Assembly (NCBI GenBank): GCA_038319665.1
Contig: JBBQDL010000003.1
Span: 11,129-75,128 of the forward strand
Direction of reading: 5' to 3'
Origin: Candidatus Limnocylindrales bacterium
Lineage (GTDB): Bacteria; Chloroflexota; Limnocylindria; Limnocylindrales; CSP1-4
DNA length: 64,000 nt
In this document: positions 1-64,000 of the stretch, one piece after another
Position numbering within the stretch: the first letter of the stretch is position 1
Layout: each line of letters starts with the position of its first letter
The notes under the pieces: model-generated
Told to the model about the DNA's origin: nothing
The model's database searches: none
Seen by the model: only the letters and a program-made list of their open reading frames with translations
Position numbers and translations under genes: made by a program

Positions 1-1
1 C

Positions 2-184
2 CCAGCGGGCCGGGCCGGTACAGGCTATGCCTTCCCGGGCGGCGGGGCGACGTGGGTCCAGGCCGGGGCGCTCCCGGTCGGCCACCTGTGCGCAGTCAAG
101 GCCCGCGTCGCGCTGGCGCTTGGGCTGGGTGCAGGGCTCGATCGCGCAGGGCTGCTGGCGCTCCTTGCGGACCCGCTACCCTGA
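2..184 (+). CDS. L-asparaginase family protein, C-terminal fragment (runs off window start)
   Basis: Frame 2 translated by hand: ...GYAFPGGGATWVQAGALPVGHLCAVKARVALALGLGAG...*, resembling the asparaginase C-terminal GxL--xKARxxLxL pattern; TGA at 182-184. Confidence 0.6.
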   Translation, partial: PAGRAGTGYAFPGGGATWVQAGALPVGHLCAVKARVALALGLGAGLDRAGLLALLADPLP

Positions 185-188
185 CCGG

Positions 189-1838
189 GTGCCGCTCGAC
201 GCCCTCCTCACCGGCCGCATCGCCACGCTTGCCGGAGCGTCCGGGTTCGGATGGGTCGAGGCGATCGGGATCCGCGACGGCCGGGTCGCCTTCGCCGGCC
301 CCGAGGTCTATCTCGAGACCCGGGCGGACCCGTTCACCGAACGCATCGCGTTGGAGCCGGACGAGGTGGCACTCCCCGGGCTGACCGACGCGCATATGCA
401 TCTGGCGAGGGCGGCCGTCGCGACCCGCCACCTCGACCTCACGAGTGCCGAGACGCTCGACGACGGCCTCGCGCGGATCCGGAGTGCTCACGAGGCGATC
501 CCGGACGCCTCGACCTGGCTCGAGGGTCACGGCTGGGATTCGGACCGCTGGGGTGGCTGGCCCACGGCCGCCGTCCTCGATCACGTCGCCCCCGGTCGCC
601 CGGTCGCGCTGTGGGCGCACGACCATCACGCGCTCCTGGCGAGCCGCGCGGCGCTCGCGATCGCCGGCATCGACCGATCCACGCCCGATCCTGTGGACGG
701 GGTCATCCGGCGCGGGCCGGACGACGAACCCGAGGGCGTCCTGCTCGAGTCGGCGACGACACTCCTGACCGTTCACATCCCGGTCGTCGCTGGCGCCGAC
801 CTCGAGGCCGCGATCGTTGCGATCTCGCGCGAGCTGATCTCGCTCGGTGTGGTGGCCGTCCATGATCCCGGGGGCCTCGCGCCCGACCCCGACCTCGAGG
901 GGTCATATCCGGCCTACGCGCATCTCTCGGAAACCGGTCGTATGCCGCTTCGGGTCATGGCATCGTTCTCCGACGATGCCCTCGACACGGCGCTGGCCGG
1001 CGGATTGCGCAGCGGAGCGATCCTCGGTGCCGATCCGAGCGGTCGCGCCCGCGTCGGCTGGCAGAAGTGCTTCGCGGACGGCTCCCTCGGGTCGCGGACA
1101 GCCGCACTCCTGGCCGACATCGAGCCCGAGCCCGACCGTCCACTCGCCGCCGAACGGCGGCGCGGCGTCTGGAACACCGAGCCCGAGCGCCTCCGGGAGC
1201 TGGCGGAGCGAGCCGCCGCCGGCGGGATCGCTACGCAGATCCACGCCATCGGCGATGCCGCCGTCCGGGCGGCCCTGGACGCCCTCGAACCCACCGCCAG
1301 GAGCGTCCCGTTCATGCCCCGGCTAGAGCACGTCCAGCTCCTCGACCCGGCCGATCGCGGCAGGTTCGCTGCCGGAGGGATCGCCGCGAGCGTCCAGCCT
1401 GCCCATCTCGGCACCGACGCCGCTCAGGCGAGCAAGCTGTGGGGCAAGCGAGCCGAGACGACCGGCTACACGTGGCGATCGATCGCCGAGACAGGTGCGG
1501 TTCTGGCATTCGGGACCGACGCACCCGTCGAGCCTTTCGATCCGTGGCCCGGGATCGCCCTGGCGGTCCGTCGCGAGGATCCTCGCTGGACGGCCGGCAC
1601 CCCTCCGTTCGGGCCGAGCGAGGCATTGACCCTGGAGCGCGCCATCCGCGCGGCGTGCATCGATCCACCGACCTCCGCGCGCGAGACCGATCGTGGCAGA
1701 CTCACGGTCGGCCAGCGAGCCGACGTCGTCGTTATCCCCGCCGCGGCCCTCGACGAGCCGGTCGAACCGGGCGGCGCCCTGGCCACCGCACGTCCTTCGA
1801 TCGTGATGATGGACGGCCGCGTCGTGTTCGAGGCCTAG
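189..1838 (+). CDS. Amidohydrolase family 3 (YtcJ-like) metal-dependent hydrolase
   Basis: PGLTDAHMH, IHAIGD, RLEHVQ, FGTDAP metal-binding motifs; GTG at 189 lies 6 nt after TACCCT. Confidence 0.85.
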   Translation: MPLDALLTGRIATLAGASGFGWVEAIGIRDGRVAFAGPEVYLETRADPFTERIALEPDEVALPGLTDAHMHLARAAVATRHLDLTSAETLDDGLARIRSAHEAIPDASTWLEGHGWDSDRWGGWPTAAVLDHVAPGRPVALWAHDHHALLASRAALAIAGIDRSTPDPVDGVIRRGPDDEPEGVLLESATTLLTVHIPVVAGADLEAAIVAISRELISLGVVAVHDPGGLAPDPDLEGSYPAYAHLSETGRMPLRVMASFSDDALDTALAGGLRSGAILGADPSGRARVGWQKCFADGSLGSRTAALLADIEPEPDRPLAAERRRGVWNTEPERLRELAERAAAGGIATQIHAIGDAAVRAALDALEPTARSVPFMPRLEHVQLLDPADRGRFAAGGIAASVQPAHLGTDAAQASKLWGKRAETTGYTWRSIAETGAVLAFGTDAPVEPFDPWPGIALAVRREDPRWTAGTPPFGPSEALTLERAIRAACIDPPTSARETDRGRLTVGQRADVVVIPAAALDEPVEPGGALATARPSIVMMDGRVVFEA

Positions 1839-1859
1839 CAGCGCACCGGAGACGACCGA

Positions 1860-3245
1860 TCAGGAATAGGGCTTGTCGAGCTCGCGGCGTGCGTCGGCGA
1901 AGAGGCCGTTGAAGATCCTCGATGTCGACGGAAAGGCGTGGATCGTCTCGGCCAGGACGTCGATCGTGACGCGCGCCTTGATGGCAACGACGCACTCGTG
2001 GATCGCGGCGGACGCGTCCGGGCAGGCCATCGCGGCGCCCAGCAGCTGCCGGCTCTTGCGGTCGACGACGATGGTCACGTGTCCGAATTTGGCCTGAACG
2101 GCGTATCCCCTCGGGCTCTTGGCGAAGTCTGCGACGAGCTCGAAGGCGTCAAGGCCGGCCTCGAACGCCCCATCGAGCGTCAACCCGACGGACGACGCCT
2201 CGGGGTCGGTGTAGGTCGCCCGTGGGAGCGCCCGGTAGTCCGGCATGATCGGCTCGCCGAGCGCCATCCGCACCGCAACCTCGCCCTGGTAGTGACCCTG
2301 GTGCGTGTGCAGCTCGGGACCGGCCGGGTCGCCGATCACCCATAACCCGTCGGCGATCTTGAGGCGGCCGTCGCGGGGGAAGGGGGTCCGCCCGGTGGTG
2401 TCGATCCCGTAGTGCTCGAGTCCGAGGTCCTCGATCGGGAAGGTCCGTCCGACCGCGAGGAGGACGACGTGACCCTCGGCCGTCGAGCCGTCGTCCAGGT
2501 CGATCACGTGCGCTCCGTCCTTCCCGGCGCCGGCCCGGGCACGCAGCGCTCGGACACCGGTCCGCACCTTGACCCCGTCCTCCTCGAGCGTGGCCCGGAC
2601 GACTTCCGAGTTTCGGGGGTGATCCGTCGGCGCCAGCCGTGGCCCGGACTGGACGATGGTCGTCGGCACGCCGAACCGTGCATAGACCTGGGCGAGCTCG
2701 CAACCGGTCGGGCCACCGCCCAGCACGACCATGCTGGCGGGCAGCTCCCGGGCCAGGGTCGCCTCGCGATTGGTCCACGTCGGGATCTCGTCGATCCCGT
2801 CGATGGGGGGCCGCTTGGAGTTCGACCCGACCGCGATGACGACGTTCGTGGCGGTCAATCCGTGCGCGGCGTCGTCATGCCGGACAGTGACCTTCCCACG
2901 ATCGGAGATCGCCCCCGTTCCACGATAGACGACGGCACCCGCGGCGGTCAGCGCCTTGCGATGCCCGGAATCGTCGGGCTCTGCCGCGTCGGGCGCGCGG
3001 TTGATCATGAAGTCGCGCTGCCTGGAGGCGGCTGGCCAGTCGTAGGCAGCGGGGTTCGCATGGTGCCGGGCGGCGCCGTTGAGGAGCGACTTCGACGGCA
3101 GGCAGCCGATGTGCGGACAGCTGCCACCGAACCACTCCTTCTCGATGACGGCGACCGAGGCGCCGAGCTCGCGCGCTTTGTACGCGGCGGCCTCGCCGGC
3201 CGGTCCAGCCCCGATGATCACGAAATCGAAGGTTTCCACGATCAC
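1860..3245 (-). CDS. Pyridine nucleotide-disulfide oxidoreductase (dihydrolipoamide dehydrogenase/MerA-like family)
   Basis: GAGPAG FAD-binding motif, GGSCPHIGCLPSK redox disulfide, GGGPTG NAD-binding motif, C-terminal dimerisation domain; no C-terminal Cys-Cys. Confidence 0.85.
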   Translation of the reverse strand: MIVETFDFVIIGAGPAGEAAAYKARELGASVAVIEKEWFGGSCPHIGCLPSKSLLNGAARHHANPAAYDWPAASRQRDFMINRAPDAAEPDDSGHRKALTAAGAVVYRGTGAISDRGKVTVRHDDAAHGLTATNVVIAVGSNSKRPPIDGIDEIPTWTNREATLARELPASMVVLGGGPTGCELAQVYARFGVPTTIVQSGPRLAPTDHPRNSEVVRATLEEDGVKVRTGVRALRARAGAGKDGAHVIDLDDGSTAEGHVVLLAVGRTFPIEDLGLEHYGIDTTGRTPFPRDGRLKIADGLWVIGDPAGPELHTHQGHYQGEVAVRMALGEPIMPDYRALPRATYTDPEASSVGLTLDGAFEAGLDAFELVADFAKSPRGYAVQAKFGHVTIVVDRKSRQLLGAAMACPDASAAIHECVVAIKARVTIDVLAETIHAFPSTSRIFNGLFADARRELDKPYS

Positions 3246-4108
3246 CCCCTGGTGGTGCTTGGCCGGGCTGCAATGGCGCTTGACGGGAGATCGCGCTGGC
3301 GGCGCATTTCATAGAGCAGGATGGCGGCACTGATCGAGACATTGAGGCTGTCGGCGGCGCCGAGCATCGGCAGTCGAACGGTCTCGACCTCGTTGCCGGC
3401 CCAGGCCGCTGTGAGGCCGTCGGCCTCCGCGCCGACCACGAGTGCAAGCGGCCCGGTCAGATCGATTTCGGTGTAGAGCCGCGGGGCGTCGACGCGGGCC
3501 GCGACGATTCGGATCCCGCGCTCGAGCAGCCACGCCTTGACGTTCGTCGAGGGCGCCGCCCCGAGCTGGACCGTGAACATCGTTCCGGCGCTCGCACGGA
3601 TGGCATTCGGGTTGAAGAGATCGGTCCGCGGCGAGGCGGCCACGACGGCATCGACGCCTGCCCCGTCCGCGCTGCGCAGGATGGCGCCGAGGTTACCCGG
3701 TTTCTCGACGCCTTCGACCACCGCGATGAGCGGCGCGGCAGGGAGCCTGAGGTCGGCGAGCGCGGTCGACGGGATGCGCACGACCGCGACCAGACCTTCC
3801 GACCGCTCGCCGAAGGCGACCTTGGCGAAGACGGCCTCGCTGGTGGACTGGACCGAGGTCGCGCCCGCACGCAGGAGATCGAGAGCGGCGCGAGCGTCCG
3901 GGCCCGCGAGGAGCGGCTCGCACACGAAGGCTTCGACGACCTCGATCCCGGCTTCGAGCGCACGACGGACTTCGCGCGCCCCATCGATGAGGGTGAGACC
4001 GGTCCGATCTCGCTCACGCCGGTCGCGTAGCGCGGTCGCCGCCTTGACCCGCGGGTTGGCGAGACTGGTCAGGAGCGGCGGGGCAGGAGAGACCATCGGC
4101 GTCATCAT
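3242..4108 (-). CDS. TrmH/SpoU family RNA methyltransferase
   Basis: EKPGNLGAILRSADGAG, VVGAEADGL, DSLNVSISAAILLYE SPOUT motifs. Confidence 0.92.
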   Translation of the reverse strand: MMTPMVSPAPPLLTSLANPRVKAATALRDRRERDRTGLTLIDGAREVRRALEAGIEVVEAFVCEPLLAGPDARAALDLLRAGATSVQSTSEAVFAKVAFGERSEGLVAVVRIPSTALADLRLPAAPLIAVVEGVEKPGNLGAILRSADGAGVDAVVAASPRTDLFNPNAIRASAGTMFTVQLGAAPSTNVKAWLLERGIRIVAARVDAPRLYTEIDLTGPLALVVGAEADGLTAAWAGNEVETVRLPMLGAADSLNVSISAAILLYEMRRQRDLPSSAIAARPSTTRG

Positions 4109-4944
4109 GCCCCGCCTGCGATCCGCGCGAACGCTCCGAGGGCGAGGCCCCGACCGTCCAGCGTCGTCAGCTCAAGTTCGGCCGCTTCGACATCGGCCGA
4201 TCGGCGACCGAGCGTTCCACCCAGGAGGCTTGCCAGCCGACCCGGATCGAATTCGGACGTGTGGGCCGTGAGGAGTACGAAGGCATCAGGTTCGAGAAGC
4301 CGCCCGGCGGTGGCGAGCAGCGGCTCCAGGCCATCGTCGATCCGCCAGGCAGTGCCGCCGGGCCCGTGCCCGTAGCTGGGTGGATCGAGCACGAGCCCGG
4401 CATACCGGCGCCCACGTCGGACCTCGCGTTCCGTGAACGCCACGGCGTCATCGACGATCCAGCGGATGGGGTGGTCGGCGAGCCCTGACAGGTCGGCATT
4501 CCGGCGTGCCCATGCGACCGTCGAGCGGGCGGCGTCGACGTGCGTGACCGCGGCCCCTTTGGCGACCATCGCGAGCGTCGCAAGACCCGTGTAGGCAAAG
4601 AGATGCAGGACCGCGGGAGCGCCGGTCAGCCCGTTTCGTGCCCCCACGCGATCGCGCAGCCAGGGCAGCATCGCGGCATGCTCCGGGAAGAGCCCGACCT
4701 GGCCCGCCTCGGTCGTCCGCAGCTCCAGCGTCATCCCATCGATCTCGATCGGCCACGGGGTGCGGGCGGCCGGTTCGCCGCTCCATCCGCCGTTCCGATC
4801 GAACCGCAGGTCCGCGCTTCGCCACGCCTCGGGATCCCGTCGTGTGCCGAGCGCCACGGGGAGTGGCCGGTCCGTCACCCGCTCCCCGAACCGCTCGAGT
4901 CGAGCCCCACCGCCGACGTCGATCAGGACGTGGCCGCCGTCCAC
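4105..4944 (-). CDS. Class I SAM-dependent RNA methyltransferase (RlmI/RlmK-like)
   Basis: QVGLFPEH, VLHLFAYTGLAT, VTHVDAA, LVLDPPSYG motifs; GTG at 4944 just after the upstream TGA (alternative TTG at 4971). Confidence 0.8.
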   Translation of the reverse strand: MDGGHVLIDVGGGARLERFGERVTDRPLPVALGTRRDPEAWRSADLRFDRNGGWSGEPAARTPWPIEIDGMTLELRTTEAGQVGLFPEHAAMLPWLRDRVGARNGLTGAPAVLHLFAYTGLATLAMVAKGAAVTHVDAARSTVAWARRNADLSGLADHPIRWIVDDAVAFTEREVRRGRRYAGLVLDPPSYGHGPGGTAWRIDDGLEPLLATAGRLLEPDAFVLLTAHTSEFDPGRLASLLGGTLGRRSADVEAAELELTTLDGRGLALGAFARIAGGA

Positions 4945-4945
4945 C

Positions 4946-6496
4946 TCAGGGCGCCTGGGGGTTCGGGACAAGCTTGTACAACGTTCGGTCGAGCTCGGGA
5001 TAGCGCTGGCCCCATGGCAACTTGATCGTCTCGACGGGGATCGGGGTCAGGTGCGTGAAGGGCACGATCGTGTCCTCCTGGACCATGAGTGCGTAGACCG
5101 GGCGCCGCAGGACCACGCTCGCGAGGGGCCGCTCGACCGGGTCGCACGTCACGAGGGCATTCTCGTCATACGCTCGCAGGCTGACGTCGGGTCGGACACC
5201 CTCGGCGCAGTGCTCATAGCTGAGCGGCGTCAACGCATCCCAATAGGTGATCAGGACCGCGTTCGGCGGCAGGGCCGCGAAGACCTGGCTCGTGAAGCGT
5301 TCGCCATCGTGATTCGCCGACTGGTCGTGCGCACTCCAGTTCGAAACCAGGAGGACCAGCGGCAGGAGGAACGCGACGTATTGGAGGCCCGCAGCCCGCC
5401 CGCCGAACCGGCGGGCCAGGACATCCAAGACCGACTCCGCCGCGACCGCCAGCCCGATCGTGAGGATCAGCCAGGTGGTCAGCAGGTAATGGGCGAGGTC
5501 GCCAAGGTAGTTGGCATAGAAGTAGACATTGACGACCCCGAGTACGAGGAGCAGGAGCCCCACCCAACGGTCCCCGACCAACAGGAGGACGAGCCCGACC
5601 AGCCCGGCCACGAGGAAGACCACGTTCGAGAGCGAGAGGAGGTGATCGATGACCTGGGGCATCGCCGCCAACGCGGCCCGGAGGCTCTCGATGGAGGTGA
5701 AATGCATGTCGCCTCGGAACTGGGCGCCGCTGACATGCGCGAAGAACCCGTTCCAGGTGAGAAACGACCCATAGACATCGTGCGGCCCGACGAGTGCGCG
5801 AAGGTAGAGGTACAGATACGGCGTGAGGCCCAGAACGAAGGCGCCGGCGGCCTTGACCAGTACGAGCGGATAGGAGGCGGTCTCGCGCCGGGCATCGAAC
5901 AGCACGAACAGGATGACGATGGGCACGACGGTGATCGCCAGGCCGTGGTTCGAGACGCACAGTCCGCCCAGCAACGCCCCGATCACCAGGTCACGGTCGC
6001 GGCGCTCGGCGCGCCAGACCAACGCCCGATGGATGAGGAGCGCGACGAGCAGCAGGTGAAGGCTGTTCATCTCGGAGAAGGTGGCCTCTTCCCAGAGCGT
6101 GCCGGTGAAGGCCAGGCTGAGCCCAGCGGCCCCGGCGATGTCCGGTCGCGCGCCAAGCCGCACGGTGATCAGGACGGCCACTCCGACAGCCCCGGCCGCC
6201 GCCATCCCGGACAGGAAGTTGGCGCGCCAGGCCTCGGACTCGAGGGGGATCATGCTGAACAACTTGCCGAGCAGTGTGTAGAACGGGTAGCCGGTCGGGT
6301 GCAGGATGCCGAGGCGCGCCGGGATGTACTCCGACTCGGCCCAGTCCCCGAAGCTGACCCCGGGCAGCATGGTCCGGACGTAGACGATGGCGGCGACCGC
6401 GAAAGAACCGAATGCGGCCAGGTTCGCCGGGCTCACACGCGCACGGACGCGGTCGAGCGACTGGTGGCTGGCGCCGATCGGGGTCGAGATGGCCAT
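4946..6496 (-). CDS. DUF2723/TMEM260-like multi-pass membrane glycosyltransferase (GT-C)
   Basis: GDWAE, GILHPTGYPFYTLLG, GLCVSNH motifs and many hydrophobic helices. Confidence 0.8.
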   Translation of the reverse strand: MAISTPIGASHQSLDRVRARVSPANLAAFGSFAVAAIVYVRTMLPGVSFGDWAESEYIPARLGILHPTGYPFYTLLGKLFSMIPLESEAWRANFLSGMAAAGAVGVAVLITVRLGARPDIAGAAGLSLAFTGTLWEEATFSEMNSLHLLLVALLIHRALVWRAERRDRDLVIGALLGGLCVSNHGLAITVVPIVILFVLFDARRETASYPLVLVKAAGAFVLGLTPYLYLYLRALVGPHDVYGSFLTWNGFFAHVSGAQFRGDMHFTSIESLRAALAAMPQVIDHLLSLSNVVFLVAGLVGLVLLLVGDRWVGLLLLVLGVVNVYFYANYLGDLAHYLLTTWLILTIGLAVAAESVLDVLARRFGGRAAGLQYVAFLLPLVLLVSNWSAHDQSANHDGERFTSQVFAALPPNAVLITYWDALTPLSYEHCAEGVRPDVSLRAYDENALVTCDPVERPLASVVLRRPVYALMVQEDTIVPFTHLTPIPVETIKLPWGQRYPELDRTLYKLVPNPQAP

Positions 6497-6574
6497 CCGG
6501 GGGCACGCTCTCCGGCTACAAACCGCCCGAGGCTAGCACAGGATCCCGGCGGCCTCCGTGGCGCCCGACGTGCC

Positions 6575-6601
6575 GGGCGCGGGCGGGGCGCGGGCGGGGG
6601 G
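6575..6601 (+). other. G-run tract (potential G-quadruplex) upstream of a TATGAT -10-like hexamer
   Basis: GGG-CGC-GGG-C-GGGG-CGC-GGG-C-GGGGGG, five runs of at least 3 G; TATGAT at 6616-6621. Confidence 0.4.
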
Positions 6602-6878
6602 CGCGCCGGCCGCGGTATGATGCGGCCTCGCCGCTGGCTCCACGACCGGCGGCTGCGGCTTCGGCACGGACGTGGAACACCCGTGAACCAAACGGATCCG
6701 TGGCCGACGGGCCGGGCGAGCGGCGAGTTCCTCCCCTCAGCCGCGAACAGCGCGTGTCGTTGCGCTCGTGGCGCCGAGGCTCGCGCGGCGCGCTACGCGT
6801 CCTTCCTCGCCCACCTCCGGCAAGTCGCGGAGGAATGACGAGGCGGTGGACGTCTGGTATCGTCAGCTCTCGTGACGC

Positions 6879-6955
6879 GGGCGGCTAGCTCAGCTGGTTA
6901 GAGCACTTGCTTGACATGCAAGAGGTCACTGGTTCGAGTCCAGTGTCGCCCACCA
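6879..6955 (+). tRNA. tRNA-Val(GAC)
   Basis: GGGCGGC acceptor stem, D-arm TAGCTCAGCTGGTTAGAGC, anticodon stem CTTGC-TTGACAT-GCAAG, GGTTCGAGTCC T-arm, encoded CCA. Confidence 0.97.
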
Positions 6956-7018
6956 CATCGCACCTCTTGTCCGATCGAGGATGAGGGGTGTCGTGATTCT
7001 CAAGCAGGGGCGTAGGCC

Positions 7019-8875
7019 ATGACGGACAAGCAGCCGAAGGACGTTGACGACGAGGAGGTCGAGCTCGGCTTCGATGCGCCCGAACGCGGGTCGGCGGACG
7101 AGCTGCTCGATGCCGGCGCGCACAGCGAGATCGACGCGATGCGCCACTCCGCGGCACACGTCATGGCCGAAGCGGTCCTGGACCTCTTCCCGGGCACAAA
7201 GCTCGGCATCGGACCGGCCATCGCGGACGGCTTCTACTACGACTTCGCCCTGCCTCGGCCGCTCACGCCCGATGACCTGTCGGCGATCGAGGAGCGGATG
7301 ACCGCCAGCATCGCCGCCGACCATCCCTTCGTCCGTCGTGAGCTGCCGCCGGCCGAGGGGCGCGCGTTCTTCGCTGAGCGCGACCAGCCGTTCAAGGTGG
7401 AGATCCTCGATGATCTCGCCACCAAGGCCGAGCGCGAGGGCACGCCGATGCCGCCCACGACGCTGTATGAGCACGGCCCCTTCGTCGACCTGTGCAAGGG
7501 TCCACACGTGGCTTCGACCGGGAAGATCGGTCCGTTCAAGCTCCTCGCGGTCGCCGGCGCCTACTGGCGAGGCGACGAGAAGCGGGACATGCTCCAGCGC
7601 GTCTACGGCACCGTCTGGCCGACCCAGGAGGAGCTCGACCAGTTCTTGTGGCGGCGCGAGGAAGCGAAGAAGCGCGACCACCGCCGGCTCGGTGTCCAGC
7701 TCGACCTGTTCAGCTTCCACGACGTCAGCCCTGGCTCGGCCTTTTGGCACCCGAAGGGCCAGCGGCTGTGGCGGACGCTCGAGACCTCGATGCGCGAGCT
7801 CCAGGAGCGGCGGGGCTACCAGGAGATCAGCACCCCGATCGTGGTCAGCCAGCGTCTGTGGCAGCAGTCCGGCCACTGGGACCTCTACCGCGACAACATG
7901 TTCCTGATCGAATCCGAGGGCCAGACCTTCAGCCTCAAGCCGATGAACTGCCCCGAAAGCACATTCGTCTACCGCTCCCACCTGCGCTCATACCGCGACC
8001 TGCCGCTTCGTTTTAACGAGTACGGACGGCTCCATCGCAACGAGCGTTCGGGAACGCTGAGTGGCCTGACCCGCGTCCGCCAGTTCACCCAGGACGACGC
8101 GCACATCTTCGTCCGACCCGACCAGCTCACCGACGAGATCGAAGCACTCCTCGGAGAGGTTCGGGAGTCCTACGGCTGGTTCGGGCTAACGCCCCGCTTC
8201 GCGTTCGCGACCAAGCCGGACAAGGCGCTCGGCGATCCGGCGCTGTGGGAGCGCGCCGAGCAACTCATCCGGGAGGCATTCGCGGCCGCCGACATCAGCT
8301 ACGTCCTCAAGCCCAAGGACGGCACCTTCTACGCACCCAAGATCGACATCTACATCGACGATGCGCTCGGCCGCGAATGGCAGATGGCGACCATCCAGGT
8401 CGACCTGGTCATGCTGCCCGAACGCTTCGACCTGACCTACATCGACGAGACCGGCCAGCCGCAGCGCCCGATCGCCATCCACCGCGCGATCTACGGCTCG
8501 CTCGAACGGTTCATCGGCATCCTGGTCGAGCATTTCGCGGGTGCGTTCCCGTTGTGGTTGGCGCCCGTCCAGGCCGTCGTCATCCCGATCGCCGACCGTC
8601 ACGCCGAGGCGGCCGGCGAGTTGACCGCGGTCCTGCAGGCGCGCGGTCTGCGGGTCGAGGTGGACACCTCGGACAACCGGATGCAGAACAAGATCCGGCT
8701 GGCGCAGGAGCAGAAGGTGCCGTACATGCTGGTCCTGGGCGATCGCGAGATCGAGGCGCGCACGGTCGCCCCGCGGGCGCGCAGCGCCGCGCGGGGCGAG
8801 CAACAGGAGGCCGTTCCGTGGGACGCGCTGGCCGATCGCCTGGCGGAGGAATCGAGCGCCCGAACGGTCGGCTGA
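7019..8875 (+). CDS. thrS: Threonine--tRNA ligase (no TGS domain)
   Basis: RHSAAHVMA, DLCKGPH, RDHRRLG, LKPMNCP, HRNERSG, HRAIYGSLERF motifs. Confidence 0.97.
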   Translation: MTDKQPKDVDDEEVELGFDAPERGSADELLDAGAHSEIDAMRHSAAHVMAEAVLDLFPGTKLGIGPAIADGFYYDFALPRPLTPDDLSAIEERMTASIAADHPFVRRELPPAEGRAFFAERDQPFKVEILDDLATKAEREGTPMPPTTLYEHGPFVDLCKGPHVASTGKIGPFKLLAVAGAYWRGDEKRDMLQRVYGTVWPTQEELDQFLWRREEAKKRDHRRLGVQLDLFSFHDVSPGSAFWHPKGQRLWRTLETSMRELQERRGYQEISTPIVVSQRLWQQSGHWDLYRDNMFLIESEGQTFSLKPMNCPESTFVYRSHLRSYRDLPLRFNEYGRLHRNERSGTLSGLTRVRQFTQDDAHIFVRPDQLTDEIEALLGEVRESYGWFGLTPRFAFATKPDKALGDPALWERAEQLIREAFAAADISYVLKPKDGTFYAPKIDIYIDDALGREWQMATIQVDLVMLPERFDLTYIDETGQPQRPIAIHRAIYGSLERFIGILVEHFAGAFPLWLAPVQAVVIPIADRHAEAAGELTAVLQARGLRVEVDTSDNRMQNKIRLAQEQKVPYMLVLGDREIEARTVAPRARSAARGEQQEAVPWDALADRLAEESSARTVG

Positions 8876-8885
8876 AGCCGCGCGA

Positions 8886-8915
8886 TTGTCGCCTCTGAAA
8901 GGCCTGTGCTATCCT
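8886..8915 (+). promoter_or_regulatory. Putative sigma70 promoter for infC-rpmI-rplT
   Basis: TTGTCG (8886-8891), 18 nt spacer, extended -10 TGcTATCCT (TATCCT at 8910-8915). Confidence 0.5.
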
Positions 8916-8989
8916 CCCGCATCGGCCGGACTCCGGGTCGCGTGTTCCCGTGCCGGTCGTTCGGTATCGTCACACGAAGGGGATAGACC

Positions 8990-9823
8990 ATCAGTCGAGA
9001 CCTGCGCGTCAACCAGATGATCCGCATCCCACAGGTGCGAGTCGTCGATGAAGAGGGTGCCCAGCTTGGTGTCATGCCCACGCCACAGGCGCTCGAGATG
9101 GCGCAGGAGCGAGGTCTCGACCTCGTCGAGGTCGCACCGATGGCCTCGCCGCCGGTGGTCAAGTTCCTCGATTTCGGCCAGTACAAATACGATCTGACCA
9201 AGCGGGAGAAGGAAGCCAAGCGCAAGCAGCGTTCGGTGACCTTCAAGGAGGTCCGCCTCTCGCCCAAGATCGGGACGGGGGACTTCGACACCAAGGTCCA
9301 TCGCGCGGTCGAATTCCTCGAGGACGGCGATCGGATCAAGGTGACCGTTCGGTTCCGTGGTCGGGAATTGACCCATCCGGAGCTCGGTCGCAACCTCCTC
9401 GGGAAGTTCGTCGACCGGGTCAAGGATCACGGGGTCGCGGAGCGAACGCCGCTCCTCGAAGGCAAGTCGATGCACATCACGATGGCATCGCTCCACAAAC
9501 CGAAGGTCCACGAGTTGACGAACGCGCGAAGCGCCGAGGCGCACGAAGACGGGATCGAAGCCGGACCCGTTGCAGCCACGACCGAACCGAAACAGGAAGC
9601 CAAGATCGAAGCCAAGATCGAAGCCAAGAGCGAAGCCAAGCCCGAAGCCAAGCCAGCGGCCAAGACCGAGGCCGTGGCGGAAGCCAAGACCGAAGCTGTC
9701 GCGGAAGCCAAGCCGGTGCCGGCCGTCGTGCCCGAGCCTCCCGTGAGGGCGGTCCCGAAGGCGGCACCGAAGCAGACCGTCGAACCGACGCCGGCCCCCG
9801 AGCCGGTGACGTCAGGAGAATGA
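8990..9823 (+). CDS. infC: Translation initiation factor IF-3 with Ala/Glu/Lys/Pro-rich C-terminal extension; non-canonical ATC start
   Basis: SD GAAGGGG then in-frame ATC at 8990 giving (M)SRDLRVNQMIRIPQVRVV; DFGQYKY, KEVRLSPKIG, FRGRE motifs. Confidence 0.95.
   Translation: MSRDLRVNQMIRIPQVRVVDEEGAQLGVMPTPQALEMAQERGLDLVEVAPMASPPVVKFLDFGQYKYDLTKREKEAKRKQRSVTFKEVRLSPKIGTGDFDTKVHRAVEFLEDGDRIKVTVRFRGRELTHPELGRNLLGKFVDRVKDHGVAERTPLLEGKSMHITMASLHKPKVHELTNARSAEAHEDGIEAGPVAATTEPKQEAKIEAKIEAKSEAKPEAKPAAKTEAVAEAKTEAVAEAKPVPAVVPEPPVRAVPKAAPKQTVEPTPAPEPVTSGE
9596..9714 (+). repeat. Coding tandem repeat in the infC tail (12-nt GAAGCCAAGnnn x5, then 24-nt units)
   Basis: gaagccaag recurs at 9596, 9608, 9620, 9632 and 9644; encodes EAKI-EAKI-EAKS-EAKP-EAKP-AAKTEAVA-EAKTEAVA-EAKP. 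Confidence 0.85.
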
Positions 9824-9830
9824 GGCCAGG

Positions 9831-10028
9831 ATGCCCAAGATCAAGAGCCACAAGGCGGCGCAAAAGCGGATCGGCGTGACCGGCAGCGGCAAGTTCGTCC
9901 GCGTCAACGCTTGGAGCGGGCATCACCTCGAGATCAAGTCGTCCCGACGGACCCGCCGCTACGCGGGCAAGTCCGTCATCGGACCCGAACACGCCAGGCA
10001 GGTCCGTCGCCTGCTGCCGTACCTCTAG
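9831..10028 (+). CDS. rpmI: 50S ribosomal protein L35
   Basis: MPKIKSHKAAQKRIGVTGSGK; lies between infC and rplT. Confidence 0.95.
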   Translation: MPKIKSHKAAQKRIGVTGSGKFVRVNAWSGHHLEIKSSRRTRRYAGKSVIGPEHARQVRRLLPYL

Positions 10029-10043
10029 GAGCAGGCCGAACCG

Positions 10044-10397
10044 ATGGCACGAGTCAAGCGGGGCGTCACGTCCCACCGGCGCCACAAGCGCCTCATGCAA
10101 GACGCCGAGGGCCGCAAGGGCGCCAAGTCGCGCCTGGTCAAGCCGGCGCGCGAGGCGCTGCTCCACGCGCTCGCCTATGCGACGCGCGACCGCAAGCAGC
10201 GCAAGCGCCAGTTCCGCCAGCTGTGGATCATCCGGATCAATGCGGCGGCGCGCCAGAACGGGCTGACCTACGGCCAGTTCATCGCGGGCCTCAAGAAGGC
10301 CGACATCGAGATCGACCGCAAGATCCTGGCCGATATCGCCGTCCGCGACGCCGCGACCTTCGGCAAGATCGTCGACCTCGCCAAGACGACCGGCTAG
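10044..10397 (+). CDS. rplT: 50S ribosomal protein L20
   Basis: [44 protein letters not shown]. Confidence 0.97.
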
Positions 10398-10519
10398 GCG
10401 ATCCGGCGGCGGTCCGGCGGCGTGCCGATCGAGACCGTTCGCACACCCCTCGACAGGCCCTCGACGTCGCCGACGCTCGGGGGCGCTGGATCCCACGGCC
10501 CATGGATGGAAGGACCGAC

Positions 10520-11560
10520 GTGGATCTCGCCGACCTGACACGCGACCTCGAATCGCTCCGCTACGACGCGCTTGCCGCGATCGTCGCGACGAGCGACGTG
10601 GCCGCCCTCGAGGCGCTCGAGCTCGACGTCCTGGGCAAGAAGGGTCGCCTGACTACCATCCTGCGCGGCATCGGCGCGCTGCCGCCGGAGGACCGGCCAC
10701 GGGTCGGCTCAGTCGCGAACATTGTCCGTGCGGCCGTCGAAGGCGCGCTCGCGGCGCGGGGCGCGGACCTGCGGGGCGCTGCACAAACGGGGCGCCTCGC
10801 CTCCGAGACGCTCGATGTCACGACGCCCGGCCGGCCGATCCGGCGCGGGACCCTCCATCCCAGCGTCGAGGCGATGGGCCAGATCGTCGAGATCTTCGGC
10901 CAGTTCGGATTCGTCGTATTCGAGAGTCCCGAGATCGAGGACGACCTGACCAACTTCCAGATGCTCAACATCCCGCCCGACCACCCCGCGCGCGACCTGT
11001 GGGACACGCTCTACGTGGATGTCGAGGGCCGGCTCTTGCGGACCCACACGTCGCCGGGCCAGATCCACGCGATGCGCTCGATGCAGCCGCCGATCCGGGC
11101 GCTCCTGCCCGGCCGCTGCTTCCGCTACGAGGCGATCGACGCGTCGCACGGCTCGGAGTTCTTTCAGGTCGAGGGCCTGATGGTCGACGAGGGGACGACC
11201 ATGGGCGACCTCAAAGGCCTCCTCGACCAGTTCGCCAAGGCGATGTACGGGGCGGACAAGAAGACCCGGTTCCGCCCTGGGTACTACCCGTTCACAGAGC
11301 CGTCCGTCGCGTTCGACGTCGAGTGCTTGGTGTGCGGCGGATCGGGCTGTCCGGCGTGCGGTCGGACCGGCTGGATGACGATCCTCGGCGCCGGGATGGT
11401 CCACCCGGTCGTGCTCCAGTACGGCGGGCTGGACCCGGAGCGCTACCAGGGCTTCGCGTTCGGGATGGGCCCGGAGCGGATCAAGATGCTCAAGCACGGC
11501 ATCACGGACCTGCGGCTCTTCCTCGACAACGACCTGCGCTTCCTGGAGCAGTTCCGATGA
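10520..11560 (+). CDS. pheS: Phenylalanine--tRNA ligase alpha subunit
   Basis: HPARDLWDT, LLRTHTSPGQ, FFQVEGL, FRPGYYPFTEPS, GFAFGMGPER; GTG at 10520 follows SD GGAAGGA (alternative ATG at 10502). Confidence 0.96.
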   Translation: MDLADLTRDLESLRYDALAAIVATSDVAALEALELDVLGKKGRLTTILRGIGALPPEDRPRVGSVANIVRAAVEGALAARGADLRGAAQTGRLASETLDVTTPGRPIRRGTLHPSVEAMGQIVEIFGQFGFVVFESPEIEDDLTNFQMLNIPPDHPARDLWDTLYVDVEGRLLRTHTSPGQIHAMRSMQPPIRALLPGRCFRYEAIDASHGSEFFQVEGLMVDEGTTMGDLKGLLDQFAKAMYGADKKTRFRPGYYPFTEPSVAFDVECLVCGGSGCPACGRTGWMTILGAGMVHPVVLQYGGLDPERYQGFAFGMGPERIKMLKHGITDLRLFLDNDLRFLEQFR

Positions 11561-14046
11561 GGGTCCCGCTCGGCTGGCTGCGCGAGTTCGTCGATGTCGA
11601 CCTGACCCCTGAGGTCCTCGCCGAGCGTCTGACCCTGCTCGGGATGGAAGTGCAGGGGATCATCAAGTGGGGCGAGGACTGGCGCAACGTCGTCACCGGC
11701 GAGCTGCTGTCCGTGGAGCGTCACCCTCGGGCCGACCGCCTTTCGCTGACCCGCGTCTCGGTCGGCGACGGCGAACCGCTCGAGATCGTCTGTGGCGCGA
11801 CGAACATCGCGGCCGGCCAGCGCGTCCCGGTCGCCTTGCCCGGCGCGGTCCTGCCCGGCGACCGCCGGATCGAGCGGACCGAGAAGATGGGCGTCGTGAG
11901 CAACGGGATGCTCTGCTCTGGTGAGGAGCTGGGCCTCACCGCCGATGGCGACGGGATCCTCATCCTGCCGCCCGACACGCCGATCGGCCGACCGCTCGCC
12001 GAGCTCTTCGGCGAGGTCATCCTGGACGTCGACGTCAAGCCGAACCGTGGTGACGCGCTCTCGATCGTCGGTCTCGCGCGCGAGGTCGCGGCGGCCACCG
12101 GAACGAAGCTGCGCCTGCCACCGACCGATGTTGCCGAGTCGGGCCGGCCGACCGCCGAGCGCCTCCGGGTCGAGGTCCTCGATCCGGACCTCTGCCCGCG
12201 CTTCGTCGGCCGTTGGGTGAGCGGCGTCAAGATCGGTCCGTCGCCCGACCGAGTGCAGATGCGTCTGCTCGCCGCCGGCCAGCGTCCGGTCAGCAACGTC
12301 GTGGACGCCTCGAACTACGTGATGCTCGAGCTGGGCAAGCCGATCCACACCTTCGACGCCTCCGCGGTCTGGGAGGGCCGGATCATCGTGCGGCGGGCGA
12401 AGGCCGGCGAGCGGCTCGAGACGCTCGACCACGTCGAGCGCGAGCTCGATCCCGAGACGCTCGTGATCGCCGATCCGAACGGCCCGATCGGGATCGCGGG
12501 GGTGATGGGCGGCGCGACCTCCGAGATCCGCGACACGACGACGGACGTGGTCGTGGAGTCGGCCATCTTCGACCCGATCGGAATCCGCCGGACGGCCTTC
12601 CGCTACGCCCTCCGCTCGGAGGCGAGCCTGCGCTTCGAGAAGGGCCAGGAGTTCCGCCTCGCCAGACTGGGTGCCGATCGAACGGCCCGCCTCATCGTCG
12701 ACTGGGCCGGCGGCGAGGTCGCACCGGGCGCCGTGGATTCGAACCCCGCGGAACCAGCGCTGACCCACGTCGCGTTCCGACCCGCCCGGGTCAACCGCCT
12801 GCTCGGGACGACCTTGGGCACCGATGAGCAGCGCGCGCTCCTGACGCGGGTCGGTATCGAGACGGCCCCGTCGGCTCCGGGGGCTCGCGTCCGCGTCGCT
12901 GCCGGAACCAAGCCGCTCGACGTCGAGCCCGCGAGCGACGAGGTGGTCGACGCCATCGTGCCGACCTGGCGGCGCGACCTCGGGGTCGAGGCCGATATCG
13001 CCGAGGAGATCATCCGGGTCCGCGGCTACGAGCTTGTCCCGGCCAGCCTGCCGCATACCCCGATGCCGGCCTTCCGGCCGGATCCCCTGGCTATCCGGAA
13101 CGAGGTCCGGGAGACGCTCGTCGGGGCCGGCCTCACCGAGGTCGTGACCTTTGCCCTCGTCGCGCCCCGGATGGTCGAGCGCTTCGGGGCGCATGACGAC
13201 GGTGTCCCCGAGGGCGAGCCGGAGCAACGCGCTGGTGGCCGACCCATCGTCGTCAACAACCCGCTCTCGAGTCAGCACTCGGTCCTGCGCCAGAGCCTCG
13301 TCGGGAGTCTCCTCGACATCGTCTCGACCAACCTTCACCAGGGCCGGGACGATATCGCCATCTTCGAGGTGGGGAAGGGCTACGGGGCGCCCTCCGAGTC
13401 CTCGACCCACGAATGGTGGCGTCTGGGGTTCGCGCTGACCGGCGCAGGCCAGCCATCGGCTTGGGACCGGGCGGTTCGGCCGTACGACCTCGATGACGCG
13501 AAGGGCGTCCTGGACCTGCTCTGCCGGCGACTCGGCTTCGCGTCCCCGGCCTTCACGCCTCTCGCCGACGACATCAACCTGCATCCCGGCCGCGCGGCCC
13601 TCGTCCATGCCGAAGGCGATCTCGTCGGTCGACTGGGCGAATTGCACCCCGATGCGGTGGCCGCGCTCGACCTGCGAGCCGAGCGCGTGTACGTCGCCGA
13701 GATCGCGGTCGCAGGCCTGGCGGGCGGCCGCCCGGCGGACTTCCGGGTCCTCCCGCCGTCGCGGCAGCTTTCGGTCGAGCGCGACGTGGCCGTCGTCGTT
13801 CCACTCGAGACGCCCGCGGCCATCGTCGAGGCCGCGATCCTGCGCCATGGCGGCCCGCTGCTGCGTGGGGTCGCGCTCTTCGACATCTACCGCGGCCGAC
13901 CGCTGGCGGAGGGCGACAAGAGCCTCGCCTATCGCCTGACGCTGCGAGACGACGAGCGGACATTGACCGAAAGCGAGCTCGACGCAGCCGTCGCCGCGGT
14001 CGTGGCCGGCCTGGCGGCCGACATCGGGGCGCGCTTCCGAACCTGA
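11557..14046 (+). CDS. pheT: Phenylalanine--tRNA ligase beta subunit
   Basis: MRVPLGWLREF, IVCGATN, DVKPNRGDALS, SEASLRFEKG, PTWRRDL, KSLAYRL; ATGA overlap with pheS. Confidence 0.96.
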   Translation: MRVPLGWLREFVDVDLTPEVLAERLTLLGMEVQGIIKWGEDWRNVVTGELLSVERHPRADRLSLTRVSVGDGEPLEIVCGATNIAAGQRVPVALPGAVLPGDRRIERTEKMGVVSNGMLCSGEELGLTADGDGILILPPDTPIGRPLAELFGEVILDVDVKPNRGDALSIVGLAREVAAATGTKLRLPPTDVAESGRPTAERLRVEVLDPDLCPRFVGRWVSGVKIGPSPDRVQMRLLAAGQRPVSNVVDASNYVMLELGKPIHTFDASAVWEGRIIVRRAKAGERLETLDHVERELDPETLVIADPNGPIGIAGVMGGATSEIRDTTTDVVVESAIFDPIGIRRTAFRYALRSEASLRFEKGQEFRLARLGADRTARLIVDWAGGEVAPGAVDSNPAEPALTHVAFRPARVNRLLGTTLGTDEQRALLTRVGIETAPSAPGARVRVAAGTKPLDVEPASDEVVDAIVPTWRRDLGVEADIAEEIIRVRGYELVPASLPHTPMPAFRPDPLAIRNEVRETLVGAGLTEVVTFALVAPRMVERFGAHDDGVPEGEPEQRAGGRPIVVNNPLSSQHSVLRQSLVGSLLDIVSTNLHQGRDDIAIFEVGKGYGAPSESSTHEWWRLGFALTGAGQPSAWDRAVRPYDLDDAKGVLDLLCRRLGFASPAFTPLADDINLHPGRAALVHAEGDLVGRLGELHPDAVAALDLRAERVYVAEIAVAGLAGGRPADFRVLPPSRQLSVERDVAVVVPLETPAAIVEAAILRHGGPLLRGVALFDIYRGRPLAEGDKSLAYRLTLRDDERTLTESELDAAVAAVVAGLAADIGARFRT

Positions 14047-14200
14047 CCGGAACCGACCGGACCGGACCGCACTCCCGCGCACTGTGCCAGTCCTGGCCAG
14101 TCTCGACCGGTCGGTCCCAGCGCTTGCCGCGCGTCGATGGCCGCTGCTACCCTTGGCCGGCTCCGGCTCCGCCGGACGCACCGTCAAGGAGGCGAACCGC

Positions 14201-14788
14201 GTGGACGTGGGGGCAACGCTCAACGGGATCAGTGCGGTCGATCTCGTCATCGCGCTCTATTTCCTGGGTTTCTTCGTGCTCGGCTTCGCGCAGGGGACGA
14301 TCCGGCGATTGCTCGGGATCGGCTCGATCCTGTTCTCGTTCCTGTTCGCGGCCAACCTCGCCGAGCCGCTCGGGAACTTCCTCGGGGCGAACTGGACGCA
14401 GTTCCCGCGCGAGTACAGCTATATGGTCGGTTTCGCGACGATCTTCATCGCGTCGAGCGTCGCGTTCGCGCTGGTGGTCCAGGGCTTCTACAAGCCCCAG
14501 CCGCTCTTCCAGCGAGCCCGCTTCGCGGACGAGATCATCGGCGGCCTGTTGGGCCTGGTCCAGGCGGCCATCATCTTCGGCGCCGTGCTGATCATCCTCG
14601 ATACGTTCTTCCGGATCCCCGGCGTCCCGGTCAACTCCAACGAGCTGCCGTTCCTGCGCGAGCTGTGGGGCGCGCTGGATGGCTCCAAGTTCGCCGAGGT
14701 CTTCCGCGGCACCCTCATCCCGGACTTCTTCCTCCTGCTCGGCCTGTTCATCCCGAACAAGATCGAACAGTCCTACCCGCGCGCCTGA
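14201..14788 (+). CDS. cvpA: CvpA (colicin V production) family membrane protein
   Basis: AGGAGG SD at 14187-14192, GTG start; D-x-VI...GF-x-QG motif, four TM segments, [13 protein letters not shown]. Confidence 0.8.
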
Positions 14789-15465
14789 GCGCTGTCGACC
14801 GGGGCCTGCTCGCGGGCCCGACGCTCGAAGCGGCGCGCGCGCTCATCGGCGCACGCCTCGTCCGCCATGACACGACCGGCCGGCGCGTAGGGCGCATCGT
14901 CGAGCTCGAGGCCTATATCGGCCGCGACGACCGAGCCTCGCATGCCCGCTTCGGCCAGACGGCGCGCAATCGGGTCATGTTCGGGCCGCCGGGCCGGGCC
15001 TACGTGTACCTTGTCTACGGGATGTACGACTGCCTCAACATCGTCACCGAACCCGATGGCGTACCGGCCGCGCTGCTCGTCCGCGCGGTCGAGCCGATCG
15101 AGGGGATCGTGGCGATGCGCATCGATCGCGTCGTCCGGTCGGCAGCTCGCCGCCGGAGCCTGACGGGCGAGCGGGCCGTCGCCGAGGCGCTCCGGATCGA
15201 ACGCCTGCCGAGCGCGCGGCTGGCCAGCGGTCCGGGGCTCGTGGCGGCCGCCTTCGGTCTCGACACGGCCTGGACCGGGATGGACCTATGTGACCCGGCA
15301 TCGGCGCTCCGGCTCGAGCCGGCGCCAGCTGGTGACGCGCCCCCAGCCATCGCGACCACGGCGCGCATCGGCATCGACTACGCGGGCGACCCGTGGACCT
15401 CCCGTCCGTGGCGGATCGTGGCGCGCGGGAATCCCTCGGTCTCCGGGCCGGCCGCCACGCGCTGA
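14785..15465 (+). CDS. mpg: DNA-3-methyladenine glycosylase (MPG/AAG family); probable CTG start
   Basis: [55 protein letters not shown] motifs; no nearby ATG/GTG/TTG start. Confidence 0.9.
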
Positions 15466-15479
15466 CGGTCGGGATGCCC

Positions 15480-17849
15480 ATGGACGAGCGCTCGCTCAGC
15501 CTGCTCGAGTTCCCGGCCATCCGGGCGCGCCTCGCCGCGGCGACATCGTTCCCGCCCGGCCGTCGTCTGGCCGAGGCGCTGGAACCGTCGAGCGACCCGG
15601 TCGTCGTCACCCGCGGCCTGGACGAGACCGACCAGGCCCGCGACTTCCTCGAGGAGCGACCCGGCGCAGGGATCGGCGCGGCGCGCGACATCGGACCGGC
15701 GATCGACCGGGCGGTCCGCGGCGGGCGCCTCGAGCCCGCCCGGTTCCTCGAGATCGCGGAGACGCTCGACGCCACGACCCGCCTCGCGACGGTCCTCGCC
15801 GACGAGCGCCGACCGCTACTGCGCGATCTCGGTCGCGAGCTCCACGCGCTGCCGGCTCTGCGTTCGACCCTGGCGCGAAGCTTCGACCCCGTCGGCGAGC
15901 TGCTCGACACCGCGTCACCGCGCCTCGGCGGGCTGCGATCGGCCGTCCGCGTCGCCTACGACCGGCTCCGTCGGCGGCTCGACGCCCTCGTCGGGTCGGA
16001 GCTCGGGAACGCGCTCCAGGAGCCCATCATCACGCTGCGTAACGGGCGCTACGTGGTCCCGGTCAAGTCCGAGGCCCGCAGTCGGGTCAAGGGCATCGTC
16101 CACGACGCCTCGGGGAGTGGCCAGACCCTGTTCATCGAGCCACTCGTCGCGGTCGAGCTCGGCAACGCCTGGCGCGAGGCCCAGGTCGCCGAGGCCGAGG
16201 AGGTTGCGCGCATCCTCGACGAGCTTTCCGCGTTCGTGGCGGCCAACGCGGACGCCCTGCGTGAGACACTCGATGCGCTCGCGCGCTTCGACCTGTGGGC
16301 GGCCAAGGCGTCGCTCGCGGCGGAGATGCGGGCGACCCGGGCCGAGACCGCCGATCGCCCTGAGGCGGTCCTGCTCTCGGCTCGCCACCCGGGCCTGACC
16401 GGCCGCGTCATCCCGATCGACATCCGCCTGGGCGACGGCTACACGGCACTCGTCGTGACCGGCCCGAACACCGGCGGCAAGACGGTCACGCTACGAACGC
16501 TCGGGCTGCTCAGCCTCATGCACCAGGCTGGTCTCCATGTCCCCGCGGAGGCCGGCAGCCGGCTCCCGATCTGGCGCGACGTCTTCGCCGACATTGGCGA
16601 CGAGCAGTCGCTCGCGCAGTCGCTCTCGACGTTCTCGGGTCACCTGCGTTCGATCATCCGGATCGTCGAGGCGGCCGGGCCGGGGACGCTCGTGCTGCTC
16701 GACGAGCTCGGCGCCGGGACGGACCCGACCGAGGGTTCGGCGCTCGCCCAGGCCCTCCTCGACCATTTCATCCGAGCCGGCGCGCTGGTGGCCGCGACGA
16801 CCCACTACGCCGAGCTCAAGGCCTACGCGCACACCACGGCCGGGGCGCGCAACGCGGCGGTCGAATTCGACCTCGAGACGCTCTCGCCGACGTACCGGCT
16901 GACGATCGGCCTGCCGGGTGGCAGCCAGGCCTTCGCGATCGCCGAGCGGCTCGGTCTCCCAGAGGAGATCGTCGACGATGCTCGTTCGCGCTTGTCGGAG
17001 TCGCAACGGTCGTTCGAGGCGACGCTGGCCTCGATCAAGGCGACCGAGGGCGAGACCAGTGAGGCGCTCGATCGCGCCCGCGCGGCGGAACTCCGTGCGG
17101 CCGAGGCGCTGCGCGCCGCCCAGGAGGAGCGCCGACGCGCGCGCCGGGAACGCGATGAGGCGGTCAGCGCCGCCCGGGCTGAAGCGGACCGGATCGTGGA
17201 CGACCTGCGGATCGAGGTGCGGACGACCCGCGAAGGCCTGGAACGCGAGACCGTCACGGCCTCGGCCCTCGATGACGCGGTTGCGCGCGCCGAACGCGAG
17301 CTCGAACGCCTGCCGGCGGGGGCGCCGGTCCCGGTCCCGGAGGTCGTCCAGGCGCGTCAATGGCGGCTCGGCGAGCGGGCACGCAGCGTGTCGGGCGGCT
17401 GGGAGGGTCGCATCGCCGCCCTGGAGCGTGGCGGCAAGCGCGCGACGCTCGAAGCCGGTGGGATGCGCGTGACGGTCGATACCGACGATCTGGTCCCATC
17501 GCTGCCCGATGCCGGGTCGGACCGCGGTTCGAATGGCTCGGTCGCCTCAGCTTTGGGTTCGGACCCCTCGTCGAATGCAGCCGAGCTGCGGCTCGATCGG
17601 GCGCGCTCGGTGGCCTCATCGCTGGACGTGCGCGGCGCCAGGGTGGACGAAGCGCTCGAGGCGCTCGATCGTTACCTCGACGATGCCGGACTGGCCGGGC
17701 TCGACAAGGTCCTCATCATCCACGGTATGGGGACCGGGGCCGTCCGGGACGCCGTGCGCTCGGCGGCGGCGAGCCATCCTCTCGTCAAGTCGCTGCGCCC
17801 TGGCCAGCGCGGCGAAGGCGGTGACGGGGCGACGATCGTCGAGTTCTAG
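15480..17849 (+). CDS. mutS2: Endonuclease MutS2
   Basis: MDERSLSLLEF, VTGPNTGGKT Walker A, DIGDEQS, LSTFSGH, LLDELGAGTDP, C-terminal Smr domain (LDVRG, IIHGMGTG). Confidence 0.95.
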   Translation: MDERSLSLLEFPAIRARLAAATSFPPGRRLAEALEPSSDPVVVTRGLDETDQARDFLEERPGAGIGAARDIGPAIDRAVRGGRLEPARFLEIAETLDATTRLATVLADERRPLLRDLGRELHALPALRSTLARSFDPVGELLDTASPRLGGLRSAVRVAYDRLRRRLDALVGSELGNALQEPIITLRNGRYVVPVKSEARSRVKGIVHDASGSGQTLFIEPLVAVELGNAWREAQVAEAEEVARILDELSAFVAANADALRETLDALARFDLWAAKASLAAEMRATRAETADRPEAVLLSARHPGLTGRVIPIDIRLGDGYTALVVTGPNTGGKTVTLRTLGLLSLMHQAGLHVPAEAGSRLPIWRDVFADIGDEQSLAQSLSTFSGHLRSIIRIVEAAGPGTLVLLDELGAGTDPTEGSALAQALLDHFIRAGALVAATTHYAELKAYAHTTAGARNAAVEFDLETLSPTYRLTIGLPGGSQAFAIAERLGLPEEIVDDARSRLSESQRSFEATLASIKATEGETSEALDRARAAELRAAEALRAAQEERRRARRERDEAVSAARAEADRIVDDLRIEVRTTREGLERETVTASALDDAVARAERELERLPAGAPVPVPEVVQARQWRLGERARSVSGGWEGRIAALERGGKRATLEAGGMRVTVDTDDLVPSLPDAGSDRGSNGSVASALGSDPSSNAAELRLDRARSVASSLDVRGARVDEALEALDRYLDDAGLAGLDKVLIIHGMGTGAVRDAVRSAAASHPLVKSLRPGQRGEGGDGATIVEF

Positions 17850-20566
17850 TGCGGCGGCGGCGTGGGCTTGGGATGGTGGAAGAACCCGCCCGTGGACGTC
17901 GGTGTCGGCGACGGGGCCGGGACGCAGGTCGGCGCGGGCAGCGCTGGATCGGGCGTCGGCGCGAATGGATCGCAGAAGGTCGGCGGCGTATAGAGCGGAC
18001 AGAGCTGCGTCGGCGCGAACGGAGCGCCCCAGGTGTGCCCGAACGGCGCGAACCCCGAGGTATAGAAGTACGAAGTGCGCGTCCCCTTCGGCCCACCGCG
18101 CACGCCGGGGCCCTTGGCGGCCCGCGCGCCCCAGGCGGCGTTTGCCCTCTGCCAGGCCGGGAAGTTGGACTCGACCTCGGTGAGATCGAAGAACCCGCGG
18201 GTGACCTTCGGTCCGGCGCAGCCGTCTTGCCACAGCAGCCCCGACGCGGAATCGATCGCCTTGCCGACCCGGGCCGTCTGTTTCTGCGTCGGGACCGTCC
18301 CCGGCAGGAAGAGCTCCCGGATCGTCTTGTGGGTGTAGGGGCCGGGATTCAGTCCCGTGTAGGCGTCGACGGTCGCGCTGACGACACCGGAGGGTAGCTT
18401 GAACTGGGCGATCTTCTCGCCTTTGCTGACCTCGGTCAGGATCGCCGACCAAAGGGGCGCCGAGGTGTCGAGCGAGAGCTTGCCGTCGTTGGGACTGTTG
18501 TCGCTGTTGCCCATCCAGACGCCGACCGCCAGCGCCGGGGCGGCCTTATCAGCTGGCGGCGCCACGAAGCCGTAGGCGGCCACGTCGCGGTTGTCGCTCG
18601 TCGTGCCAGTCTTGTACGCCGCGGGTCGGCGGTTCCTGCCGTCGAAGATCGCCCATTTGCCCCAGAACGGGTTGACCTTGACCTGGGTATTGCCGGCGAG
18701 GATGTCGGTCATGATGTAAGCCGCGCCCGGGCTCGTGACCTGGTTCCCGTTCGGGGTAGCCTTGGTGGGCGGCCAGTTGGTGGTGCCGTTCGAATTCAGG
18801 ATCGTCCCGATGAACTGGCGCGGCATCCGAACCCCGCCGTTGGCGATCGTGCCGTAGGCGCCGAGCAAGTCGATCGGGTGGACCTCGAGCGTCCCGATCC
18901 CTTCCGAGAGGACCGGCACCACGCCCGTCGGATAGCTCAGCCCGAAGTCCTTGGTCCGCGCGTAGACGTGGTCGAGGCCACTCATGATCGTCGCCTTGAT
19001 GGCCGGGATGTTGAGCGAGAACTGGAGCGCCTCGCGGACGCGGACGGGACCACGCTCGAGCTTGTCCGCCTGGGTCGGCGTGAAGCCGCCACCGAAGTTG
19101 GTCGTGACGTCCATCAGCATCGTCGAGGCGGTCAGCGTCTTGTCCTGGATGCCGATCAGGTAGTCGACCGGCTTGATCGCCGAGCCGGGCTGCCGCCAGC
19201 CGTCGGCCAGGACGTCGAACTGGGGCTGGAATCGCTTGTTGCCCTTCGAGGTGTAGCTCGCCGAACCGACATAGGCGAGGATCTGCCCGGTGCGGTAGTC
19301 CTCCACCGCGGCCGCCGCGTTGTTGATGTTGTGGCCCCGCAGGGCGAGGATCCATGACCGGGCGGACCGCGGGATCTTGCGGCTGGCGAGGATGGCCGAC
19401 GGATCCTTCGAGTTGGGTGCGCGGGCGGCGACGTAGACCCACTTCTCGGCGGCCTTCTGCATCGTGTAATCGAGCGTGGTGATGACCTTGTAGCCGGCGG
19501 TGTCGACCTTGGGGCAGTCAGTCGGGGTGTCCGGGCAGAACATCTGGCCGAGCTCGCGACGGACCTGCCAGACGAACTGCGGCGCCTTCCAGGCGGTCGA
19601 GACCTGCTGGACCAGGACGACCGGTTCGGACTTGGCCGCCTCGTATTCAGCCTTGGTGTGCTTGTTGCCGGTCAGCGGACTGCGCGTCTCCATGAGGTCG
19701 AGCACCCTGTTCCGGCGCTGGACGACCTCCGAGTCCTGCGGGACCACGAGCTGGAACCTGGTGCACTCCTGGCCTTCGGCGACGTTGTCAAGGCAGATCT
19801 CGTTGGCGTTGCGGATCAGGTCGTAGGCGGTCGGTGACTGCGGGATGGCCGCCAGGATCGCATCCTGGGCCAGGGTCAGCTGGTCGAGTGTCTTGCCGAA
19901 GTACCCCTTGGCCGCCGCCTTGACGCCATAGCTCTGGTTTCCGTAGAAGTTCTGGTTGAGGTAGGCGGTGATGATCTGCTGCTTGCCGACCTCGCCCGGA
20001 TAGGCCTGCGTGAGGCGGATCGACTGGATGATCTCGCGGACCTTGCGCTCGTAGAGGGAGCCGTCGAAGGCCGAGGTCGGGAGGAGTCGCGCGCGGACCA
20101 GTTGCTGGGTGATGGTCGAGGCACCGCGCGGACGACCCGAGACGGTGTCGAGACCGGCCGACACGATGCCAAGCGGGTCGAAACCCGCGTTGATCCAGAA
20201 GTCCTTGTCCTCGATCGCGGTGGTCGCGTCGATGATCTCGCCCGGCAGTTGGTCGAAGGTGACCACTTCGCGCTTCAGGTCACCCAGGCGCGCCAATTCG
20301 ATCTTGCCGGTCCGGTCGTAGATGACCGTCTGCTGCTCGAACGGGATGTTCGTCAGGGCCGCGACCGGCTCGGGGAGGCCGGCTGAGTAGTAGTTGTACG
20401 CGCCCACGGCGAATACGACACCACCGGCAGCGACGAGGCCGCCGGTGAGGAGGATCACCATGAGGACGACGATGACGATCCGACCGATGATGGATCCGCC
20501 GCGTCCTCGCGGGCGACGCTGGAGCGCTCGACGGTGGCGCTGGCGCCGCGCGAGAGTGGTCTGCAT
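17846..20566 (-). CDS. Class A penicillin-binding protein (PBP1A-type transglycosylase/transpeptidase)
   Basis: N-terminal TM helix, AIEDKDF, GASTITQQL, RKVREI, YLNQNFYG, RQPGSAIKP (SxxK), SLNIPA, YKTGT. Confidence 0.93.
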   Translation of the reverse strand: MQTTLARRQRHRRALQRRPRGRGGSIIGRIVIVVLMVILLTGGLVAAGGVVFAVGAYNYYSAGLPEPVAALTNIPFEQQTVIYDRTGKIELARLGDLKREVVTFDQLPGEIIDATTAIEDKDFWINAGFDPLGIVSAGLDTVSGRPRGASTITQQLVRARLLPTSAFDGSLYERKVREIIQSIRLTQAYPGEVGKQQIITAYLNQNFYGNQSYGVKAAAKGYFGKTLDQLTLAQDAILAAIPQSPTAYDLIRNANEICLDNVAEGQECTRFQLVVPQDSEVVQRRNRVLDLMETRSPLTGNKHTKAEYEAAKSEPVVLVQQVSTAWKAPQFVWQVRRELGQMFCPDTPTDCPKVDTAGYKVITTLDYTMQKAAEKWVYVAARAPNSKDPSAILASRKIPRSARSWILALRGHNINNAAAAVEDYRTGQILAYVGSASYTSKGNKRFQPQFDVLADGWRQPGSAIKPVDYLIGIQDKTLTASTMLMDVTTNFGGGFTPTQADKLERGPVRVREALQFSLNIPAIKATIMSGLDHVYARTKDFGLSYPTGVVPVLSEGIGTLEVHPIDLLGAYGTIANGGVRMPRQFIGTILNSNGTTNWPPTKATPNGNQVTSPGAAYIMTDILAGNTQVKVNPFWGKWAIFDGRNRRPAAYKTGTTSDNRDVAAYGFVAPPADKAAPALAVGVWMGNSDNSPNDGKLSLDTSAPLWSAILTEVSKGEKIAQFKLPSGVVSATVDAYTGLNPGPYTHKTIRELFLPGTVPTQKQTARVGKAIDSASGLLWQDGCAGPKVTRGFFDLTEVESNFPAWQRANAAWGARAAKGPGVRGGPKGTRTSYFYTSGFAPFGHTWGAPFAPTQLCPLYTPPTFCDPFAPTPDPALPAPTCVPAPSPTPTSTGGFFHHPKPTPPPH

Positions 20567-20649
20567 GAGTGGCCGCACGATAGCATAGGGGGCGTGAACG
20601 AACGGATGGCCGCCTCCCGAAAGGTCGAGACGGCTCGACGCCCGACCCT

Positions 20650-21936
<1,287 letters not shown>

Positions 21937-21942
21937 GCGGGC

Positions 21943-23124
21943 TTAGACGGATCTGGGCGCGTCGGAGGCCCGGGTCCCGCCGGCCTCAGCCTCGAGCTCG
22001 CTGGCGGCGGCGATCAGCCGGTCGTTCTCGTCCGGGTCGCGGACGGTCAGGCGGAGGTGGTCGGCGAGCGGGTGGCCCGCTCCGAACGTGCGGGGCACGA
22101 GCCCGCGTGACAGCAGCCTCTCGGCGACGGCCGCCGCACGAGCGGCGCTCCCGAAGTCGACCAGCAGGAAGTTCGTCACCGACGGCCCGACCGACCAGCC
22201 GATCGAGCGCAGGGCGTCGCCGAGGCGGGCCCGTTCGCGCTCGACGCGGTCGAGGTTGGCCTCGAGGATGGTCGGCTCGAGGAGGGCCTCGGTGACGAGC
22301 GTGATCGAGATCGTCGAGACCGAACCTGGCGGTCGGAATGGGTTGAGTCGGGCGATCATCTCGGGACGGGCGACCCCGAACCCGACGCGTAGACCGGCCA
22401 GGGCGTAGGCCTTGCTCGCGGTCCGGACGACGATGAGGTTCGGGTACGCCTCCCGCAGACCGAGCAGCGACGAACCGACGAACTCCGCGTAGGCCTCGTC
22501 GAGGACGACGATCGGTGCCGGACGCCCGGCCGTCGCGGCGTCGTCTGTCAAGCCGGCGAGTAACGCCTTGATCGCACCGTCGGGCTCGGGCAGCGCGGTC
22601 GGGTTGTTCGGGCTGCACAGCCAGAGCAACGCCGCGTCGTGCTCGACCACCGCTGCCCGGGTCGCCACGGGATCGAGCGCCCAGCCATCCGCCGCGCCGA
22701 GCCGCGGGACCGCCACGACCGAGGCGCCGCGCTGCTCGGTCAGGACCCGGTACATGGCGTACGTCGGCGTCGGCACGACCGCGTGACCGCCGGCCGGGAT
22801 GAACACCTTGGCCGCGATATCGAGGATCTCGTCGGCGCCGGCGCCCACCAGGATCTCGGCGGTTGTCACGCCATACCGGGTCGCCGCGGCCTCGACGAGC
22901 CGTCTGTAGTCGGTGGGTGGGTATTCGGACAGCGGCGCTTCGAATCGCCCGGCCACGAGCAGCTGACCGGCCAGCGCGGGCGGGGTCGGGGAGGTGTTGA
23001 GGTCGAAGCGAACGATCGTCGCCGGGTCGAGGCCGTAACGCGCCGCGACCTCCTCGTCGGTCGCCTCCCAGCTGTACGAGGCCGCCGCGTCAGGCGAGGT
23101 GAAGGTCACCGGTGTCGGGCTCAT
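21943..23124 (-). CDS. hisC: Histidinol-phosphate aminotransferase
   Basis: GAGADE, PTPTYAMY, LCSPNNPT, LDEAYAEF, RTASKAYALAGLRVG (PLP lysine). Confidence 0.88.
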   Translation of the reverse strand: MSPTPVTFTSPDAAASYSWEATDEEVAARYGLDPATIVRFDLNTSPTPPALAGQLLVAGRFEAPLSEYPPTDYRRLVEAAATRYGVTTAEILVGAGADEILDIAAKVFIPAGGHAVVPTPTYAMYRVLTEQRGASVVAVPRLGAADGWALDPVATRAAVVEHDAALLWLCSPNNPTALPEPDGAIKALLAGLTDDAATAGRPAPIVVLDEAYAEFVGSSLLGLREAYPNLIVVRTASKAYALAGLRVGFGVARPEMIARLNPFRPPGSVSTISITLVTEALLEPTILEANLDRVERERARLGDALRSIGWSVGPSVTNFLLVDFGSAARAAAVAERLLSRGLVPRTFGAGHPLADHLRLTVRDPDENDRLIAAASELEAEAGGTRASDAPRSV

Positions 23125-23414
23125 CGGGGAGCGTCGCCCTTGTCGAGGATCGCCCGATACCCACCCTCGCCGTGGTTGAGCCACGATGCGATCCGGGTGA
23201 TGGTGGCCGTGCTGGCACCGGTGGAGCGCGAGATCTCCGCGTAGTGCATGCCGCTGTCGAGCATCCTGACGACCGCCCAGCGCTGGGCGAGATCGTGCAA
23301 CTCGTTCAGGGTGCACAGGTCACGGAAGAACCGAGACGTCTCGTCGAGCGTCTCGAGGCGCATGATCGCGCCGAACAGCGCATCGACATCAGGCGTCTTC
23401 CAGTCGTCGGCCAT
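23121..23414 (-). CDS. YerC/YecD (TrpR-related) transcriptional regulator
   Basis: FFRDLCTLNELHDLAQRWAVVRML, TGASTATITRIASWLNHGEGGY; ATGA-coupled to hisC. Confidence 0.9.
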   Translation of the reverse strand: MADDWKTPDVDALFGAIMRLETLDETSRFFRDLCTLNELHDLAQRWAVVRMLDSGMHYAEISRSTGASTATITRIASWLNHGEGGYRAILDKGDAPR

Positions 23415-23520
23415 TCCGTCGCCACCTCGTGCCCGCGCGCGGCCCCGCCTTCGTGGCGTTTCAGCGTGCTACTACGATAACGGGCCTCGCGGCCTCCGAC
23501 GAGACTTGCCCGTGCTCACG

Positions 23521-25011
23521 TCAGGGCAACGAGACGAGGCAGACCCGCGTCGCGTCTCGGCCCCAGGTCGTGCACCACCGCTCCTGTCGGGCAGCCCACG
23601 CGGCAAGGTGCTGGCTGGTGATCGGCGGCGGCGCGCCCGCCTCGACGACGAACCACCGGACGCCTGCCGCGTACAGGTCGCCCTGGTTCAGCGGGGTGGC
23701 GCCGATAGTGAACGTCGTCGTCACCGGCAGTCGCATCGCGAAGAGCGGTGCGTAGCCGCCGGCGAGATGCGCACCGGCCGGCACGATCGCCTCGACCGCG
23801 GCCTGACCGTCGACCTCGGTCCGGCCGGTCGAGCTGACCCAGCCGGCGTCGGCGACCAGGCCGGGGATCGCCAGGAGACCGACGATGGCGGCCATCGCCA
23901 CGCCTCGGAGCGCCCCCGGCTGCCCGAGGGTGCGCCGGTCGATCACGGAGACGGCTGACCCGACGATCAGGGCGAGACCGGGCAAGAGCGGGACCACGTA
24001 CCGATTGGGCTGGTACCCGAACGACGCGACGCCGATGAGCCCGACGACCACCCACGATCCGCCGATAAGTGCTAGTCGGGTCGGCGCCGAACTCGTACCG
24101 GTCAGCCGAGAGCCTCCCCGGAGTCCATCCCAGACCACGATGATCGATCCGACCACGGCGGCCGTCAGGATCGGCCATGTCAGCGCGACGAGGCCGTCGT
24201 TCGCGGTCACGAATCGCCTCACGTCCGCGAGCCAACCGCCGGGCGAGATCGGGATGGAGTCGATCGGTGACGCCGCGATCGTTTCGCGGAGGACCTCGAT
24301 GTTGGGGATCGCGACGACCAGCACCCAGGCGATGACCCCGACCGCGACGATGCCGAGCACGATGCCGATGAACCCGCGAAGCCGCGGTATCCGAACGGCG
24401 AGGGACCCGACGGCGCCCAGGATCCCGACCATGCTCGCCAGCGCGTTCGCCTTGAGCAGCAGGGCGACCCCGAAGGCGACCCCGCAGACGACCGCCCAGC
24501 GGCGCACTGATACGGCCTCGGTGGCCCGGATCGCCGCGACAGCCGCCAGGCACAGGGCGAGACTGACGACCGGCTCGAGTAGCGCGAGCCGGCCGTAGTA
24601 CAGGGTCAGCGTGGACAACGTGACGGCCACCGCGGCAGCGAGCGCCCCCGGCACGCCGAGCGGGCGGCGAAGGCCGATCAGCAGGATCGCCGCCATGGCC
24701 ACGGTCGCGGCCACCGAGATGAGCCGAGCCTGGACCAGCCCGACGCCCCCGATCGAAAAGACGACCGCCTGGAAGATACTCAGCGGAAGCTGTTCCAGGT
24801 GGAGGGCGAACGCATCCGTCGTCCACGACCCGAGCAGCACCAGGTTCCGCGCGTTGAGGGCACGCCACGCCTCGTCGGTGTAGGGCGAGTTCGAGAACGT
24901 GATGCCGCGGGCAGGGTCGTGGTCGATGGCGACGAGCAGTGCCACTGCGACCAGGAGCGGGAATCCGACGAGCGCGAGGCGCTCGAGCGGTGCCACGGGC
25001 CGATGGTTCAC
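23521..25011 (-). CDS. ArnT/PMT-like (GT39-type) multi-pass membrane glycosyltransferase
   Basis: YTDEAW, RLISV, ALLEP, LLKAN, QPNRY motifs with many TM helices. Confidence 0.72.
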   Translation of the reverse strand: MNHRPVAPLERLALVGFPLLVAVALLVAIDHDPARGITFSNSPYTDEAWRALNARNLVLLGSWTTDAFALHLEQLPLSIFQAVVFSIGGVGLVQARLISVAATVAMAAILLIGLRRPLGVPGALAAAVAVTLSTLTLYYGRLALLEPVVSLALCLAAVAAIRATEAVSVRRWAVVCGVAFGVALLLKANALASMVGILGAVGSLAVRIPRLRGFIGIVLGIVAVGVIAWVLVVAIPNIEVLRETIAASPIDSIPISPGGWLADVRRFVTANDGLVALTWPILTAAVVGSIIVVWDGLRGGSRLTGTSSAPTRLALIGGSWVVVGLIGVASFGYQPNRYVVPLLPGLALIVGSAVSVIDRRTLGQPGALRGVAMAAIVGLLAIPGLVADAGWVSSTGRTEVDGQAAVEAIVPAGAHLAGGYAPLFAMRLPVTTTFTIGATPLNQGDLYAAGVRWFVVEAGAPPPITSQHLAAWAARQERWCTTWGRDATRVCLVSLP

Positions 25012-25017
25012 GCCGGC

Positions 25018-27111
25018 TCAGTGGCCCGCGCTGTGCCCCCCGGCCGCCTCGACTTCCTTACGGTGCGCGTCCATCACCTTCTCGGCGATGTGGCCGGGGA
25101 CATCGTCGTAATGATCGAGTGTGGCGCGGAACGATCCGCGCCCTTGTGCGAGCGAGCGGAGCTCCGTGGCGTAGTTGAACAGCTCGGCCTGAGGGACGTG
25201 GGCGATGATCACCTGCAGGTCGCCATCGGTGTCCATCCCGAGGACGCGGCCGCGGCGGCCGTTGAGGTCGCGGTTGACCTCGCCCATGTACGCGTCGGGG
25301 ACCCGGATCTCGACCGCCATGATCGGCTCGAGCAGTGCCGGCTTGGCGTTGTGGACGCCGTCCTTGAGCGCCATCGAGGCTGCGATCTTGAACGACAGCT
25401 CGTTCGAGTCGACCGGATGGAACGAGCCGTCATACAGGGTCGCCCGGAAATCGGAGAGCGGGAAGCCGGCGATCACGCCGCCCTCGGCGGCCTCGCGGAT
25501 GCCCTTCTCGACACCCGCGAAGAAACCTTTCGGGACCGCGCCACCGACCACCCGCTCGGCGAATTCGACGCCGCCATCGGGGTTGGGCTCGAGCTCGAGC
25601 CACACGTCACCGAACATGCCGTGGCCGCCGGTCTGCTTCTTGTAGCGGCCGTGGACCTGGGTCTTGCCCCGGATCGTCTCCTTGTAGGGGACCTTGGGCG
25701 TGTGGGTCACGATGGCGGCCCCGAACTTGCGCTTGAGCCGTTCGATGATGACCGCATTGTGGGCCTCGCCCATCGTCCGTAGCACCTGCTCGCCCGTCGC
25801 GCTCCGCTCGAGCCGGACCGTCGGTTCCTCCTCGAGCATCCGGGCCAGCGCCGGGCCCATCTTGTCGAGGTCGCCCTTGGTCTGCGGTTCGATGGCCACC
25901 ATCAGGGATGGCTCGGGGAATTCGAGCGACCCGAGGACGAGTGGCTTCTCGCGTGCCGAGAGCGTGTCGCCGGTCTCGGTCACGGCGAGCTTCGCGACCG
26001 CGCCGATCTCGCCCGCCTTGAGTTCGCCGATCGGCTCCTGCTCCTTGCCATGGAGGAGCAGCAACTGGCCGATCCGCTCGTCCTCGTCGCGGCTGCTGTT
26101 CCACACGTGCGCCTGCGAACGGAGCGTCCCGGACAGGACGCGCAGGTACGTGAGCCGGCCGACGAACGGGTCGGCGGTCGTCTTGAAGACCCTCACGAGG
26201 AGCGGACCGGCCTCGTCGGCGGGGATCTCCGTCTCGCCCGACTTGGCAGATGCCTTCGTGGGCGCCTCGTCGGCCGGGGAGGGGAGGTAGCGCACGATCG
26301 CGTCGAGCAGGCCGCGCAGGCCGATCCCCTTGACCGCGCTGCCGACGAGGACGGGGGCAAGGATCGACTCCTTGACCCCCTTTCGCAGGCACGCCTCGAG
26401 CTCCGGGTCGGAGATCTCCTCGCCCTCGAGGTACTTGGTCAGGACATCGTCGTCGGCCTCGGCGGCCGCCTCGAGCAGCTGTTCGCGGCGGCGGGCGACC
26501 TCGCCCGCCAGGCCCTCCGGGATCGGGATCTCGACCTCGGACGCGCCGTCGAGGCGCCACGCCCGGCGGTGGACGAGATCCACGTAGCCCTCGAACGACT
26601 CGGCGGCCCCGATGGCGATCTGGAGCGGGGCGATCTTGTCGCCGAAGCTCGCCCGGAGTGCGTCGAGCGCCGCGTTCGGGTCGGCGTTCTCCCGATCGCT
26701 CTTGTTGATGAAGAAGCAGGCCGCGGTCCCGGTCGCACGTGCGAGCGCGACCGCCTGCTCGAGCCCCGCCTCGACGCCGCCCGAGGCGTCCATCACGAAG
26801 ATCGCGCCGTCCGTGGCGGCGAAGCCCTCGATGACATCGGCGACGAAGTCGGGGTACCCCGGCGTGTCGACCAGCGAGATCCGCGTGCCGTCCGATTCGA
26901 ACGTGCCGACCGCCAGACTCAGTGACTCCCGGCGCTTCTGCTCCTCGGGCTCGAAGTCGAGATGCGCCGTCCCGTCGTCGACGCGCCCGAGCCGCGAGAT
27001 CGCCCCGGCCCGGAACAGCATCTGCTCCGCGAGCGTCGTCTTGCCTGACCCGGCGTGTCCGGCCAGGACGACGCTACGAAGGTGGGGGAGGTCGACGCTC
27101 TTCATCGTCAT
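25018..27111 (-). CDS. fusA: Elongation factor G paralogue (EF-G2/FusA2-like)
   Basis: GHAGSGKTTLAE, DTPGYPDF, FFINKSD, GEAH, YKETI, KKQTGGHGMFG, DGSFHPVDS, ELRSLAQGRG; outside the str operon. Confidence 0.9.
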   Translation of the reverse strand: MTMKSVDLPHLRSVVLAGHAGSGKTTLAEQMLFRAGAISRLGRVDDGTAHLDFEPEEQKRRESLSLAVGTFESDGTRISLVDTPGYPDFVADVIEGFAATDGAIFVMDASGGVEAGLEQAVALARATGTAACFFINKSDRENADPNAALDALRASFGDKIAPLQIAIGAAESFEGYVDLVHRRAWRLDGASEVEIPIPEGLAGEVARRREQLLEAAAEADDDVLTKYLEGEEISDPELEACLRKGVKESILAPVLVGSAVKGIGLRGLLDAIVRYLPSPADEAPTKASAKSGETEIPADEAGPLLVRVFKTTADPFVGRLTYLRVLSGTLRSQAHVWNSSRDEDERIGQLLLLHGKEQEPIGELKAGEIGAVAKLAVTETGDTLSAREKPLVLGSLEFPEPSLMVAIEPQTKGDLDKMGPALARMLEEEPTVRLERSATGEQVLRTMGEAHNAVIIERLKRKFGAAIVTHTPKVPYKETIRGKTQVHGRYKKQTGGHGMFGDVWLELEPNPDGGVEFAERVVGGAVPKGFFAGVEKGIREAAEGGVIAGFPLSDFRATLYDGSFHPVDSNELSFKIAASMALKDGVHNAKPALLEPIMAVEIRVPDAYMGEVNRDLNGRRGRVLGMDTDGDLQVIIAHVPQAELFNYATELRSLAQGRGSFRATLDHYDDVPGHIAEKVMDAHRKEVEAAGGHSAGH

Positions 27112-27209
27112 CGGTTTCGTCGGTCCTTCTTCTGCAACAGGGGAGAGGGGACGTCCGGGGCTTGGAGCGCGGGGTCCGGCCATGATAGTCCGCTATACTC
27201 CGGCCCGCG

Positions 27210-27962
27210 ATGTCCGGTCATAGCAAGTGGTCCACGATCAAGCGCGCGAAAGGCATCACTGACGCCAAGCGCGGCGCCCTGTTCACGAAGGTCGCCCGGG
27301 AGATCAGCGTGGCGGCGCGACAGGGCGGTGGCGACCCCGACGCCAACTACCGGCTACGACTCGCGATCGAAAAGGCGCGCTCGGTCAACATGCCGGCCGA
27401 CAACATCAAGCGGACCATCGACAAGGCGACCGGCGGCGGTGAGGCCGAGCAGTTCGAGGAGATCGTCTACGAGGGCTACGGGCCGGGCGGCGTGGCGGTC
27501 CTCGTCGAGGCCCAGACCGACAATCGCAACCGGACGGCGGCCGAAGTCCGCTCGATGTTCGCCAAGAGCGGCGGCCAGCTGGCCGGTTCCGGCGCCGTCG
27601 CCTGGCAGTTCGAACCGCGCGGCCTCATCGCCGTGCCGCGGCCGGGCGTCGATGCCGACGAGGTCGCACTGGCCGCGATCGATGCGGGCGCCGAGGATGT
27701 CGACACCGACGGCGACGAGACGATCGACATCTACACCTCGCCGACCGACCTAGAATCGGTGATCCAGGCGCTCGAGGCGGCCGGCATCCAGATCGAGTCG
27801 GCCGAGTCGGCGATGGTCGCCAAGCAGACCGTCGAGCTCGATTCGTCGAAAGCGCGGCAGGCGTTGCGCCTCGTCGAACTCCTCGAGGATCTCGACGACG
27901 TCCAGCGTGTGACCGCGAATTTCGATATCCCGGAAGACGTCTTCGCGGAGGTCGCCGGGTGA
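27210..27962 (+). CDS. yebC: YebC/PmpR family regulator
   Basis: [40 protein letters not shown]. Confidence 0.96.
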
Positions 27963-28561
27963 AGGTCCTCGGGATCGACCCGGGGACGGCCGCGATGGGC
28001 TACGGGATCGTCGAACGGATCGGCGGGCGCCTGCGCGAGGTCGATCACGGTTGCCTCGTCACCAGCCCCGATCTTTCGATGCCCGAGCGGCTGCTGGCCG
28101 TCCACTCGCTGGTCGACGAGCTGCTCGAACTCCACCAGCCCGACCTCATGGGCGTCGAACGGCTCTTCTTCTCGCGCAACGTCCAGACCGCGTTGGGGGT
28201 CGGGCAAGCGCGTGGCGTCATCCTCCTTGCCGCGGCCGAGCACGGGACGCCGGTCCGCGAGGCGACCCCGAACGAGGTCAAGAGCGCGATCGCGGGCTAC
28301 GGCGCGGCCGACAAGGAACAGGTCCAGCGGATGGTCCAGCTCGTCCTCGGGATGAGCGAGCGGCCACGGCCCGACGACGCGGCGGACGCCCTGGCGATCG
28401 CGGCCTGGGTCGCCAACACGGACCGCGGCGCGGCGCTTGCCACGGCCGGGGTCATGGACCGGGCCGCGGTCGCGCCGATCACGCGCGGCGAGACCGGCTA
28501 CGAGCGCGCGGTCCGCGAGGCCCTCGCCACAGACCGCGACGCCAAGCGCAGTGCGTCGTAG
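27959..28561 (+). CDS. ruvC: Crossover junction endodeoxyribonuclease RuvC
   Basis: [41 protein letters not shown]. Confidence 0.96.
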
Positions 28562-28774
28562 CGGCCGCCCGGCCAGCCGTCAGGTGTCTGCCAGTCCCCA
28601 TTCCCGGGCCGAAACGGTCGTGGATCGACCATCGGAGCACTTTCAGGGCGTATTCGGGGGATGGCAGGAACCGATCACGAGCGAACGCAACCACCGGGGC
28701 GAGCCGGCTGTCCTGGACCATCTGGTGGGGCCTGACAGGCCCTATGCCAGGGTCTCGACCGGGCTTCGTCCCAG

Positions 28775-29371
28775 ATGATCGCGTCGGTCGAGGGGGCGGT
28801 GGGAGCGGTAGCCGCCGATTCGCTCGTCATCGAGGTCGGTGGGCTTGGCTATCGCGTCTTCGCGGCGCCCGCGGTCCTCGCCTCTGCGCAACCCGGGGGC
28901 CGGCTCAAGCTCCATACCTACCATCTCGTCCGCGAGGATCAGCAGGCACTGTACGGCTTCCGCTCCGCCGAGGAGCTGGGCTTCTTCAACCTGCTGCTGA
29001 CCGTGACGGGAGTCGGGCCCAAGGTCGCGCTCGCGATCGTCGGCAGCCGGCCGACGCCGGATCTCCAGCTCGCGATCATGGCCCAGGACCAGGCCGTTCT
29101 TGTGTCCATCCCGGGGATCGGCAAGAAGCTCGCCGAGCGGGTCATCTTCGAGCTCAAGGAGAAGGTCACCGCTGCCGGCGTCTCGGTCGCGGGGCCGACC
29201 ATCCCGGGTGTCGCCGCGAGCGAGGGCGAGATCGTGGCCGCGCTCCAGGCCCTTGGCTATTCGCTGGCCGAGGCCCGCGAGGCGTCCCGGGCGGCCCTCG
29301 CCGACGTCGGCGTGGAGAGCACCCTCGAGGAACGGGTCAAGGCCGCGCTTCGGAGCTTGCTCCGGGAATGA
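28775..29371 (+). CDS. ruvA: Holliday junction branch migration protein RuvA
   Basis: EVGGLGY, REDQQALYGF, VTGVGPKVAL, PGIGKKLAER, ALQALGYS. Confidence 0.96.
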   Translation: MIASVEGAVGAVAADSLVIEVGGLGYRVFAAPAVLASAQPGGRLKLHTYHLVREDQQALYGFRSAEELGFFNLLLTVTGVGPKVALAIVGSRPTPDLQLAIMAQDQAVLVSIPGIGKKLAERVIFELKEKVTAAGVSVAGPTIPGVAASEGEIVAALQALGYSLAEAREASRAALADVGVESTLEERVKAALRSLLRE

Positions 29372-29601
29372 GCTGGGGGGCCAGGTCGCAACGCCAGCTA
29401 CCCTGGCGCGGATCCGCCAGATACCCATCCCCTGACTTGTAGACCGCGTTTTTGCCAAGCTCTGGCGCTGTCGGGCGGATCTCCACGCTCAGGAATGGCG
29501 ATCAACCCGTCGAGGAACCGGTCATCGAGCCCTCGAGCCTGTCGAGCCGTCCACCGGCGGGTATCTGGTGAGAGACTGGACGACCCGATCATGTTCCCGG
29601 C

Positions 29602-32600
29602 TCAGGACGAACGGGCCGTCGGCGCGCGGTCGAGCCCGAGCCTGACCGCGATCGCCGCGGCCTCGGTCCGCGTCTCCGCGCCGAGCTAGCCGAGGATGTG
29701 GGAGACATGGACGCCGGCCGTGCTCTCGCTGATGAACAGGTCGTCGCCGATCCGACGGTTGGTGTAGCCCTCGGCGACGAGGGCGAGGACTTCGCGTTCC
29801 CGCGCCGTGAGGCCGAACGGGTCGGCGGGCGTCGCGGGCGACGCTGCGGCGAGCGGCCCACCCGGCTCCGTTGAGGCGGGCGGCACCGGCGGCGCCTCCG
29901 CCACGGACCGAGTCAGATCGACCCGCAGACGCCGCGCGAGGCTCTCGATGCCGGCCGCCAGCAGCGGGGCGCCGATCCCTCGAGCGATCGCGTGCGCCTC
30001 GCGCAGCGGAGGGGCGGCCGCAGCGATCTCGCCCCGCCCCGCCAGGGCCTCGGCGGTGCGCCACCGCACGTAGGCCTGCCGGAACGGCGCATTCCGCGTC
30101 TCGATCGCCTGCTGCACGGCCTCCCAGTTGGCAGGGTCGTCCTCGCCGGCGGCGCGCGCGAGCTCGGCCGCACACAGGGCCATGCGCCAGCCGATCTCGT
30201 GCTTCGCGAGGGCGTCCTGGTTCGTCAAGCGTGTCGCCGCCGCCCGGTACCGCTCGATCACCTGGCCCGCCGCGGCGACGGCCGCTTTTGCGGCATCCCC
30301 ATTTCGTGCGGCCCGGGCCTTCACCGCCTGGTCGGCCGCGGCGTGGACGGCCGGGAGCACGAGCTGGCCCACGATGAGCGCGTCGTCCATCCCCACGACG
30401 CGGTCGAGGCCTTCGAGGGCGGTCGTGATGGCCGTGGCCGGGTCGCCCTCCCACAACGCGATCTCGGTCGCGACCGTGTAGAGATCGATCACGTACTGCG
30501 CGTCCGCGAGGTCGCCGGCCTCTGAGCGAGCGGCCTCGAAGCGGGCCCGTGCCTCGATCAGGTTGCCGAGGCGGACGGCAAGGATGGCGAACGCAAGGTA
30601 GAGCTGGATCGTCCAGATGCCCGGCAGGACCCGCGGCAGGTTGCCCTCGAGCAGTTCCGCCGCCGCGCGATACCGCCCGAGCTCGATGAGCGAGGTCGCA
30701 GCGTTCACCTCGAGGAAGGTCCGGAACCCGAGGACATTGCCGTAGCGGTCGATGCTTTGCGTGCCGGCCAGCGAGACTTCGACCGCTTCTTCGTCGAAGC
30801 CGCCCATCTCGAGCACGGTCGAGAGGTTCGCGTGCCCGCGCGGGATCAACGACGGGTCGGCGACGGGATCGGCGATCGCGAGCGACTGTCGCAAGAGGTC
30901 GATCCCGCCCCCGATGTCGCCGAGGGCCGCTCGGTCGACACCGAGGACGTTCAGGGCACGCGACTCGATCCCGCGAGCGCCGATCGTTCGGGCGCTCTCG
31001 ATGGCACGCTCAGCGAACGGCAGCGATTCCGTGGAGCGCCCGGCGAGCATGAGGTTGGCCGACAGGCCGGCCAGGGCCCGGGCCTGGGCGAAGGTCGGCG
31101 GTGAGTCGGCGAGCAGTGCGACGGCTTCCTCGAGGAGCTTGATCGAGGTCGCCGTATCGCCCGCCAGCATGGCCGCGAAGCCGAGGCGGTCGCGCGCCCG
31201 CGCCCGCCGCTCCAGGTCGCCGTCGGCCTCGGCGGCGCCGTCGATCAGCTCGATCGCCCGTCGGGCCAGGTTGATCCCCCGGGTGGCGTCACCAGCGAGC
31301 GTGGCCGCGGCGCCGGCGGCGTCGTACAGGTCGCCGAGATCGTGGCCGGCCGGTCGGTCGGTCGCCGGGACGTCGTCCCACAGGTCGATCGCCCGCTCGA
31401 ACTGTCGCGCCGCCTCCGCATACGCATACACGCTCAGTGAGGCGTCGCCGGCCGCGATCGTCGCGTCCAGCGCGCGCTTCGGATCGTGGGCTGCCATCCA
31501 GTGGTGGGCAAGCTCCACGAGTCGGCTTGCCGACGCCGCCCCGCCACCGCCCGGCCGCGCCGCGATGGCGCTCGCGTAGGCACCATGCAGCCGGCGTCGT
31601 TCGGCGGGCAGTAATTCGTCGTAGGCGGCTTCCTGCGACAGCGCGTGACGGAAGCGATAGCGCTCCTCGGTCTGGTCTCGATCGACGACGAGGAGCTGCG
31701 CCGCGACCGCTTCGTGGAGCGCCGCGACCAGCTCGGTCTCGGTCAGGCCGCACACGTCGGCGAGCACCTCGTGGTCGACCTCGCGGCCGGCCACGGCGGC
31801 GATCTGCACGAGGCGCTGGGCGCTCTCGGATGCGGCCGTGAGGCGCACCAGGAGGACGTCGCGGAGGGTCTCGGGCAGGCGTTCGCGCCGGGCGCCGGTC
31901 GCATCGAAGGCGGCGACGAGCTCCTCGGCGAAGAAGGCGTTGCCATCCGATCGCCGGGCGATGGAGTCGACCCACGATGGGCTGGGTCGCTCACCGCTGA
32001 TCCCGGTCAGGAGCTCGACCAGTTCCGAGCGCTCGAAGCGCCCGACATCGACACGTTCGACGCGTGGTTGCCGTTCAGCCTCGGCCAACCACGGCGTCAA
32101 GGGGTGCCGACGGTGCAGCTCGTCGGTCCGGAAGGTCGCGAGGATGAGCAGCCGCTCGTCGCGGCCGTTGCGGGCGAGATAGGCAAGCAGGTCGCGTGTC
32201 GAGCGATCGGCCCAATGGAGGTCCTCGATCACGAGCAGGACGGGACTGGTCTCGCCCAGGCGGCCAAGGAGTCGCAGGAGGCCATCGAAGATGCGGACCT
32301 GGAGCCACTCCGACTGCGGGGTCGGACCGGGCGCTTGTCCGTCGGTGCTCGACAGCTCCGGAACGAGACGCGCCAGCTCGGGAAGGCTGGGTCCGGCCGC
32401 GGCGGCGATCCGCTCGGGGTCGACGTCGCGGACGAGGGCCCGCAGGGCTTCGACGATCGGCCCGTAGGGAAGGCCCTCGTCACCGAGGGCCACCGTCCCG
32501 CCCTCGAGGACGAGCCAGCCGCGATCGCGCAGCGCGCCCGCAGCCTCGGCGACCAGCCGGCTCTTGCCGACTCCCGCCTCGCCGCCGACCAGGACGAGTG

Positions 32601-32697
32601 TGGCCTGGCCGGACATGACGGTGTCGGCCGCGGCGAGGAGCGTCTGGAGCTCGTTCGCGCGGCCGACGAAGACGGGGCTGGAGAGCCGCCGGACCAT
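29602..32697 (-). pseudogene. Large AAA-ATPase/TPR/LuxR-HTH regulator (MalT/LAL type) with an in-frame TAG at 29686-29688 inside the HTH
   Basis: FVGR, GEAGVGKS, IEDLHWAD, GNAFFAEEL, FRHAL; C-terminus GLTAREREVLALVAEGYTNRRIGDDLFISESTAGVHVSHILG*LGAETRTEAAAIAVRLGL...TGA at 29602-29604. Confidence 0.8.
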
Positions 32698-32761
32698 GAA
32701 CCGAATGATAGAGCCGGCTGTCGCCCCTCCTTCCCCAGGGAAGGGCGACAGCCATTCGGGG

Positions 32762-32998
32762 TCATACGCCGGACGGGCCTGTCAACTGCGAGGTCCCGCT
32801 GGGACCGGCGGAGCGGAGGTTGATCGTCGCCGAAGCGACCGTGCGGAGGACACGGACCAGGCCGCTGATGCCGCCCCGGGCGAGGCCTGGTCGCTGCTCC
32901 CCGCCTTCGCGGGCCGCGCGTTCGAGTGCGCGCTGCGCCAGCGCCCGCTCGCGATCCTGCTCGATGAGCCAGAGGTAGGAGTCGGGATGCATGTACAC
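32762..32998 (-). CDS. Small hypothetical protein upstream of the LuxR-AAA regulator
   Basis: SD AGGAG then GTG-TAC-ATG ([28 protein letters not shown]); -10-like TAGCGT upstream. Confidence 0.55.
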
Positions 32999-33231
32999 GG
33001 CGGGTTTCTCCTTTTGCGATTCGGCCCCGGGGCCCGAGGTCGTTGATGACACGCTACGAGCGGGCGAGGGCCGCGCACATCGAGCGTTCTGCGCATGCGC
33101 GCGAGGCGGAGCCCTTCATTTCGAGCCGCTTCCGCGACGGCGACCCTTTACCCGAGGGCCGGGTGCTTTGTGTCGATCCGCCATTCGAACATCCGTGCGA
33201 TATGGTCTCGCGCGTGCTAGACTCACGGTCG

Positions 33232-34329
33232 ATGGCGGACGAACTCTCTCGCATCCTTTCGGCGGACCTCGAGGACGAAGGCGACCTCGTGATCGAGGGC
33301 ACCCTGCGGCCGCGCACGCTCGACGAATACATCGGCCAGCGCGAGGTCAAGGCAAACCTGTCTGTGCTGCTGACGGCGGCCAAGGGGAGGGGAGAGGCTG
33401 CCGACCACGTCCTCCTCTACGGCCCGCCCGGCCTGGGCAAGACGACCCTCGCGACCATCATCGCGCGCGAGTTGGGTGTCAACGTCAAGTACGCCTCGGG
33501 CCCGGCAATCGAGCGCGCCGGCGACCTCGCCGCGATCCTCACCTCGCTCGAGGAGCGCGACGTCCTGTTCATCGACGAGATCCATCGCCTCAACCGGGCG
33601 GTCGAGGAGATCCTCTATCCGGCGATGGAGGACTACGCGCTCGACGTCATGATCGGCAAGGGCCCATCCGCCCGATCGCTCCGCCTCAGCCTGAAGCCGT
33701 TCACCATCGTCGGCGCCACGACCCGGGCGGGCCGGATCAGCGGACCGCTGCGCGACCGGTTCGGGGCGACCTATCGGCTCGACTTTTACACCGATGAAGA
33801 GCTGGCGGCGATCGTCGAACGCTCGGCGGTGATCCTGAGCGTCGGGATCGACGATGCGGCCATCCGTGCCATCGCGCGACGCGGCCGAGGTACTCCACGC
33901 ATCGTCAACCGTCTCCTCAAGCGCGTCCGCGACCACGCCCAGGTCCACGGCGACGGGCATGTCGACGAGGCGACCGCGACCGCCGCGATGCGCGCCATGG
34001 AGATCGACGACGAGGGCCTCGACTCGACCGACCGCAAGCTGCTGGCTGCGATCGTCCAGAAATTCGCCTCCGGGCCGGTCGGGGTGGCCGCGCTCGCCGC
34101 GGTTCTCTCTGAAGAGGTCGAGACGATCGAGGACGTCTACGAGCCCTTCCTGCTCCGGCTCGGGTTCCTGGACCGTACGCCCCAGGGTCGGATCGCCACC
34201 GACCTCGCCCGCGCCCACCTGTCGGGGCTCGGCTACGAGATCCCGCCGCCGCGCCGCACCGAACCCGGGATGCCCGGGCTATGGGACCTGCCGGCCGTCG
34301 TCGACCCGCCGGAGGCGACCGGCGCATGA
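33232..34329 (+). CDS. ruvB: Holliday junction branch migration helicase RuvB
   Basis: [49 protein letters not shown]. Confidence 0.97.
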
Positions 34330-35501
34330 CCGCCACGTATGCCGGGCGCGCCTCCCGTTTCGAGATCACGACCCCACCGCCGGCCGACGGCTCGACCCGC
34401 GCCCGGACCGGGCGGCTGACGCTGACCCATGGCGTCGTCGAGACGCCGCAGTTCATGCCGGTCGGCACGAATGCCACGGTCAAGGCGCTCTCACCCGACG
34501 ACATCCGCGAGGTCGGCGCCTCGATCATCCTCGCCAACACGTACCACCTCTACCTGCGTCCCGGGCATGAGCGCATCGCGCGCCTCGGCGGCTTGCACAG
34601 GTTCATGGACTGGGACGGCCCGATCCTCACCGATTCGGGCGGCTTCCAGGTCGTCTCGCTCGGCGACCTGCGGGTGGTCGACGACGACGGCGTCACGTTC
34701 CGGAGCCATCTCGACGGGTCGCTCCACCGGTTCACCCCGGAGGTCGCGATCGAGGTCCAGGAGGCGCTCGGCTCGGACATCGCGGTCGCCTTCGACCAGC
34801 CGGTCTTCCCGAGCTCGCCCCGCGCGGTCGTCGCGGACGCCACCGAGCGGACCCATCGCTGGGCGGGACGGTCACTGGCGGCGCACACGCGCACGGACCA
34901 GGCGATCTTCGGCATCGTCCAGGGCGGGCTCGAACCAGACCTGCGGGCAGACTCGACACGAACCATCGCGTCGATGCCATTCGACGGGATCTGCATCGGC
35001 GGCCTGGCCGGCGACGAGACCCCTGAGCAGCGCGATGCGGCCCTCGACGTCTCGATCTCATTGCTCGCGGAGGACCCGCGGCCGCGCTATCTGATGGGGT
35101 TGGGGTCGCCGGCTGACCTGCTCGAGGCCGTCCACCGGGGCGTGGATCTCTTCGATTCGGTGCTGCCCGCCCGGGTCGCGCGGAACGGCCAGTTCTGGGT
35201 CCCGGGCGGCCGGCTCAACATCCGAAATCAGCGCTTCATGGACGACCCGGCGCCGATCCAGGACGACTGTCCGTGCCTCGCCTGTCGACGCTTCTCACGT
35301 GCCTACCTGGCCCATCTCTTCCGGGCCAAGGAGCTCCTCGCCTACCGTCTCGCGACTTGTCACAACCTGACCTTCACCCTAGACTTCATGGTCAGGATCC
35401 GAGCCGCGATCGGGGCCGGAACCTTCCCCGCATCGATGTCCGAACTGCGTCTTCGCGCGGGTCGGGTAAGTGGCGGTGAAGTCGCCGAGAAGTCGGCGTG
35501 A
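34326..35501 (+). CDS. tgt: tRNA-guanine transglycosylase
   Basis: [49 protein letters not shown], CxCxxC...HN zinc site. Confidence 0.95.
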
Positions 35502-35543
35502 AGGATCGATCGGTAGTCTGCAAGACGACGCGGAGGCGAAGCG

Positions 35544-35708
35544 ATGGGCTCTCGAGACCGGCCCCACAAAGAGGCCAAGAAGAAGCCGAAGGCGAAGAGC
35601 GCCCAACCCAGTCTCTCGCCGCTGTCGGAGCCACCGCAGAACGTCGAGGTGATCCGCAAGCCGCGCAAGGAACGCCAGGTCGTCGAGGACGACGCGGAGG
35701 AAGGCTGA
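35544..35708 (+). CDS. Small 54-aa basic/acidic protein (not in the ORF track)
   Basis: GGAGG SD at 35532-35536; [54 protein letters not shown]; GC3-rich codons; fills the tgt-recA gap. Confidence 0.7.
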
Positions 35709-35775
35709 TCGATCGGCGGAGCCAGCGTCCGCTCCGGCGAGCGGTCCGATGGATCGGATGAGGAGCGTGACGGAC

Positions 35776-36831
35776 ATGGCGATGACGGAAGAACGAGCGG
35801 ACGAACGGAACACCGCGGAGCGGGGGAAGGCGGTCGATGCCGCCCTGGCCTCGATCGAGAAGCAGTTCGGGCGCGGCGCGATCATGAAGCTCGGGTCGCG
35901 CGAGAAGCTCGTGCTGGACACGATCCCGACCGGCTCGATCGCGCTCGACCTGGCGCTCGGCGTCGGTGGCATCCCGCGTGGCCGGATCACGGAGATCTTC
36001 GGCCCGGAATCGTCGGGCAAGACCACGGTCTGCCAGCACGTTCTCGCCGAAGCGCAAGCGCGTGGCGGCGTTGTCGCCTTCATCGACGTCGAGCACGCGC
36101 TCGATCCCGGGTATGCCCGCGCGTGCGGCGTCAATGTCGACGAGCTTCTGGTCAGCCAGCCCGACACGGGCGAGCAGGCGCTCGAGATCACCGAGACGTT
36201 GATCCGCTCCGGCGGCATCGATTGCGTCGTGGTCGACTCTGTCGCCGCCCTCGTCCCGCGCGCCGAGATCGAAGGCGAGATGGGCGACAGCTTCATGGGC
36301 GTCCAGGCCCGGCTCATGAGCCAGGCCCTGCGCAAGCTGACCGGCGCGGTCTCGCGCTCGAACACCGCGCTCATCTTCACCAACCAGTTGCGCGAGAAGA
36401 TCGGGGTGATGTTCGGCAACCCGGAGACCACGCCCGGTGGCCGGGCGATGAAGTTCTACGCCTCGGTCCGGCTCGACATCCGGCGGATCGAGACGATCAA
36501 GACGGGGACCGAGTCGGTCGGCAACCGCTGCCGGGTCAAGGTCGTGAAGAACAAGGTGGCGGCGCCGTTCCGCGTGGCCGAATTCGACATCATGTACGGC
36601 GAGGGGATCTCCAAGGAGGGCGGCCTGCTCGACGTCGGGGTGGCGATGGACACGGTAACCAAGACCGGGGCGTGGTTCACGTTCGGCGAGACGCGGCTCG
36701 GCCAGGGTCGCGAGGCCTCCAAGGACTTCCTCAAGTCGAACCCGGCGGTGGCGCAGGAGATCGACCGGCTGATCCGGGCCAAGATCAACGACGTCTCGAT
36801 CCCGGTCGAGGGCATCGCCGAGGCAGAGTGA
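35776..36831 (+). CDS. recA: Recombinase RecA
   Basis: [57 protein letters not shown]; SD AGGAG. Confidence 0.98.
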
Positions 36832-37457
36832 CTGGCGAGCGCGGGGAGGCGGCGGGCGGCGCGGGCCCAGGCGGCGCGGGCCAAGGGCGTCATCGCGCGA
36901 CCTTCGCCGAGCGACGCGAGCGTCGGGCGGCCATCGATGACCCGACGCTCGTCCTCGAGGCCGCCGCCCGGTTCCTCGAGCCACGGGCCAAGTCCGTCAC
37001 CGAAGTTCGGCGGCGCCTGACCGGGGCCGGCTACCGGCCTGACCTGGTCGACGGTGCCATCGCGCGCATGCTCGAGCTGGCGATGCTCGACGATGAGGCC
37101 TTTGCCCGGGCCTGGATCGAGTCGCGCGACCGGGTGCGACCTCGCGGCGAGCGGGCGATCCGCCAGGAACTCGCTCTCAAGGGCGTCGACCGCACGACGG
37201 TCGATCTCGTGCTCGCCGAACGTCGCGAAGCGGTCGCCGGCCTCGCGAACGAGGAGGGCGTCACGCTTTCACCCGATCACGTGGCGGCCGAGCGACTCAT
37301 CGCCCGGAACGCCCGGACCCTCGCACGCGTCGCCGACCCGCGCCAGCGCCGCCAGCGCGCGTACGCCTTGCTCGCGCGGAACGGCTTCGATCCAGAGGTC
37401 TGCCGGACGGTGGCGGCGGGCGTGGATGAGGCACCGATCGATACCGAGGAGGATTGA
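36828..37457 (+). CDS. recX: Regulatory protein RecX
   Basis: GTGA overlap with recA; [40 protein letters not shown]. Confidence 0.9.
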
Positions 37458-37519
37458 GGGAGCGGCCAGATTCGCGGTCGATCCTGAGCCCACAGCCGCA
37501 GCGGGATGTGCCTGTTGCC

Positions 37520-37897
37520 TCAGAGGTTCATCGCGACGCGGATCACGGCTGGGCCTACCAGTACACACGCCATCGCGATCCCCCATGCGATCAGCGCGAG
37601 CAGGAGCCATGCGATCTGCCGTGTTCTGGTGCGTCCGGACGGCGTGCGAGCGACCTCGATCCAGTCACGAGCGATCTGGGACCGTAGGTTGGCATGTGCA
37701 GCGAGTAGATCCCGTCCTCTGCCCTCGGTGACACCCCGAGTCTCTCCGATCCGATAGGCGACGCGGAGCGCGACCTCGTCATTTATCTCGACGCCGAGAT
37801 CTTCGAACTTCACGAACGGCCCGACAAGCTCCCGGCAGTCGATCAGGATCCGATCAACGTATTCCAGATCCGAGTCGGTGAGGATGCCACTCGACAT
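37520..37897 (-). CDS. Hypothetical protein with C-terminal TM helix
   Basis: 125-aa ORF; TAGCAT 6 nt before ATG; hydrophobic tail IAWLLLALIAWGIAMACVLVGPAVI. Confidence 0.55.
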   Translation of the reverse strand: MSSGILTDSDLEYVDRILIDCRELVGPFVKFEDLGVEINDEVALRVAYRIGETRGVTEGRGRDLLAAHANLRSQIARDWIEVARTPSGRTRTRQIAWLLLALIAWGIAMACVLVGPAVIRVAMNL

Positions 37898-37947
37898 GTC
37901 GGGATGCTAGGCCGACCTCCGGCTCAGTTCAACCCACGCCGCGTTCG

Positions 37948-38010
37948 GTGACCCTGGGGAGTGCCCGCCGATCAAGAAGTCCGGGAAGTCCATCCCGCTC
38001 GACGAGTCAC
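37948..38010 (+). repeat. Degenerate, internally deleted duplicate of the rny promoter/leader
   Basis: 37948-37970 matches 38340-38362 (21/23); 37970-38010 matches 38424-38464 (37/41). Confidence 0.8.
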
Positions 38011-38020
38011 GAGGAAATGC

Positions 38021-38049
38021 ACGAGGCGGGCCCGGCGGGCCCGCCTCGT
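38021..38049. terminator. Perfect 13-bp GC hairpin, possible terminator or processing site
   Basis: ACGAGGCGGGCCC-GGC-GGGCCCGCCTCGT; no clear U-tract. Confidence 0.45.
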
Positions 38050-38339
38050 CCTGACTGTGGTTTGCTCGCCTTTAGCTCATCGCTCTCGGCGGGTCGACCT
38101 ATCGAGCTTACGCCCGCGGCTACCTGTGGGCCTTCTTTGGCCCGTGGCCCCTGTTGCCTTTGTCGGCACCTGGAGGAGCCGTGGTCACAGTGGGTGCGGT
38201 GGAAGCAGCCGGAGTCGTCGGGGCCACGCCGGCCTTGTGGGTCGAGTGCCCGTGGCCCGAGGGCGCGGTGTGGGCCTTGACGGCGGGCGCCGCGTGGGCG
38301 CTTGCGGAGTTCGTCCAGGCGAGAGGCCGCCGTCCTCGG

Positions 38340-38368
38340 TTGACCCTCGGGAGTGCCCGCCGTAGGCT
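38340..38368 (+). promoter_or_regulatory. Sigma70-type promoter of rny
   Basis: TTGACC, 17 nt spacer, TAGGCT; about 150 nt upstream of ATG 38518. Confidence 0.65.
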
Positions 38369-38517
38369 ACGCAACAGACGTACCACGCGCCATTCCGACG
38401 CACGCATCACAGCTGTGGCCCCCGATCGAGAATCCCGGGAAGTCCATCCCGCTCGACGAGCCACCTACGGCATCACGCACGTCCGACCCGCAATCGGTCG
38501 GATGGGAGGAACAGAAT

Positions 38518-40047
38518 ATGGATCCCGTGATCATCCTGGCGGTGGCCGTGGTGGCCGCCGTCGGCGGAGCCGTCGTTGGCGTCTTCGTCCGGAGTCTCTG
38601 GGCTTCCCAGACGATGAAGGCGGCGACGTCCGAGGCGCGCCGCATCGAAGCCGAAGCCCGCGCCCGCCAGAAGGAGCTCATCCTCGAGGCCAAGGACGAG
38701 AAGCTCCGCATGGGGCGTGAGGCCGAAGAAGAGGCGCGCGCTCGTCGAGCGGAACTCTCGAGCCTGGAGAGTCGCTTGCTCCAGCGCGACGAGCAGCTCG
38801 ATCAACGCAGCGACATGCTCGAACAGCGCGACCGCAAGCTGATCGACCGTGAGCGCGAGCTGGACAAGACCCGCGAGGACGTCGCCCGAGCACACGGCGA
38901 GCAGGTCGCCGCCCTCGAAAGCGTCGCCAACATGAGCGCCGAGGATGCGAAGGGCATCCTCATCGAGGCGGTCCGCGAGGAGGCCGAGCACGACGCGGTC
39001 AAGATCGCCCGGGCCATCGAGCGGAGCGCTCGCGAGGACGCCCAGGACAAGGCCCGCGACATCGTGATCACGGCCATCCAGCGCGTCGCGGCCGACCATA
39101 CGGCCGAACACACCGTCTCGGTCGTCCATCTGCCATCCGATGAGATGAAGGGCCGGATCATCGGCCGCGAGGGCCGCAACATCCGGGCCCTCGAGCAGGC
39201 GACCGGGATCGACCTGATCATCGACGACACCCCCGAGACCGTGATCCTGTCGGGCTTCGATCCCGTCCGCCGCGAGATCGCCCGCCTGGCGATCACCAAG
39301 CTCATCGCCGACGGCCGCATCCACCCCGGCCGCATCGAGGAAGTCGTGACCAAGGCCCGCGCTGAGGTCGACGCGATCATGCGCCAGGCCGGCGAACAGG
39401 CGGCCTACGACGCGAGCGTGCCCGGTCTTCCGGCGGACATCATCAAGACCCTCGGCCGCCTCAAGTTCCGGACGAGCTACGGCCAGAACGTCCTGAACCA
39501 CTGCGTCGAAACCAGCCACCTCGCCGCCGTCATCGCGGCCGAGATCGGGGCCGATGTCCAGGTCGCCAAGATGGGCGGCCTGCTCCACGACATCGGCAAG
39601 GCAGTCGACCACGAGGTCGAGGGCCCGCACGCCGCCATCGGCGCCTCGATCGCCCAGCGCCACAACCTCTCGCCCAAGGTCATCAACGCGATCGCGGCCC
39701 ATCACCAGGAAGTCGAATACACGTGCCTGGAGGCGCCCATCGTCCAGATCGCCGACGCGATCAGCGCCTCGCGACCGGGCGCCCGCGGCGAATCGATGGA
39801 CACCTACGTCAAGCGGCTCGAGGATCTCCAGGCGATCGCCGAGAGCTTCACCGGCGTCGAGCGCTCGTTCGCGGTGCAGGCCGGTCGCGAGGTCCGCATC
39901 CTCGTCCGCCCCGAGGAGATCGACGACCTCACCGCGAGCCGCCTCGCGCGAGACATCGTCAAGAAGATCGAGGAGCAGCTGACCTATCCGGGTCAGATCA
40001 AGGTGACGGTCATCCGGGAGACGCGCGCCGTCGAGTACGCCAAGTAG
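38518..40047 (+). CDS. rny: Ribonuclease Y
   Basis: N-terminal TM helix, coiled coil, KH domain ([17 protein letters not shown]), HD domain (LLHDIGKA), AVQAGREVR. Confidence 0.97.
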
Positions 40048-40162
40048 CGTCGATCGGCGGCAGACGTCGCCAGCGGGCCACCACCCGATCGCAAACGGGC
40101 TCGAATGACACCTCGGCCGTGCGCGACCGTGCGTTTTGACCCGGCTCGTCGTGTATGTAGGT

Positions 40163-40645
40163 GTGACCACCCAGATGGCGATGACCGGCTCGACTGATTA
40201 CGCCTATGACCGCGCCTTCGAGGCGCACTGGTCGGATGTCTTCCGCTTCGCTCTGGCGTGGACCAATGACTGGGCCGAGGCGGAAGACCTCACCCAGGAG
40301 GCCTACCTGCGGCTGTGGAACCACCGCCGCCAACTCGATTGGGATCGGCCGGTTCTCCCGTGGCTGCTCGTCACGGTGCGCCGCCTGGCCACGGACCGAT
40401 TCCGAAGGATCCGTCGACGCCTGCTGGCGGCACCGGAACCCGCGTCGCTCGATGCGGCGGTGCAGGCACGCTGGCTCGACGTCCAGGTCGCGATGACCCA
40501 CCTCTCGCCGCTCGAGCGGTCGGCGCTGGTCATGACCGCCATCGAAGGTGCCACCTATGAAGAAGCCGCGGTCGTGCTTGCCACGACGGCGGGCGCGCTT
40601 CGCGCGGCCGTGAGCCGCGCCCGAACGAAGTTGGAGACAGCCTGA
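40163..40645 (+). CDS. ECF (sigma-70 family group 4) RNA polymerase sigma factor
   Basis: Region 2 AEDLTQEAYLRLW, region 4 LSPLERSALVM...TYEEAA...AVSRAR; start uncertain (40136, 40163 or 40175). Confidence 0.88.
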   Translation: MTTQMAMTGSTDYAYDRAFEAHWSDVFRFALAWTNDWAEAEDLTQEAYLRLWNHRRQLDWDRPVLPWLLVTVRRLATDRFRRIRRRLLAAPEPASLDAAVQARWLDVQVAMTHLSPLERSALVMTAIEGATYEEAAVVLATTAGALRAAVSRARTKLETA

Positions 40646-41409
40646 TGGACCCATCCCGCCCTGACCGGATCCTGCAAGAGTGGAACGAGGTCGCCGATGG
40701 CGCCCGTCGTCCGGCTGTGCCGCCGCGGCGGGTCGGTGTGCGAGGTGTCGCTTCGGGCCCCAGCCTTGTCGGTGCGGGCGTCCTCCTGGCCGCCGTCCTG
40801 ATCGCCGTAGTCTGGCTCGGGCGTCCCGGTTCGGACGGCGGCATAGGGGCGGTCAGCACACCACTCCCGACCGCCACCGAGACCCCGATCGCCACGCCCT
40901 CGGCGAGCCCGAGCCCGAGCCCGAGCCCGACGCCTGCGGCCACCGCGACCGCGATCCCGACCCCGACGCCAACCCTCGCGCCGACGGTCGCACCTGCCCC
41001 CCGGCCGTGCGATCCCTCGAAGCTCGCGGCTCGGATCACGTTGTGGGAGGGCGCGGCCGGCAGCCGTTTCGCGCACGTCGAGGTGACCAATGCCAGTTCG
41101 CAGACCTGCACGATCCGGGCGATGGACAAGCCCCAGTTCGTCGATGGCAAGGGATCGGTCCTGATCGACGGTCAGACCCCGTCCAGCGCGGCGGTGCTCA
41201 CGCTCGCCCCAGGCGACGTGGTCACGACCGCTGTGCAAGTCTCCAACTACTGCGGTCCGAATCCGGTGCCGCCGGTCAGTGTCGCCTTCGTCCAGAGCGG
41301 CGGCGGCCGGTTTGTGGCCACCCCGGTCTCGCCGACCGATACGACCGCTCCGCCATGCAACGGACCCGGGATGCCGGCCTTGCTCGACATGCATCCCTGG
41401 GCGCACTGA
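40645..41409 (+). CDS. Membrane-anchored DUF4232-like protein (candidate anti-sigma factor)
   Basis: Short N-terminus, one TM helix, Pro/Thr/Ser linker, C-terminal domain C...EGAAG...VTN...C..., 4 Cys; TGATG coupling to the sigma gene. Confidence 0.65.
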   Translation: MDPSRPDRILQEWNEVADGARRPAVPPRRVGVRGVASGPSLVGAGVLLAAVLIAVVWLGRPGSDGGIGAVSTPLPTATETPIATPSASPSPSPSPTPAATATAIPTPTPTLAPTVAPAPRPCDPSKLAARITLWEGAAGSRFAHVEVTNASSQTCTIRAMDKPQFVDGKGSVLIDGQTPSSAAVLTLAPGDVVTTAVQVSNYCGPNPVPPVSVAFVQSGGGRFVATPVSPTDTTAPPCNGPGMPALLDMHPWAH

Positions 41410-42008
41410 TGAAGCGCCTGACGTTCGTCCTCGTCGCCGCGCTGGTCTTCATGGCGTGTTCCGCTCAGGGGGCCGCCCCGACGGCGGCGCCGACGCCCGT
41501 GGCCACGGCCAGCCCGAGTCCTTTGGCCGCACCGACGTCGACCGAGACGGCAGCCCCGACCCCGACGGCCACCCAGAAGCCGACCGCCACGCCCGCACCC
41601 AGCGCGTGTGATCCCGCGAAGCTCGCGGCCCGGATCACCCTGTGGGAAGGCGCCGCTGGGAGTCGCATCGCGCACGTCGAGCTGACGAATGCCAGCTCGC
41701 AGACCTGCACGATCCGGGCGATGGACAAGCCTCAATTAGTCGACGGCAAGGGATCTGTCCTGATCAACGGCCAGACCCCGTCGAGCACGGCGGTCGTCAC
41801 GGTCGCCCCCGGCGGCGTGCTCAAGACGCTCGTCAGGGACTCGAACTATTGCGGCCCGAATCCCACGCCGCCGGTAAGCGTCGCATTCGTCCAGAGCGGC
41901 GACGGCCGGATCGTGGCGACACCGTTCTCACCGACCGACGCGACCGTGCCGCCGTGCAATGGCGCTGGGTCGGGCGCCTCGATCGACATGCATCCATGGG
42001 CGCCCTGA
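41409..42008 (+). CDS. DUF4232-like lipoprotein, paralogue of the upstream gene
   Basis: MKRLTFVLVAALVFMAC signal/lipobox; C-terminal domain very similar to that of 40645-41409; TGATG coupling. Confidence 0.7.
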   Translation: MKRLTFVLVAALVFMACSAQGAAPTAAPTPVATASPSPLAAPTSTETAAPTPTATQKPTATPAPSACDPAKLAARITLWEGAAGSRIAHVELTNASSQTCTIRAMDKPQLVDGKGSVLINGQTPSSTAVVTVAPGGVLKTLVRDSNYCGPNPTPPVSVAFVQSGDGRIVATPFSPTDATVPPCNGAGSGASIDMHPWAP

Positions 42009-43159
42009 TGAGGCACCTGGCCAGCGTCCTGGTCGTCGCGCTCGCCTTCGCGGCGGGCTCCGGCCAGGCTGCAGCTCCGACATCGGCTTCGACTGCCGCA
42101 AGCATGGCCGCCACGATGACTGTGGCGACCGCGACGGCCGCGACGACCGTGGCGACCGTGGCGATCGCGGCCCCCAGCCTCGCCAGGATGATCGGCCAGA
42201 AACTGGTCGTTCGGATGGACGGGCTGACCCCAAGCGCCGATCTGCTCGGGCGGATCAAGCGGGGTGAGGTCGGCGGCGTGATCCTGTTCGGTTCCAACAT
42301 CACGACGCGTACTGCCTTGATAGCGCTCACGGGCAAGCTCCGAGCAGCCGCGGCTGCTGGGGGTCAGCCGCGGCTGCTCATCGCCGTGGACCAGGAGGGT
42401 GGCTCGATCAAGCGGATCCCCTGGGCGCCACCGACGCTCTCGCCGCCCCAGATGGGTCGCATCGGGAGCACGGCGACGGCTCGAACGCAGGGCGCGATGA
42501 CGGGCGCCGCGCTCAAGGGCCTCGGCATCAACGTCGACTTCGCGCCGGTGGCCGATGTCCCGAGTTCGACGGCATCCTTCATCTATCGCGACGGTCGGAC
42601 GTGGTCGTTCAGCTCGACTTTGACCGCGGCCCTCTCGGACGCCTTTGCCAGCGGCTTAGGGTCGAACGGCGTCATCCCATCCATGAAGCATTTCCCGGGA
42701 ATCGGGCGCTCGCCATGGAACACCGACCAGGTCGCCGTGACGTTCTGGTCGTCACGCGCGACGCTCGCGCCGGGACTCCTGCCATACCGGACCGCCATCG
42801 CGCACCACATCCCGATGATCATGCTGTCGAACGGGACGTACAACGCGTACGACCCCGTCAACGGAGCAGGTTGGTCACGCGCGATCTCCAACGACCTGCT
42901 CCGCGGCCAACTCGGCTTCAAGGGCGTGACCATCAGCGACGGGCTGAGCGGCGCGGCCTATTCGCGTGGGCTGGCCACCTGGCAGCTGGCCGTTCGCGCG
43001 GCGCGTGCCGGGACCGACATGATCCTCGTGACGGGCTCGGAGGCCTCCACTCGGTACATCTACACGAAGCTCATGGCCTACGGCGCGAGCGGCTGGATCT
43101 CGAGGACGGCACTGCAAGCATCCTACACGCGGATCCTCGCGATGAAGGCGGGACTCTAG
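42008..43159 (+). CDS. Secreted glycoside hydrolase family 3 (NagZ-like N-terminal domain)
   Basis: Signal peptide; GGVILF, IAVDQEGG, GINVDFAPVADV, KHFPG, LGFKGVTISD, AGTDMIL; TGATG coupling. Confidence 0.85.
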   Translation: MRHLASVLVVALAFAAGSGQAAAPTSASTAASMAATMTVATATAATTVATVAIAAPSLARMIGQKLVVRMDGLTPSADLLGRIKRGEVGGVILFGSNITTRTALIALTGKLRAAAAAGGQPRLLIAVDQEGGSIKRIPWAPPTLSPPQMGRIGSTATARTQGAMTGAALKGLGINVDFAPVADVPSSTASFIYRDGRTWSFSSTLTAALSDAFASGLGSNGVIPSMKHFPGIGRSPWNTDQVAVTFWSSRATLAPGLLPYRTAIAHHIPMIMLSNGTYNAYDPVNGAGWSRAISNDLLRGQLGFKGVTISDGLSGAAYSRGLATWQLAVRAARAGTDMILVTGSEASTRYIYTKLMAYGASGWISRTALQASYTRILAMKAGL

Positions 43160-43215
43160 AGGCCCTCCGGGCCGCCACGATGGGTCCGGCGACTCGGACC
43201 GGCTACGATGCGAGC

Positions 43216-44094
43216 GTGCATGACGGACCCGATGGAGGCGCGACCGGGCGGACGCGACTCGGCAACGTAGCGAACGGCAATGCCCCCCGACCGCACGGGG
43301 CGTGCCGGGTCCTGATGATCGGCGACATGATCGGCAAGCCCGGTCGAGTCGCCGTGGAACAGGTCCTGCCGGGGATCCGCGACGAGCGCGGGATCGACTT
43401 CGTGACCGCCAACGGCGAGAACGTCGCAGGCGGGATGGGCCTCACCGCCTCGACCGCCGACGCGATCCTCGCCTCCGGGGTCGACGTCATCACGTCGGGC
43501 AACCACATCTGGGACAAGCGGGAGATCTACCCGTATCTCGAGGCCAACGACCGCGTCCTGCGGCCGCTCAATTACGGGACGCACGAGGTGCCGGGACGTG
43601 GTTGGGGGACGTACCAGGCCCTCGACGGCACCGACATCGCGGTCATCAACCTCCAGGGCCGGACCTACATGCAGCAGATCGAGAACCCGTTCACCGATGC
43701 GGACCGCCTGCTGGAGGAATCGTCCGAACCGCTCCCGCCGGTCCGTCTCGTCGACTTCCACTGCGAGCTGACCTCCGAGAAGAACGCGCTGGGCCTCTAC
43801 CTCGACGGGCGGGTGAGTGTCGTGGTCGGGACCCACACGCATGTCGTGACCGGCGACGAGCGCATCCTCCCCCAGGGAACGGCCTACCAGACCGACCTCG
43901 GGATGACCGGGCCGATCTGGAGCGTCATCGGGTTCGAGCCACGGACCGTCATCCCGCGCTTCATCAACGCGTTGCCGACGCGCTTCGAGGTGGGGCAGGG
44001 GACCGTCGTCTTCAATGCGGTCCAGGTCGATATCGACCCGGCGACCGGCCGCGCCCTCGCGATCGAGCGGATCCAGCGACTCGTCGAGGCGTGA
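43216..44094 (+). CDS. ymdB: TIGR00282/YmdB family metallophosphoesterase
   Basis: IGDMIGKPGR, ANGENVAGG, TSGNHIWD, VDFHCELTSEK, GTHTHV, TDLGMTGP; GTG 6 nt after TACGAT. Confidence 0.92.
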   Translation: MHDGPDGGATGRTRLGNVANGNAPRPHGACRVLMIGDMIGKPGRVAVEQVLPGIRDERGIDFVTANGENVAGGMGLTASTADAILASGVDVITSGNHIWDKREIYPYLEANDRVLRPLNYGTHEVPGRGWGTYQALDGTDIAVINLQGRTYMQQIENPFTDADRLLEESSEPLPPVRLVDFHCELTSEKNALGLYLDGRVSVVVGTHTHVVTGDERILPQGTAYQTDLGMTGPIWSVIGFEPRTVIPRFINALPTRFEVGQGTVVFNAVQVDIDPATGRALAIERIQRLVEA

Positions 44095-44095
44095 C

Positions 44096-45037
44096 GTGAC
44101 GGCCGTCCCGCGCCGGAAGCGCCACGATCCGCTGGCGCCGGCGGGATCGGGCCGGGTCGAGCCGCCGGGACCTTCGACCATCGACCTTCATACCCACACC
44201 ACCCGTTCCGATGGAGTCGTCCAGCCGCCGCTGCTCGTCCGCGATGCCTACGACGTTGGCGTCCGGCTTCTTGCGCTGACCGACCACGACACGCTCGCGG
44301 GCTATCGCGAGGTCGTCGCCGCGGATGTGGTCCCGCTCGGCCTGACGCTTGTGCCGGGCGTCGAGATCAACGCGATCGTCACTCGTGACCTCGGGCTGTG
44401 GGAGGGCGAGCTCCATATCCTGGGCTTCGGGATGGACCCCGATGACGGGCCATTCGAAGCGTCGCTGGCGGCCCAGCGATCCCGGCGCCGAGAGCGCTTC
44501 GAGCGGACGGTGGCGCGGCTTCGCGAACTCGACCTTTCGATCGATGCGCAGGTCGCCGGCCTGGCCGATTCGGGCGACGACGCGCTCGGCCGGCCCATCG
44601 TCGCGCGGGCGCTCATCGCGGCGGGTCACGCCTCCAGCGTCGAGGACGCGTTCAGCCGGTTGCTCGCCTGGGGAAAGCCTGGCTACGTCCCGCGGACCGG
44701 CCTCGGGCCGCTCGAGGCGATCGACGCGATCCGGGCGGCGGGCGGACTCCCGGTCCTGGCCCATTTCGGCGAGGCGCCGGCGCGCACGGACCTCGTGCGT
44801 GAGCTCGCGGACGCGGGACTTGGCGGCCTGGAGGTCTACTACCGCGCCTTCGACGTCGACACCGTCGCCGCAGTCCGCGCGGTGGCGGAGGAACTCCGGC
44901 TCGTGCCGACGGGCGGCAGCGACTATCACGGCGATTCGATGACCTACGCCGAGGCGCACGCCGCGCTATGGGTCCCGCTCGACGTCGCCGCTGGCATCCC
45001 GGGCGCAGGCGTCGTAGGCTCGCCCGCACAGCCATGA
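44096..45037 (+). CDS. PHP domain protein (TrpH/YciV-like)
   Basis: DLHTHTTRSDG, ALTDHDT, GVEIN, HILGF, VLAH, TGGSDYHG. Confidence 0.9.
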   Translation: MTAVPRRKRHDPLAPAGSGRVEPPGPSTIDLHTHTTRSDGVVQPPLLVRDAYDVGVRLLALTDHDTLAGYREVVAADVVPLGLTLVPGVEINAIVTRDLGLWEGELHILGFGMDPDDGPFEASLAAQRSRRRERFERTVARLRELDLSIDAQVAGLADSGDDALGRPIVARALIAAGHASSVEDAFSRLLAWGKPGYVPRTGLGPLEAIDAIRAAGGLPVLAHFGEAPARTDLVRELADAGLGGLEVYYRAFDVDTVAAVRAVAEELRLVPTGGSDYHGDSMTYAEAHAALWVPLDVAAGIPGAGVVGSPAQP

Positions 45038-46659
45038 CCGAACGATCGACCCTGCCTCGCGCCCTGCCGATGCTCGAGTTCGTACCGACCGAGCGACCTG
45101 CAGCGCCGCGCCGCCCAAGCGCGCCGGGCGACCATCGCGTCACCGAATACCTGCCGGAAACGCGGACCTTGCCTCGATTCCATGTCTGGACCCTCGGTTG
45201 CCAGATGAACCGGAGCGATTCGGAGGAGATGGCGGGGCGCCTCCTGAGCGCCGGCTGCGAAGAGGCCACGGCCCTCGAGACCGCCGATCTCGTCGTCATC
45301 AATACCTGCGCGATCCGCGAGGGCGCCGAACAGAAGGTCATCGGCCGGATGGGCCAGCTCGCTCGGCTCAAGGCCGCGAACCCGGCGATGCGGGTCGTCC
45401 TGACCGGCTGTTCGGTCCGCGAGCCGGACCGGGCCGGGCTGCGGAGGCGCTACCCCGCGGTCGACCTCTTCCTGCGGCCCGACGAGGAGCCCGAACTGGT
45501 CGACCGGCTCGGGTTGGCGTCGGCCCAGGCGCCGATCGGCGCGATCGGCGGGACGACCACTGTCGGGCGGACCGTGGTGGGTGTCGCCGACCGCCTGGCC
45601 GGGACCCGGGCCCGGGCGGTCGGGGAGGGGACCGTCGCCCGCGGCTCCGCGATCGCCGCCTGGTTGCCGATCATCTATGGCTGCGACAAGACCTGCACGT
45701 ACTGCATCGTGCCGTTCAGTCGTGGGCCCGAGCGCAGCCGACCGTTCGACGACATCGTCGACGAGGCACGGTCGCTGGCGGCGGCTGGCTACTGCGAGGT
45801 CACGCTGCTCGGCCAGAACGTCAACTCGTACGGCCATGACCTGTCGCCCGACGCGCGGTTCGGGCACGTCGACGAGGCGCGCTGGGCCGGCCGGAAGCTG
45901 GACCTCGCCGGGCGTCCCGACCTCGCCGAACTGATCCGTGCGATCGATGGGCTCCGGACTGCCGACGGCCGGCCCGCGATCGGTCGGCTGCGGTTCGTCA
46001 CGTCGCACCCATGGGACCTTTCGGACCGGCTCATCGCCGCGCTCGCCGAGTGCGAGTCGGTGTGCGAGCACCTGCACCTGCCGGTCCAGTCTGGCTCGGA
46101 CGCCGTCCTGCATCGGATGGGCCGCCAGTACACCATCGAGCACTACCAGGAGCGCCTGACCCGGATCCGCGCGTCCGTTCCCGGGATCGCGGTCTCGACC
46201 GACATCATCGTCGGGTTCTGCGGCGAGACCGAGGCGCAGTTCGAGGCGACCCTCGCCCTTCTGGAGACAGTCCGCTACGACCAGGTCTTCGCGGCGGCCT
46301 ACTCGCCGCGGCCGGGGACCCCGGCCACGCGCCTGGTCGACGACGTGCGGCCCGACGTCAAGCGCCGCCGGCTCAATACCCTGCTCGCGGTCCAGGAAGC
46401 GATCGGGCTCGAGCGGAATGAGGCCTGGGTCGGTCGCGAGATCGAGGTCCTGGTCGACGCCGTCCATGCCCCGCGTCAGCACGACCATGAGGCATCGGAC
46501 GCCGCCGCGGCCGGGGAAGGGATCCGCCTCTCCGGCCGTTCTCGCGGTAACAAGCTGGTCCACCTGACCGGTGACGAGGCGCTCGTCGGGCGGACCGTGG
46601 CGGTCCGCGTCGAGCACGCCGGCTCGTACGCGCTGCGAGGCGCACTCGTCGGCGCGTGA
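45034..46659 (+). CDS. miaB: tRNA-2-methylthio-N6-dimethylallyladenosine synthase MiaB
   Basis: TLGCQMN, NTCAIRE, GCDKTCTYCIVP (CxxxCxxC), LLGQNVNSYG, HLPVQSGS, TRAM-like tail. Confidence 0.95.
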   Translation: MTERSTLPRALPMLEFVPTERPAAPRRPSAPGDHRVTEYLPETRTLPRFHVWTLGCQMNRSDSEEMAGRLLSAGCEEATALETADLVVINTCAIREGAEQKVIGRMGQLARLKAANPAMRVVLTGCSVREPDRAGLRRRYPAVDLFLRPDEEPELVDRLGLASAQAPIGAIGGTTTVGRTVVGVADRLAGTRARAVGEGTVARGSAIAAWLPIIYGCDKTCTYCIVPFSRGPERSRPFDDIVDEARSLAAAGYCEVTLLGQNVNSYGHDLSPDARFGHVDEARWAGRKLDLAGRPDLAELIRAIDGLRTADGRPAIGRLRFVTSHPWDLSDRLIAALAECESVCEHLHLPVQSGSDAVLHRMGRQYTIEHYQERLTRIRASVPGIAVSTDIIVGFCGETEAQFEATLALLETVRYDQVFAAAYSPRPGTPATRLVDDVRPDVKRRRLNTLLAVQEAIGLERNEAWVGREIEVLVDAVHAPRQHDHEASDAAAAGEGIRLSGRSRGNKLVHLTGDEALVGRTVAVRVEHAGSYALRGALVGA

Positions 46660-47648
46660 CGGCGTCGCCACCGCTCGTCGTGCTGGCCGGCGCGACGGCG
46701 ACCGGGAAGACCGAGCTCGCGATCCGGCTCGCCGAGGCGATCGCTCGTGACGGCCGGCCGGCCGTGGTCATCTCGGCCGATTCGCGCCAGGTCTTCCGGG
46801 GCCTCGACATCGGGACCGCCAAGGCGAGCGCGGCAGATCAGGCCCGCGTCCCGCACCACGGCCTCGACCTCGTCGAGCCCGACGAACCCTTCAGCGTGGC
46901 GGATTTCGCGGCGCATGCCCGCGCCGCCCTGACCGAGATCGCCGCGGCCGGAGGCATCGCGATCCTCGCGGGCGGGACCGGCCTGTACCTGCGCGCCGTC
47001 GCGCGCGGCCTCGATACCGACGCGCTCCCGAGCGATCCAGTGACCCGTGCCCGGCTCGAAGCCGACCTGCTCGCCGACGGCCTGGACCCCCTGGTCGAAC
47101 GCCTCCGCTCCCTGGCGCCGGCCGCGGCCGCCCGGATCGACACGCGTAATCCTCGACGCGTCGTCCGGGCACTCGAGATCGCCGAGATCGATGGCGACGC
47201 GCCGCCGCCAGCCATGCGCGGCTACCCGGGTCCCGTCGTCTGGCTCGGTCCGACCGTGACGCCCGCCAAGCACGCCGAGCGGATCGCGGCGCGGGCGCGC
47301 GCCCAGTTCGACGCCGGCCTCATCGAGGAGGCAGGCGGCCTCCGAGAGCGGTTCGACCCCGCGCTCCCGGCCTTCACGGCGATCGGCTATCGCGAGGCGT
47401 GGGCCGTCATCGATGGCGAGCTGACGCGCGACGCCGCGATCGAGCTCGACACGCAGCGCAACGTCGCGTTCGCCAAGCGCCAGGCGACCTGGTTCCGGTC
47501 AGAACCGGACATCACCTGGCTCGATGCGACAGAAACCCTCCCGAAGTCGGCCGCACTCGAGCTCACGCGTCCGCTTCTGGGGCCGCCGCGGACGCCAGGT
47601 CGAGTCCGAGCAGCTGGTAGACCGCGATCGGGTCGCTCTTGCCCTTGA
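46656..47648 (+). CDS. miaA: tRNA dimethylallyltransferase MiaA
   Basis: GATATGKT, ISADSRQVFRGLDIGTAK, GGTGLY, RRVVRALE, AIGYRE, FAKRQATW; 3' end overlaps the convergent cyclase gene. Confidence 0.95.
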   Translation: MTASPPLVVLAGATATGKTELAIRLAEAIARDGRPAVVISADSRQVFRGLDIGTAKASAADQARVPHHGLDLVEPDEPFSVADFAAHARAALTEIAAAGGIAILAGGTGLYLRAVARGLDTDALPSDPVTRARLEADLLADGLDPLVERLRSLAPAAAARIDTRNPRRVVRALEIAEIDGDAPPPAMRGYPGPVVWLGPTVTPAKHAERIAARARAQFDAGLIEEAGGLRERFDPALPAFTAIGYREAWAVIDGELTRDAAIELDTQRNVAFAKRQATWFRSEPDITWLDATETLPKSAALELTRPLLGPPRTPGRVRAAGRPRSGRSCP

Positions 47649-48843
47649 GCTGCGGCGTTCCGAGCAGGTGGACCCTGGCGATCCCGGCGATCCCGGCGTA
47701 GGTCGTTTCGCCGACCACGACCGTGCCCGGCTCCGCGAACGTCTGCAGCCGCGCCGCCAGGTTGATCGTGTCGCCGATCGCCGTGAAGTTCCGCATCTCG
47801 CGGCCGCCGATGTTGCCGACGACCGCCGGCCCGGTATTCACGCCGGCCCGGAAGCGCGGAAGCGTCGTGTCCCTCGCTGCGATCGAGTCGACGGCCGTCT
47901 GGATCGCCAGGGCCGCCCGCGAAGCATGGACCGCGTGGTCGGCCTGCCGGACCGGGGCGTTGAAGATGGCCATCAGGGCGTCGCCGGCAAACTGGACGAT
48001 CGTCCCTCCCTCGGCGAACACGATGGGCACGACCGCATCGAAGTAGTCGTTAAGGAGCCTGACGACGGCGTCGGGCGACGTCCGCTCCGCGTAGGCCGTG
48101 AACCCCTGGAGGTCGACGAACAGGACGCTCACGTCGACCGATTCACCGCCCAATTCGGATCGGCCCGGGTCGGCGAGGAGCGCGGCGGCGACATCGGGCG
48201 AGAGGTATTGGTGGAAGAGCCGGTCGACCTGGGCATGGAGCGTCGCGATGAGGCGGCTCTGGTACCAGCCGGTCCGGGCCGCCGTTTCGAGGACGTAGGT
48301 GATCCCGACGGTGAGCGCCAGCGTGGAGACGACCAGGAAGAGATCGACGACGTATGTGCCCAGCACGCCGATCACCAACGCGACGCTCGCCAGTAGCACC
48401 GCCTCGATCGAGAGCAGGACGAGCGCCAGCACGAACCGGCGGGCGCCGATCACGATGAAGATCGACTGGAGGAGGATCGCCGGCCCGGCGTAGCGTTCGA
48501 ACTGGCCGGCCTGGGCCGCCAGGGTCAGGATGGCGGCCGCCGTCAGGAGGTTGAGCGGGACGACGATCCGGGTGAGGTCATCGAGGTTCCGCATCCGTCG
48601 GATGGGAATGGTCGCTACCAGGAGGACCACGGCCATGAAGACGACGATCGGGGTCGACACGCTCGCCGGGATCGGCGTGAAGGTCGGCAGCAGCACGCCC
48701 GCGATCAACCACAGCACGATCGAGATGGGCCCAACGACAAGCGTCTCGCGTCGGACCTGGTCGATCGTCTCCTGCTGGTAGGCGCGCTCCAGGTCCGGAT
48801 CGAGGAAGCGGAGGGTCCGCCGGTCGAGGATGGATGCAGTCAT
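47563..48843 (-). CDS. Membrane-bound class III nucleotidyl (adenylate/guanylate) cyclase
   Basis: About 6 TM helices then VLFVDLQGFT, QFAGDALM, GVNTG, FTAIGDTINLAARL. Confidence 0.88.
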   Translation of the reverse strand: MTASILDRRTLRFLDPDLERAYQQETIDQVRRETLVVGPISIVLWLIAGVLLPTFTPIPASVSTPIVVFMAVVLLVATIPIRRMRNLDDLTRIVVPLNLLTAAAILTLAAQAGQFERYAGPAILLQSIFIVIGARRFVLALVLLSIEAVLLASVALVIGVLGTYVVDLFLVVSTLALTVGITYVLETAARTGWYQSRLIATLHAQVDRLFHQYLSPDVAAALLADPGRSELGGESVDVSVLFVDLQGFTAYAERTSPDAVVRLLNDYFDAVVPIVFAEGGTIVQFAGDALMAIFNAPVRQADHAVHASRAALAIQTAVDSIAARDTTLPRFRAGVNTGPAVVGNIGGREMRNFTAIGDTINLAARLQTFAEPGTVVVGETTYAGIAGIARVHLLGTPQLKGKSDPIAVYQLLGLDLASAAAPEADA

Positions 48844-48904
48844 GCTGCGGTCAAGCATAGGAGACGGTCACGTTGTCTCGGCGAGCCGACCGTGATCGGC
48901 CGGA

Positions 48905-50893
48905 TCAGGCGGCTGTCTCGACCCTCGCCCGCCGCTTCCGCCTCGGCGCGGCGGGCTTGGCCTCGACCACCGGTTCGGCGTCGAACGGTTCCGCGGCGAC
49001 GAAGAGGGCGAGCGCCAGTCGCGCCCGAGCGGTGTCCTGCCCGGGGTCGAATTCGAACCCGACCATCGGCCGGCCACGTGCATCGGTCCAGCTGGAACGG
49101 CTCGCGCCCATGAAGTCGAGGACCTGGCCGCCCGGCAGTTCGATCGTGAGCGACGCATGCTCGGCGATCGCGGCCGCAACGGGCAGCTCGATGCGGGCGC
49201 CGGTCAATGACACGTCCCGGACCGTCGCCTCCAGGCCGTCCAGCCTGGCCGGCATATCGGTAGCGAAGCGGACACTCGACCGACGTTCCGCGGCGTAGCG
49301 CGTCGATCGGACCCGGCGGATCGCCAGCCAGACCAGCGTGACGTTGATGAGCATCCAGGCGAACGAGGCGTGAACGGCCCACGGCACGGCGTAGCGGATG
49401 GGCGTGACGCCCAGGACCGTGAGTGCGTACCAGGCGGCCGCGACGAACGAGATGCCCAGGATCACCGTGAGCAGGCGTGGGACGTGGGTGCGGGTTCGGC
49501 CATCGCCCGTCCGTCCCTTGGGGGTGACCCGGAAGGTCGCGCCGTCGTCGCCGAAGAGCGTCGCTGTGGCCAGCAGGTTCGGCGTCATCCGGACGAACTC
49601 GAAGAGCAGCGTCAGGACCGGCCGATGGCAGCCCCGGGAGAGCGCCCACAGAGCCAGCTGCGAGAGCCCGAACGTGGCCCCGAACGCGATCGCGAACGTC
49701 AGCGCGTCCGCCGTGATGGGCACCGCTCCGGTGGCGATGACGATCAAGGGCAGGAGCAGATAGCCGAGCGAGCGCCAGGCATCGAACCAGCCGAGGAGGG
49801 TCGTCGCGTACGTGAGTCGTTGGCCGACGGAGAGGCCGGAGGCGACCAGCGGATTCTCCTTGCGCAGGACCTGCATCGCGCCCGTGCCCCAGCGAAGGCG
49901 CTGCAACTGGTAGGTCGCCGCATCGGACGCGGCCAGGCCACGGGCGAGGATCTCGTTGTGATAGACCGTCTTCCAGCCGCGCCGATGCAAGCGGATGGAG
50001 GTGTGGATGTCCTCGGTGATCGTGTCGGTCGCGACCAAACCGACATCGCGTAACGCGGCGACCCGAACGACCGCCCCAGTCCCGCACCAGAAGGCGCCGC
50101 CCCAGCGGTTCTTGCCCGGCTGCAGGACGCGATAGAAGAGGGCCTGCTCGTGGAACCGTTGCGCTCCAGCGCTATCGGGATCGGTCAACGCGCGGGGCGC
50201 GCCGCCGCCCTCGTGTTCGAAGGACTCGACGTTGTAGAAGTCCTGCGGGGTCTGGACCAGGGCGACCGCCGGATCGTCGAAGTAGCCGAGGGTGTGCACC
50301 AGGAAGTCCGGCGACGCGACGTGGTCGGCGTCGAGGACGCCGATGATGTCGGCCTCGATGATGCCCAGGGCATGGTTCAGGTTGCCGGCCTTGGCATGTT
50401 CGTGGGTCGGGCGCGCGAGGCAATGCGCACCAAGGTCCGCTGCCAGCCGCGCGACCTCCGGTCGGTCACCGTCGTCGAGCACCCAGGTCTCGTGCGCGAC
50501 GCGCATCGCGACGGCCGCCGCGACGGTCGGGGTGAGCACCTCGAGGCCCTCGTTGTAGGTCGGCACCAGGATCGCGATCCGGGCGGGCGAGGCCGTGACG
50601 TCGTGGGTGGCCGGCCGGCGCCCGACATCCCACAAGGAGAACGTGAACAGCACGAGACCGAGGAACGCGTGGACTTCGAGGACGAACAGCGGGATCGAGA
50701 CCCACCAGACGTCGAGCGCGAGCGTCCAGCCGGCGCGCCAGACGAGGTACCCCAGGGAGACCGAGAGCGCGAGCACGGCGATCGATCGGATGGCGAGGGT
50801 ACGTCGCCAGGATTCGGGCGATGGCAGCGCCGCCCCGGGCAGGGCCGCGTGGAACCAGGCCGGACGGCGCCGGCCTGTGACAGGGGTCAACAC
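48905..50893 (-). CDS. Cellulose synthase catalytic subunit-like GT2 with C-terminal PilZ domain
   Basis: VPTYNE, LDDG, HAKAGNLN, DADH, QTPQ, TEDI, QRLRW; PilZ RRSSVR and DVSLTG. Confidence 0.88.
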   Translation of the reverse strand: MLTPVTGRRRPAWFHAALPGAALPSPESWRRTLAIRSIAVLALSVSLGYLVWRAGWTLALDVWWVSIPLFVLEVHAFLGLVLFTFSLWDVGRRPATHDVTASPARIAILVPTYNEGLEVLTPTVAAAVAMRVAHETWVLDDGDRPEVARLAADLGAHCLARPTHEHAKAGNLNHALGIIEADIIGVLDADHVASPDFLVHTLGYFDDPAVALVQTPQDFYNVESFEHEGGGAPRALTDPDSAGAQRFHEQALFYRVLQPGKNRWGGAFWCGTGAVVRVAALRDVGLVATDTITEDIHTSIRLHRRGWKTVYHNEILARGLAASDAATYQLQRLRWGTGAMQVLRKENPLVASGLSVGQRLTYATTLLGWFDAWRSLGYLLLPLIVIATGAVPITADALTFAIAFGATFGLSQLALWALSRGCHRPVLTLLFEFVRMTPNLLATATLFGDDGATFRVTPKGRTGDGRTRTHVPRLLTVILGISFVAAAWYALTVLGVTPIRYAVPWAVHASFAWMLINVTLVWLAIRRVRSTRYAAERRSSVRFATDMPARLDGLEATVRDVSLTGARIELPVAAAIAEHASLTIELPGGQVLDFMGASRSSWTDARGRPMVGFEFDPGQDTARARLALALFVAAEPFDAEPVVEAKPAAPRRKRRARVETAA

Positions 50894-51005
50894 ACGATGG
50901 ACTGTTGCGGACCGTTGGAGGCTGCTCCATGACCCGAACGTTCAGCGACCGACCCCGGATGGGCTATCGCGACTCGATGGCAGCGTCAGCGAGCTGTCGA
51001 GCGGC

Positions 51006-51454
51006 TCAGAGGCCCGGGAAGATCGTCTCGTCGCGCATCACGAGGGCGTCGGCCAGACGCGAGGTCGCGCTGTCGGCGCGAAGGGCCTCGCGGATGCGTT
51101 CGTTGACCTCGCCTTCATCGGAGAGCAGGGTGCCGGGGCTGTCCTCGTCGTACGACTCGTCGAGCGCCGAGACCCCGGTCCCGGCGGCTACGACGGGGTC
51201 GCTGTCCCAGGGGTGGCGACGACCGGCGGATCGATCGGCGGCACCCACGGGATGCCTTCCTGCGCGGCGACCTCGGGGTCGTCGGTCTCCTCCTCGCGCA
51301 GTCCTTCCCCGGCGAGGCCGTCCAGGCTCTCGAGCCCGTCGGCCGCCGGGTCGGAGCGGACCTCCGGCTCGAGCTCGTCGAATTCGGTCTTCGTCGGCAC
51401 GCGTCGCCCTTCGATCTCGTCAGGGTTGACGACGGCATCCTGGTCGGCAGCCAT
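51006..51454 (-). pseudogene. Acidic hypothetical protein split by a 1-nt frameshift near 51206-51208
   Basis: SD GGAGGA + ATG 51454; frame A ...EETDDPEVAAQEGIPWVPPIDPPVVATP, frame B DSDPVVAAG...ERIREALRADSATSRL*; one extra G rejoins them. Confidence 0.65.
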
Positions 51455-51492
51455 GCGGGTCCTCCGGGTGTGAACCACTACACTACGCCGAG

Positions 51493-52839
51493 ATGCCAGC
51501 CCGCCACCTGATCGACGTCGCCCCACCGGTCGAGAAGGCCTTCCTCGTTGCCGTCGACACCGGGACCGAGGACGGCTGGACCGCCCAGGACTCGCTCGCC
51601 GAGCTCGCCAGCCTTGCCACGACGGCCGGTGCCGAGGTGGTCGGCGCGGAGTGGCAGAACCGCCGCCACGTCGACCCGAACTGGTACGTCGGCAAGGGCA
51701 AGGCCGAGGATCTCGTCGCGGCGAGGCGCGAGACCGGCTTCGACGTCCTGGTCGCCGACGACGAGCTGTCGCCCGCCCAGCAGCGTGCGCTCGAGGAGCT
51801 CCTCAACGTCAAGGTCATCGACCGCAGCCGGCTCATCCTCGACATCTTCGCGCTCCACGCCCAGACCCACGAGGGCCGGCTCCAGGTCGAGCTCGCCCAG
51901 CTCGAATACCAGCTGCCGCGGCTGACCAGGCTGTGGACCCACCTGTCGAGGACGGGCGGCGGGATCGGGACACGGGGACCCGGCGAGAGCCAGCTCGAGA
52001 CCGACCGGCGGATCATCCGGACCCGCATCTCGAAGATGAAGGAGCGCGTCGAGCAGGTCCGCCAGCAGCGCGAGACGGCGGCCCGTGGCCGCGATCGCCG
52101 GCTGTGGCCGACGGTCGGCATCGTCGGCTACACGAACGCGGGCAAGTCCACGCTGCTCAACGCGCTGGTGGGGTCGGAGGTGGCGCGGGCCGAGGACAAG
52201 CTCTTCGCGACGCTCGACCCGACATCGCGACAGGTCAAGCTCGGTGACGGACAGACCGCCATCGTCACCGACACGGTCGGCTTCATCCACAAGCTCCCAC
52301 ACCAGCTCGTCGATGCCTTCCGGGCGACGCTCGAGGAGGTCAACCGGGCCGACGTCCTGGTCGAGGTGGTCGACGCCTCGGATGTCCATTTCGAGGAGCA
52401 CCGGGCGACCGTGCAGACCGTCCTCGACGAGCTCGGGGCGGGCGACAAGCCGCGTCTGCTGGCATTCAACAAGGCGGATCTCCTCGATGCCGCGGCGCGG
52501 GACGGGACGACCCCGGCCCCGGCCATCGCGGGCGCCGTCTTCGTGTCGGCGCTGACCGGCTACGGCATGGACACGCTCCGGGCCGAGATCGCCGCGCTGC
52601 TCGCGACCCTGTGGGTCGATGTCGACGTGTGCCTGCCGTACACGGCGGGCGAATTGCTCGCGCGCGTGCGCGAGCGCGGCACGATCGAGCTCGACTACGG
52701 CGAACGCGAGGTCCGGGTCAAGGGCCGCGTCGCACCGGCGCTGGCGGGCGAACTCACCGCGGCCGCGGCACGCTGGGCGGCGGCCACGCTCGACGCGGCC
52801 GGTTCGGTCGAGGCCGCGGCCGCCGCCGCTGAACGATGA
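51493..52839 (+). CDS. hflX: GTPase HflX
   Basis: LILDIFA, QVELAQLEYQLPRL, GIGTRGPGESQLETDRR, VGYTNAGKSTL, LFATLD, DTVGF, NKAD. Confidence 0.97.
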   Translation: MPARHLIDVAPPVEKAFLVAVDTGTEDGWTAQDSLAELASLATTAGAEVVGAEWQNRRHVDPNWYVGKGKAEDLVAARRETGFDVLVADDELSPAQQRALEELLNVKVIDRSRLILDIFALHAQTHEGRLQVELAQLEYQLPRLTRLWTHLSRTGGGIGTRGPGESQLETDRRIIRTRISKMKERVEQVRQQRETAARGRDRRLWPTVGIVGYTNAGKSTLLNALVGSEVARAEDKLFATLDPTSRQVKLGDGQTAIVTDTVGFIHKLPHQLVDAFRATLEEVNRADVLVEVVDASDVHFEEHRATVQTVLDELGAGDKPRLLAFNKADLLDAAARDGTTPAPAIAGAVFVSALTGYGMDTLRAEIAALLATLWVDVDVCLPYTAGELLARVRERGTIELDYGEREVRVKGRVAPALAGELTAAAARWAAATLDAAGSVEAAAAAAER

Positions 52840-53408
52840 CCGGACCGACCCGCGTCGCGGGGTGGGGGAGCGGCGCCTTCGGATCGGTCGTGACCTGGAC
52901 GATCGCCGAGGGTCGCAGGGGCCGGCGCTGGCGCGAGGTCGTGCGCCAGGGGGCGACCGTCCTGCACGCGCTCCTGCTCGAGACCGACGCCGATGGCCGG
53001 TTCGCCCACCTGGAGCTGGCGCGCGCGGACGGCCTGTGGACCTTCCATCCCGAACGCGACCGAACCCTCCACGGCAATCACGTGGGTGGCGCGAATCCGG
53101 ATGTCCGGCACGTCGCCGGCTGGGCGTTCGGGCCCGACGACGCGCTGGTGGTGGATGGCTCTCCGCTGGCCCTGGCGGCGATCGCCTGGCGCTGGGCCCG
53201 GACGCTGGCACCCGGCGACGTGGCGCCCGGAGCGGTGGGCGGGGTGCTGCTCCGCTCGAACGGCGAGCTCGTGCAAGTCCCCGAGGTCCGGATCGAACGG
53301 CTCTCGGTGAAACGCTGGCAGGTCGGGGAGGGGAGTGCCTTCGATGTCGACCCGGCTGGCCTGCCGATCCTGGTGGGCGGAACCGTCCGTCCGCTCGAGG
53401 TCGAATGA
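52836..53408 (+). CDS. Hypothetical protein
   Basis: ATGA-coupled to hflX, 190 aa, host-like codon usage; no motif recognised. Confidence 0.65.
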   Translation: MTGPTRVAGWGSGAFGSVVTWTIAEGRRGRRWREVVRQGATVLHALLLETDADGRFAHLELARADGLWTFHPERDRTLHGNHVGGANPDVRHVAGWAFGPDDALVVDGSPLALAAIAWRWARTLAPGDVAPGAVGGVLLRSNGELVQVPEVRIERLSVKRWQVGEGSAFDVDPAGLPILVGGTVRPLEVE

Positions 53409-53418
53409 GGGGCCGGCT

Positions 53419-53479
53419 CGTGGATAGCCTGTGGACAACGGACTTTGGCGCGCGAAGTTCGCGCCAAAGTCGTGGATAA
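53419..53479. promoter_or_regulatory. Three DnaA-box-like 9-mers flanking a perfect 12-bp hairpin
   Basis: CGTGGATAG 53419-27, TGTGGACAA 53430-38, CGTGGATAA 53471-79; stem GACTTTGGCGCG/CGCGCCAAAGTC at 53441-53471. Confidence 0.45.
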
Positions 53480-53659
53480 GTCCGTAGCCAGACCCGAGAT
53501 GCGTCGGCTAAGGTAGGTCTTGCCTGAAGGGGCCTTGGACCGAAAGTGTTGTCGCGGATGCAAATTTGCGGCGGCAACTACGGACCAGCGGTTCCTTCGG
53601 GCGTTTTTGGTGTGCCCGGTACTTGTCATGACCACCGTCGGCAACCTCTGAGGGATCCC

Positions 53660-54592
53660 ATGACCGCCACCGGCTCCGCGACGACCTTGGGCAACGACGT
53701 CACCGATCATCGGATCACCCGGCCTGATGGCCGCGTCGTCGCCTGGAGTGAGTCGGGTTTGCCCAACGGCCGGCCCATCCTTCGCGTCCCGGGCACGCCA
53801 GGTTCGCGCCTCTTCCTGCGCGCCGACCGTACCCCGTGGTTCGAGCGTCGGTTGCGGGTAATCACGACCGAGCGGCCGGGCTACGGAGCGTCCACCCGAT
53901 TCGAGGGTCGAGCGTTCGTCGAACATTCCGACGACACCGCGGCGATCCTCGACGAACTCGGCATCGAGGCGCTCCCGGTGTACGGAACGAGTGGCGCGAG
54001 CCCGCACATCCTGGACTTCGCAGCGCGCCACCCTGGCCGGATGTCGGCCGCGACCATCCTCGTCGGCGCGGCTCCGCTCGATCCGCTCGAAGCAGCCCAG
54101 ATGATCGACCTCAATGCGCTCGAGTACCGGCTCTTCCACGAGGGCCGGCTCGACGAGATCCTGCGGATCGCCGAGGAGATGCGGGGATCGATCCTGGCCG
54201 ACCCGCTCGCCAGCTTTCGGTCGATCATGGCGTCGGCGCCTGCCGCCGACCGCGCGATCCTCGAGGATCCGAACTGGCAGAGCGGCTTCGTCGCCGGGAT
54301 CACGGAGGCATTGCGTCAAGGGGCGGGCGGCTGGTACGACGAGGGTCTCGCGTTCCTGAGGCCGTGGCAGATCGACTTCCAAGCGATCAGGGCCGACCTG
54401 ACCTGGTGGCATAGCGACGGCGACCGGAATGCACCGTTGTCTGCCGCGCGGCGCCTGGTCGATCAGCTACCCATGGCCCGCCTGAACATCTGGCTCGATG
54501 CCGGCCACCTGATGCCATATCGCCAGGAGCCCGAGGTTCTCGACGAGCTGCTCGCCCGCAGCGGACCGTGGCCGTTGGCACCGAGCGCCTAA
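53660..54592 (+). CDS. Alpha/beta fold hydrolase
   Basis: PGTPGSRL, ERPGYGAS, YGTSGASP nucleophile elbow, WHSDGD, DAGH. Confidence 0.85.
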   Translation: MTATGSATTLGNDVTDHRITRPDGRVVAWSESGLPNGRPILRVPGTPGSRLFLRADRTPWFERRLRVITTERPGYGASTRFEGRAFVEHSDDTAAILDELGIEALPVYGTSGASPHILDFAARHPGRMSAATILVGAAPLDPLEAAQMIDLNALEYRLFHEGRLDEILRIAEEMRGSILADPLASFRSIMASAPAADRAILEDPNWQSGFVAGITEALRQGAGGWYDEGLAFLRPWQIDFQAIRADLTWWHSDGDRNAPLSAARRLVDQLPMARLNIWLDAGHLMPYRQEPEVLDELLARSGPWPLAPSA

Positions 54593-54651
54593 GCCTCGAC
54601 ATCCACTACGCCGTCGCCTGCGCGAGCTGAGGCGGGGAGTAGGGTACGACG

Positions 54652-55029
54652 GTGGCGATCATCCGACGCGTCCTTACCGTCCTGGCCGTCGTCGCGGCCC
54701 TCTCCGGGTGCTCAGGCCCGCCTGGATCGAAGACCTCGCCGAGCGCCACGGCGGCGCCGACGGTCGTCATCACGAGCGAGACGGTGCGAACCACCGAGTC
54801 GACCATCCTGCAGGGCCTCGATACCGCCATCGAGGGGGGCTTCCGGATGTGCATGACGAGGACCCAACAGGGCGGCGATGCCTTGGCCTCCGACTGCGAA
54901 TTGACCAAAACGTCCAGCCTGGAAGCCCGCAAGCGGCTGGTCGAATGCTTCATCCGCGCCGATCGGGCGCCGACGCCCGCCCAGTCGATCGCCGCGATCA
55001 TCGTCTGCCAGGAGCAGATGCCGCATTGA
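54652..55029 (+). CDS. Small Cys-rich lipoprotein
   Basis: MAIIRRVLTVLAVVAALSGC lipobox plus four further Cys; TAGGGT 6 nt before GTG. Confidence 0.7.
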   Translation: MAIIRRVLTVLAVVAALSGCSGPPGSKTSPSATAAPTVVITSETVRTTESTILQGLDTAIEGGFRMCMTRTQQGGDALASDCELTKTSSLEARKRLVECFIRADRAPTPAQSIAAIIVCQEQMPH

Positions 55030-55060
55030 GTCGGATCCCCTCGGGTCTTGACGTCCCGAG

Positions 55061-55090
55061 ACGATGTTGTAGTATGCAACAACGATGTTG
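55061..55090 (+). promoter_or_regulatory. Putative -10 box and autoregulatory operator of the HTH-MNT gene
   Basis: TAGTAT at 55070-75 lies inside inverted repeat TGTTG-N7-CAACA; direct repeat ACGATGTTG at 55061 and 55082. Confidence 0.45.
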
Positions 55091-55705
55091 ACCGTTCCCG
55101 AAGCCGCCCGCCGCGCCGGCCGGAACCCCGAAACGATCCGGCGATGGATCCGCGAGGGCAAACTGCCGGCCCGCAAGGTCGGGACGCAGCATGTCCTCGA
55201 GGAGCATGACCTCGAGGCGTATCTCGGTGAGACGTCCGACCGGCTACCGATCCCGGCCGAATGGAAGCGGACGTTTTGGGGCGGACCCATGCCTGATGTC
55301 GTCGGGAGCCAAGATACGGCAGACCGGGCCGCTAGAGCACGCGAGAGCGCGGCGCCATATCTGGCCGGAGGCTCGGTTCCGCCACCGGCGGCGATCGATC
55401 CATGGCTGACGACGATCGTCGGGCGGATCGTGCGCCTGTGTGATCCCGTTCGCATCGCCCTATTCGGTTCACGAGCGCGCGGTGACGCGCGCGAAGACAG
55501 CGACTACGACTTGCTCGTCGTGTTGGACGAGGTGGCCGACCGTCGAGCGATGCGGCTCGAGGTCCGACGCGTCCTGGACGATCTCCCGATCTCCAAGGAT
55601 GTCGTCGTCGCTGCAGTCGCGGAGATCGACGGGCGGGAGGGCCGGCCATGGGGTGCCGTGGCCTGGGCGCTCCGTGAGGGTCGGACGCTGTATGAGCGCC
55701 AGTGA
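55085..55705 (+). CDS. Excisionase-like HTH_17 fused to a minimal nucleotidyltransferase (MNT) antitoxin
   Basis: MLTVPEAARRAGRNPETIRRWIREGKLPARKVG N-terminus; LFGSRARGDAREDSDYDLLVV pol-beta motif. Confidence 0.85.
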   Translation: MLTVPEAARRAGRNPETIRRWIREGKLPARKVGTQHVLEEHDLEAYLGETSDRLPIPAEWKRTFWGGPMPDVVGSQDTADRAARARESAAPYLAGGSVPPPAAIDPWLTTIVGRIVRLCDPVRIALFGSRARGDAREDSDYDLLVVLDEVADRRAMRLEVRRVLDDLPISKDVVVAAVAEIDGREGRPWGAVAWALREGRTLYERQ

Positions 55706-56093
55706 CCCCGATCGTGACGCGTCCCGACACTGGCTGGACCTAGCTGACGGCGACCTTCGTGCCGCGTACGTCCTGATCGCGGATGGCAGCCTTCCACCCC
55801 GAATCGCGGTCGGCTCCGCCCACCAGGCAGCTGAGAAGGCTCTGAAGGCGCTGATCGTGTTCATCGGATCCGACCCGCCTCGAAGCCACGACCTCGTGAT
55901 GCTGGCCCAACGGGTCGCTTCGAGGCTGGTTCTGGTGGTTGATGAAACGGATCTCCGGGCGCTCACCGATGCTTACGCTGAAGCTCGTTATCCGGCCCAT
56001 ATGGGGGTCGAGTACGACGCTGCGGAGTCCGCCGCCTTCGTGGCGGTCGCCGCGCGAATCGTCGGCCAAGTTGCGAGAGAGCTAGGGACGTAA
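55692..56093 (+). CDS. HEPN domain protein (toxin partner of MNT)
   Basis: AHQAAEKALKA, PPRSHDL, EARYP; overlaps the MNT gene by 14 nt. Confidence 0.88.
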   Translation: MSASDPDRDASRHWLDLADGDLRAAYVLIADGSLPPRIAVGSAHQAAEKALKALIVFIGSDPPRSHDLVMLAQRVASRLVLVVDETDLRALTDAYAEARYPAHMGVEYDAAESAAFVAVAARIVGQVARELGT

Positions 56094-56131
56094 CCCCGCC
56101 CACGCTCTGGCACTACTTCCGATAAGGTGAG

Positions 56132-56684
56132 TTATGTCTGTCGGGCTTTGAGCGCGGCTCGCACATATTGGAGGTCCCAACCTGTTTGCCTCTTCACACG
56201 GGCCGCCGTGAGCCGAGGCGTCGATCCAACGAGGACCACAGCGGCCCAGTGTGTCGGCGAACCGCGGACGTCATCTGTATCTTGGGTGAACTTAGCCTCG
56301 CGAAACCGCACGAAGTATTCCTTGGCAGGTTCAGCTAGTGCGAGAAGTCGTTCGTGCAGGCCCTCGATGTTCTGGAGCTTGGCAAGGTTCGCCGCCGCGA
56401 CGAGTTGACTCACACCTCAATCGTTTGCTACACGAAGGAGGACGCGGAATTTGGCCCTCTTGGCGGCTTTCGCGATGGCCGAGATAGCTGCCGGCGCGCC
56501 CTATCTTTTCGGCGAAGCTCTCGAGGGACTTCGCTCGTGCTTCAACTGTCTGGAATTTGAAGTCAGCGGAGGCGAGAAGCTCGACCAACAGACTACGAAA
56601 TCGCTCGCAAAGCCGACTGTACGTCGGTTCCAGCCGGCCACACTCCGCCACAGCCGCCGAGTGGACTGGCGCCGGACCGTTCAC
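56132..56684 (-). pseudogene. RelA/SpoT (small alarmone synthetase-like) gene remnant with internal deletion
   Basis: SD AGGAG + GTG overlapping the HEPN stop; TVEARAKSLESFAEKI matches the synthetase RxKxxxSxxxK motif; later motifs absent; a second frame has an internal TGA. Confidence 0.6.
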
Positions 56685-57175
56685 GTGCTCCTCTTCTTGA
56701 CCGCCTTAATATCGGCTTCACCAAACGGTCGCGTCGGCCGCGCATCTTCGGAATCCTGAGCTAGGAACGTCTTTACGGTCGAACACACCCGTTCGGCGTA
56801 CGTCACCGCGAGTTCAACTTGGTCTCGAGCGGGTTCGTCCGCAGTACCAGCCTGCAACCGCGGATAGCGCTCCAAAACTGCAAAACGGGTCGTTGGAAGG
56901 TGTGCGACCAGCGGAAGCGATGTTAGAAGGGAGCGTAGGCGGCTGATGCTGTGGTCCCGTGGAGGATTTGTGCCTTGCGCCACCAGAACTGCCTTCAGGT
57001 ACTTGAACCGCACTGACTCTGGTGGAGGCTCTTCGATGGCTTGCTGCGCATGGAACCCAATGACGGACGGCGGAATGGCGGAATGGACGGCGAGAAGCGC
57101 TTGCGCAGAGCGCAGATCACAATCTCCCTTGTCAAGCCAGCGTTGGACCTGCTCGTTGACGAGTCGATTGTCCAC
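56681..57175 (-). CDS. HEPN domain protein with an in-frame 9-aa insertion
   Basis: WLDKGDCDLRSA, FHAQQAIE[EPPPESVRF]KYLKA, PPRDH, RYP; starts immediately after the DUF2075 stop. Confidence 0.75.
   Translation of the reverse strand: MDNRLVNEQVQRWLDKGDCDLRSAQALLAVHSAIPPSVIGFHAQQAIEEPPPESVRFKYLKAVLVAQGTNPPRDHSISRLRSLLTSLPLVAHLPTTRFAVLERYPRLQAGTADEPARDQVELAVTYAERVCSTVKTFLAQDSEDARPTRPFGEADIKAVKKRST
57004..57031 (+). mobile_element. Solo IS3-family-like terminal inverted repeat (scar)
   Basis: TGAACCGCACTGACTCTGGTGGAGGCTC resembles the IS6110/IS51-group end TGAACCGCCCCGG...GGAGACTC as recalled, and coincides with the 27-nt HEPN insertion. Confidence 0.55.
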
Positions 57176-59110
57176 TCAATTCTCCGGGCTTGAGTCGTAG
57201 GAGGTTGGCCCCTCGGCCGCCCGTGGCAAGGACTTCACCGAGCGCTCGATCCGACTCAAGACGAAGTCCCGCGTTGGCGCGTCCATGAAGTAGACGTAGC
57301 AGCCGCGGAGGCCGCGGGTCAGGAGGACGCGGTAGGTGCTCTTGACGAAGTCGGTGAATTGCGGCTCGGTGACGCCGCTGCGGACGATGCGATGATCATG
57401 CGATTGGTCGCGTTGGCCGACCCATCCCCCATCGAGCGTCCGGTAGACGAGATCGGGGCCGAAGATGACTCCCACGTAGTCGAACTCGAAGCCCTGCGCG
57501 GTGTAGACGCAGCCGACCTGGTCGATCCCCCGCGGGTCGCTCGCCCAGAAGTCGGACTTCGGGATCCCGGGCGCCAGGCGGCCGGTCTCGGCCTTGGCGT
57601 TCCAAGGCATCGACCAATCCCCTACCCTGACGTCGGGCTCGAGCTCGCCGGCGGTGTCGGGGTCGGACCACGGCCAGCAGAAGCCGGCCACCAAGCGAGC
57701 GGTCGCCCCCTCCCCTGCCCTGCCGCGGATCAGCATGTCGAGCTCCTTGATCGAGCCAGCGACGCGGAAGTCGAACTCGTCGTCGGCCGGCCAGAGGACC
57801 TGCGGCGTCCGGGCCATCTCGAGGGTGTTGTCGACCCACTTGATGAACGAGTCCGAGCCGTTCGAGCGGAACTGCGCCTCGAGCTCGAACTCGCGGACCT
57901 CCAGCCCGCGCTTTGCAGCGCTCTCGCGGATCAGGTCGGTGCTGCCGACCTCGCCTGGGCGAACGACCTGCATGTCGTCGATGAAGAAGACGGTGACGCG
58001 GCTAGAGTCGAGGATGTCGTCGATCTGGGCCTTGCCGGTGCGTGCCTTAGCGGGCGTGAAGCGGCTCGTACTGATCGAGCGGATGCGGTGCGCCTCGTCG
58101 AGGATCACAACGTCGAGCGGCTCGTCGACGTTCGCCGTGTCGCGGAAGTACTTGAACATCGCGCTGGCTCGAGTGCCGACGATCTTGCGGAGGTTCTCGG
58201 TGAAGGCCTTGGAGCCGGTCACGTGGAGGGTCCGGAGGCCCAGGGCGGACAGCTCCGCGACGAGATTGACGGCGATGACCGACTTCCCGGTGCCCGGCCC
58301 GCCTTCGACGATGAACGCGACCTTTTGCTGGTTCTGGCCGGCACCACGTACCGAATCCATGATCGCGTTGTAGGCGACCTGCTGTTCGTCGAGCAGCGTG
58401 AACACGGGCTCGTTGCGGATGACGCGCGCGACGTGATCCAGCAGCCGCTTGTGCGGGCGGAACGCCGTGTTGGCGACCTTGTCGAGGATCGAGCCATCGT
58501 CGGGACCGGCGACTCTGGTGTCGAGGTAGGTGGCGAAGGCGTCGATCTGGTCGCCGGCGAAGGAGGGGTTCGTCGCGAGCAGCGTCGCGAAGTCGGCTTG
58601 GTAGAGCGGCGACTTCGGGTCGAACGTCGCGAAATGCAGGTACGCGCAGGCGTCGAGCGCAACGCCGCCGTCGGTGAACGCCGAGTGCGTGTCGAGCAGG
58701 TAGCGCTGATATTGCGCAGCCTGGCGCGACGGATGGAGGTGGTCTCTGGGACGGCTGACGAAATCGATGACGACGCAATCCGTGATGTTCGAAGGCGCGA
58801 CCTCGGTCCATTGCTTGAGCTCGACGACGACCGCGGCGTCGCCGGTGGCCGGGTTCGAGCCTGTGATCAGCACATCGAGGCGCTTCGACGACAGCGGCAG
58901 CTTGAGCTCGACGAGGACGCCATGATCGCGGAGGTCGGCTAGCTGCAGGACTTGGGCCATAGCAGCGAGGGAGTTCCGCCACGAGTTGACCTCGGACGGC
59001 GCCGGCCGATACCGAAACTCGTCAAAGAACCGATCCGCCAGCAGATTGGCCAGCCGAGCCTGCACCGCATCCGCGATGAACTGCTCGCTGGTTCCCTGGT
59101 AGAGGTGCAT
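57176..59110 (-). CDS. DUF2075 / Schlafen group 3-like nuclease-helicase
   Basis: N-terminal PD-(D/E)xK-like ELKLP..KRLDV..VVELKQW; EGGPGTGKS Walker A, ILDEAHR, QFRSNG, IYTAQG-like VYTAQGFEFDYVGV, YRVLLTRG. Confidence 0.88.
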   Translation of the reverse strand: MHLYQGTSEQFIADAVQARLANLLADRFFDEFRYRPAPSEVNSWRNSLAAMAQVLQLADLRDHGVLVELKLPLSSKRLDVLITGSNPATGDAAVVVELKQWTEVAPSNITDCVVIDFVSRPRDHLHPSRQAAQYQRYLLDTHSAFTDGGVALDACAYLHFATFDPKSPLYQADFATLLATNPSFAGDQIDAFATYLDTRVAGPDDGSILDKVANTAFRPHKRLLDHVARVIRNEPVFTLLDEQQVAYNAIMDSVRGAGQNQQKVAFIVEGGPGTGKSVIAVNLVAELSALGLRTLHVTGSKAFTENLRKIVGTRASAMFKYFRDTANVDEPLDVVILDEAHRIRSISTSRFTPAKARTGKAQIDDILDSSRVTVFFIDDMQVVRPGEVGSTDLIRESAAKRGLEVREFELEAQFRSNGSDSFIKWVDNTLEMARTPQVLWPADDEFDFRVAGSIKELDMLIRGRAGEGATARLVAGFCWPWSDPDTAGELEPDVRVGDWSMPWNAKAETGRLAPGIPKSDFWASDPRGIDQVGCVYTAQGFEFDYVGVIFGPDLVYRTLDGGWVGQRDQSHDHRIVRSGVTEPQFTDFVKSTYRVLLTRGLRGCYVYFMDAPTRDFVLSRIERSVKSLPRAAEGPTSYDSSPEN

Positions 59111-59113
59111 GCC

Positions 59114-59428
59114 TCAGAACCTGCGGCCCGGCACGTCGAGTCCGAGCACGAGGATGACGGTCAACGACAGGATCAATGCCACCAGTGAGACGCCGATCGC
59201 GAAGCCGATGCCGAGCTTGACGCCGGTCCAGAGAGTCAGGTCAACGAGCGTCCGTCTCGACCCGAAGTCATATGAGGCGAGGTCCCGGAGATCATCGACG
59301 GCTGTTGCATCTTGACCGCGGCCGGGATCCCTCGGCGTCCCGCCCTGGAACGGCGAACCGCATTTCGCGCAGAACGACGCATTGGCTGGTCGAAGCGTCG
59401 AACACGTCGGGCATCGGGCGGTGCTCAT
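59114..59428 (-). CDS. Zinc-ribbon domain membrane protein
   Basis: MSTARCPTC...FCAKCG (two CxxC) and C-terminal TM segment GVKLGIGFAIGVSLVALILSLTVILVLG. Confidence 0.7.
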   Translation of the reverse strand: MSTARCPTCSTLRPANASFCAKCGSPFQGGTPRDPGRGQDATAVDDLRDLASYDFGSRRTLVDLTLWTGVKLGIGFAIGVSLVALILSLTVILVLGLDVPGRRF

Positions 59429-59568
59429 GGACGCACAATAGGCCGCGTCGGTTCGCCGAGCATTCGGCACAGGTCGACGAAATGTTCCTTGGAGGCGGCC
59501 TTCTCCTTCGTTGCGTTGTCGCCCCACTTCTGAGCGAACTCGCGCGGCGTCAGGGTCGGCTGGGCCAC
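59425..59568 (-). pseudogene. N-terminal stub of an MmeI-like (Type IIG/IIL) restriction-modification enzyme
   Basis: SD GGGAGGGG + GTG; LTPREFAQKWGDNATKEKAASKEHFVDLCRMLGEPT resembles the family N-terminus (TP.EF..KW...E+...Q.HF.DLC.LLG.P); stops at 47 aa. Confidence 0.7.
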
Positions 59569-59664
59569 GGTCCCCTCCCCTGCTCGTCTGTCTTCACTTC
59601 TTGGGAGTGTACGGGGAGCGTGATCGGCGCCGCGTAGGAGCATGCATGCTCCTAGACTCCCTGA

Positions 59665-60495
59665 GTGGAACACAAGACGACCGAGGAGCAGTGGCGAGCC
59701 CTCCTCACCGGCGAGCATCGAGGCATGCTCGCCCTTCGCCGTCAGTTCGGGCGTCTGCCATCGCCACCGCGCTGCAAGCTCTGCTACGCGCCGTTTCACG
59801 GCATCGGCGGGGCGTTGCTCAAGCCATGGTTCGGGCCGTGGGAGCGCCACCCGCAGCTGTGCAAGAACTGCATGAGGGCCCTCACGAAGCTGGGCGTCGG
59901 CGGCGCCGAGGTCGAGATCTCGATGCTGTTCGTCGACATTCGAGGCTCGACCGGCCTCGGCGAGCGGCTCGGGCCTGCGGCCTTCGCGGCGCCGCTGACC
60001 GCGTTCTACCGGCTCGCGGCAAACGCCATCGTCGAGACGGACGGCGTCGTCGACAAGTTCGTGGGCGACGAGGCCATCGGCCTGTACATCCCGAGCTACG
60101 CGGGTCGGGACCACGCCCGGAAAGCGATCGAAGGCGGTCGTCGGCTCATCGAAGCAGTGGCACGGTCCGATGCGTCCGCAAGCGGGCCGATCCCTGCCGG
60201 CGGGGGCGTGCACACTGGCACGGCGTACGTTGGGACGCTCGGGTCGAGCGAGGAGATCTCGGACTTCACCGCACTCGGCGACTCGGTGAACACCACGGCG
60301 CGACTCGCGTCGCTGGCAGGCCCTGGCGAACTCCTTATCTCGCTCGCGGCTGCAGAGCACGCCTCACTCGACGCGACCGGCCTCGATCGGCGGACGGTCG
60401 AGGTGCGCGGACGCGAGGCGACCCTCGACGTGTATACGCTGCGAACGGTGGCAAGAGACGGAGACGGAGACGGAGACGGCGATACGGGCAGCTGA
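59665..60495 (+). CDS. Soluble class III adenylate cyclase with an N-terminal CxxC...CxxC motif
   Basis: RCKLC...LCKNC; LFVDIRGST, DKFVGDE, DFTALGDSVNTTARL; TAGACT 6 nt before GTG. Confidence 0.85.
   Translation: MEHKTTEEQWRALLTGEHRGMLALRRQFGRLPSPPRCKLCYAPFHGIGGALLKPWFGPWERHPQLCKNCMRALTKLGVGGAEVEISMLFVDIRGSTGLGERLGPAAFAAPLTAFYRLAANAIVETDGVVDKFVGDEAIGLYIPSYAGRDHARKAIEGGRRLIEAVARSDASASGPIPAGGGVHTGTAYVGTLGSSEEISDFTALGDSVNTTARLASLAGPGELLISLAAAEHASLDATGLDRRTVEVRGREATLDVYTLRTVARDGDGDGDGDTGS
60455..60478 (+). repeat. Hexanucleotide microsatellite (GAGACG)4 in the cyclase 3' end
   Basis: Encodes RDGDGDGDGD. Confidence 0.8.
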
Positions 60496-60506
60496 CGGCC
60501 GGGGCG

Positions 60507-61052
60507 TCATGCCCGGGCGGTCAAGTCCGCAGCGGCGGCATCGCGGATGGCCCGCCGGAGGTCCTTGATCAGCAGGATCACGTGGAGCGGATCCGTGGGT
60601 GACGGCTCGAAGCTTGGCTCGATGCCCTGGTAGAAGGCGGCTGCCTCGGGCGTCTCGGCATGGATCAGCAGCGCGCGCACGCCGACGCGTTCGCCGATCG
60701 ACGCTATCTGGAACAGGGCGTCGCGGACGAGGGCCGAGCCAAGGCCTCGTCCCTGCTGAGCCAGGTCAACGCCGAGTCGGGTCAGGATCACGACCGGCAC
60801 GCGATAGCGTCCCACGCCCTTCGTCAGCCTCGGTGGAGCGGCAGCATGCTCGATCGCGCCGGCCGCGAGCGCGTAGTGGCCGACGATCGAGCGCGAACCC
60901 TCGAGACAGATGACGTAGACCTTCGCGGTGTCCGACTGATGGGCCTGGAGCGCGTGCCGGACTAGCCAGCCGGTCTGTTCTTTCGAACCGGAATCGAAGG
61001 ACTGCGTGTCATGGTCGGGTGCGATCGGCTCGATTCGGCCATATCGCGTCAC
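60507..61052 (-). CDS. GNAT acetyltransferase toxin (AtaT/TacT-like)
   Basis: HDTQSFDSG, GHYALAA, LTRLGVD...QGRGLGSALVRDA, LLIHA; GTGA-coupled to the antitoxin. Confidence 0.88.
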   Translation of the reverse strand: MTRYGRIEPIAPDHDTQSFDSGSKEQTGWLVRHALQAHQSDTAKVYVICLEGSRSIVGHYALAAGAIEHAAAPPRLTKGVGRYRVPVVILTRLGVDLAQQGRGLGSALVRDALFQIASIGERVGVRALLIHAETPEAAAFYQGIEPSFEPSPTDPLHVILLIKDLRRAIRDAAAADLTARA

Positions 61053-61339
61053 TCGTCGTGCAGGACGCTCGGTCGGGCCAGGAAGGCCGCGAGGCCAGGC
61101 ATCGGTCGTTCCTCGCGCTCGAGGAGTTGGACGAACGCGTCCCAACGATCGTCGGGGAGGACGAACGTCGTCCGGTCGGCGAGGAGCTCGCGCGCGGCCT
61201 CGGTCGCGTGGCTGAGGACGAAGGCACTCGTGCTCATCGCGGTCGCAGCGGCGGCCTCATCCAGCAGACGTCGATTCGCTGGCTCGAGTCGGAGTTCGAG
61301 TCGGTCTTCCTTGCGTCCTGTCCCGCGTGCGGTCGTCAC
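61049..61339 (-). CDS. DUF1778 ribbon-helix-helix antitoxin
   Basis: KEDRLELRL, LDEAAAA, SAFVL..A..AA..LL, LPDDRWDAFVQLL. Confidence 0.88.
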   Translation of the reverse strand: MTTARGTGRKEDRLELRLEPANRRLLDEAAAATAMSTSAFVLSHATEAARELLADRTTFVLPDDRWDAFVQLLEREERPMPGLAAFLARPSVLHDE

Positions 61340-61346
61340 GATAGGC

Positions 61347-61397
61347 TCCGTGTACGGATAATGTCCGTACCGTACGGAAGACCGCCGCGCATGTCAA
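61347..61397 (-). promoter_or_regulatory. TA operon promoter with two palindromic operators
   Basis: Minus-strand TTGACA (61397-92), 17 nt, TACGGT (61374-69); near-palindromes TCCGT-GT-ACGGA (61347-58) and TCCGTAC-C-GTACGGA (61364-78). Confidence 0.7.
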
Positions 61398-61457
61398 TCC
61401 GATCTGTGGGATGGTTGCTTACGCAACCGAAGCGCGCCGTTGACCCGAGGATCTCCG

Positions 61458-61874
61458 ATGACCGATTACGCCGACTGGACGAAGAACCTGATCGCCGACA
61501 TCCGCGCCAACGGCCGCCCCACGAGTGGTTACTTCGAAGGGCGCCCCGTGATGGTCCTCACGACGACCGGGGCGAAGAGCGGCGAACCGAGATCGGCCGT
61601 CGTGACCTTCTCGCGCGATGGGGACGACTACGTCGTGGTCGGTTCCAAGAGCGGCGAACCCGACGATCCGGCGTGGTTCACGAACCTCGTCGCGAACTCG
61701 GTCGTGACGGTCGAAGCCGACGGCCAGACCTTCCAGGCCAGCGCGACCGTCGCGGAAGGGGCCGACCGCGACACGCTATGGGACCGGCACATCGCGGAAC
61801 ACCAACAGTTCGCCGGATACCCTGCAAAGACCGACCGGATCATCCCGATCGCCCGGCTCAAGCCGCTCGGCTGA
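61458..61874 (+). CDS. Deazaflavin (F420)-dependent nitroreductase family oxidoreductase
   Basis: NLIADIRANG, LTTTGAKSGEPR, VVGSKSG...PAWFTNL, TDRIIP. Confidence 0.88.
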   Translation: MTDYADWTKNLIADIRANGRPTSGYFEGRPVMVLTTTGAKSGEPRSAVVTFSRDGDDYVVVGSKSGEPDDPAWFTNLVANSVVTVEADGQTFQASATVAEGADRDTLWDRHIAEHQQFAGYPAKTDRIIPIARLKPLG

Positions 61875-61884
61875 CAATCGACCT

Positions 61885-62907
61885 GTGAAGAAGATCGGAT
61901 TCCTCTCGTTCGGGCACTGGTCGGCCTCGCCCTACTCGCAGGTCCGGTCGGGGTCGGATGCCCTCATCCAGTCGATCGAGCTCGCCGAGGCGGTCGAGGA
62001 CCTGGGCGCCGACGGCGCGTACTTCCGCGTCCACCACTTCGCCCAGCAGCTCGCGTCGCCGTTCCCGCTCCTGGCGGCGATCGGCGCTCGCACCAAGCGC
62101 GTCGAGATCGGGACGGCCGTCATCGACATGCGCTACGAGAACCCGCTGTACATGGTCGAGGATGCTGGGGCGGCCGACCTCATCGCAGGCGGTCGCCTCC
62201 AGCTGGGGATCAGCCGCGGCTCGCCCGAGCAGGTCATCGATGGCTTCCGCTACTTCGGCTACGCGCCACCGGAGGGCGATAGCGACGCCGACATGGCCCG
62301 CCAGCACGCGGAGGTCTTCCTCCAGGCCCTCTCCGGGGCCGCGTTCGCCGAGCCCAACCCGTCCCCGATGTTCCCGAACCCGCCCGGTTTGCTCCGCCCC
62401 GAGCCGCATTCACCCGGCCTGCGCGACCGGATCTGGTGGGGCGCCGGATCGCGCGCGACCGCCGAATGGACCGGGCAGCAGGGCATGAACCTGATGTCGT
62501 CGACGCTGCTGACCGAGGACGCCGGCATGCCGTTCCACGAGCTCCAGGCGGAGCAGATCCGACTGTTCCGTGAGGCGTGGGCCGCGGCTGGGCACCAGCA
62601 CGAGCCGCGCGTGTCGGTCAGTCGCAGCATCTTCGCGCTGGTCGACGATCGGGACCGCGCCTACTTCGGCCGCGGCAATCAGGAGGCGGATCAGGTCGGC
62701 TACCTCGACGCACAGACGAAGGCGATCTTCGGGCGCTCGTACGCGGCGGAGCCCGACGTCCTCGTCAAGGAGCTCGCCGGGGACACGGCGATCCAGGCCG
62801 CCGACACGCTGCTCCTGACCGTCCCGAACCAGCTCGGTGTCGAGTACAACGCCCACGCCATCGAGAGCATCCTCAGGTTCGTGGCCCCGGAACTGGGCTG
62901 GCGGTAG
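61885..62907 (+). CDS. LLM class flavin-dependent oxidoreductase (luciferase-like)
   Basis: MKKIGFLSFGHW, YFRVHHFA, EIGTAVIDMRYEN, QLGISRGS, IWWGAGS. Confidence 0.92.
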   Translation: MKKIGFLSFGHWSASPYSQVRSGSDALIQSIELAEAVEDLGADGAYFRVHHFAQQLASPFPLLAAIGARTKRVEIGTAVIDMRYENPLYMVEDAGAADLIAGGRLQLGISRGSPEQVIDGFRYFGYAPPEGDSDADMARQHAEVFLQALSGAAFAEPNPSPMFPNPPGLLRPEPHSPGLRDRIWWGAGSRATAEWTGQQGMNLMSSTLLTEDAGMPFHELQAEQIRLFREAWAAAGHQHEPRVSVSRSIFALVDDRDRAYFGRGNQEADQVGYLDAQTKAIFGRSYAAEPDVLVKELAGDTAIQAADTLLLTVPNQLGVEYNAHAIESILRFVAPELGWR

Positions 62908-63508
62908 ACCGACGGACCTGGTAGCGCAGGTGGGTGACGCGAGACCCCTCGACGACCAGGTCCGGCCCATCGAGGAGGATCGTCGCTCCCTTCAGCTCGT
63001 CCAGGAACCGCACCCCGGAGCCGAGCAGCACAGGCACCAGGTCGATCGAGATCTCGTCGAGCAGGCCCAGCTCCAGGCACTGGCTCGCGATCTTGCCCGG
63101 CGTGACGCAGACGTTCTGATCGCCCGCGATCGCCCGCGCCCGTTCGATCGCCGATGGCAGCCCGTCCGTGACGAACGTGAAGGGCGCGTGAGGATGGGCG
63201 GCGACCCAGTCTTGGGGCACCGAGTGCGTGACGACGACGATCGACTTGTCGAACGGGTGCCGGCCACCCCAACCATCTGTGAGGTCGAACATCCGGCGCC
63301 CGACCACGAACACCCCGATACCCTCGACAAAGTCGCGCATATATCGGTAGTCCGGCTCGGACAGGCGGGCGTGGAAGTTCGGGTCCACGCTCGGTAATTC
63401 GTGGTCACCACCGTCGAACCAGGCGAACAAGTGCTCGAAGCCCGACTCGTTCGGCCCGGCGATGTAGCCATCGAGCGAGACCGTCGCCCCGGCCACGACC
63501 TTGCCCAT
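62873..63508 (-). CDS. Dihydrofolate reductase-like / RibD C-terminal domain protein
   Basis: TVSLDGYIAG, VGRRMF, VVVTH, GLLDEISIDLVPVLLGSG.R. Confidence 0.85.
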   Translation of the reverse strand: MGKVVAGATVSLDGYIAGPNESGFEHLFAWFDGGDHELPSVDPNFHARLSEPDYRYMRDFVEGIGVFVVGRRMFDLTDGWGGRHPFDKSIVVVTHSVPQDWVAAHPHAPFTFVTDGLPSAIERARAIAGDQNVCVTPGKIASQCLELGLLDEISIDLVPVLLGSGVRFLDELKGATILLDGPDLVVEGSRVTHLRYQVRRSTASPVPGPRT

Positions 63509-63517
63509 GGGACGGCG

Positions 63518-63768
63518 CTACTCGCCAGCGTCGCCGAACGTCGCGCGGCCGTTCGGTCGATAGGTCTGGATCATCACGCCCCTTGACGTCGAGCGCGACT
63601 CGACCAGCTCCAGGTCGTGTGTCTGGCCGCGCTCCGGGAAGAGCCGCAGCCCGCGGCCGTCCACCCGCCGCGCTCGAACCCGCCGCGCCGGTCCTCGTCG
63701 GGACCCCCGGGACCCTGGTACACGCCGTCCAGGGTCACCATCATCGAAGCGGTCAGCTTCATGGTCAT
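63518..63768 (-). pseudogene. Second DHFR-like/RibD-C gene with a large internal deletion and frameshift
   Basis: N-terminus MKLTASMMVTLDGVYQGPGGPDEDRRGGFERGGW fused out of frame near 63660 to C-terminus GRGLRLFP..LELVESRSTSRGVMIQTYRP. Confidence 0.75.
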
Positions 63769-64000
63769 CGCTCCTTCGCATCGGGGTCGATGAGCCACTC
63801 CACCGCGGCCTCGACGTGCGTCTGGGCAGTATTCAACACCGGTACGCCGGCGCACGTCGGGTCGGTAAGGATCAGGGCAAGCTCGGTGCCGCCGAGGATG
63901 ACGGCGTCGATCCCGTCTCGCTCCCGCATCACACCGACCACCGATGCCAGGGCGGCCCGACTCTCCTCGCGAACGACACCCTGGACCAGCTCACCGAAAT
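63765..64000 (-). CDS. Aspartate/glutamate racemase family protein, C-terminal part (runs off window end)
   Basis: Hand translation FGELVQGVV...DAVILGGTELALIL...NTAQTHVEAAV*; ATGA overlap with the next gene. Confidence 0.8.
   Translation of the reverse strand, partial: FGELVQGVVREESRAALASVVGVMRERDGIDAVILGGTELALILTDPTCAGVPVLNTAQTHVEAAVEWLIDPDAKER

Follow-up and report, generated by a model that had tools for sequence, protein, structure and literature searches.

A probable ECF sigma operon with a DUF4232 membrane protein and a NagZ-like GH3 enzyme in Limnocylindrales

We analyzed a 64,000-nucleotide stretch of DNA (the window) from a Limnocylindrales (Chloroflexota) MAG, and consider it reasonably probable that one region of it is a self-contained, probably autoregulated ECF operon. 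In this operon, a sigma factor would be paired with a membrane protein that is most likely its anti-sigma factor, and a GH3 enzyme would be the main, perhaps the only, output. Pairs of ECF sigma and anti-sigma factors constitute the third major mode of signal transduction in bacteria, and for most of their sensor domains we know of no ligand.

Locus layout and co-inheritance of the trio

The locus consists of four co-oriented genes on the forward strand, which encode, in order, an ECF sigma factor, a single-pass DUF4232 membrane protein (gene 2), a DUF4232 lipoprotein (gene 3), and an exported GH3 (gene 4). It is bounded by rny on the 5' side and ymdB on the 3' side. TGATG stop/start overlaps join sigma to gene 2 (40643-40647), gene 2 to gene 3 (41407-41411), and gene 3 to the GH3 gene (42006-42010). 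An earlier note on this DNA had described the four genes and the three overlaps, and each element lies where it was placed. The note had also counted three couplings; all three TGATG sequences are present, but the third is a duplication copy of the second and not an independent coupling. A consensus scan of positions 39900-43500 detected no sigma-70-type promoter and no intrinsic terminator.

The conserved unit comprises three genes (sigma, DUF4232 membrane protein, and GH3), not four. Eleven other loci carry a gene-2 orthologue of full length, and at all of them the sigma gene lies directly upstream and the GH3 gene directly downstream, with junctions that overlap or abut. The junction between sigma and gene 2 is a 1-nt stop/start overlap at every locus, with gene 2 at position +1. 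Sigma orthologues within the trio are 67-97% identical. Gene 3 is missing from each of the 11 orthologous loci, even from the closest (L026), whose sigma factor is 97% identical to that of the window. The four-gene cassette had been expected to co-occur elsewhere; this expectation was borne out for the trio, which is co-inherited in 11/11 loci, while the quartet is confined to a narrow strain cluster. The trio is widespread inside one family of Limnocylindrales and occupies at least three different genomic contexts: it can border rny, it borders relA/methyltransferase genes in L030, and it also occurs in other places. Neither a sigma nor a GH3 partner accompanies the approximately 40 DUF4232 paralogues that stand alone.

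Both flanking genes are on the forward strand and outside the module: upstream, rny (RNase Y; 38518..40047; TIGR03319, 679 bits), and downstream, ymdB (a TIGR00282 metallophosphoesterase; 43315..44094; PF13277, 329 bits). In a synteny comparison, rny directly adjoins ymdB in six congeners, and no cassette is present at that site. Because of this adjacency, and because the trio sits elsewhere in other genomes, the position of the cassette between rny and ymdB is incidental. It reflects insertion into a variable slot, with no functional link to either gene.

The association between DUF4232 membrane proteins and ECF sigma factors extends beyond the trio. Seven further DUF4232 membrane proteins of the same class, whose N-termini differ, are each encoded directly after an ECF sigma gene (7/7). 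No GH3 gene is found near other ECF/DUF4232 pairs in the class; a CE4 deacetylase occurs beside one of them and DUF255 proteins beside three, and several loci have nothing recognizable nearby. We had considered whether ECF/DUF4232 pairs are generally trailed by secreted hydrolases and rejected this idea in view of these neighbors.

The sigma factor, its upstream motif, and the membrane protein

The sigma gene (40163..40645, forward strand) encodes a 160-aa ECF (group 4) protein that contains solely regions sigma2 (Sigma70_r2, PF04542, 53 bits) and sigma4 (r4_2, PF08281, 41 bits). Its score of 69.3 bits against TIGR02937 (cut-off 42.9) places it in the ECF family. None of the named ECF subfamilies scored above its curated cut-off (best scores: NF058625 (GFO_1088), 78.6 vs 130; TIGR02983 (SigE-fam_strep), 65.6 vs 141.6). 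The structure of CnrH (4cxf) is among the PDB matches of the protein. Eleven loci have GTG as the start codon at 40163 and one has ATG, and third-position variation follows this codon. An alternative start, ATG 40175, would yield a protein of 156 aa. The start GTG 40151 (164 aa), which some pipelines choose, was rejected because a 1-nt indel shifts the codon out of frame in three loci (L019, L020, and L030).

A promoter-like element, CCGTGCGTTT-N13-CGTGTATG (40127..40157, forward strand), ends approximately 6 nt 5' of the sigma GTG start. It is conserved in 12/12 orthologous loci irrespective of the upstream gene, and the region is read as non-coding because the same three loci carry the 1-nt indel there. 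The strict pattern has a single match in the 2.55-Mb assembly, at the operon's own site (the assembly is 81% complete, and further copies are possible), which suggests a self-contained autoregulated operon. A weaker match on contig C29 was dropped, as no convincing gene lies downstream. ECF promoters usually carry an AAC in the -35 region. The motif lacks this AAC; both of its conserved blocks contain CGTG, giving a direct repeat CGTGC...CGTGT. We regard the motif as a candidate ECF-type autoregulated promoter, from which the mRNA would be leaderless or near-leaderless, though it could instead be the operator of another regulator.

Gene 2 (40645..41409, forward strand) is in a different frame from the sigma gene, so that the two have no read-through fusion, and encodes 254 aa with a DUF4232 match of 37.0 bits (PF14016; the Pfam gathering cut-off is 27 bits, which gene 3 also exceeds). 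Genes 2 and 3 carry the only DUF4232 copies in the assembly. As the earlier note had proposed, the protein has anti-sigma topology, with a short segment inside, one transmembrane helix, and a DUF4232 domain outside. Residues 1-40 are Arg-rich and read as cytoplasmic, and within them AlphaFold2 predicts a conserved amphipathic helix at residues 5-19 (40657-40701; pLDDT 65-74). The transmembrane helix is placed at residues 41-59 (40765-40821; 44-58 in the AlphaFold2 prediction) and is followed by a Pro/Thr linker. The extracytoplasmic DUF4232 domain (residues 122-254, 41008-41406) contains four invariant Cys residues and is modeled as a beta-sandwich, with pLDDT >90 over residues 120-254. The motif R-[IL]-L-x-[ED]-[WF]-x-x-[VL] is present at the N-terminus of all orthologues, and cytoplasmic residues 1-30 are conserved on par with the ectodomain core.

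Homology searches offered little on the function of gene 2. We detected no Pfam or NCBIfam match to an anti-sigma domain (zf-HC2, RskA_N, and similar) at E<=0.01, and with 40 cytoplasmic residues, compared with an ASD of ~80-90 aa, gene 2 falls outside the class I anti-sigma factors. A PDB sequence match to SslE/AcfD and NCBIfam matches to TonB, SslE, and BamI were rejected as compositional, arising from the low-complexity linker. Searching the gene-2 model against the PDB with Foldseek returned generic Ig-like matches alone, all of them weak (E>=1e-3, TM ~0.2-0.45); for the ectodomain, Fn3-like domains from multi-domain GH3 enzymes are among them, as is the protease inhibitor BsuPI. A literature search for DUF4232/PF14016 yielded no functional study, and PF14016 matched Plasmodium gene identifiers only.

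Gene 2 probably encodes the membrane-bound anti-sigma factor of this sigma factor. We read it this way because of its position at +1, its translational coupling, its N-in single-pass topology, and its conserved cytoplasmic helix. An alternative, which we judge unlikely, is that gene 2 is an envelope protein co-transcribed as a target of the sigma factor, with the sigma factor itself controlled in some other way, for instance transcriptionally, by a distant anti-sigma factor, or by another regulator with CGTGC...CGTGT as its operator. Such an arrangement would fit a gene 2 that lacks anti-sigma-domain homology and has a short cytoplasmic segment with one helix of moderate confidence; it would also fit an upstream motif that is unlike a canonical ECF promoter and has CGTG in both conserved blocks. 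However, the cytoplasmic N-terminus is as conserved as the ectodomain core, yet too short to form a domain of its own, and at all loci gene 2 follows the sigma gene at +1, overlapping it by 1 nt. Moreover, the seven further DUF4232 membrane proteins with unrelated N-termini all trail ECF sigma genes, the pattern expected of cognate anti-sigma factors.

Gene 3 and the GH3 enzyme

Gene 3 (41409..42008, forward strand; 199 aa; PF14016, 33.3 bits) is assembled from parts of its neighbors: a GH3-type signal peptide, a gene-2-type linker, and a DUF4232 domain (residues 67-197, 41607-41999). It lies within a tandem repeat on the forward strand (40873..42094) made of two copies of a ~599-bp unit that meet near 41472-41495. 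Each unit starts in the gene-2 linker, crosses the stop/start overlap, and takes in the first 25-29 codons of whichever gene follows. A repeat search identified the direct repeat at a spacing of 599 nt, with 76% identity over 300 nt, and the alignments continue past TGATG into the signal-peptide codons. At the protein level, genes 2 and 3 are 75% identical over 179 residues (E 7e-89), and the signal peptides of gene 3 and the GH3 match at 14 of 24 residues. As read from the sequence, gene 3 is a chimera generated by the 599-bp tandem duplication, which fused the lipoprotein signal peptide of the GH3 to gene-2 sequence, and not an ancestral component, and its signal peptide is a copy of that of gene 4.

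By eye, following the PROSITE PS51257 rule and looking for a Cys in the first 15-35 residues behind a positively charged n-region, gene 3 carries the lipobox MKRLTFVLVAALVFMA-C17 (VFMA-C17; Cys17 at 41457-41459), and the genome encodes Lgt (PF01790, 207 bits). Together with the identity to gene 2, this lipobox upholds the earlier description of gene 3 as a lipoprotein bearing a near-copy of the gene-2 outside domain. Beyond the window, gene 3 is found only in very close metagenomic strains (L071 and P0049), and the lipobox is retained in all three strains. Comparison of the window with the L071 copies gave a dN/dS of 0.14-0.21 for genes 2 and 3 at a dS of ~0.5, and gene 3 has preserved every invariant Cys and motif residue. 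The divergence between the two paralogues (dS ~0.55-0.62) indicates that the duplicate has persisted for long. These substitution patterns indicate that both DUF4232 copies are under purifying selection and that gene 3 is maintained, not decaying. A tree of DUF4232 domains shows gene-3-type copies nested within the nearest gene-2 sequences; the tree is poorly resolved, as the sequences are short and gene conversion may have occurred.

Gene 3 might nonetheless have no regulatory role. It could be a young, nearly neutral by-product of duplication that will be lost via repeat recombination and whose expression is owed to an inherited start codon, signal peptide, and translational coupling. We find this somewhat unlikely. 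It would explain the absence of gene 3 from the closest sequenced relative and all 11 orthologous loci, direct repeats ~599 bp long are unstable, and the family already includes DUF4232 lipoproteins that stand alone. However, a dN/dS of ~0.2 between the window and L071, intact invariant Cys and motif residues, a lipobox kept in three strains, and the substantial persistence implied by the paralogue dS argue that the gene has been retained.

Gene 4 (42008..43159, forward strand; 383 aa) matches Glyco_hydro_3 (PF00933) with 147 bits. The GH3 of this strain lacks a lipobox Cys, and we therefore assumed, by eye, export via a plain signal peptide; with this call, the designation of gene 4 as an exported GH3 stands. 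The enzyme is single-domain and NagZ/LpqI-like, with the motif K227-HFPGIG-x4-N238-T-D240. Its best PDB matches are the beta-N-acetylglucosaminidases 6k5j, 5bu9, and 3tev, together with LpqI (6gfv), and its putative nucleophile, D311, falls on the Asp of 'V[ST]D' in the first three. The NagZ motif KH[FI]PG[HL]G-x4-D-[ST]-H is replaced by KHFPGIG-RSPW-N-T-D in gap-free alignments with 6k5j and 3tev. This change from the dyad His to Asp is found in the GH3 of all 12 trio orthologues, which read [ND]-T-D where NagZ has D-[ST]-H, and NTD likewise occurs in the structural-genomics entry 5bu9. Against the NagZ equivalog NF003740 (NCBIfam), the GH3 scores 120 relative to a cut-off of 207. Because the His of the NagZ Asp-His dyad is missing, the substrate and even the activity of the enzyme are uncertain.

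Another explanation for the DUF4232 proteins is that they are partners of the enzyme and not ligand sensors. The GH3 would dock on the Ig-like DUF4232 ectodomain, which would serve as an anchor, an inhibitor, or an accessory domain in trans. Enzyme occupancy or substrate engagement would then set the stability of the anti-sigma factor, and the lipoprotein copy would merely be a second enzyme anchor. Several observations point in this direction: the co-inheritance of GH3 and DUF4232 is strict; the GH3, having one domain, is without the C-terminal and Fn3-like domains that larger enzymes of the family carry; and the GH3 of this strain has lost its lipobox Cys, while gene 3 keeps one. The Foldseek matches to Fn3-like domains of multi-domain GH3 enzymes and to BsuPI could be read in the same way, but at E>=1e-3 and TM ~0.2-0.45 they are typical of any beta-sandwich. 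With no GH3 near the other ECF/DUF4232 pairs of the class, we hold a partner role to be quite improbable.

Proposed mechanism and comparison with known systems

For the autoregulated operon that we favor, we propose the following sequence of events. At rest, the amphipathic helix of gene 2 (residues 5-19) would tether the sigma factor to the membrane. An extracytoplasmic cue, which might speculatively be a GlcNAc-containing fragment of a cell-wall or environmental glycan, would act on the disulfide-stabilized DUF4232 beta-sandwich. Regulated proteolysis is the most likely way in which the anti-sigma factor would then be inactivated; the genome encodes an M50 site-2 protease. The released sigma factor would transcribe its own operon from CCGTGCGTTT-N13-CGTGTATG, leading to more GH3. 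Gene 3 supplies a free, membrane-tethered copy of the sensor domain, kept in a small strain cluster, and most plausibly modulates signaling as a competitor or partner for the binding target of the sensor domain. The cassette as a whole entered the variable rny/ymdB slot by insertion.

A more ambitious version, to which we give little credence, makes DUF4232 a hitherto unrecognized extracytoplasmic receptor for cell-wall or glycan fragments that contain GlcNAc, or for GH3 bound to them, signaling through a minimal one-helix anti-sigma segment of a new structural class, with the lipoprotein as a decoy that sets the induction threshold. If true, bacteria would have in gene 3 a counterpart of decoy receptors, observed soon after it arose.

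The operon is a tidy, fairly ordinary variant of a well-known regulatory design, and it leaves current concepts unchanged. What it offers is a compact, strongly co-inherited ECF pair with a DUF4232 sensor, a domain that recurs beside ECF sigma factors in Chloroflexota. The variant NagZ-like GH3 and the second ECF/DUF4232 pair beside a CE4 deacetylase suggest GlcNAc polymers as a testable class of ligand. As a possible minimal anti-sigma module, the one-helix cytoplasmic segment could find use in orthogonal synthetic circuits. Gene 3 is, by its origin, a textbook-quality case of gene birth, in which one tandem duplication captured a neighbor's signal peptide and converted a tethered sensor into a free lipoprotein. 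Since the organism is uncultured, the value of the locus lies mainly in its being a well-defined candidate for heterologous reconstitution.

A single transmembrane helix is the commonest anti-sigma topology and occurs in 82 ECF groups (PMC7826278). Escherichia coli sigmaE-RseA and Bacillus subtilis sigmaW-RsiW resemble the present pair in having a sigma factor with regions 2 and 4 only and a coupled, single-pass partner at +1; autoregulation is likely in both cases, and an M50 site-2 protease is available here. Unlike these systems, gene 2 has no detectable class I domain, an inside part of ~40 aa with one helix, and a DUF4232 sensor. The proposed logic resembles that of the cell-wall-directed ECF systems B. 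subtilis sigmaV-RsiV and B. thuringiensis sigmaP-RsiP (PMC8844934 and PMC8092216), in which the ectodomain of the anti-sigma factor perceives a cell-wall-acting cue and the output consists of peptidoglycan-acting enzymes. Their ectodomains are unrelated to DUF4232, and the output here is a GH3 exo-glycosidase rather than peptidoglycan-modifying or beta-lactamase genes.

In the CnrH-CnrY-CnrX system of Cupriavidus metallidurans, CnrY is a short class II anti-sigma factor with almost no periplasmic domain, and CnrX is a separate periplasmic metal sensor (PMC7826278). CnrY and gene 2 are alike in being single-pass proteins with a very short cytoplasmic sigma-binding peptide, which is putative in gene 2. 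CnrX, as a second extracytoplasmic protein of the operon, may be compared with gene 3. In contrast to Cnr, gene 2 itself bears an ectodomain, of which gene 3 carries a recent copy; the sequences are unrelated.

The GH3 shares with NagZ and with LpqI of Mycobacterium tuberculosis (PMC6572805; PDB 6gfv) a single (alpha/beta)8 N-terminal domain of ~340 aa, the KHFPG motif, and the nucleophile Asp; LpqI is also exported or lipid-anchored, as predicted for the GH3 here. The Asp-His dyad is said to serve all known NagZ enzymes (PMC6572805). Here, by contrast, it gives way to [N/D]-T-D in the GH3 of every trio orthologue.

In the sigE-cseA-cseB-cseC operon of Streptomyces coelicolor, the lipoprotein CseA is a negative modulator, and control of SigE lies with a two-component system rather than an anti-sigma factor. 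As in our locus, an ECF sigma operon there includes an extracytoplasmic lipoprotein, which in the case of CseA tunes the response.

A conserved trio and a variable insertion slot

The forward strand of the window carries, in order, recA, recX, and rny (38518-40047), then a compact block of four genes, followed by ymdB (43315-44094), a PHP phosphoesterase gene, miaB, and miaA. The four genes, all on the plus strand, encode an ECF sigma factor (40163-40645; Sigma70_r2 and r4_2, with TIGR02937 over its cut-off), a 254-residue DUF4232 single-pass membrane protein presumed to be the anti-sigma factor (gene 2; 40645-41409), a 199-residue DUF4232 lipoprotein (gene 3; 41409-42008), and a 383-residue protein with a GH3 N-terminal domain, presumed to be an exported glycosidase (GH3; 42008-43159). 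The coupling of these genes through three TGATG stop/start overlaps, described in an earlier note, was confirmed at 40643-47, 41407-11, and 42006-10, and the Pfam and NCBIfam assignments agree with the gene identities given there. None of the named ECF subfamilies in NCBIfam scored over its cut-off with the sigma factor. GC content lies at approximately 0.67-0.73 throughout the region and shows no break in composition. The window spans 11129-75128 of contig C3, in an assembly that is 2.55 Mb and 81% complete.

Our search set comprised 41 relatives, 301 genomes from the class, and 401 from the phylum; approximately 60 loci retrieved from it were scored by tblastn. Gene 2 was matched over its full length (query residues 1-254) in 11 loci; in all 11, gene 2 is immediately preceded by the sigma gene (67-97% identity) and immediately followed by the GH3 gene (59-84% identity). 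About 40 loci match the DUF4232 domain alone, either as stand-alone lipoproteins or behind other N-termini, and neither this sigma nor this GH3 was found near any of them. Gene 3 is present in none of the 11 orthologous loci. The earlier note had proposed a conserved four-gene cassette; the co-occurrence of sigma, gene 2, and GH3 holds throughout, but the conserved unit is this trio and not the quartet. At the phylum level, 12 of the 401 genomes gave hits, all but one of them in the window's own GTDB family, to which the trio is essentially limited.

NCBI/UniRef assigns one protein (P0122), a sigma factor 96% identical to that of the window, to 'Pengzhenrongella sp.' (Actinomycetota). Because every other close sigma homologue is from Chloroflexota or metagenomes, the source contig of P0122 is probably mis-binned or a contaminant.

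Six congeners have rny followed by ymdB with nothing between them, the empty gap measuring approximately 80-740 nt. The trio occupies this position only in the four closest loci (the window, L026, G010, and L028), and in G010 and L028 the slot also holds 3.8 kb of other or unknown genes and a META-domain gene. Elsewhere, rny and ymdB are adjacent and the trio is on a different contig (G008), the trio has unrelated neighbours (G001 and L030), or rny is separated from ymdB by different insertions, 2.3 and 6.6 kb long (G011 and G012). Since the gap is empty, cassette-bearing, or otherwise filled in different relatives, we regard it as a variable insertion slot, seen in the window at 40048-40162 and 43160-43314 and also in loci L072-L079, L018, and L028. 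The cassette moves as a unit, and its position between rny and ymdB is incidental.

Origin and evolution of the lipoprotein gene

Residues 75-253 of gene 2 and 24-198 of gene 3 are 75% identical, and a repeat search of the window recovered the two copies as a direct repeat with a spacing of 599 nt. Nucleotide similarity crosses the stop/start overlap and, in both copies, extends approximately 85 nt into the gene beyond before falling off. The signal peptides of gene 3 and GH3 share 14 of 24 residues. A single duplication of the segment running from the gene-2 linker to the first ~25 codons of GH3 predicts an intact gene 2, a chimeric ORF, an intact GH3 gene, and that TGATG junction twice, which is exactly what is observed. 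By sequence comparison, gene 3 is a chimera produced by tandem duplication, in which the signal peptide comes from GH3 and the linker and DUF4232 domain come from gene 2. This origin also accounts for the gene-3 lipobox (VFMA-C17), because GH3 orthologues in G010 and the gene that follows gene 3 in the JGI metagenome contig L071 have a lipobox Cys. GH3 of the window now has Gly at this position. The genome also encodes Lgt.

The sigma-gene 2-gene 3 arrangement is also found in L071, and a third gene-3-type protein (P0049) comes from metagenomes. The dN/dS ratio lies at 0.14-0.21 for the gene-2 domain and gene 3 alike, which argues that both DUF4232 copies are maintained. Gene 3 could be a tolerated duplicate; most plausibly, the lipoprotein copy works against or together with the sensor domain. 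The dS between the paralogues (0.55-0.62) is at least as high as that between strains (0.35-0.51), so the duplication is not very recent. Gene 3 is absent from L026 although the sigma factor there is 97% identical, which points to loss by repeat recombination or to spread by recombination.

All outgroup gene-2 sequences are consistently closer to gene 3 than to gene 2. The sequences are short and their tree has poor resolution, and we consider asymmetric evolution or gene conversion of the two copies unproven. When compared with L026 and L071, the interval 40175-42008 is a mosaic of similarity. Across the sigma gene and codons 1-60 of gene 2, the window is near L026 (dS ~0.24-0.27) and distant from L071 (dS ~1.6), the gene-2 DUF4232 domain has a dS of 0.35 to L071 versus 0.61 to L026, and gene 3 is nearer to gene 2 of L026 (dS 0.44). 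These mosaic dS values, from short sequences, tentatively suggest recombination or gene conversion within the operon.

The presumed anti-sigma factor and the upstream element

We modeled gene 2 using AlphaFold2 from a 91-sequence alignment. In the model, residues 5-19 are predicted to form an N-terminal helix (pLDDT 65-74) and residues 44-58 a transmembrane helix, in agreement with the hydrophobic stretch at 41-59; after it, a disordered Pro/Thr linker leads to a β-sandwich at residues 120-254 with pLDDT above 90. The invariance of four Cys residues (C122, C155, C203, and C238) is consistent with a DUF4232 domain in an oxidising, extracytoplasmic compartment, and the N-terminus would be cytoplasmic because it is Arg-rich (positive-inside rule). 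In a set of 115 full-length homologues, residues 1-30 are conserved to the same degree as the ectodomain core, and it is the transmembrane helix and linker that vary. The motif R-[IL]-L-x-[ED]-[WF]-x-x-[VL] is kept even in orthologues that are ~40% identical overall. A Pfam search yielded no match of gene 2 to known anti-sigma domains. Foldseek comparison of the model with the PDB returned nothing beyond generic Ig-like folds, all with E≥1e-3 (ApaG, PCuAC, Fn3-like domains of GH3 enzymes, and BsuPI). At the sequence level, the PDB match of gene 2 was low-complexity only and was set aside.

Alignment of the 95 nt before the sigma gene from 12 loci revealed a conserved element, CCGTGCGTTT-N13-CGTGTATG, which ends ~6 nt before a conserved GTG start codon (ATG in L033); further upstream, the sequences are unrelated. 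A 1-nt indel within this block in L019, L020, and L030 indicates that it is non-coding and excludes GTG 40151, the sigma start used by some gene callers. Sigma lengths in public gene calls vary (156, 160, or 164 aa). Codons past GTG 40163 vary at the third position (ACC/ACG/ACA), which supports this codon as the start. By eye, we found no Shine-Dalgarno sequence at a usable distance from the start region (40163-40177). As the GTG also lies ~6 nt past a conserved -10-like block, the sigma mRNA may be leaderless.

The geometry of the element (CGTGC-N17-CGTG) fits ECF-type promoters, with the usual -35 'AAC' absent, and we consider it no more than a candidate promoter. A single site in the assembly matches the strict pattern, which, the assembly being incomplete, suggests a regulon confined to the operon itself. 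The sole other near-match, CGTGCGTT-N15-CGTGT on contig C29 of the same assembly (19081-19108, plus strand), has a spacer 1 nt longer. No convincing gene was found downstream of it, and this near-match is probably due to chance.

A proposed circuit and its putative glycosidase

Most likely, the locus is an ECF system of standard design in which the sensor is unstudied. The short cytoplasmic helix of gene 2, as a single-pass anti-sigma factor, would hold the sigma factor until an extracytoplasmic cue acting on DUF4232 released it; the freed sigma factor would then drive its own operon, with exported GH3 as the effector. The genome also encodes an M50 site-2 protease. Our literature search found no functional study of DUF4232.

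Other ECF sigma genes of the same class are directly followed by genes for DUF4232 membrane proteins, whose cytoplasmic N-termini are of at least three unrelated kinds; Sigma70_r2 and r4 were detected in all seven upstream ORFs tested. At L052 (G183:C1:2451004-2467254, reverse strand), a second, unrelated ECF/DUF4232 pair overlaps a downstream gene whose product, a CE4 polysaccharide deacetylase (PF01522, 74 bits), is exported; another DUF4232 lipoprotein, standing alone, is encoded ~6 kb away. In three loci of the sister family (L066, L067, and L070), a DUF255 (Thioredox_DsbH) protein is encoded downstream of the pair, and an ABC-transporter ATPase upstream. No downstream gene with a recognisable assignment was found for the remaining pairs. 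At L063 (G096:C31) and L064 (G122:C186), the ECF-adjacent membrane protein spans ~545 codons (stop-to-stop frame) and has two tandem DUF4232 domains. GH3, taken with CE4 beside a paralogous pair, hints weakly at a link to GlcNAc polymers.

The best PDB relatives of GH3 are all GH3 β-N-acetylglucosaminidases, including the Mycobacterium tuberculosis lipoprotein LpqI, and the putative nucleophile, D311, is conserved. N238-T-D240, at the end of the motif region (42686-42727, residues 227-240), aligns without gaps with the NagZ signature D-[ST]-H, and [N/D]-T-D is found there in all 12 trio GH3 orthologues. NTD also occurs in PDB 5bu9 from Beutenbergia cavernae, a structural genomics entry annotated as a β-N-acetylhexosaminidase. 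All known NagZ enzymes are reported to use an Asp-His dyad (PMC6572805). GH3 of the window is therefore like NagZ and LpqI but falls outside NagZ as defined by the dyad; the carboxylate in place of His could act as the acid/base.

Follow-up and report, generated by a model that had tools for sequence, protein, structure and literature searches.

It is well known that dif/Xer sites gather variable DNA in the form of IMEX elements, such as CTX-phi, TLC-phi and the gonococcal genetic island. Among defence systems, the closest known to the DUF2075 nuclease-helicase described here are Nhi, represented by SERP2475 of S. epidermidis (Bari et al., bioRxiv 10.1101/776245), the 'Nhi-like' systems (Millman et al., bioRxiv 10.1101/2022.05.11.491447) and AbiO. 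The PADLOC models of Nhi and AbiO match the helicase core of our protein at 1e-13 and 2e-12, respectively. However, the likeness is limited to this core, and the N-terminal domain of our protein has neither a Pfam match nor a significant fold match. Outside the Limnocylindrales clade, the usual partner of this DUF2075 family is a MazG-like pyrophosphatase, and the family sometimes has an S24 peptidase tail. The protein analyzed here is a full-length homologue of the helicase of these MazG-like plus DUF2075 (with or without S24 peptidase) cassettes, at 46–58% identity, whereas its Limnocylindrales clade lacks both the MazG-like partner (0/30 loci, and none in its own genome) and the S24 tail.

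The window, that is, the whole stretch of 64,000 nucleotides that was analyzed, lies well within an 87-kb contig of a metagenome-assembled genome (MAG) of 77 contigs and 81% completeness. Our analysis indicates that a defence and toxin–antitoxin (TA) island of ~6 kb very probably wraps a chromosomal dif-like (dimer-resolution) site in this Limnocylindrales-type Chloroflexota genome, and that its five ORFs form a mosaic of independent units. The five packed minus-strand genes, of anti-phage and toxin types, were acquired separately and sit in a hypervariable slot beside this site. Most of them are broken, and only the Nhi-like nuclease-helicase looks undamaged. The features of the island are as follows.

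55085-55705, plus strand: convergent HTH-MNT antitoxin gene (Pfam HTH_17 and NTP_transf_2; MntA model, 2e-8)
55692-56093, plus strand: HEPN toxin gene, partner of HTH-MNT, across dif from the five ORFs (HEPN, 5e-17)
56113-56140, given as on the plus strand: 28-bp dif-like site, CT-ACTTCCGATAA-GGTGAG-TTATGTCTG, right-hand boundary of the variable slot
56132-56416, minus strand: C-terminal domain of the synthetase (ORF 56132-56413; tblastn)
56417-56489, minus strand: 73-nt deletion junction of the synthetase, where ~200 codons are gone and the reading frame shifts
56490-56684, minus strand: N-terminal ~65 codons of a gene of the small alarmone synthetase family (RelA/SpoT, CapRel-like), within ORF 56331-56684 (phmmer, tblastn)
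56681-57175, minus strand: HEPN-domain protein, 164 aa (PF05168, 8e-10)
57005-57031, no strand assigned: 27-nt insert in the HEPN gene, GAGCCTCCACCAGAGTCAGTGCGGTTC, with six exact copies in the genome
57176-59110, minus strand: DUF2075 nuclease-helicase of Nhi-like architecture, 644 aa, intact (Pfam SLFN-g3_helicase, 2e-86)
59114-59428, minus strand: small protein of 104 aa with a zinc ribbon and a transmembrane part, starting with ATG (weak Pfam Zn_Ribbon_1/DZR)
59425-59571, minus strand: MmeI-family (type IIG) restriction-modification stub, 48 codons (PADLOC REase_MTase_IIG, 1e-4, weak)
59665-60495, plus strand: class III cyclase-domain protein (Pfam Guanylate_cyc, 9e-9)
60507-61145, minus strand: GNAT TacT-like toxin (GNAT matches in Pfam)
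61049-61339, minus strand: TacA antitoxin (TacA1, 2e-17)

The five minus-strand ORFs and their junctions all lie where the initial annotation had placed them. The TGA stop of the stub ORF (59427-59425) overlaps the ATG of the zinc-ribbon gene (59428-59426) as ATGA. The zinc-ribbon gene ends at 59116-59114 and, after a 3-nt gap (GGC), the DUF2075 gene starts with the ATG at 59110. Its TGA stop (57178-57176) is followed, with a 0-nt gap, by the GTG of the HEPN gene at 57175, and the HEPN stop overlaps the GTG of the N-terminal synthetase ORF (GTGA, 56684-56681). Pfam, PADLOC and homologue searches bore out the domain calls for all five ORFs, including the hardest one, the alarmone synthetase. 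All five pieces belong to families known in defence or toxin contexts, and the locus lies within a defence/TA island. The decay described at both ends is real, and the damage extends to the middle of the locus, where the HEPN protein carries a 9-aa insertion.

The sole working defence gene of the locus is most likely the DUF2075 nuclease-helicase. Its helicase part belongs to the DUF2075/Schlafen-group-3 SF1B helicases, and the Walker A (GGPGTGKS) and DEAH motifs are invariant in the family. Our searches found 240 relatives, of which 80 were kept (46–85% identity; 70 of the 80 full length), and all of the family-invariant residues are present in the window protein. The C-terminal tail (RAAE..Y) is conserved right to the end, the GC3 of 0.89 is as in the host, and the gene is syntenic in ~30 sister species. 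The AlphaFold model (pLDDT 84.5) matches RecD2, Dda, Dna2 and SLFN11 in Foldseek searches, and PADLOC reports partial matches to Nhi, AbiO and PDC-S41. The N-terminal domain has invariant E40, E68, D79 and E97-x-K99 residues on an alpha-beta-beta-beta-alpha-beta core, a combination of motif and topology that predicts a PD-(D/E)xK-like nuclease. Foldseek searches with this domain alone returned weak matches (E > 0.2), several of them to PD-(D/E)xK enzymes. By analogy with Nhi, the SF1B helicase would bind to the DNA of phages or to replication intermediates, loading on them and passing them on to the predicted N-terminal PD-(D/E)xK nuclease.

The HEPN gene abutting the DUF2075 stop codon scores 39.3 bits against PF05168 (curated cut-off, 22) and belongs to a rare family, with only 4 homologues among 5.8 billion proteins. 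It has foreign codon usage (GC3 0.61). The alignment of the homologues revealed that, in the window copy only, an in-frame insertion of nine residues, EPPPESVRF, splits the invariant QQAxEKYLKA helix, with the HEPN sequence resuming on both sides; the R73/H75 and RYP motifs are retained. The corresponding 27-nt insert is a dispersed repeat resembling the terminal repeat of a mobile element. Two of the six copies are inverted, 356 nt apart, on contig C30, and 5 other genomes of the family contain variants of the repeat, some of them at contig ends. The HEPN homologues adjoin a TIR protein or a DNA methyltransferase. In the three contexts examined, all on short contigs, neither DUF2075 nor a synthetase lies beside the HEPN gene.

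The synthetase is represented by two pieces. The N-terminal piece gave 14 phmmer matches among 1.84 billion representatives; 8 of these are full length (353–399 aa), and all 8 carry RelA_SpoT. It is 41–48% identical to these 8 proteins, with E-values down to 1.6e-6 in the exhaustive HMMER search and from 1e-10 to 1e-14 by tblastn. The C-terminal piece was matched by tblastn with four relatives (P0007, P0010, P0015 and P0016; 4e-12 to 1e-8). Only residues ~4–67 and ~257–363 of the relatives have counterparts in the window, and tblastn found none in any frame for the region between them. On this alignment evidence, both fragments are descendants of one RelA/SpoT-family gene, which encoded a ~360-aa ancestral protein. 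The initial annotation was thus right about the alarmone-synthetase remnant, but its fifth ORF, 56132-56413, is the C-terminal piece of the same gene and not a separate one. By itself, the remnant has no Pfam, NCBIfam, PADLOC or PDB match. Since the whole RelA_SpoT catalytic core is deleted and the frame is shifted, the window copy cannot make a nucleotide product. The TAA stop codon of the C-terminal piece (56134-56132) falls within the dif-like site.

Given that the HEPN gene and the synthetase pieces share a low GC3 (0.61 vs 0.56 and 0.63) and a GTGA overlap of 4 nt, they may have arrived as a pair, which exactly spans the interval from the DUF2075 stop to dif. A possible, albeit unlikely, reading is that the two formed a cassette, such as a toxin with its modulator or two stacked effectors, which was functional before the damage and independent of DUF2075. 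However, the 80 synthetase loci, 54 of which include at least 600 nt upstream, have no HEPN or DUF2075 neighbour on either side and no conserved neighbour family. The intact relatives are mostly stand-alone genes, and two closer ones have upstream gaps of 386 nt and 620 nt. Likewise, what lies downstream of the HEPN homologues is not a synthetase but a transposase fragment or a DNA methyltransferase. Moreover, the CapRel-like architecture of the intact relatives suggests, by analogy, a self-contained fused toxin–antitoxin.

The dif-like site consists of two conserved 11-bp arms, and its variation is mostly in the central 6 nt. Its own genome has a single copy. Of 121 family genomes, 47, counting this one and 46 others, likewise have exactly one, and the reversed control gave 0. 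At 15 related loci with unrelated flanks, it lies in the same orientation 1.0–5.9 kb downstream of DUF2075. In one case, on a single contig of a 3.2-Mb relative, the distance to dnaA is 1.63 Mb. The genome itself encodes two Xer-type recombinases, and the cumulative GC-skew maximum is 3–5 kb from the site, in a contig of only 87 kb on which the skew is weak. Regions adjacent to dif are often found at contig ends in the relatives. The HTH gene across dif is paired with PIN or ParE toxins instead in the relatives.

The other side of the site is variable as well. The DNA past the DUF2075 stop is unrelated across all ~30 sister loci; at this position, sister species have a reverse transcriptase, HamA and helicase genes of Hachiman-like type, or an HNH nuclease, and the reverse transcriptase starts 0 or 14 nt past the DUF2075 stop. 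As these unrelated defence genes are just as tightly abutted, the tight spacing belongs to the insertion slot itself and does not speak for functional coupling: the zero-gap and overlapping junctions arise because unrelated cassettes crowd one narrow slot. The composition likewise breaks abruptly at the DUF2075 stop codon, from a GC3 of 0.89 to that of the HEPN gene and the synthetase pieces. A more far-reaching proposal, which we consider rather unlikely, is that, in the Limnocylindrales-type Chloroflexota, the short stretch between the end of the conserved DUF2075 gene and dif serves as a dedicated exchange slot, in which complete defence cassettes would be swapped by Xer/dif-anchored recombination. 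If true, defence genes would have a hot spot linked to dif that resembles an integron platform to some extent but is run by the housekeeping Xer machinery. There is no second, degenerate dif-like site flanking the cassettes in the window, so that classical IMEX integration would be conjectural here. The cassettes that this proposal places in the slot are the reverse transcriptase, the Hachiman-like genes, the HNH nuclease and the HEPN/alarmone-synthetase segment.

At the opposite end, the MmeI-family stub still has the GTG with which it starts, along with a G-rich stretch for ribosome binding, and the enzyme is gone after about residue 40. Longer homologous stubs occur in four relatives (L026, L009, L015 and L014), each truncated at a different point, and that of L026 matches Pfam MmeI_N at 9e-9. 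The lengths of the restriction-enzyme stubs differ among the sister species. The zinc-ribbon ORF that follows is a real gene, with four homologues of 72–104 aa (three of them 98–104 aa) at 50–73% identity in other samples. The stub, the zinc-ribbon gene and DUF2075 could be co-transcribed from the old MmeI promoter. The 3-nt gap, the common strand, the retained start codon and ribosome-binding stretch of the stub, and the conservation of the zinc-ribbon gene in the clade would fit a true two-gene operon, formed together with the promoter of the stub, in which the membrane protein is a functional partner of DUF2075, as an anchor or effector. We consider this improbable, because the zinc-ribbon gene is upstream of DUF2075 in 0/80 loci, its three other contexts have no DUF2075 downstream (in one, the independent metagenome contig L091, dif comes directly after it), and its GC3 is 0.70 vs 0.89 for DUF2075.

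It is still less probable that the mosaic, including the synthetase deletion and the 27-nt insert, is an artefact of MAG assembly or binning. The genome is fragmented into 77 contigs, the contigs of relatives often end near dif, and a multi-copy 27-nt repeat can confuse assemblers. Nevertheless, the flanks are syntenic with ~30 independent assemblies, the junction between the stub and the zinc-ribbon gene recurs on L091, the insert preserves the reading frame exactly and is flanked by HEPN sequence on both sides, and the window is well clear of the ends of its contig. Finally, the initial proposal of an unnamed three-component abortive-infection system, decaying here, in which a DUF2075 sensor drives HEPN RNase and alarmone synthetase effectors, had one strand, tight junctions and three families known from defence in its favour, but is very hard to sustain. 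A failure of the DUF2075+HEPN+RelA_SpoT combination to recur had been set beforehand as its refutation, and the combination does not recur (0/80 DUF2075 loci, which also lack the zinc-ribbon gene, 0/80 synthetase loci and 0/3 HEPN contexts). Further arguments against it are the change in composition where DUF2075 ends, the unrelated defence genes that sister species have in the slot, and the fact that the usual partner of the DUF2075 family elsewhere is the MazG-like pyrophosphatase.

We return to the mosaic of independent units, which is very probably made up as follows. An ancestral MmeI-type restriction gene has shrunk to the 48-codon stub, and the small zinc-ribbon membrane gene has taken the place of the remainder. 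The Nhi-like nuclease-helicase is undamaged, with host-like codon usage and synteny in ~30 sister species. A lower-GC segment, the damaged HEPN gene with the remnant of a CapRel-like fused toxic alarmone-synthetase gene, takes up precisely the space between the end of DUF2075 and dif. Junctions that overlap or leave no gap come from the way in which cassettes sit in this slot, rather than from translational coupling of partners.

To conclude, the island is an ordinary one in decay; a by-product of the analysis, the hot spot anchored at dif, is of more interest. The locus warns against taking defence-type genes for a system on the strength of junctions that overlap or have no gap, and the proposal of a sensor with two effectors offers no grounds for cloning or naming. 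It is a clear natural example of the death of defence genes, with a toxic synthetase that has lost its core to a deletion, a HEPN gene scarred in frame by a mobile element, and restriction-enzyme stubs. Our work also describes a clade of the widespread Nhi-like DUF2075 family that stands alone, with no MazG, and is fixed at a single position in the chromosome. In addition, it points to a candidate dif site in an uncultured Chloroflexota family. The defence/TA island on both sides of this site is hypervariable and prone to break assemblies.

The other components also resemble known systems in part. The N-terminal 40 residues of the stub are homologous to the MmeI_N-containing stubs of the relatives, and hence to the MmeI-family type IIG/IIL enzymes, but the nuclease core and the helicase-like, methyltransferase and target-recognition domains are absent. 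The intact relatives of the synthetase resemble CapRel(SJ46) (PDB 7ZTB/9ERV) and the toxSAS enzymes in their ~360 aa, with an N-terminal RelA_SpoT domain and a C-terminal domain of ~150 aa. They match 7ZTB weakly (7e-4) and RelQ/RelP more strongly (1e-13). The family relation to CapRel is distant, however, with a PADLOC match only to the candidate model PDC-S33, and the window copy differs from both in its lost core and frameshift. The HEPN protein encoded next to DUF2075 shares the PF05168 domain with the HEPN-MNT (type VII) TA modules, but lacks an MNT neighbour, comes from a very rare subfamily and is interrupted in its most conserved helix. On the far side of dif, at a distance of 600 nt, there is a genuine HTH-MNT plus HEPN pair, and the two HEPN proteins are 39% identical over 70 residues. 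As for the IMEX elements, the cargo here differs in consisting of defence and TA genes, with no phage. Like the dif/Xer sites that IMEX elements use, the window site is a single-copy 28-bp sequence of 11-6-11 arrangement with a variable spacer, in one relative far from dnaA, and it has razor-sharp borders with variable gene content on both sides.

The initial annotation described five minus-strand ORFs with tight junctions, and proposed that a DUF2075 sensor and two effectors, a HEPN protein and a small alarmone synthetase, form one unnamed defence module. The window sequence matches these ORFs and junctions exactly. The single module is not supported: tests of co-occurrence, composition and synteny, which are independent of one another, all argue against one system.

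Features of the locus, in window coordinates
59425-59571, minus strand: MmeI stub of 48 codons; it retains a GTG start codon of its own and a G-rich ribosome-binding stretch
59428-59425, minus strand: ATGA overlap between the stop of the stub ORF (ending at 59425) and the ATG of the Zn-ribbon gene
59110, minus strand: ATG of the DUF2075 gene, after a 3-nt gap from the Zn-ribbon gene
57176 and 57175, minus strand: DUF2075 stop and HEPN GTG, with no gap
56684-56681, minus strand: GTGA overlap between the HEPN gene and the 117-aa ORF
56132-56413, minus strand: 93-aa ORF, in a different frame from the 117-aa ORF
56113-56140, plus strand: dif-like site of 26-28 nt, ACTTCCGATAA-GGTGAG-TTATGTCTG
within 59665-61339, plus strand: class III adenylate/guanylate cyclase-domain protein of 276 aa, between the MmeI stub and the next feature
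within 59665-61339, beyond the cyclase gene: TacA/TacT-like (DUF1778 + GNAT) toxin-antitoxin pair

Our scan of the minus strand found no promoter or terminator. The long minus-strand ORF at 59425-60360 is mostly an antisense shadow of the cyclase gene. The source MAG is a high-GC Chloroflexota genome of 81% completeness, and the closest DUF2075 loci in the genome-collection scan all lie in Limnocylindrales/Chloroflexia MAGs.

The DUF2075 protein matches Pfam SLFN-g3_helicase (2e-86). It is intact: in an alignment with 31 homologues (46-85% identity) none of the invariant residues is lost, among them the Walker A motif GGPGTGKS, with its lysine K276, and the DEAH motif. The N-terminal invariant set E40/E68/D79/E97-x-K99 lies on an alpha-beta-beta-beta-alpha-beta core, a combination that is a predicted PD-(D/E)xK pattern. 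Foldseek grouped the C-terminal two thirds with the SF1B helicases RecD2, Dda, Dna2 and SLFN11; for the isolated N-terminal domain it gave weak, non-significant matches, several of which are PD-(D/E)xK nucleases. The Zn-ribbon ORF (104 aa), which has homologues of the same length at 50-73% identity, is a real gene, and the MmeI stubs of relatives are longer but likewise truncated, one of them matching Pfam MmeI_N (9e-9). The Zn-ribbon and DUF2075 genes may still be expressed from the promoter and ribosome-binding stretch of the stub. On one metagenome contig (L091:92-731), the MmeI stub and Zn-ribbon gene are followed by 153 nt and then dif, with the DUF2075-plus-cassette block wholly absent; the Zn-ribbon stop is followed there by ATGCAC, the same two codons that start DUF2075, which may be a deletion scar.

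The annotation of an alarmone-synthetase remnant was borne out, with descent from RelA_SpoT proteins, except that the 93-aa ORF is the C-terminal part of the same gene and not a separate one. The 117-aa and 93-aa ORFs had no matches in Pfam (E up to 10), NCBIfam, PADLOC or PDB sequences. When 1.84 billion representatives were searched exhaustively with phmmer, the 117-aa ORF matched 14 proteins. Eight of them are full-length (353-399 aa); their first ~65 residues align to it at 41-48% identity, and each has a RelA_SpoT domain spanning roughly residues 45-180. Residues ~4-67 of these relatives map to 56660-56484, and residues ~257-363, in the reading frame of the 93-aa ORF, to 56416-56144 (E 4e-12 to 1e-8), while residues ~68-256 have no match in the window. 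Because both ends of the same proteins align there, 56132-56684 is one gene. Its synthetase core is missing in full, a loss of ~200 codons, the frame has shifted, and 73 nt are left between the two pieces. Without the catalytic domain, the remnant is presumably inactive. Six-frame searching across the class with the N-terminal fragment returned two weak matches, one to an ABC permease and one to a PIN_8-like protein, which we discarded as false or unrelated.

The combination of DUF2075, HEPN and RelA_SpoT genes does not recur in the loci scanned. Among 240 DUF2075 relatives in the genome collection, the best 80 loci, each taken with flanks of up to 6 kb, were examined by tblastn, and no HEPN of the same type, RelA_SpoT relative or Zn-ribbon gene adjoined them. 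Reciprocally, a metagenome profile scan of 80 synthetase-relative loci, 54 of which extend at least 600 nt upstream, revealed no HEPN, DUF2075 or Zn-ribbon gene and no conserved neighbour family; in two closer relatives, gaps of 386 nt and 620 nt precede the gene. Outside the Limnocylindrales clade, the recurrent DUF2075 neighbour is a MazG-like pyrophosphatase gene (PF12643), found in 34 of 50 loci (L031-L080) from many other phyla and archaea, and ~14 of the DUF2075 proteins from these 50 loci end in a LexA-type S24 peptidase domain. A literature search on MazG with DUF2075 found no paper.

Composition and synteny separate the same genes. GC3 is host-typical for DUF2075 (0.89), compared with 0.70 for the Zn-ribbon gene, 0.61 for HEPN, and 0.56 and 0.63 for the synthetase pieces. 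The chromosomal position of DUF2075 is shared by ~30 sister species, in which its C-terminal tail RAAE..Y is conserved through the end, whereas the DNA 3' of its stop codon differs from genome to genome. The occupants of this slot, which runs to the dif-like site, include a reverse transcriptase whose start is 0 or 14 nt past the DUF2075 stop (L012 and L009), a Hachiman-like combination of HamA and a large helicase (L015 and L019), a helicase-family ORF (L004 and L016), an HNH nuclease and other genes. The tight abutment is thus a property of the slot. Acquisition of the HEPN gene and the synthetase as a pair, two genes that overlap in the window and are absent from each other's company in the 80 synthetase-relative loci, seems rather unlikely. 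Several relatives carry additional fragments of the DUF2075 3' region, either 3' of the intact gene or apart from it (L016:8674-8987, L020:9157-9367, L017, L024, L026 and L083:~100-450), which points to recurrent recombination or partial duplication at the locus. In a sister genus (L083, on G029:C10), the slot genes, encoding Mug-like DNA glycosylase, PIN_8-like and DUF262-like proteins ~1.5 kb from dif, adjoin such a fragment, truncated at its 5' end.

The HEPN ORF matches PF05168 (8e-10), and only four homologues were found among 5.8 billion proteins. In the few contexts available, on short contigs, these lie downstream of a TIR-domain protein or upstream of a DNA methyltransferase. The contig of the closest homologue (L084:354-2303) looks chimeric: a T2SSE-like ATPase stretch breaks its TIR-domain ORF, and 3' of the HEPN homologue lies a gene that terminates in an IS30-like transposase fragment. 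In the window copy alone, nine additional residues (EPPPESVRF) interrupt the invariant QQAxEKYLKA helix, and the activity of this copy is uncertain. The insert is encoded by a 27-nt sequence with six exact copies in the genome, usually preceded by CCA.

Exact copies of the 27-nt repeat
window 57005-57031: in frame within the HEPN gene, no target duplication
C5:8241-8267, C15:1134-1160 and C38:14883-14909: copies on three other contigs of the genome
C30:17901-17927 and 18284-18310: inverted pair flanking 356 nt, MITE-like

Five further genomes of the family contain variants of the repeat, some of which sit at contig ends. Given the six exact copies, the inverted pair and these variants, the repeat resembles the terminal repeat of a mobile element.

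The 11-6-11 layout of the site at 56113-56140, with inner ATAA/TTAT, is that of Xer dif sites, and by sequence the site is a candidate chromosomal dif. It is unique in its genome, which encodes two full-length Xer-type recombinases (C1:158859-159791 and C1:112361-113278). Of 121 family genomes, 47 have it exactly once (the window's own and 46 others), and these span 24 genera; a reversed-pattern control had zero occurrences. Substitutions fall mainly in the central six bases and at the outermost positions. In a 3.2-Mb relative, the sole one with both on one contig, the site is 1.63 Mb from dnaA; GC-skew evidence for a terminus is weak because the window's contig is short (87 kb). At 15 related loci, the site lies 1.0-5.9 kb downstream of DUF2075 in constant orientation, with unrelated flanks on both sides. 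In the window, the synthetase remnant has its stop codon inside this site, so that the HEPN-plus-remnant segment fills the slot exactly. Across dif, relatives have a conserved HTH gene paired with PIN, ParE or HEPN toxins, and the window an HTH-MNT/HEPN pair; gene content is hypervariable on both sides. Many relatives' sites are within ~300 nt of contig ends (e.g. G421:C252:94-119, G248:C118:91-116 and G426:C254:227-252), and this tendency of assemblies to break beside dif fits within-population heterogeneity of the neighbouring island. Since no second dif-like site with at least 14/20 arm matches, the IMEX signature, flanks the cassette in 51000-64000, Xer-mediated integration is offered as a hypothesis.

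From the intactness or breakage of its genes, their family membership and their lack of co-occurrence, which the data document directly, the locus is best read as an ordinary, decaying defence/toxin-antitoxin island. Its interest lies mainly in its anchoring at the candidate dif site, which seems to be a defence-gene hot spot in the family. Among known systems, RelQ/RelP resemble the intact synthetase relatives in the catalytic part; these relatives also match CapRel (PDB 7ZTB), a fused toxin-antitoxin, distantly in sequence and PDC-S33, a PADLOC candidate, over part of its model. For the window DUF2075 protein, the Nhi and AbiO models of PADLOC give matches confined to the helicase core. This protein probably works by itself against phage DNA, as a nuclease-helicase of the Nhi-like kind; its predicted domain organisation is the same as that described for Nhi (Bari et al. 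10.1101/776245) and for the 'Nhi-like' protein (Millman et al. 10.1101/2022.05.11.491447).
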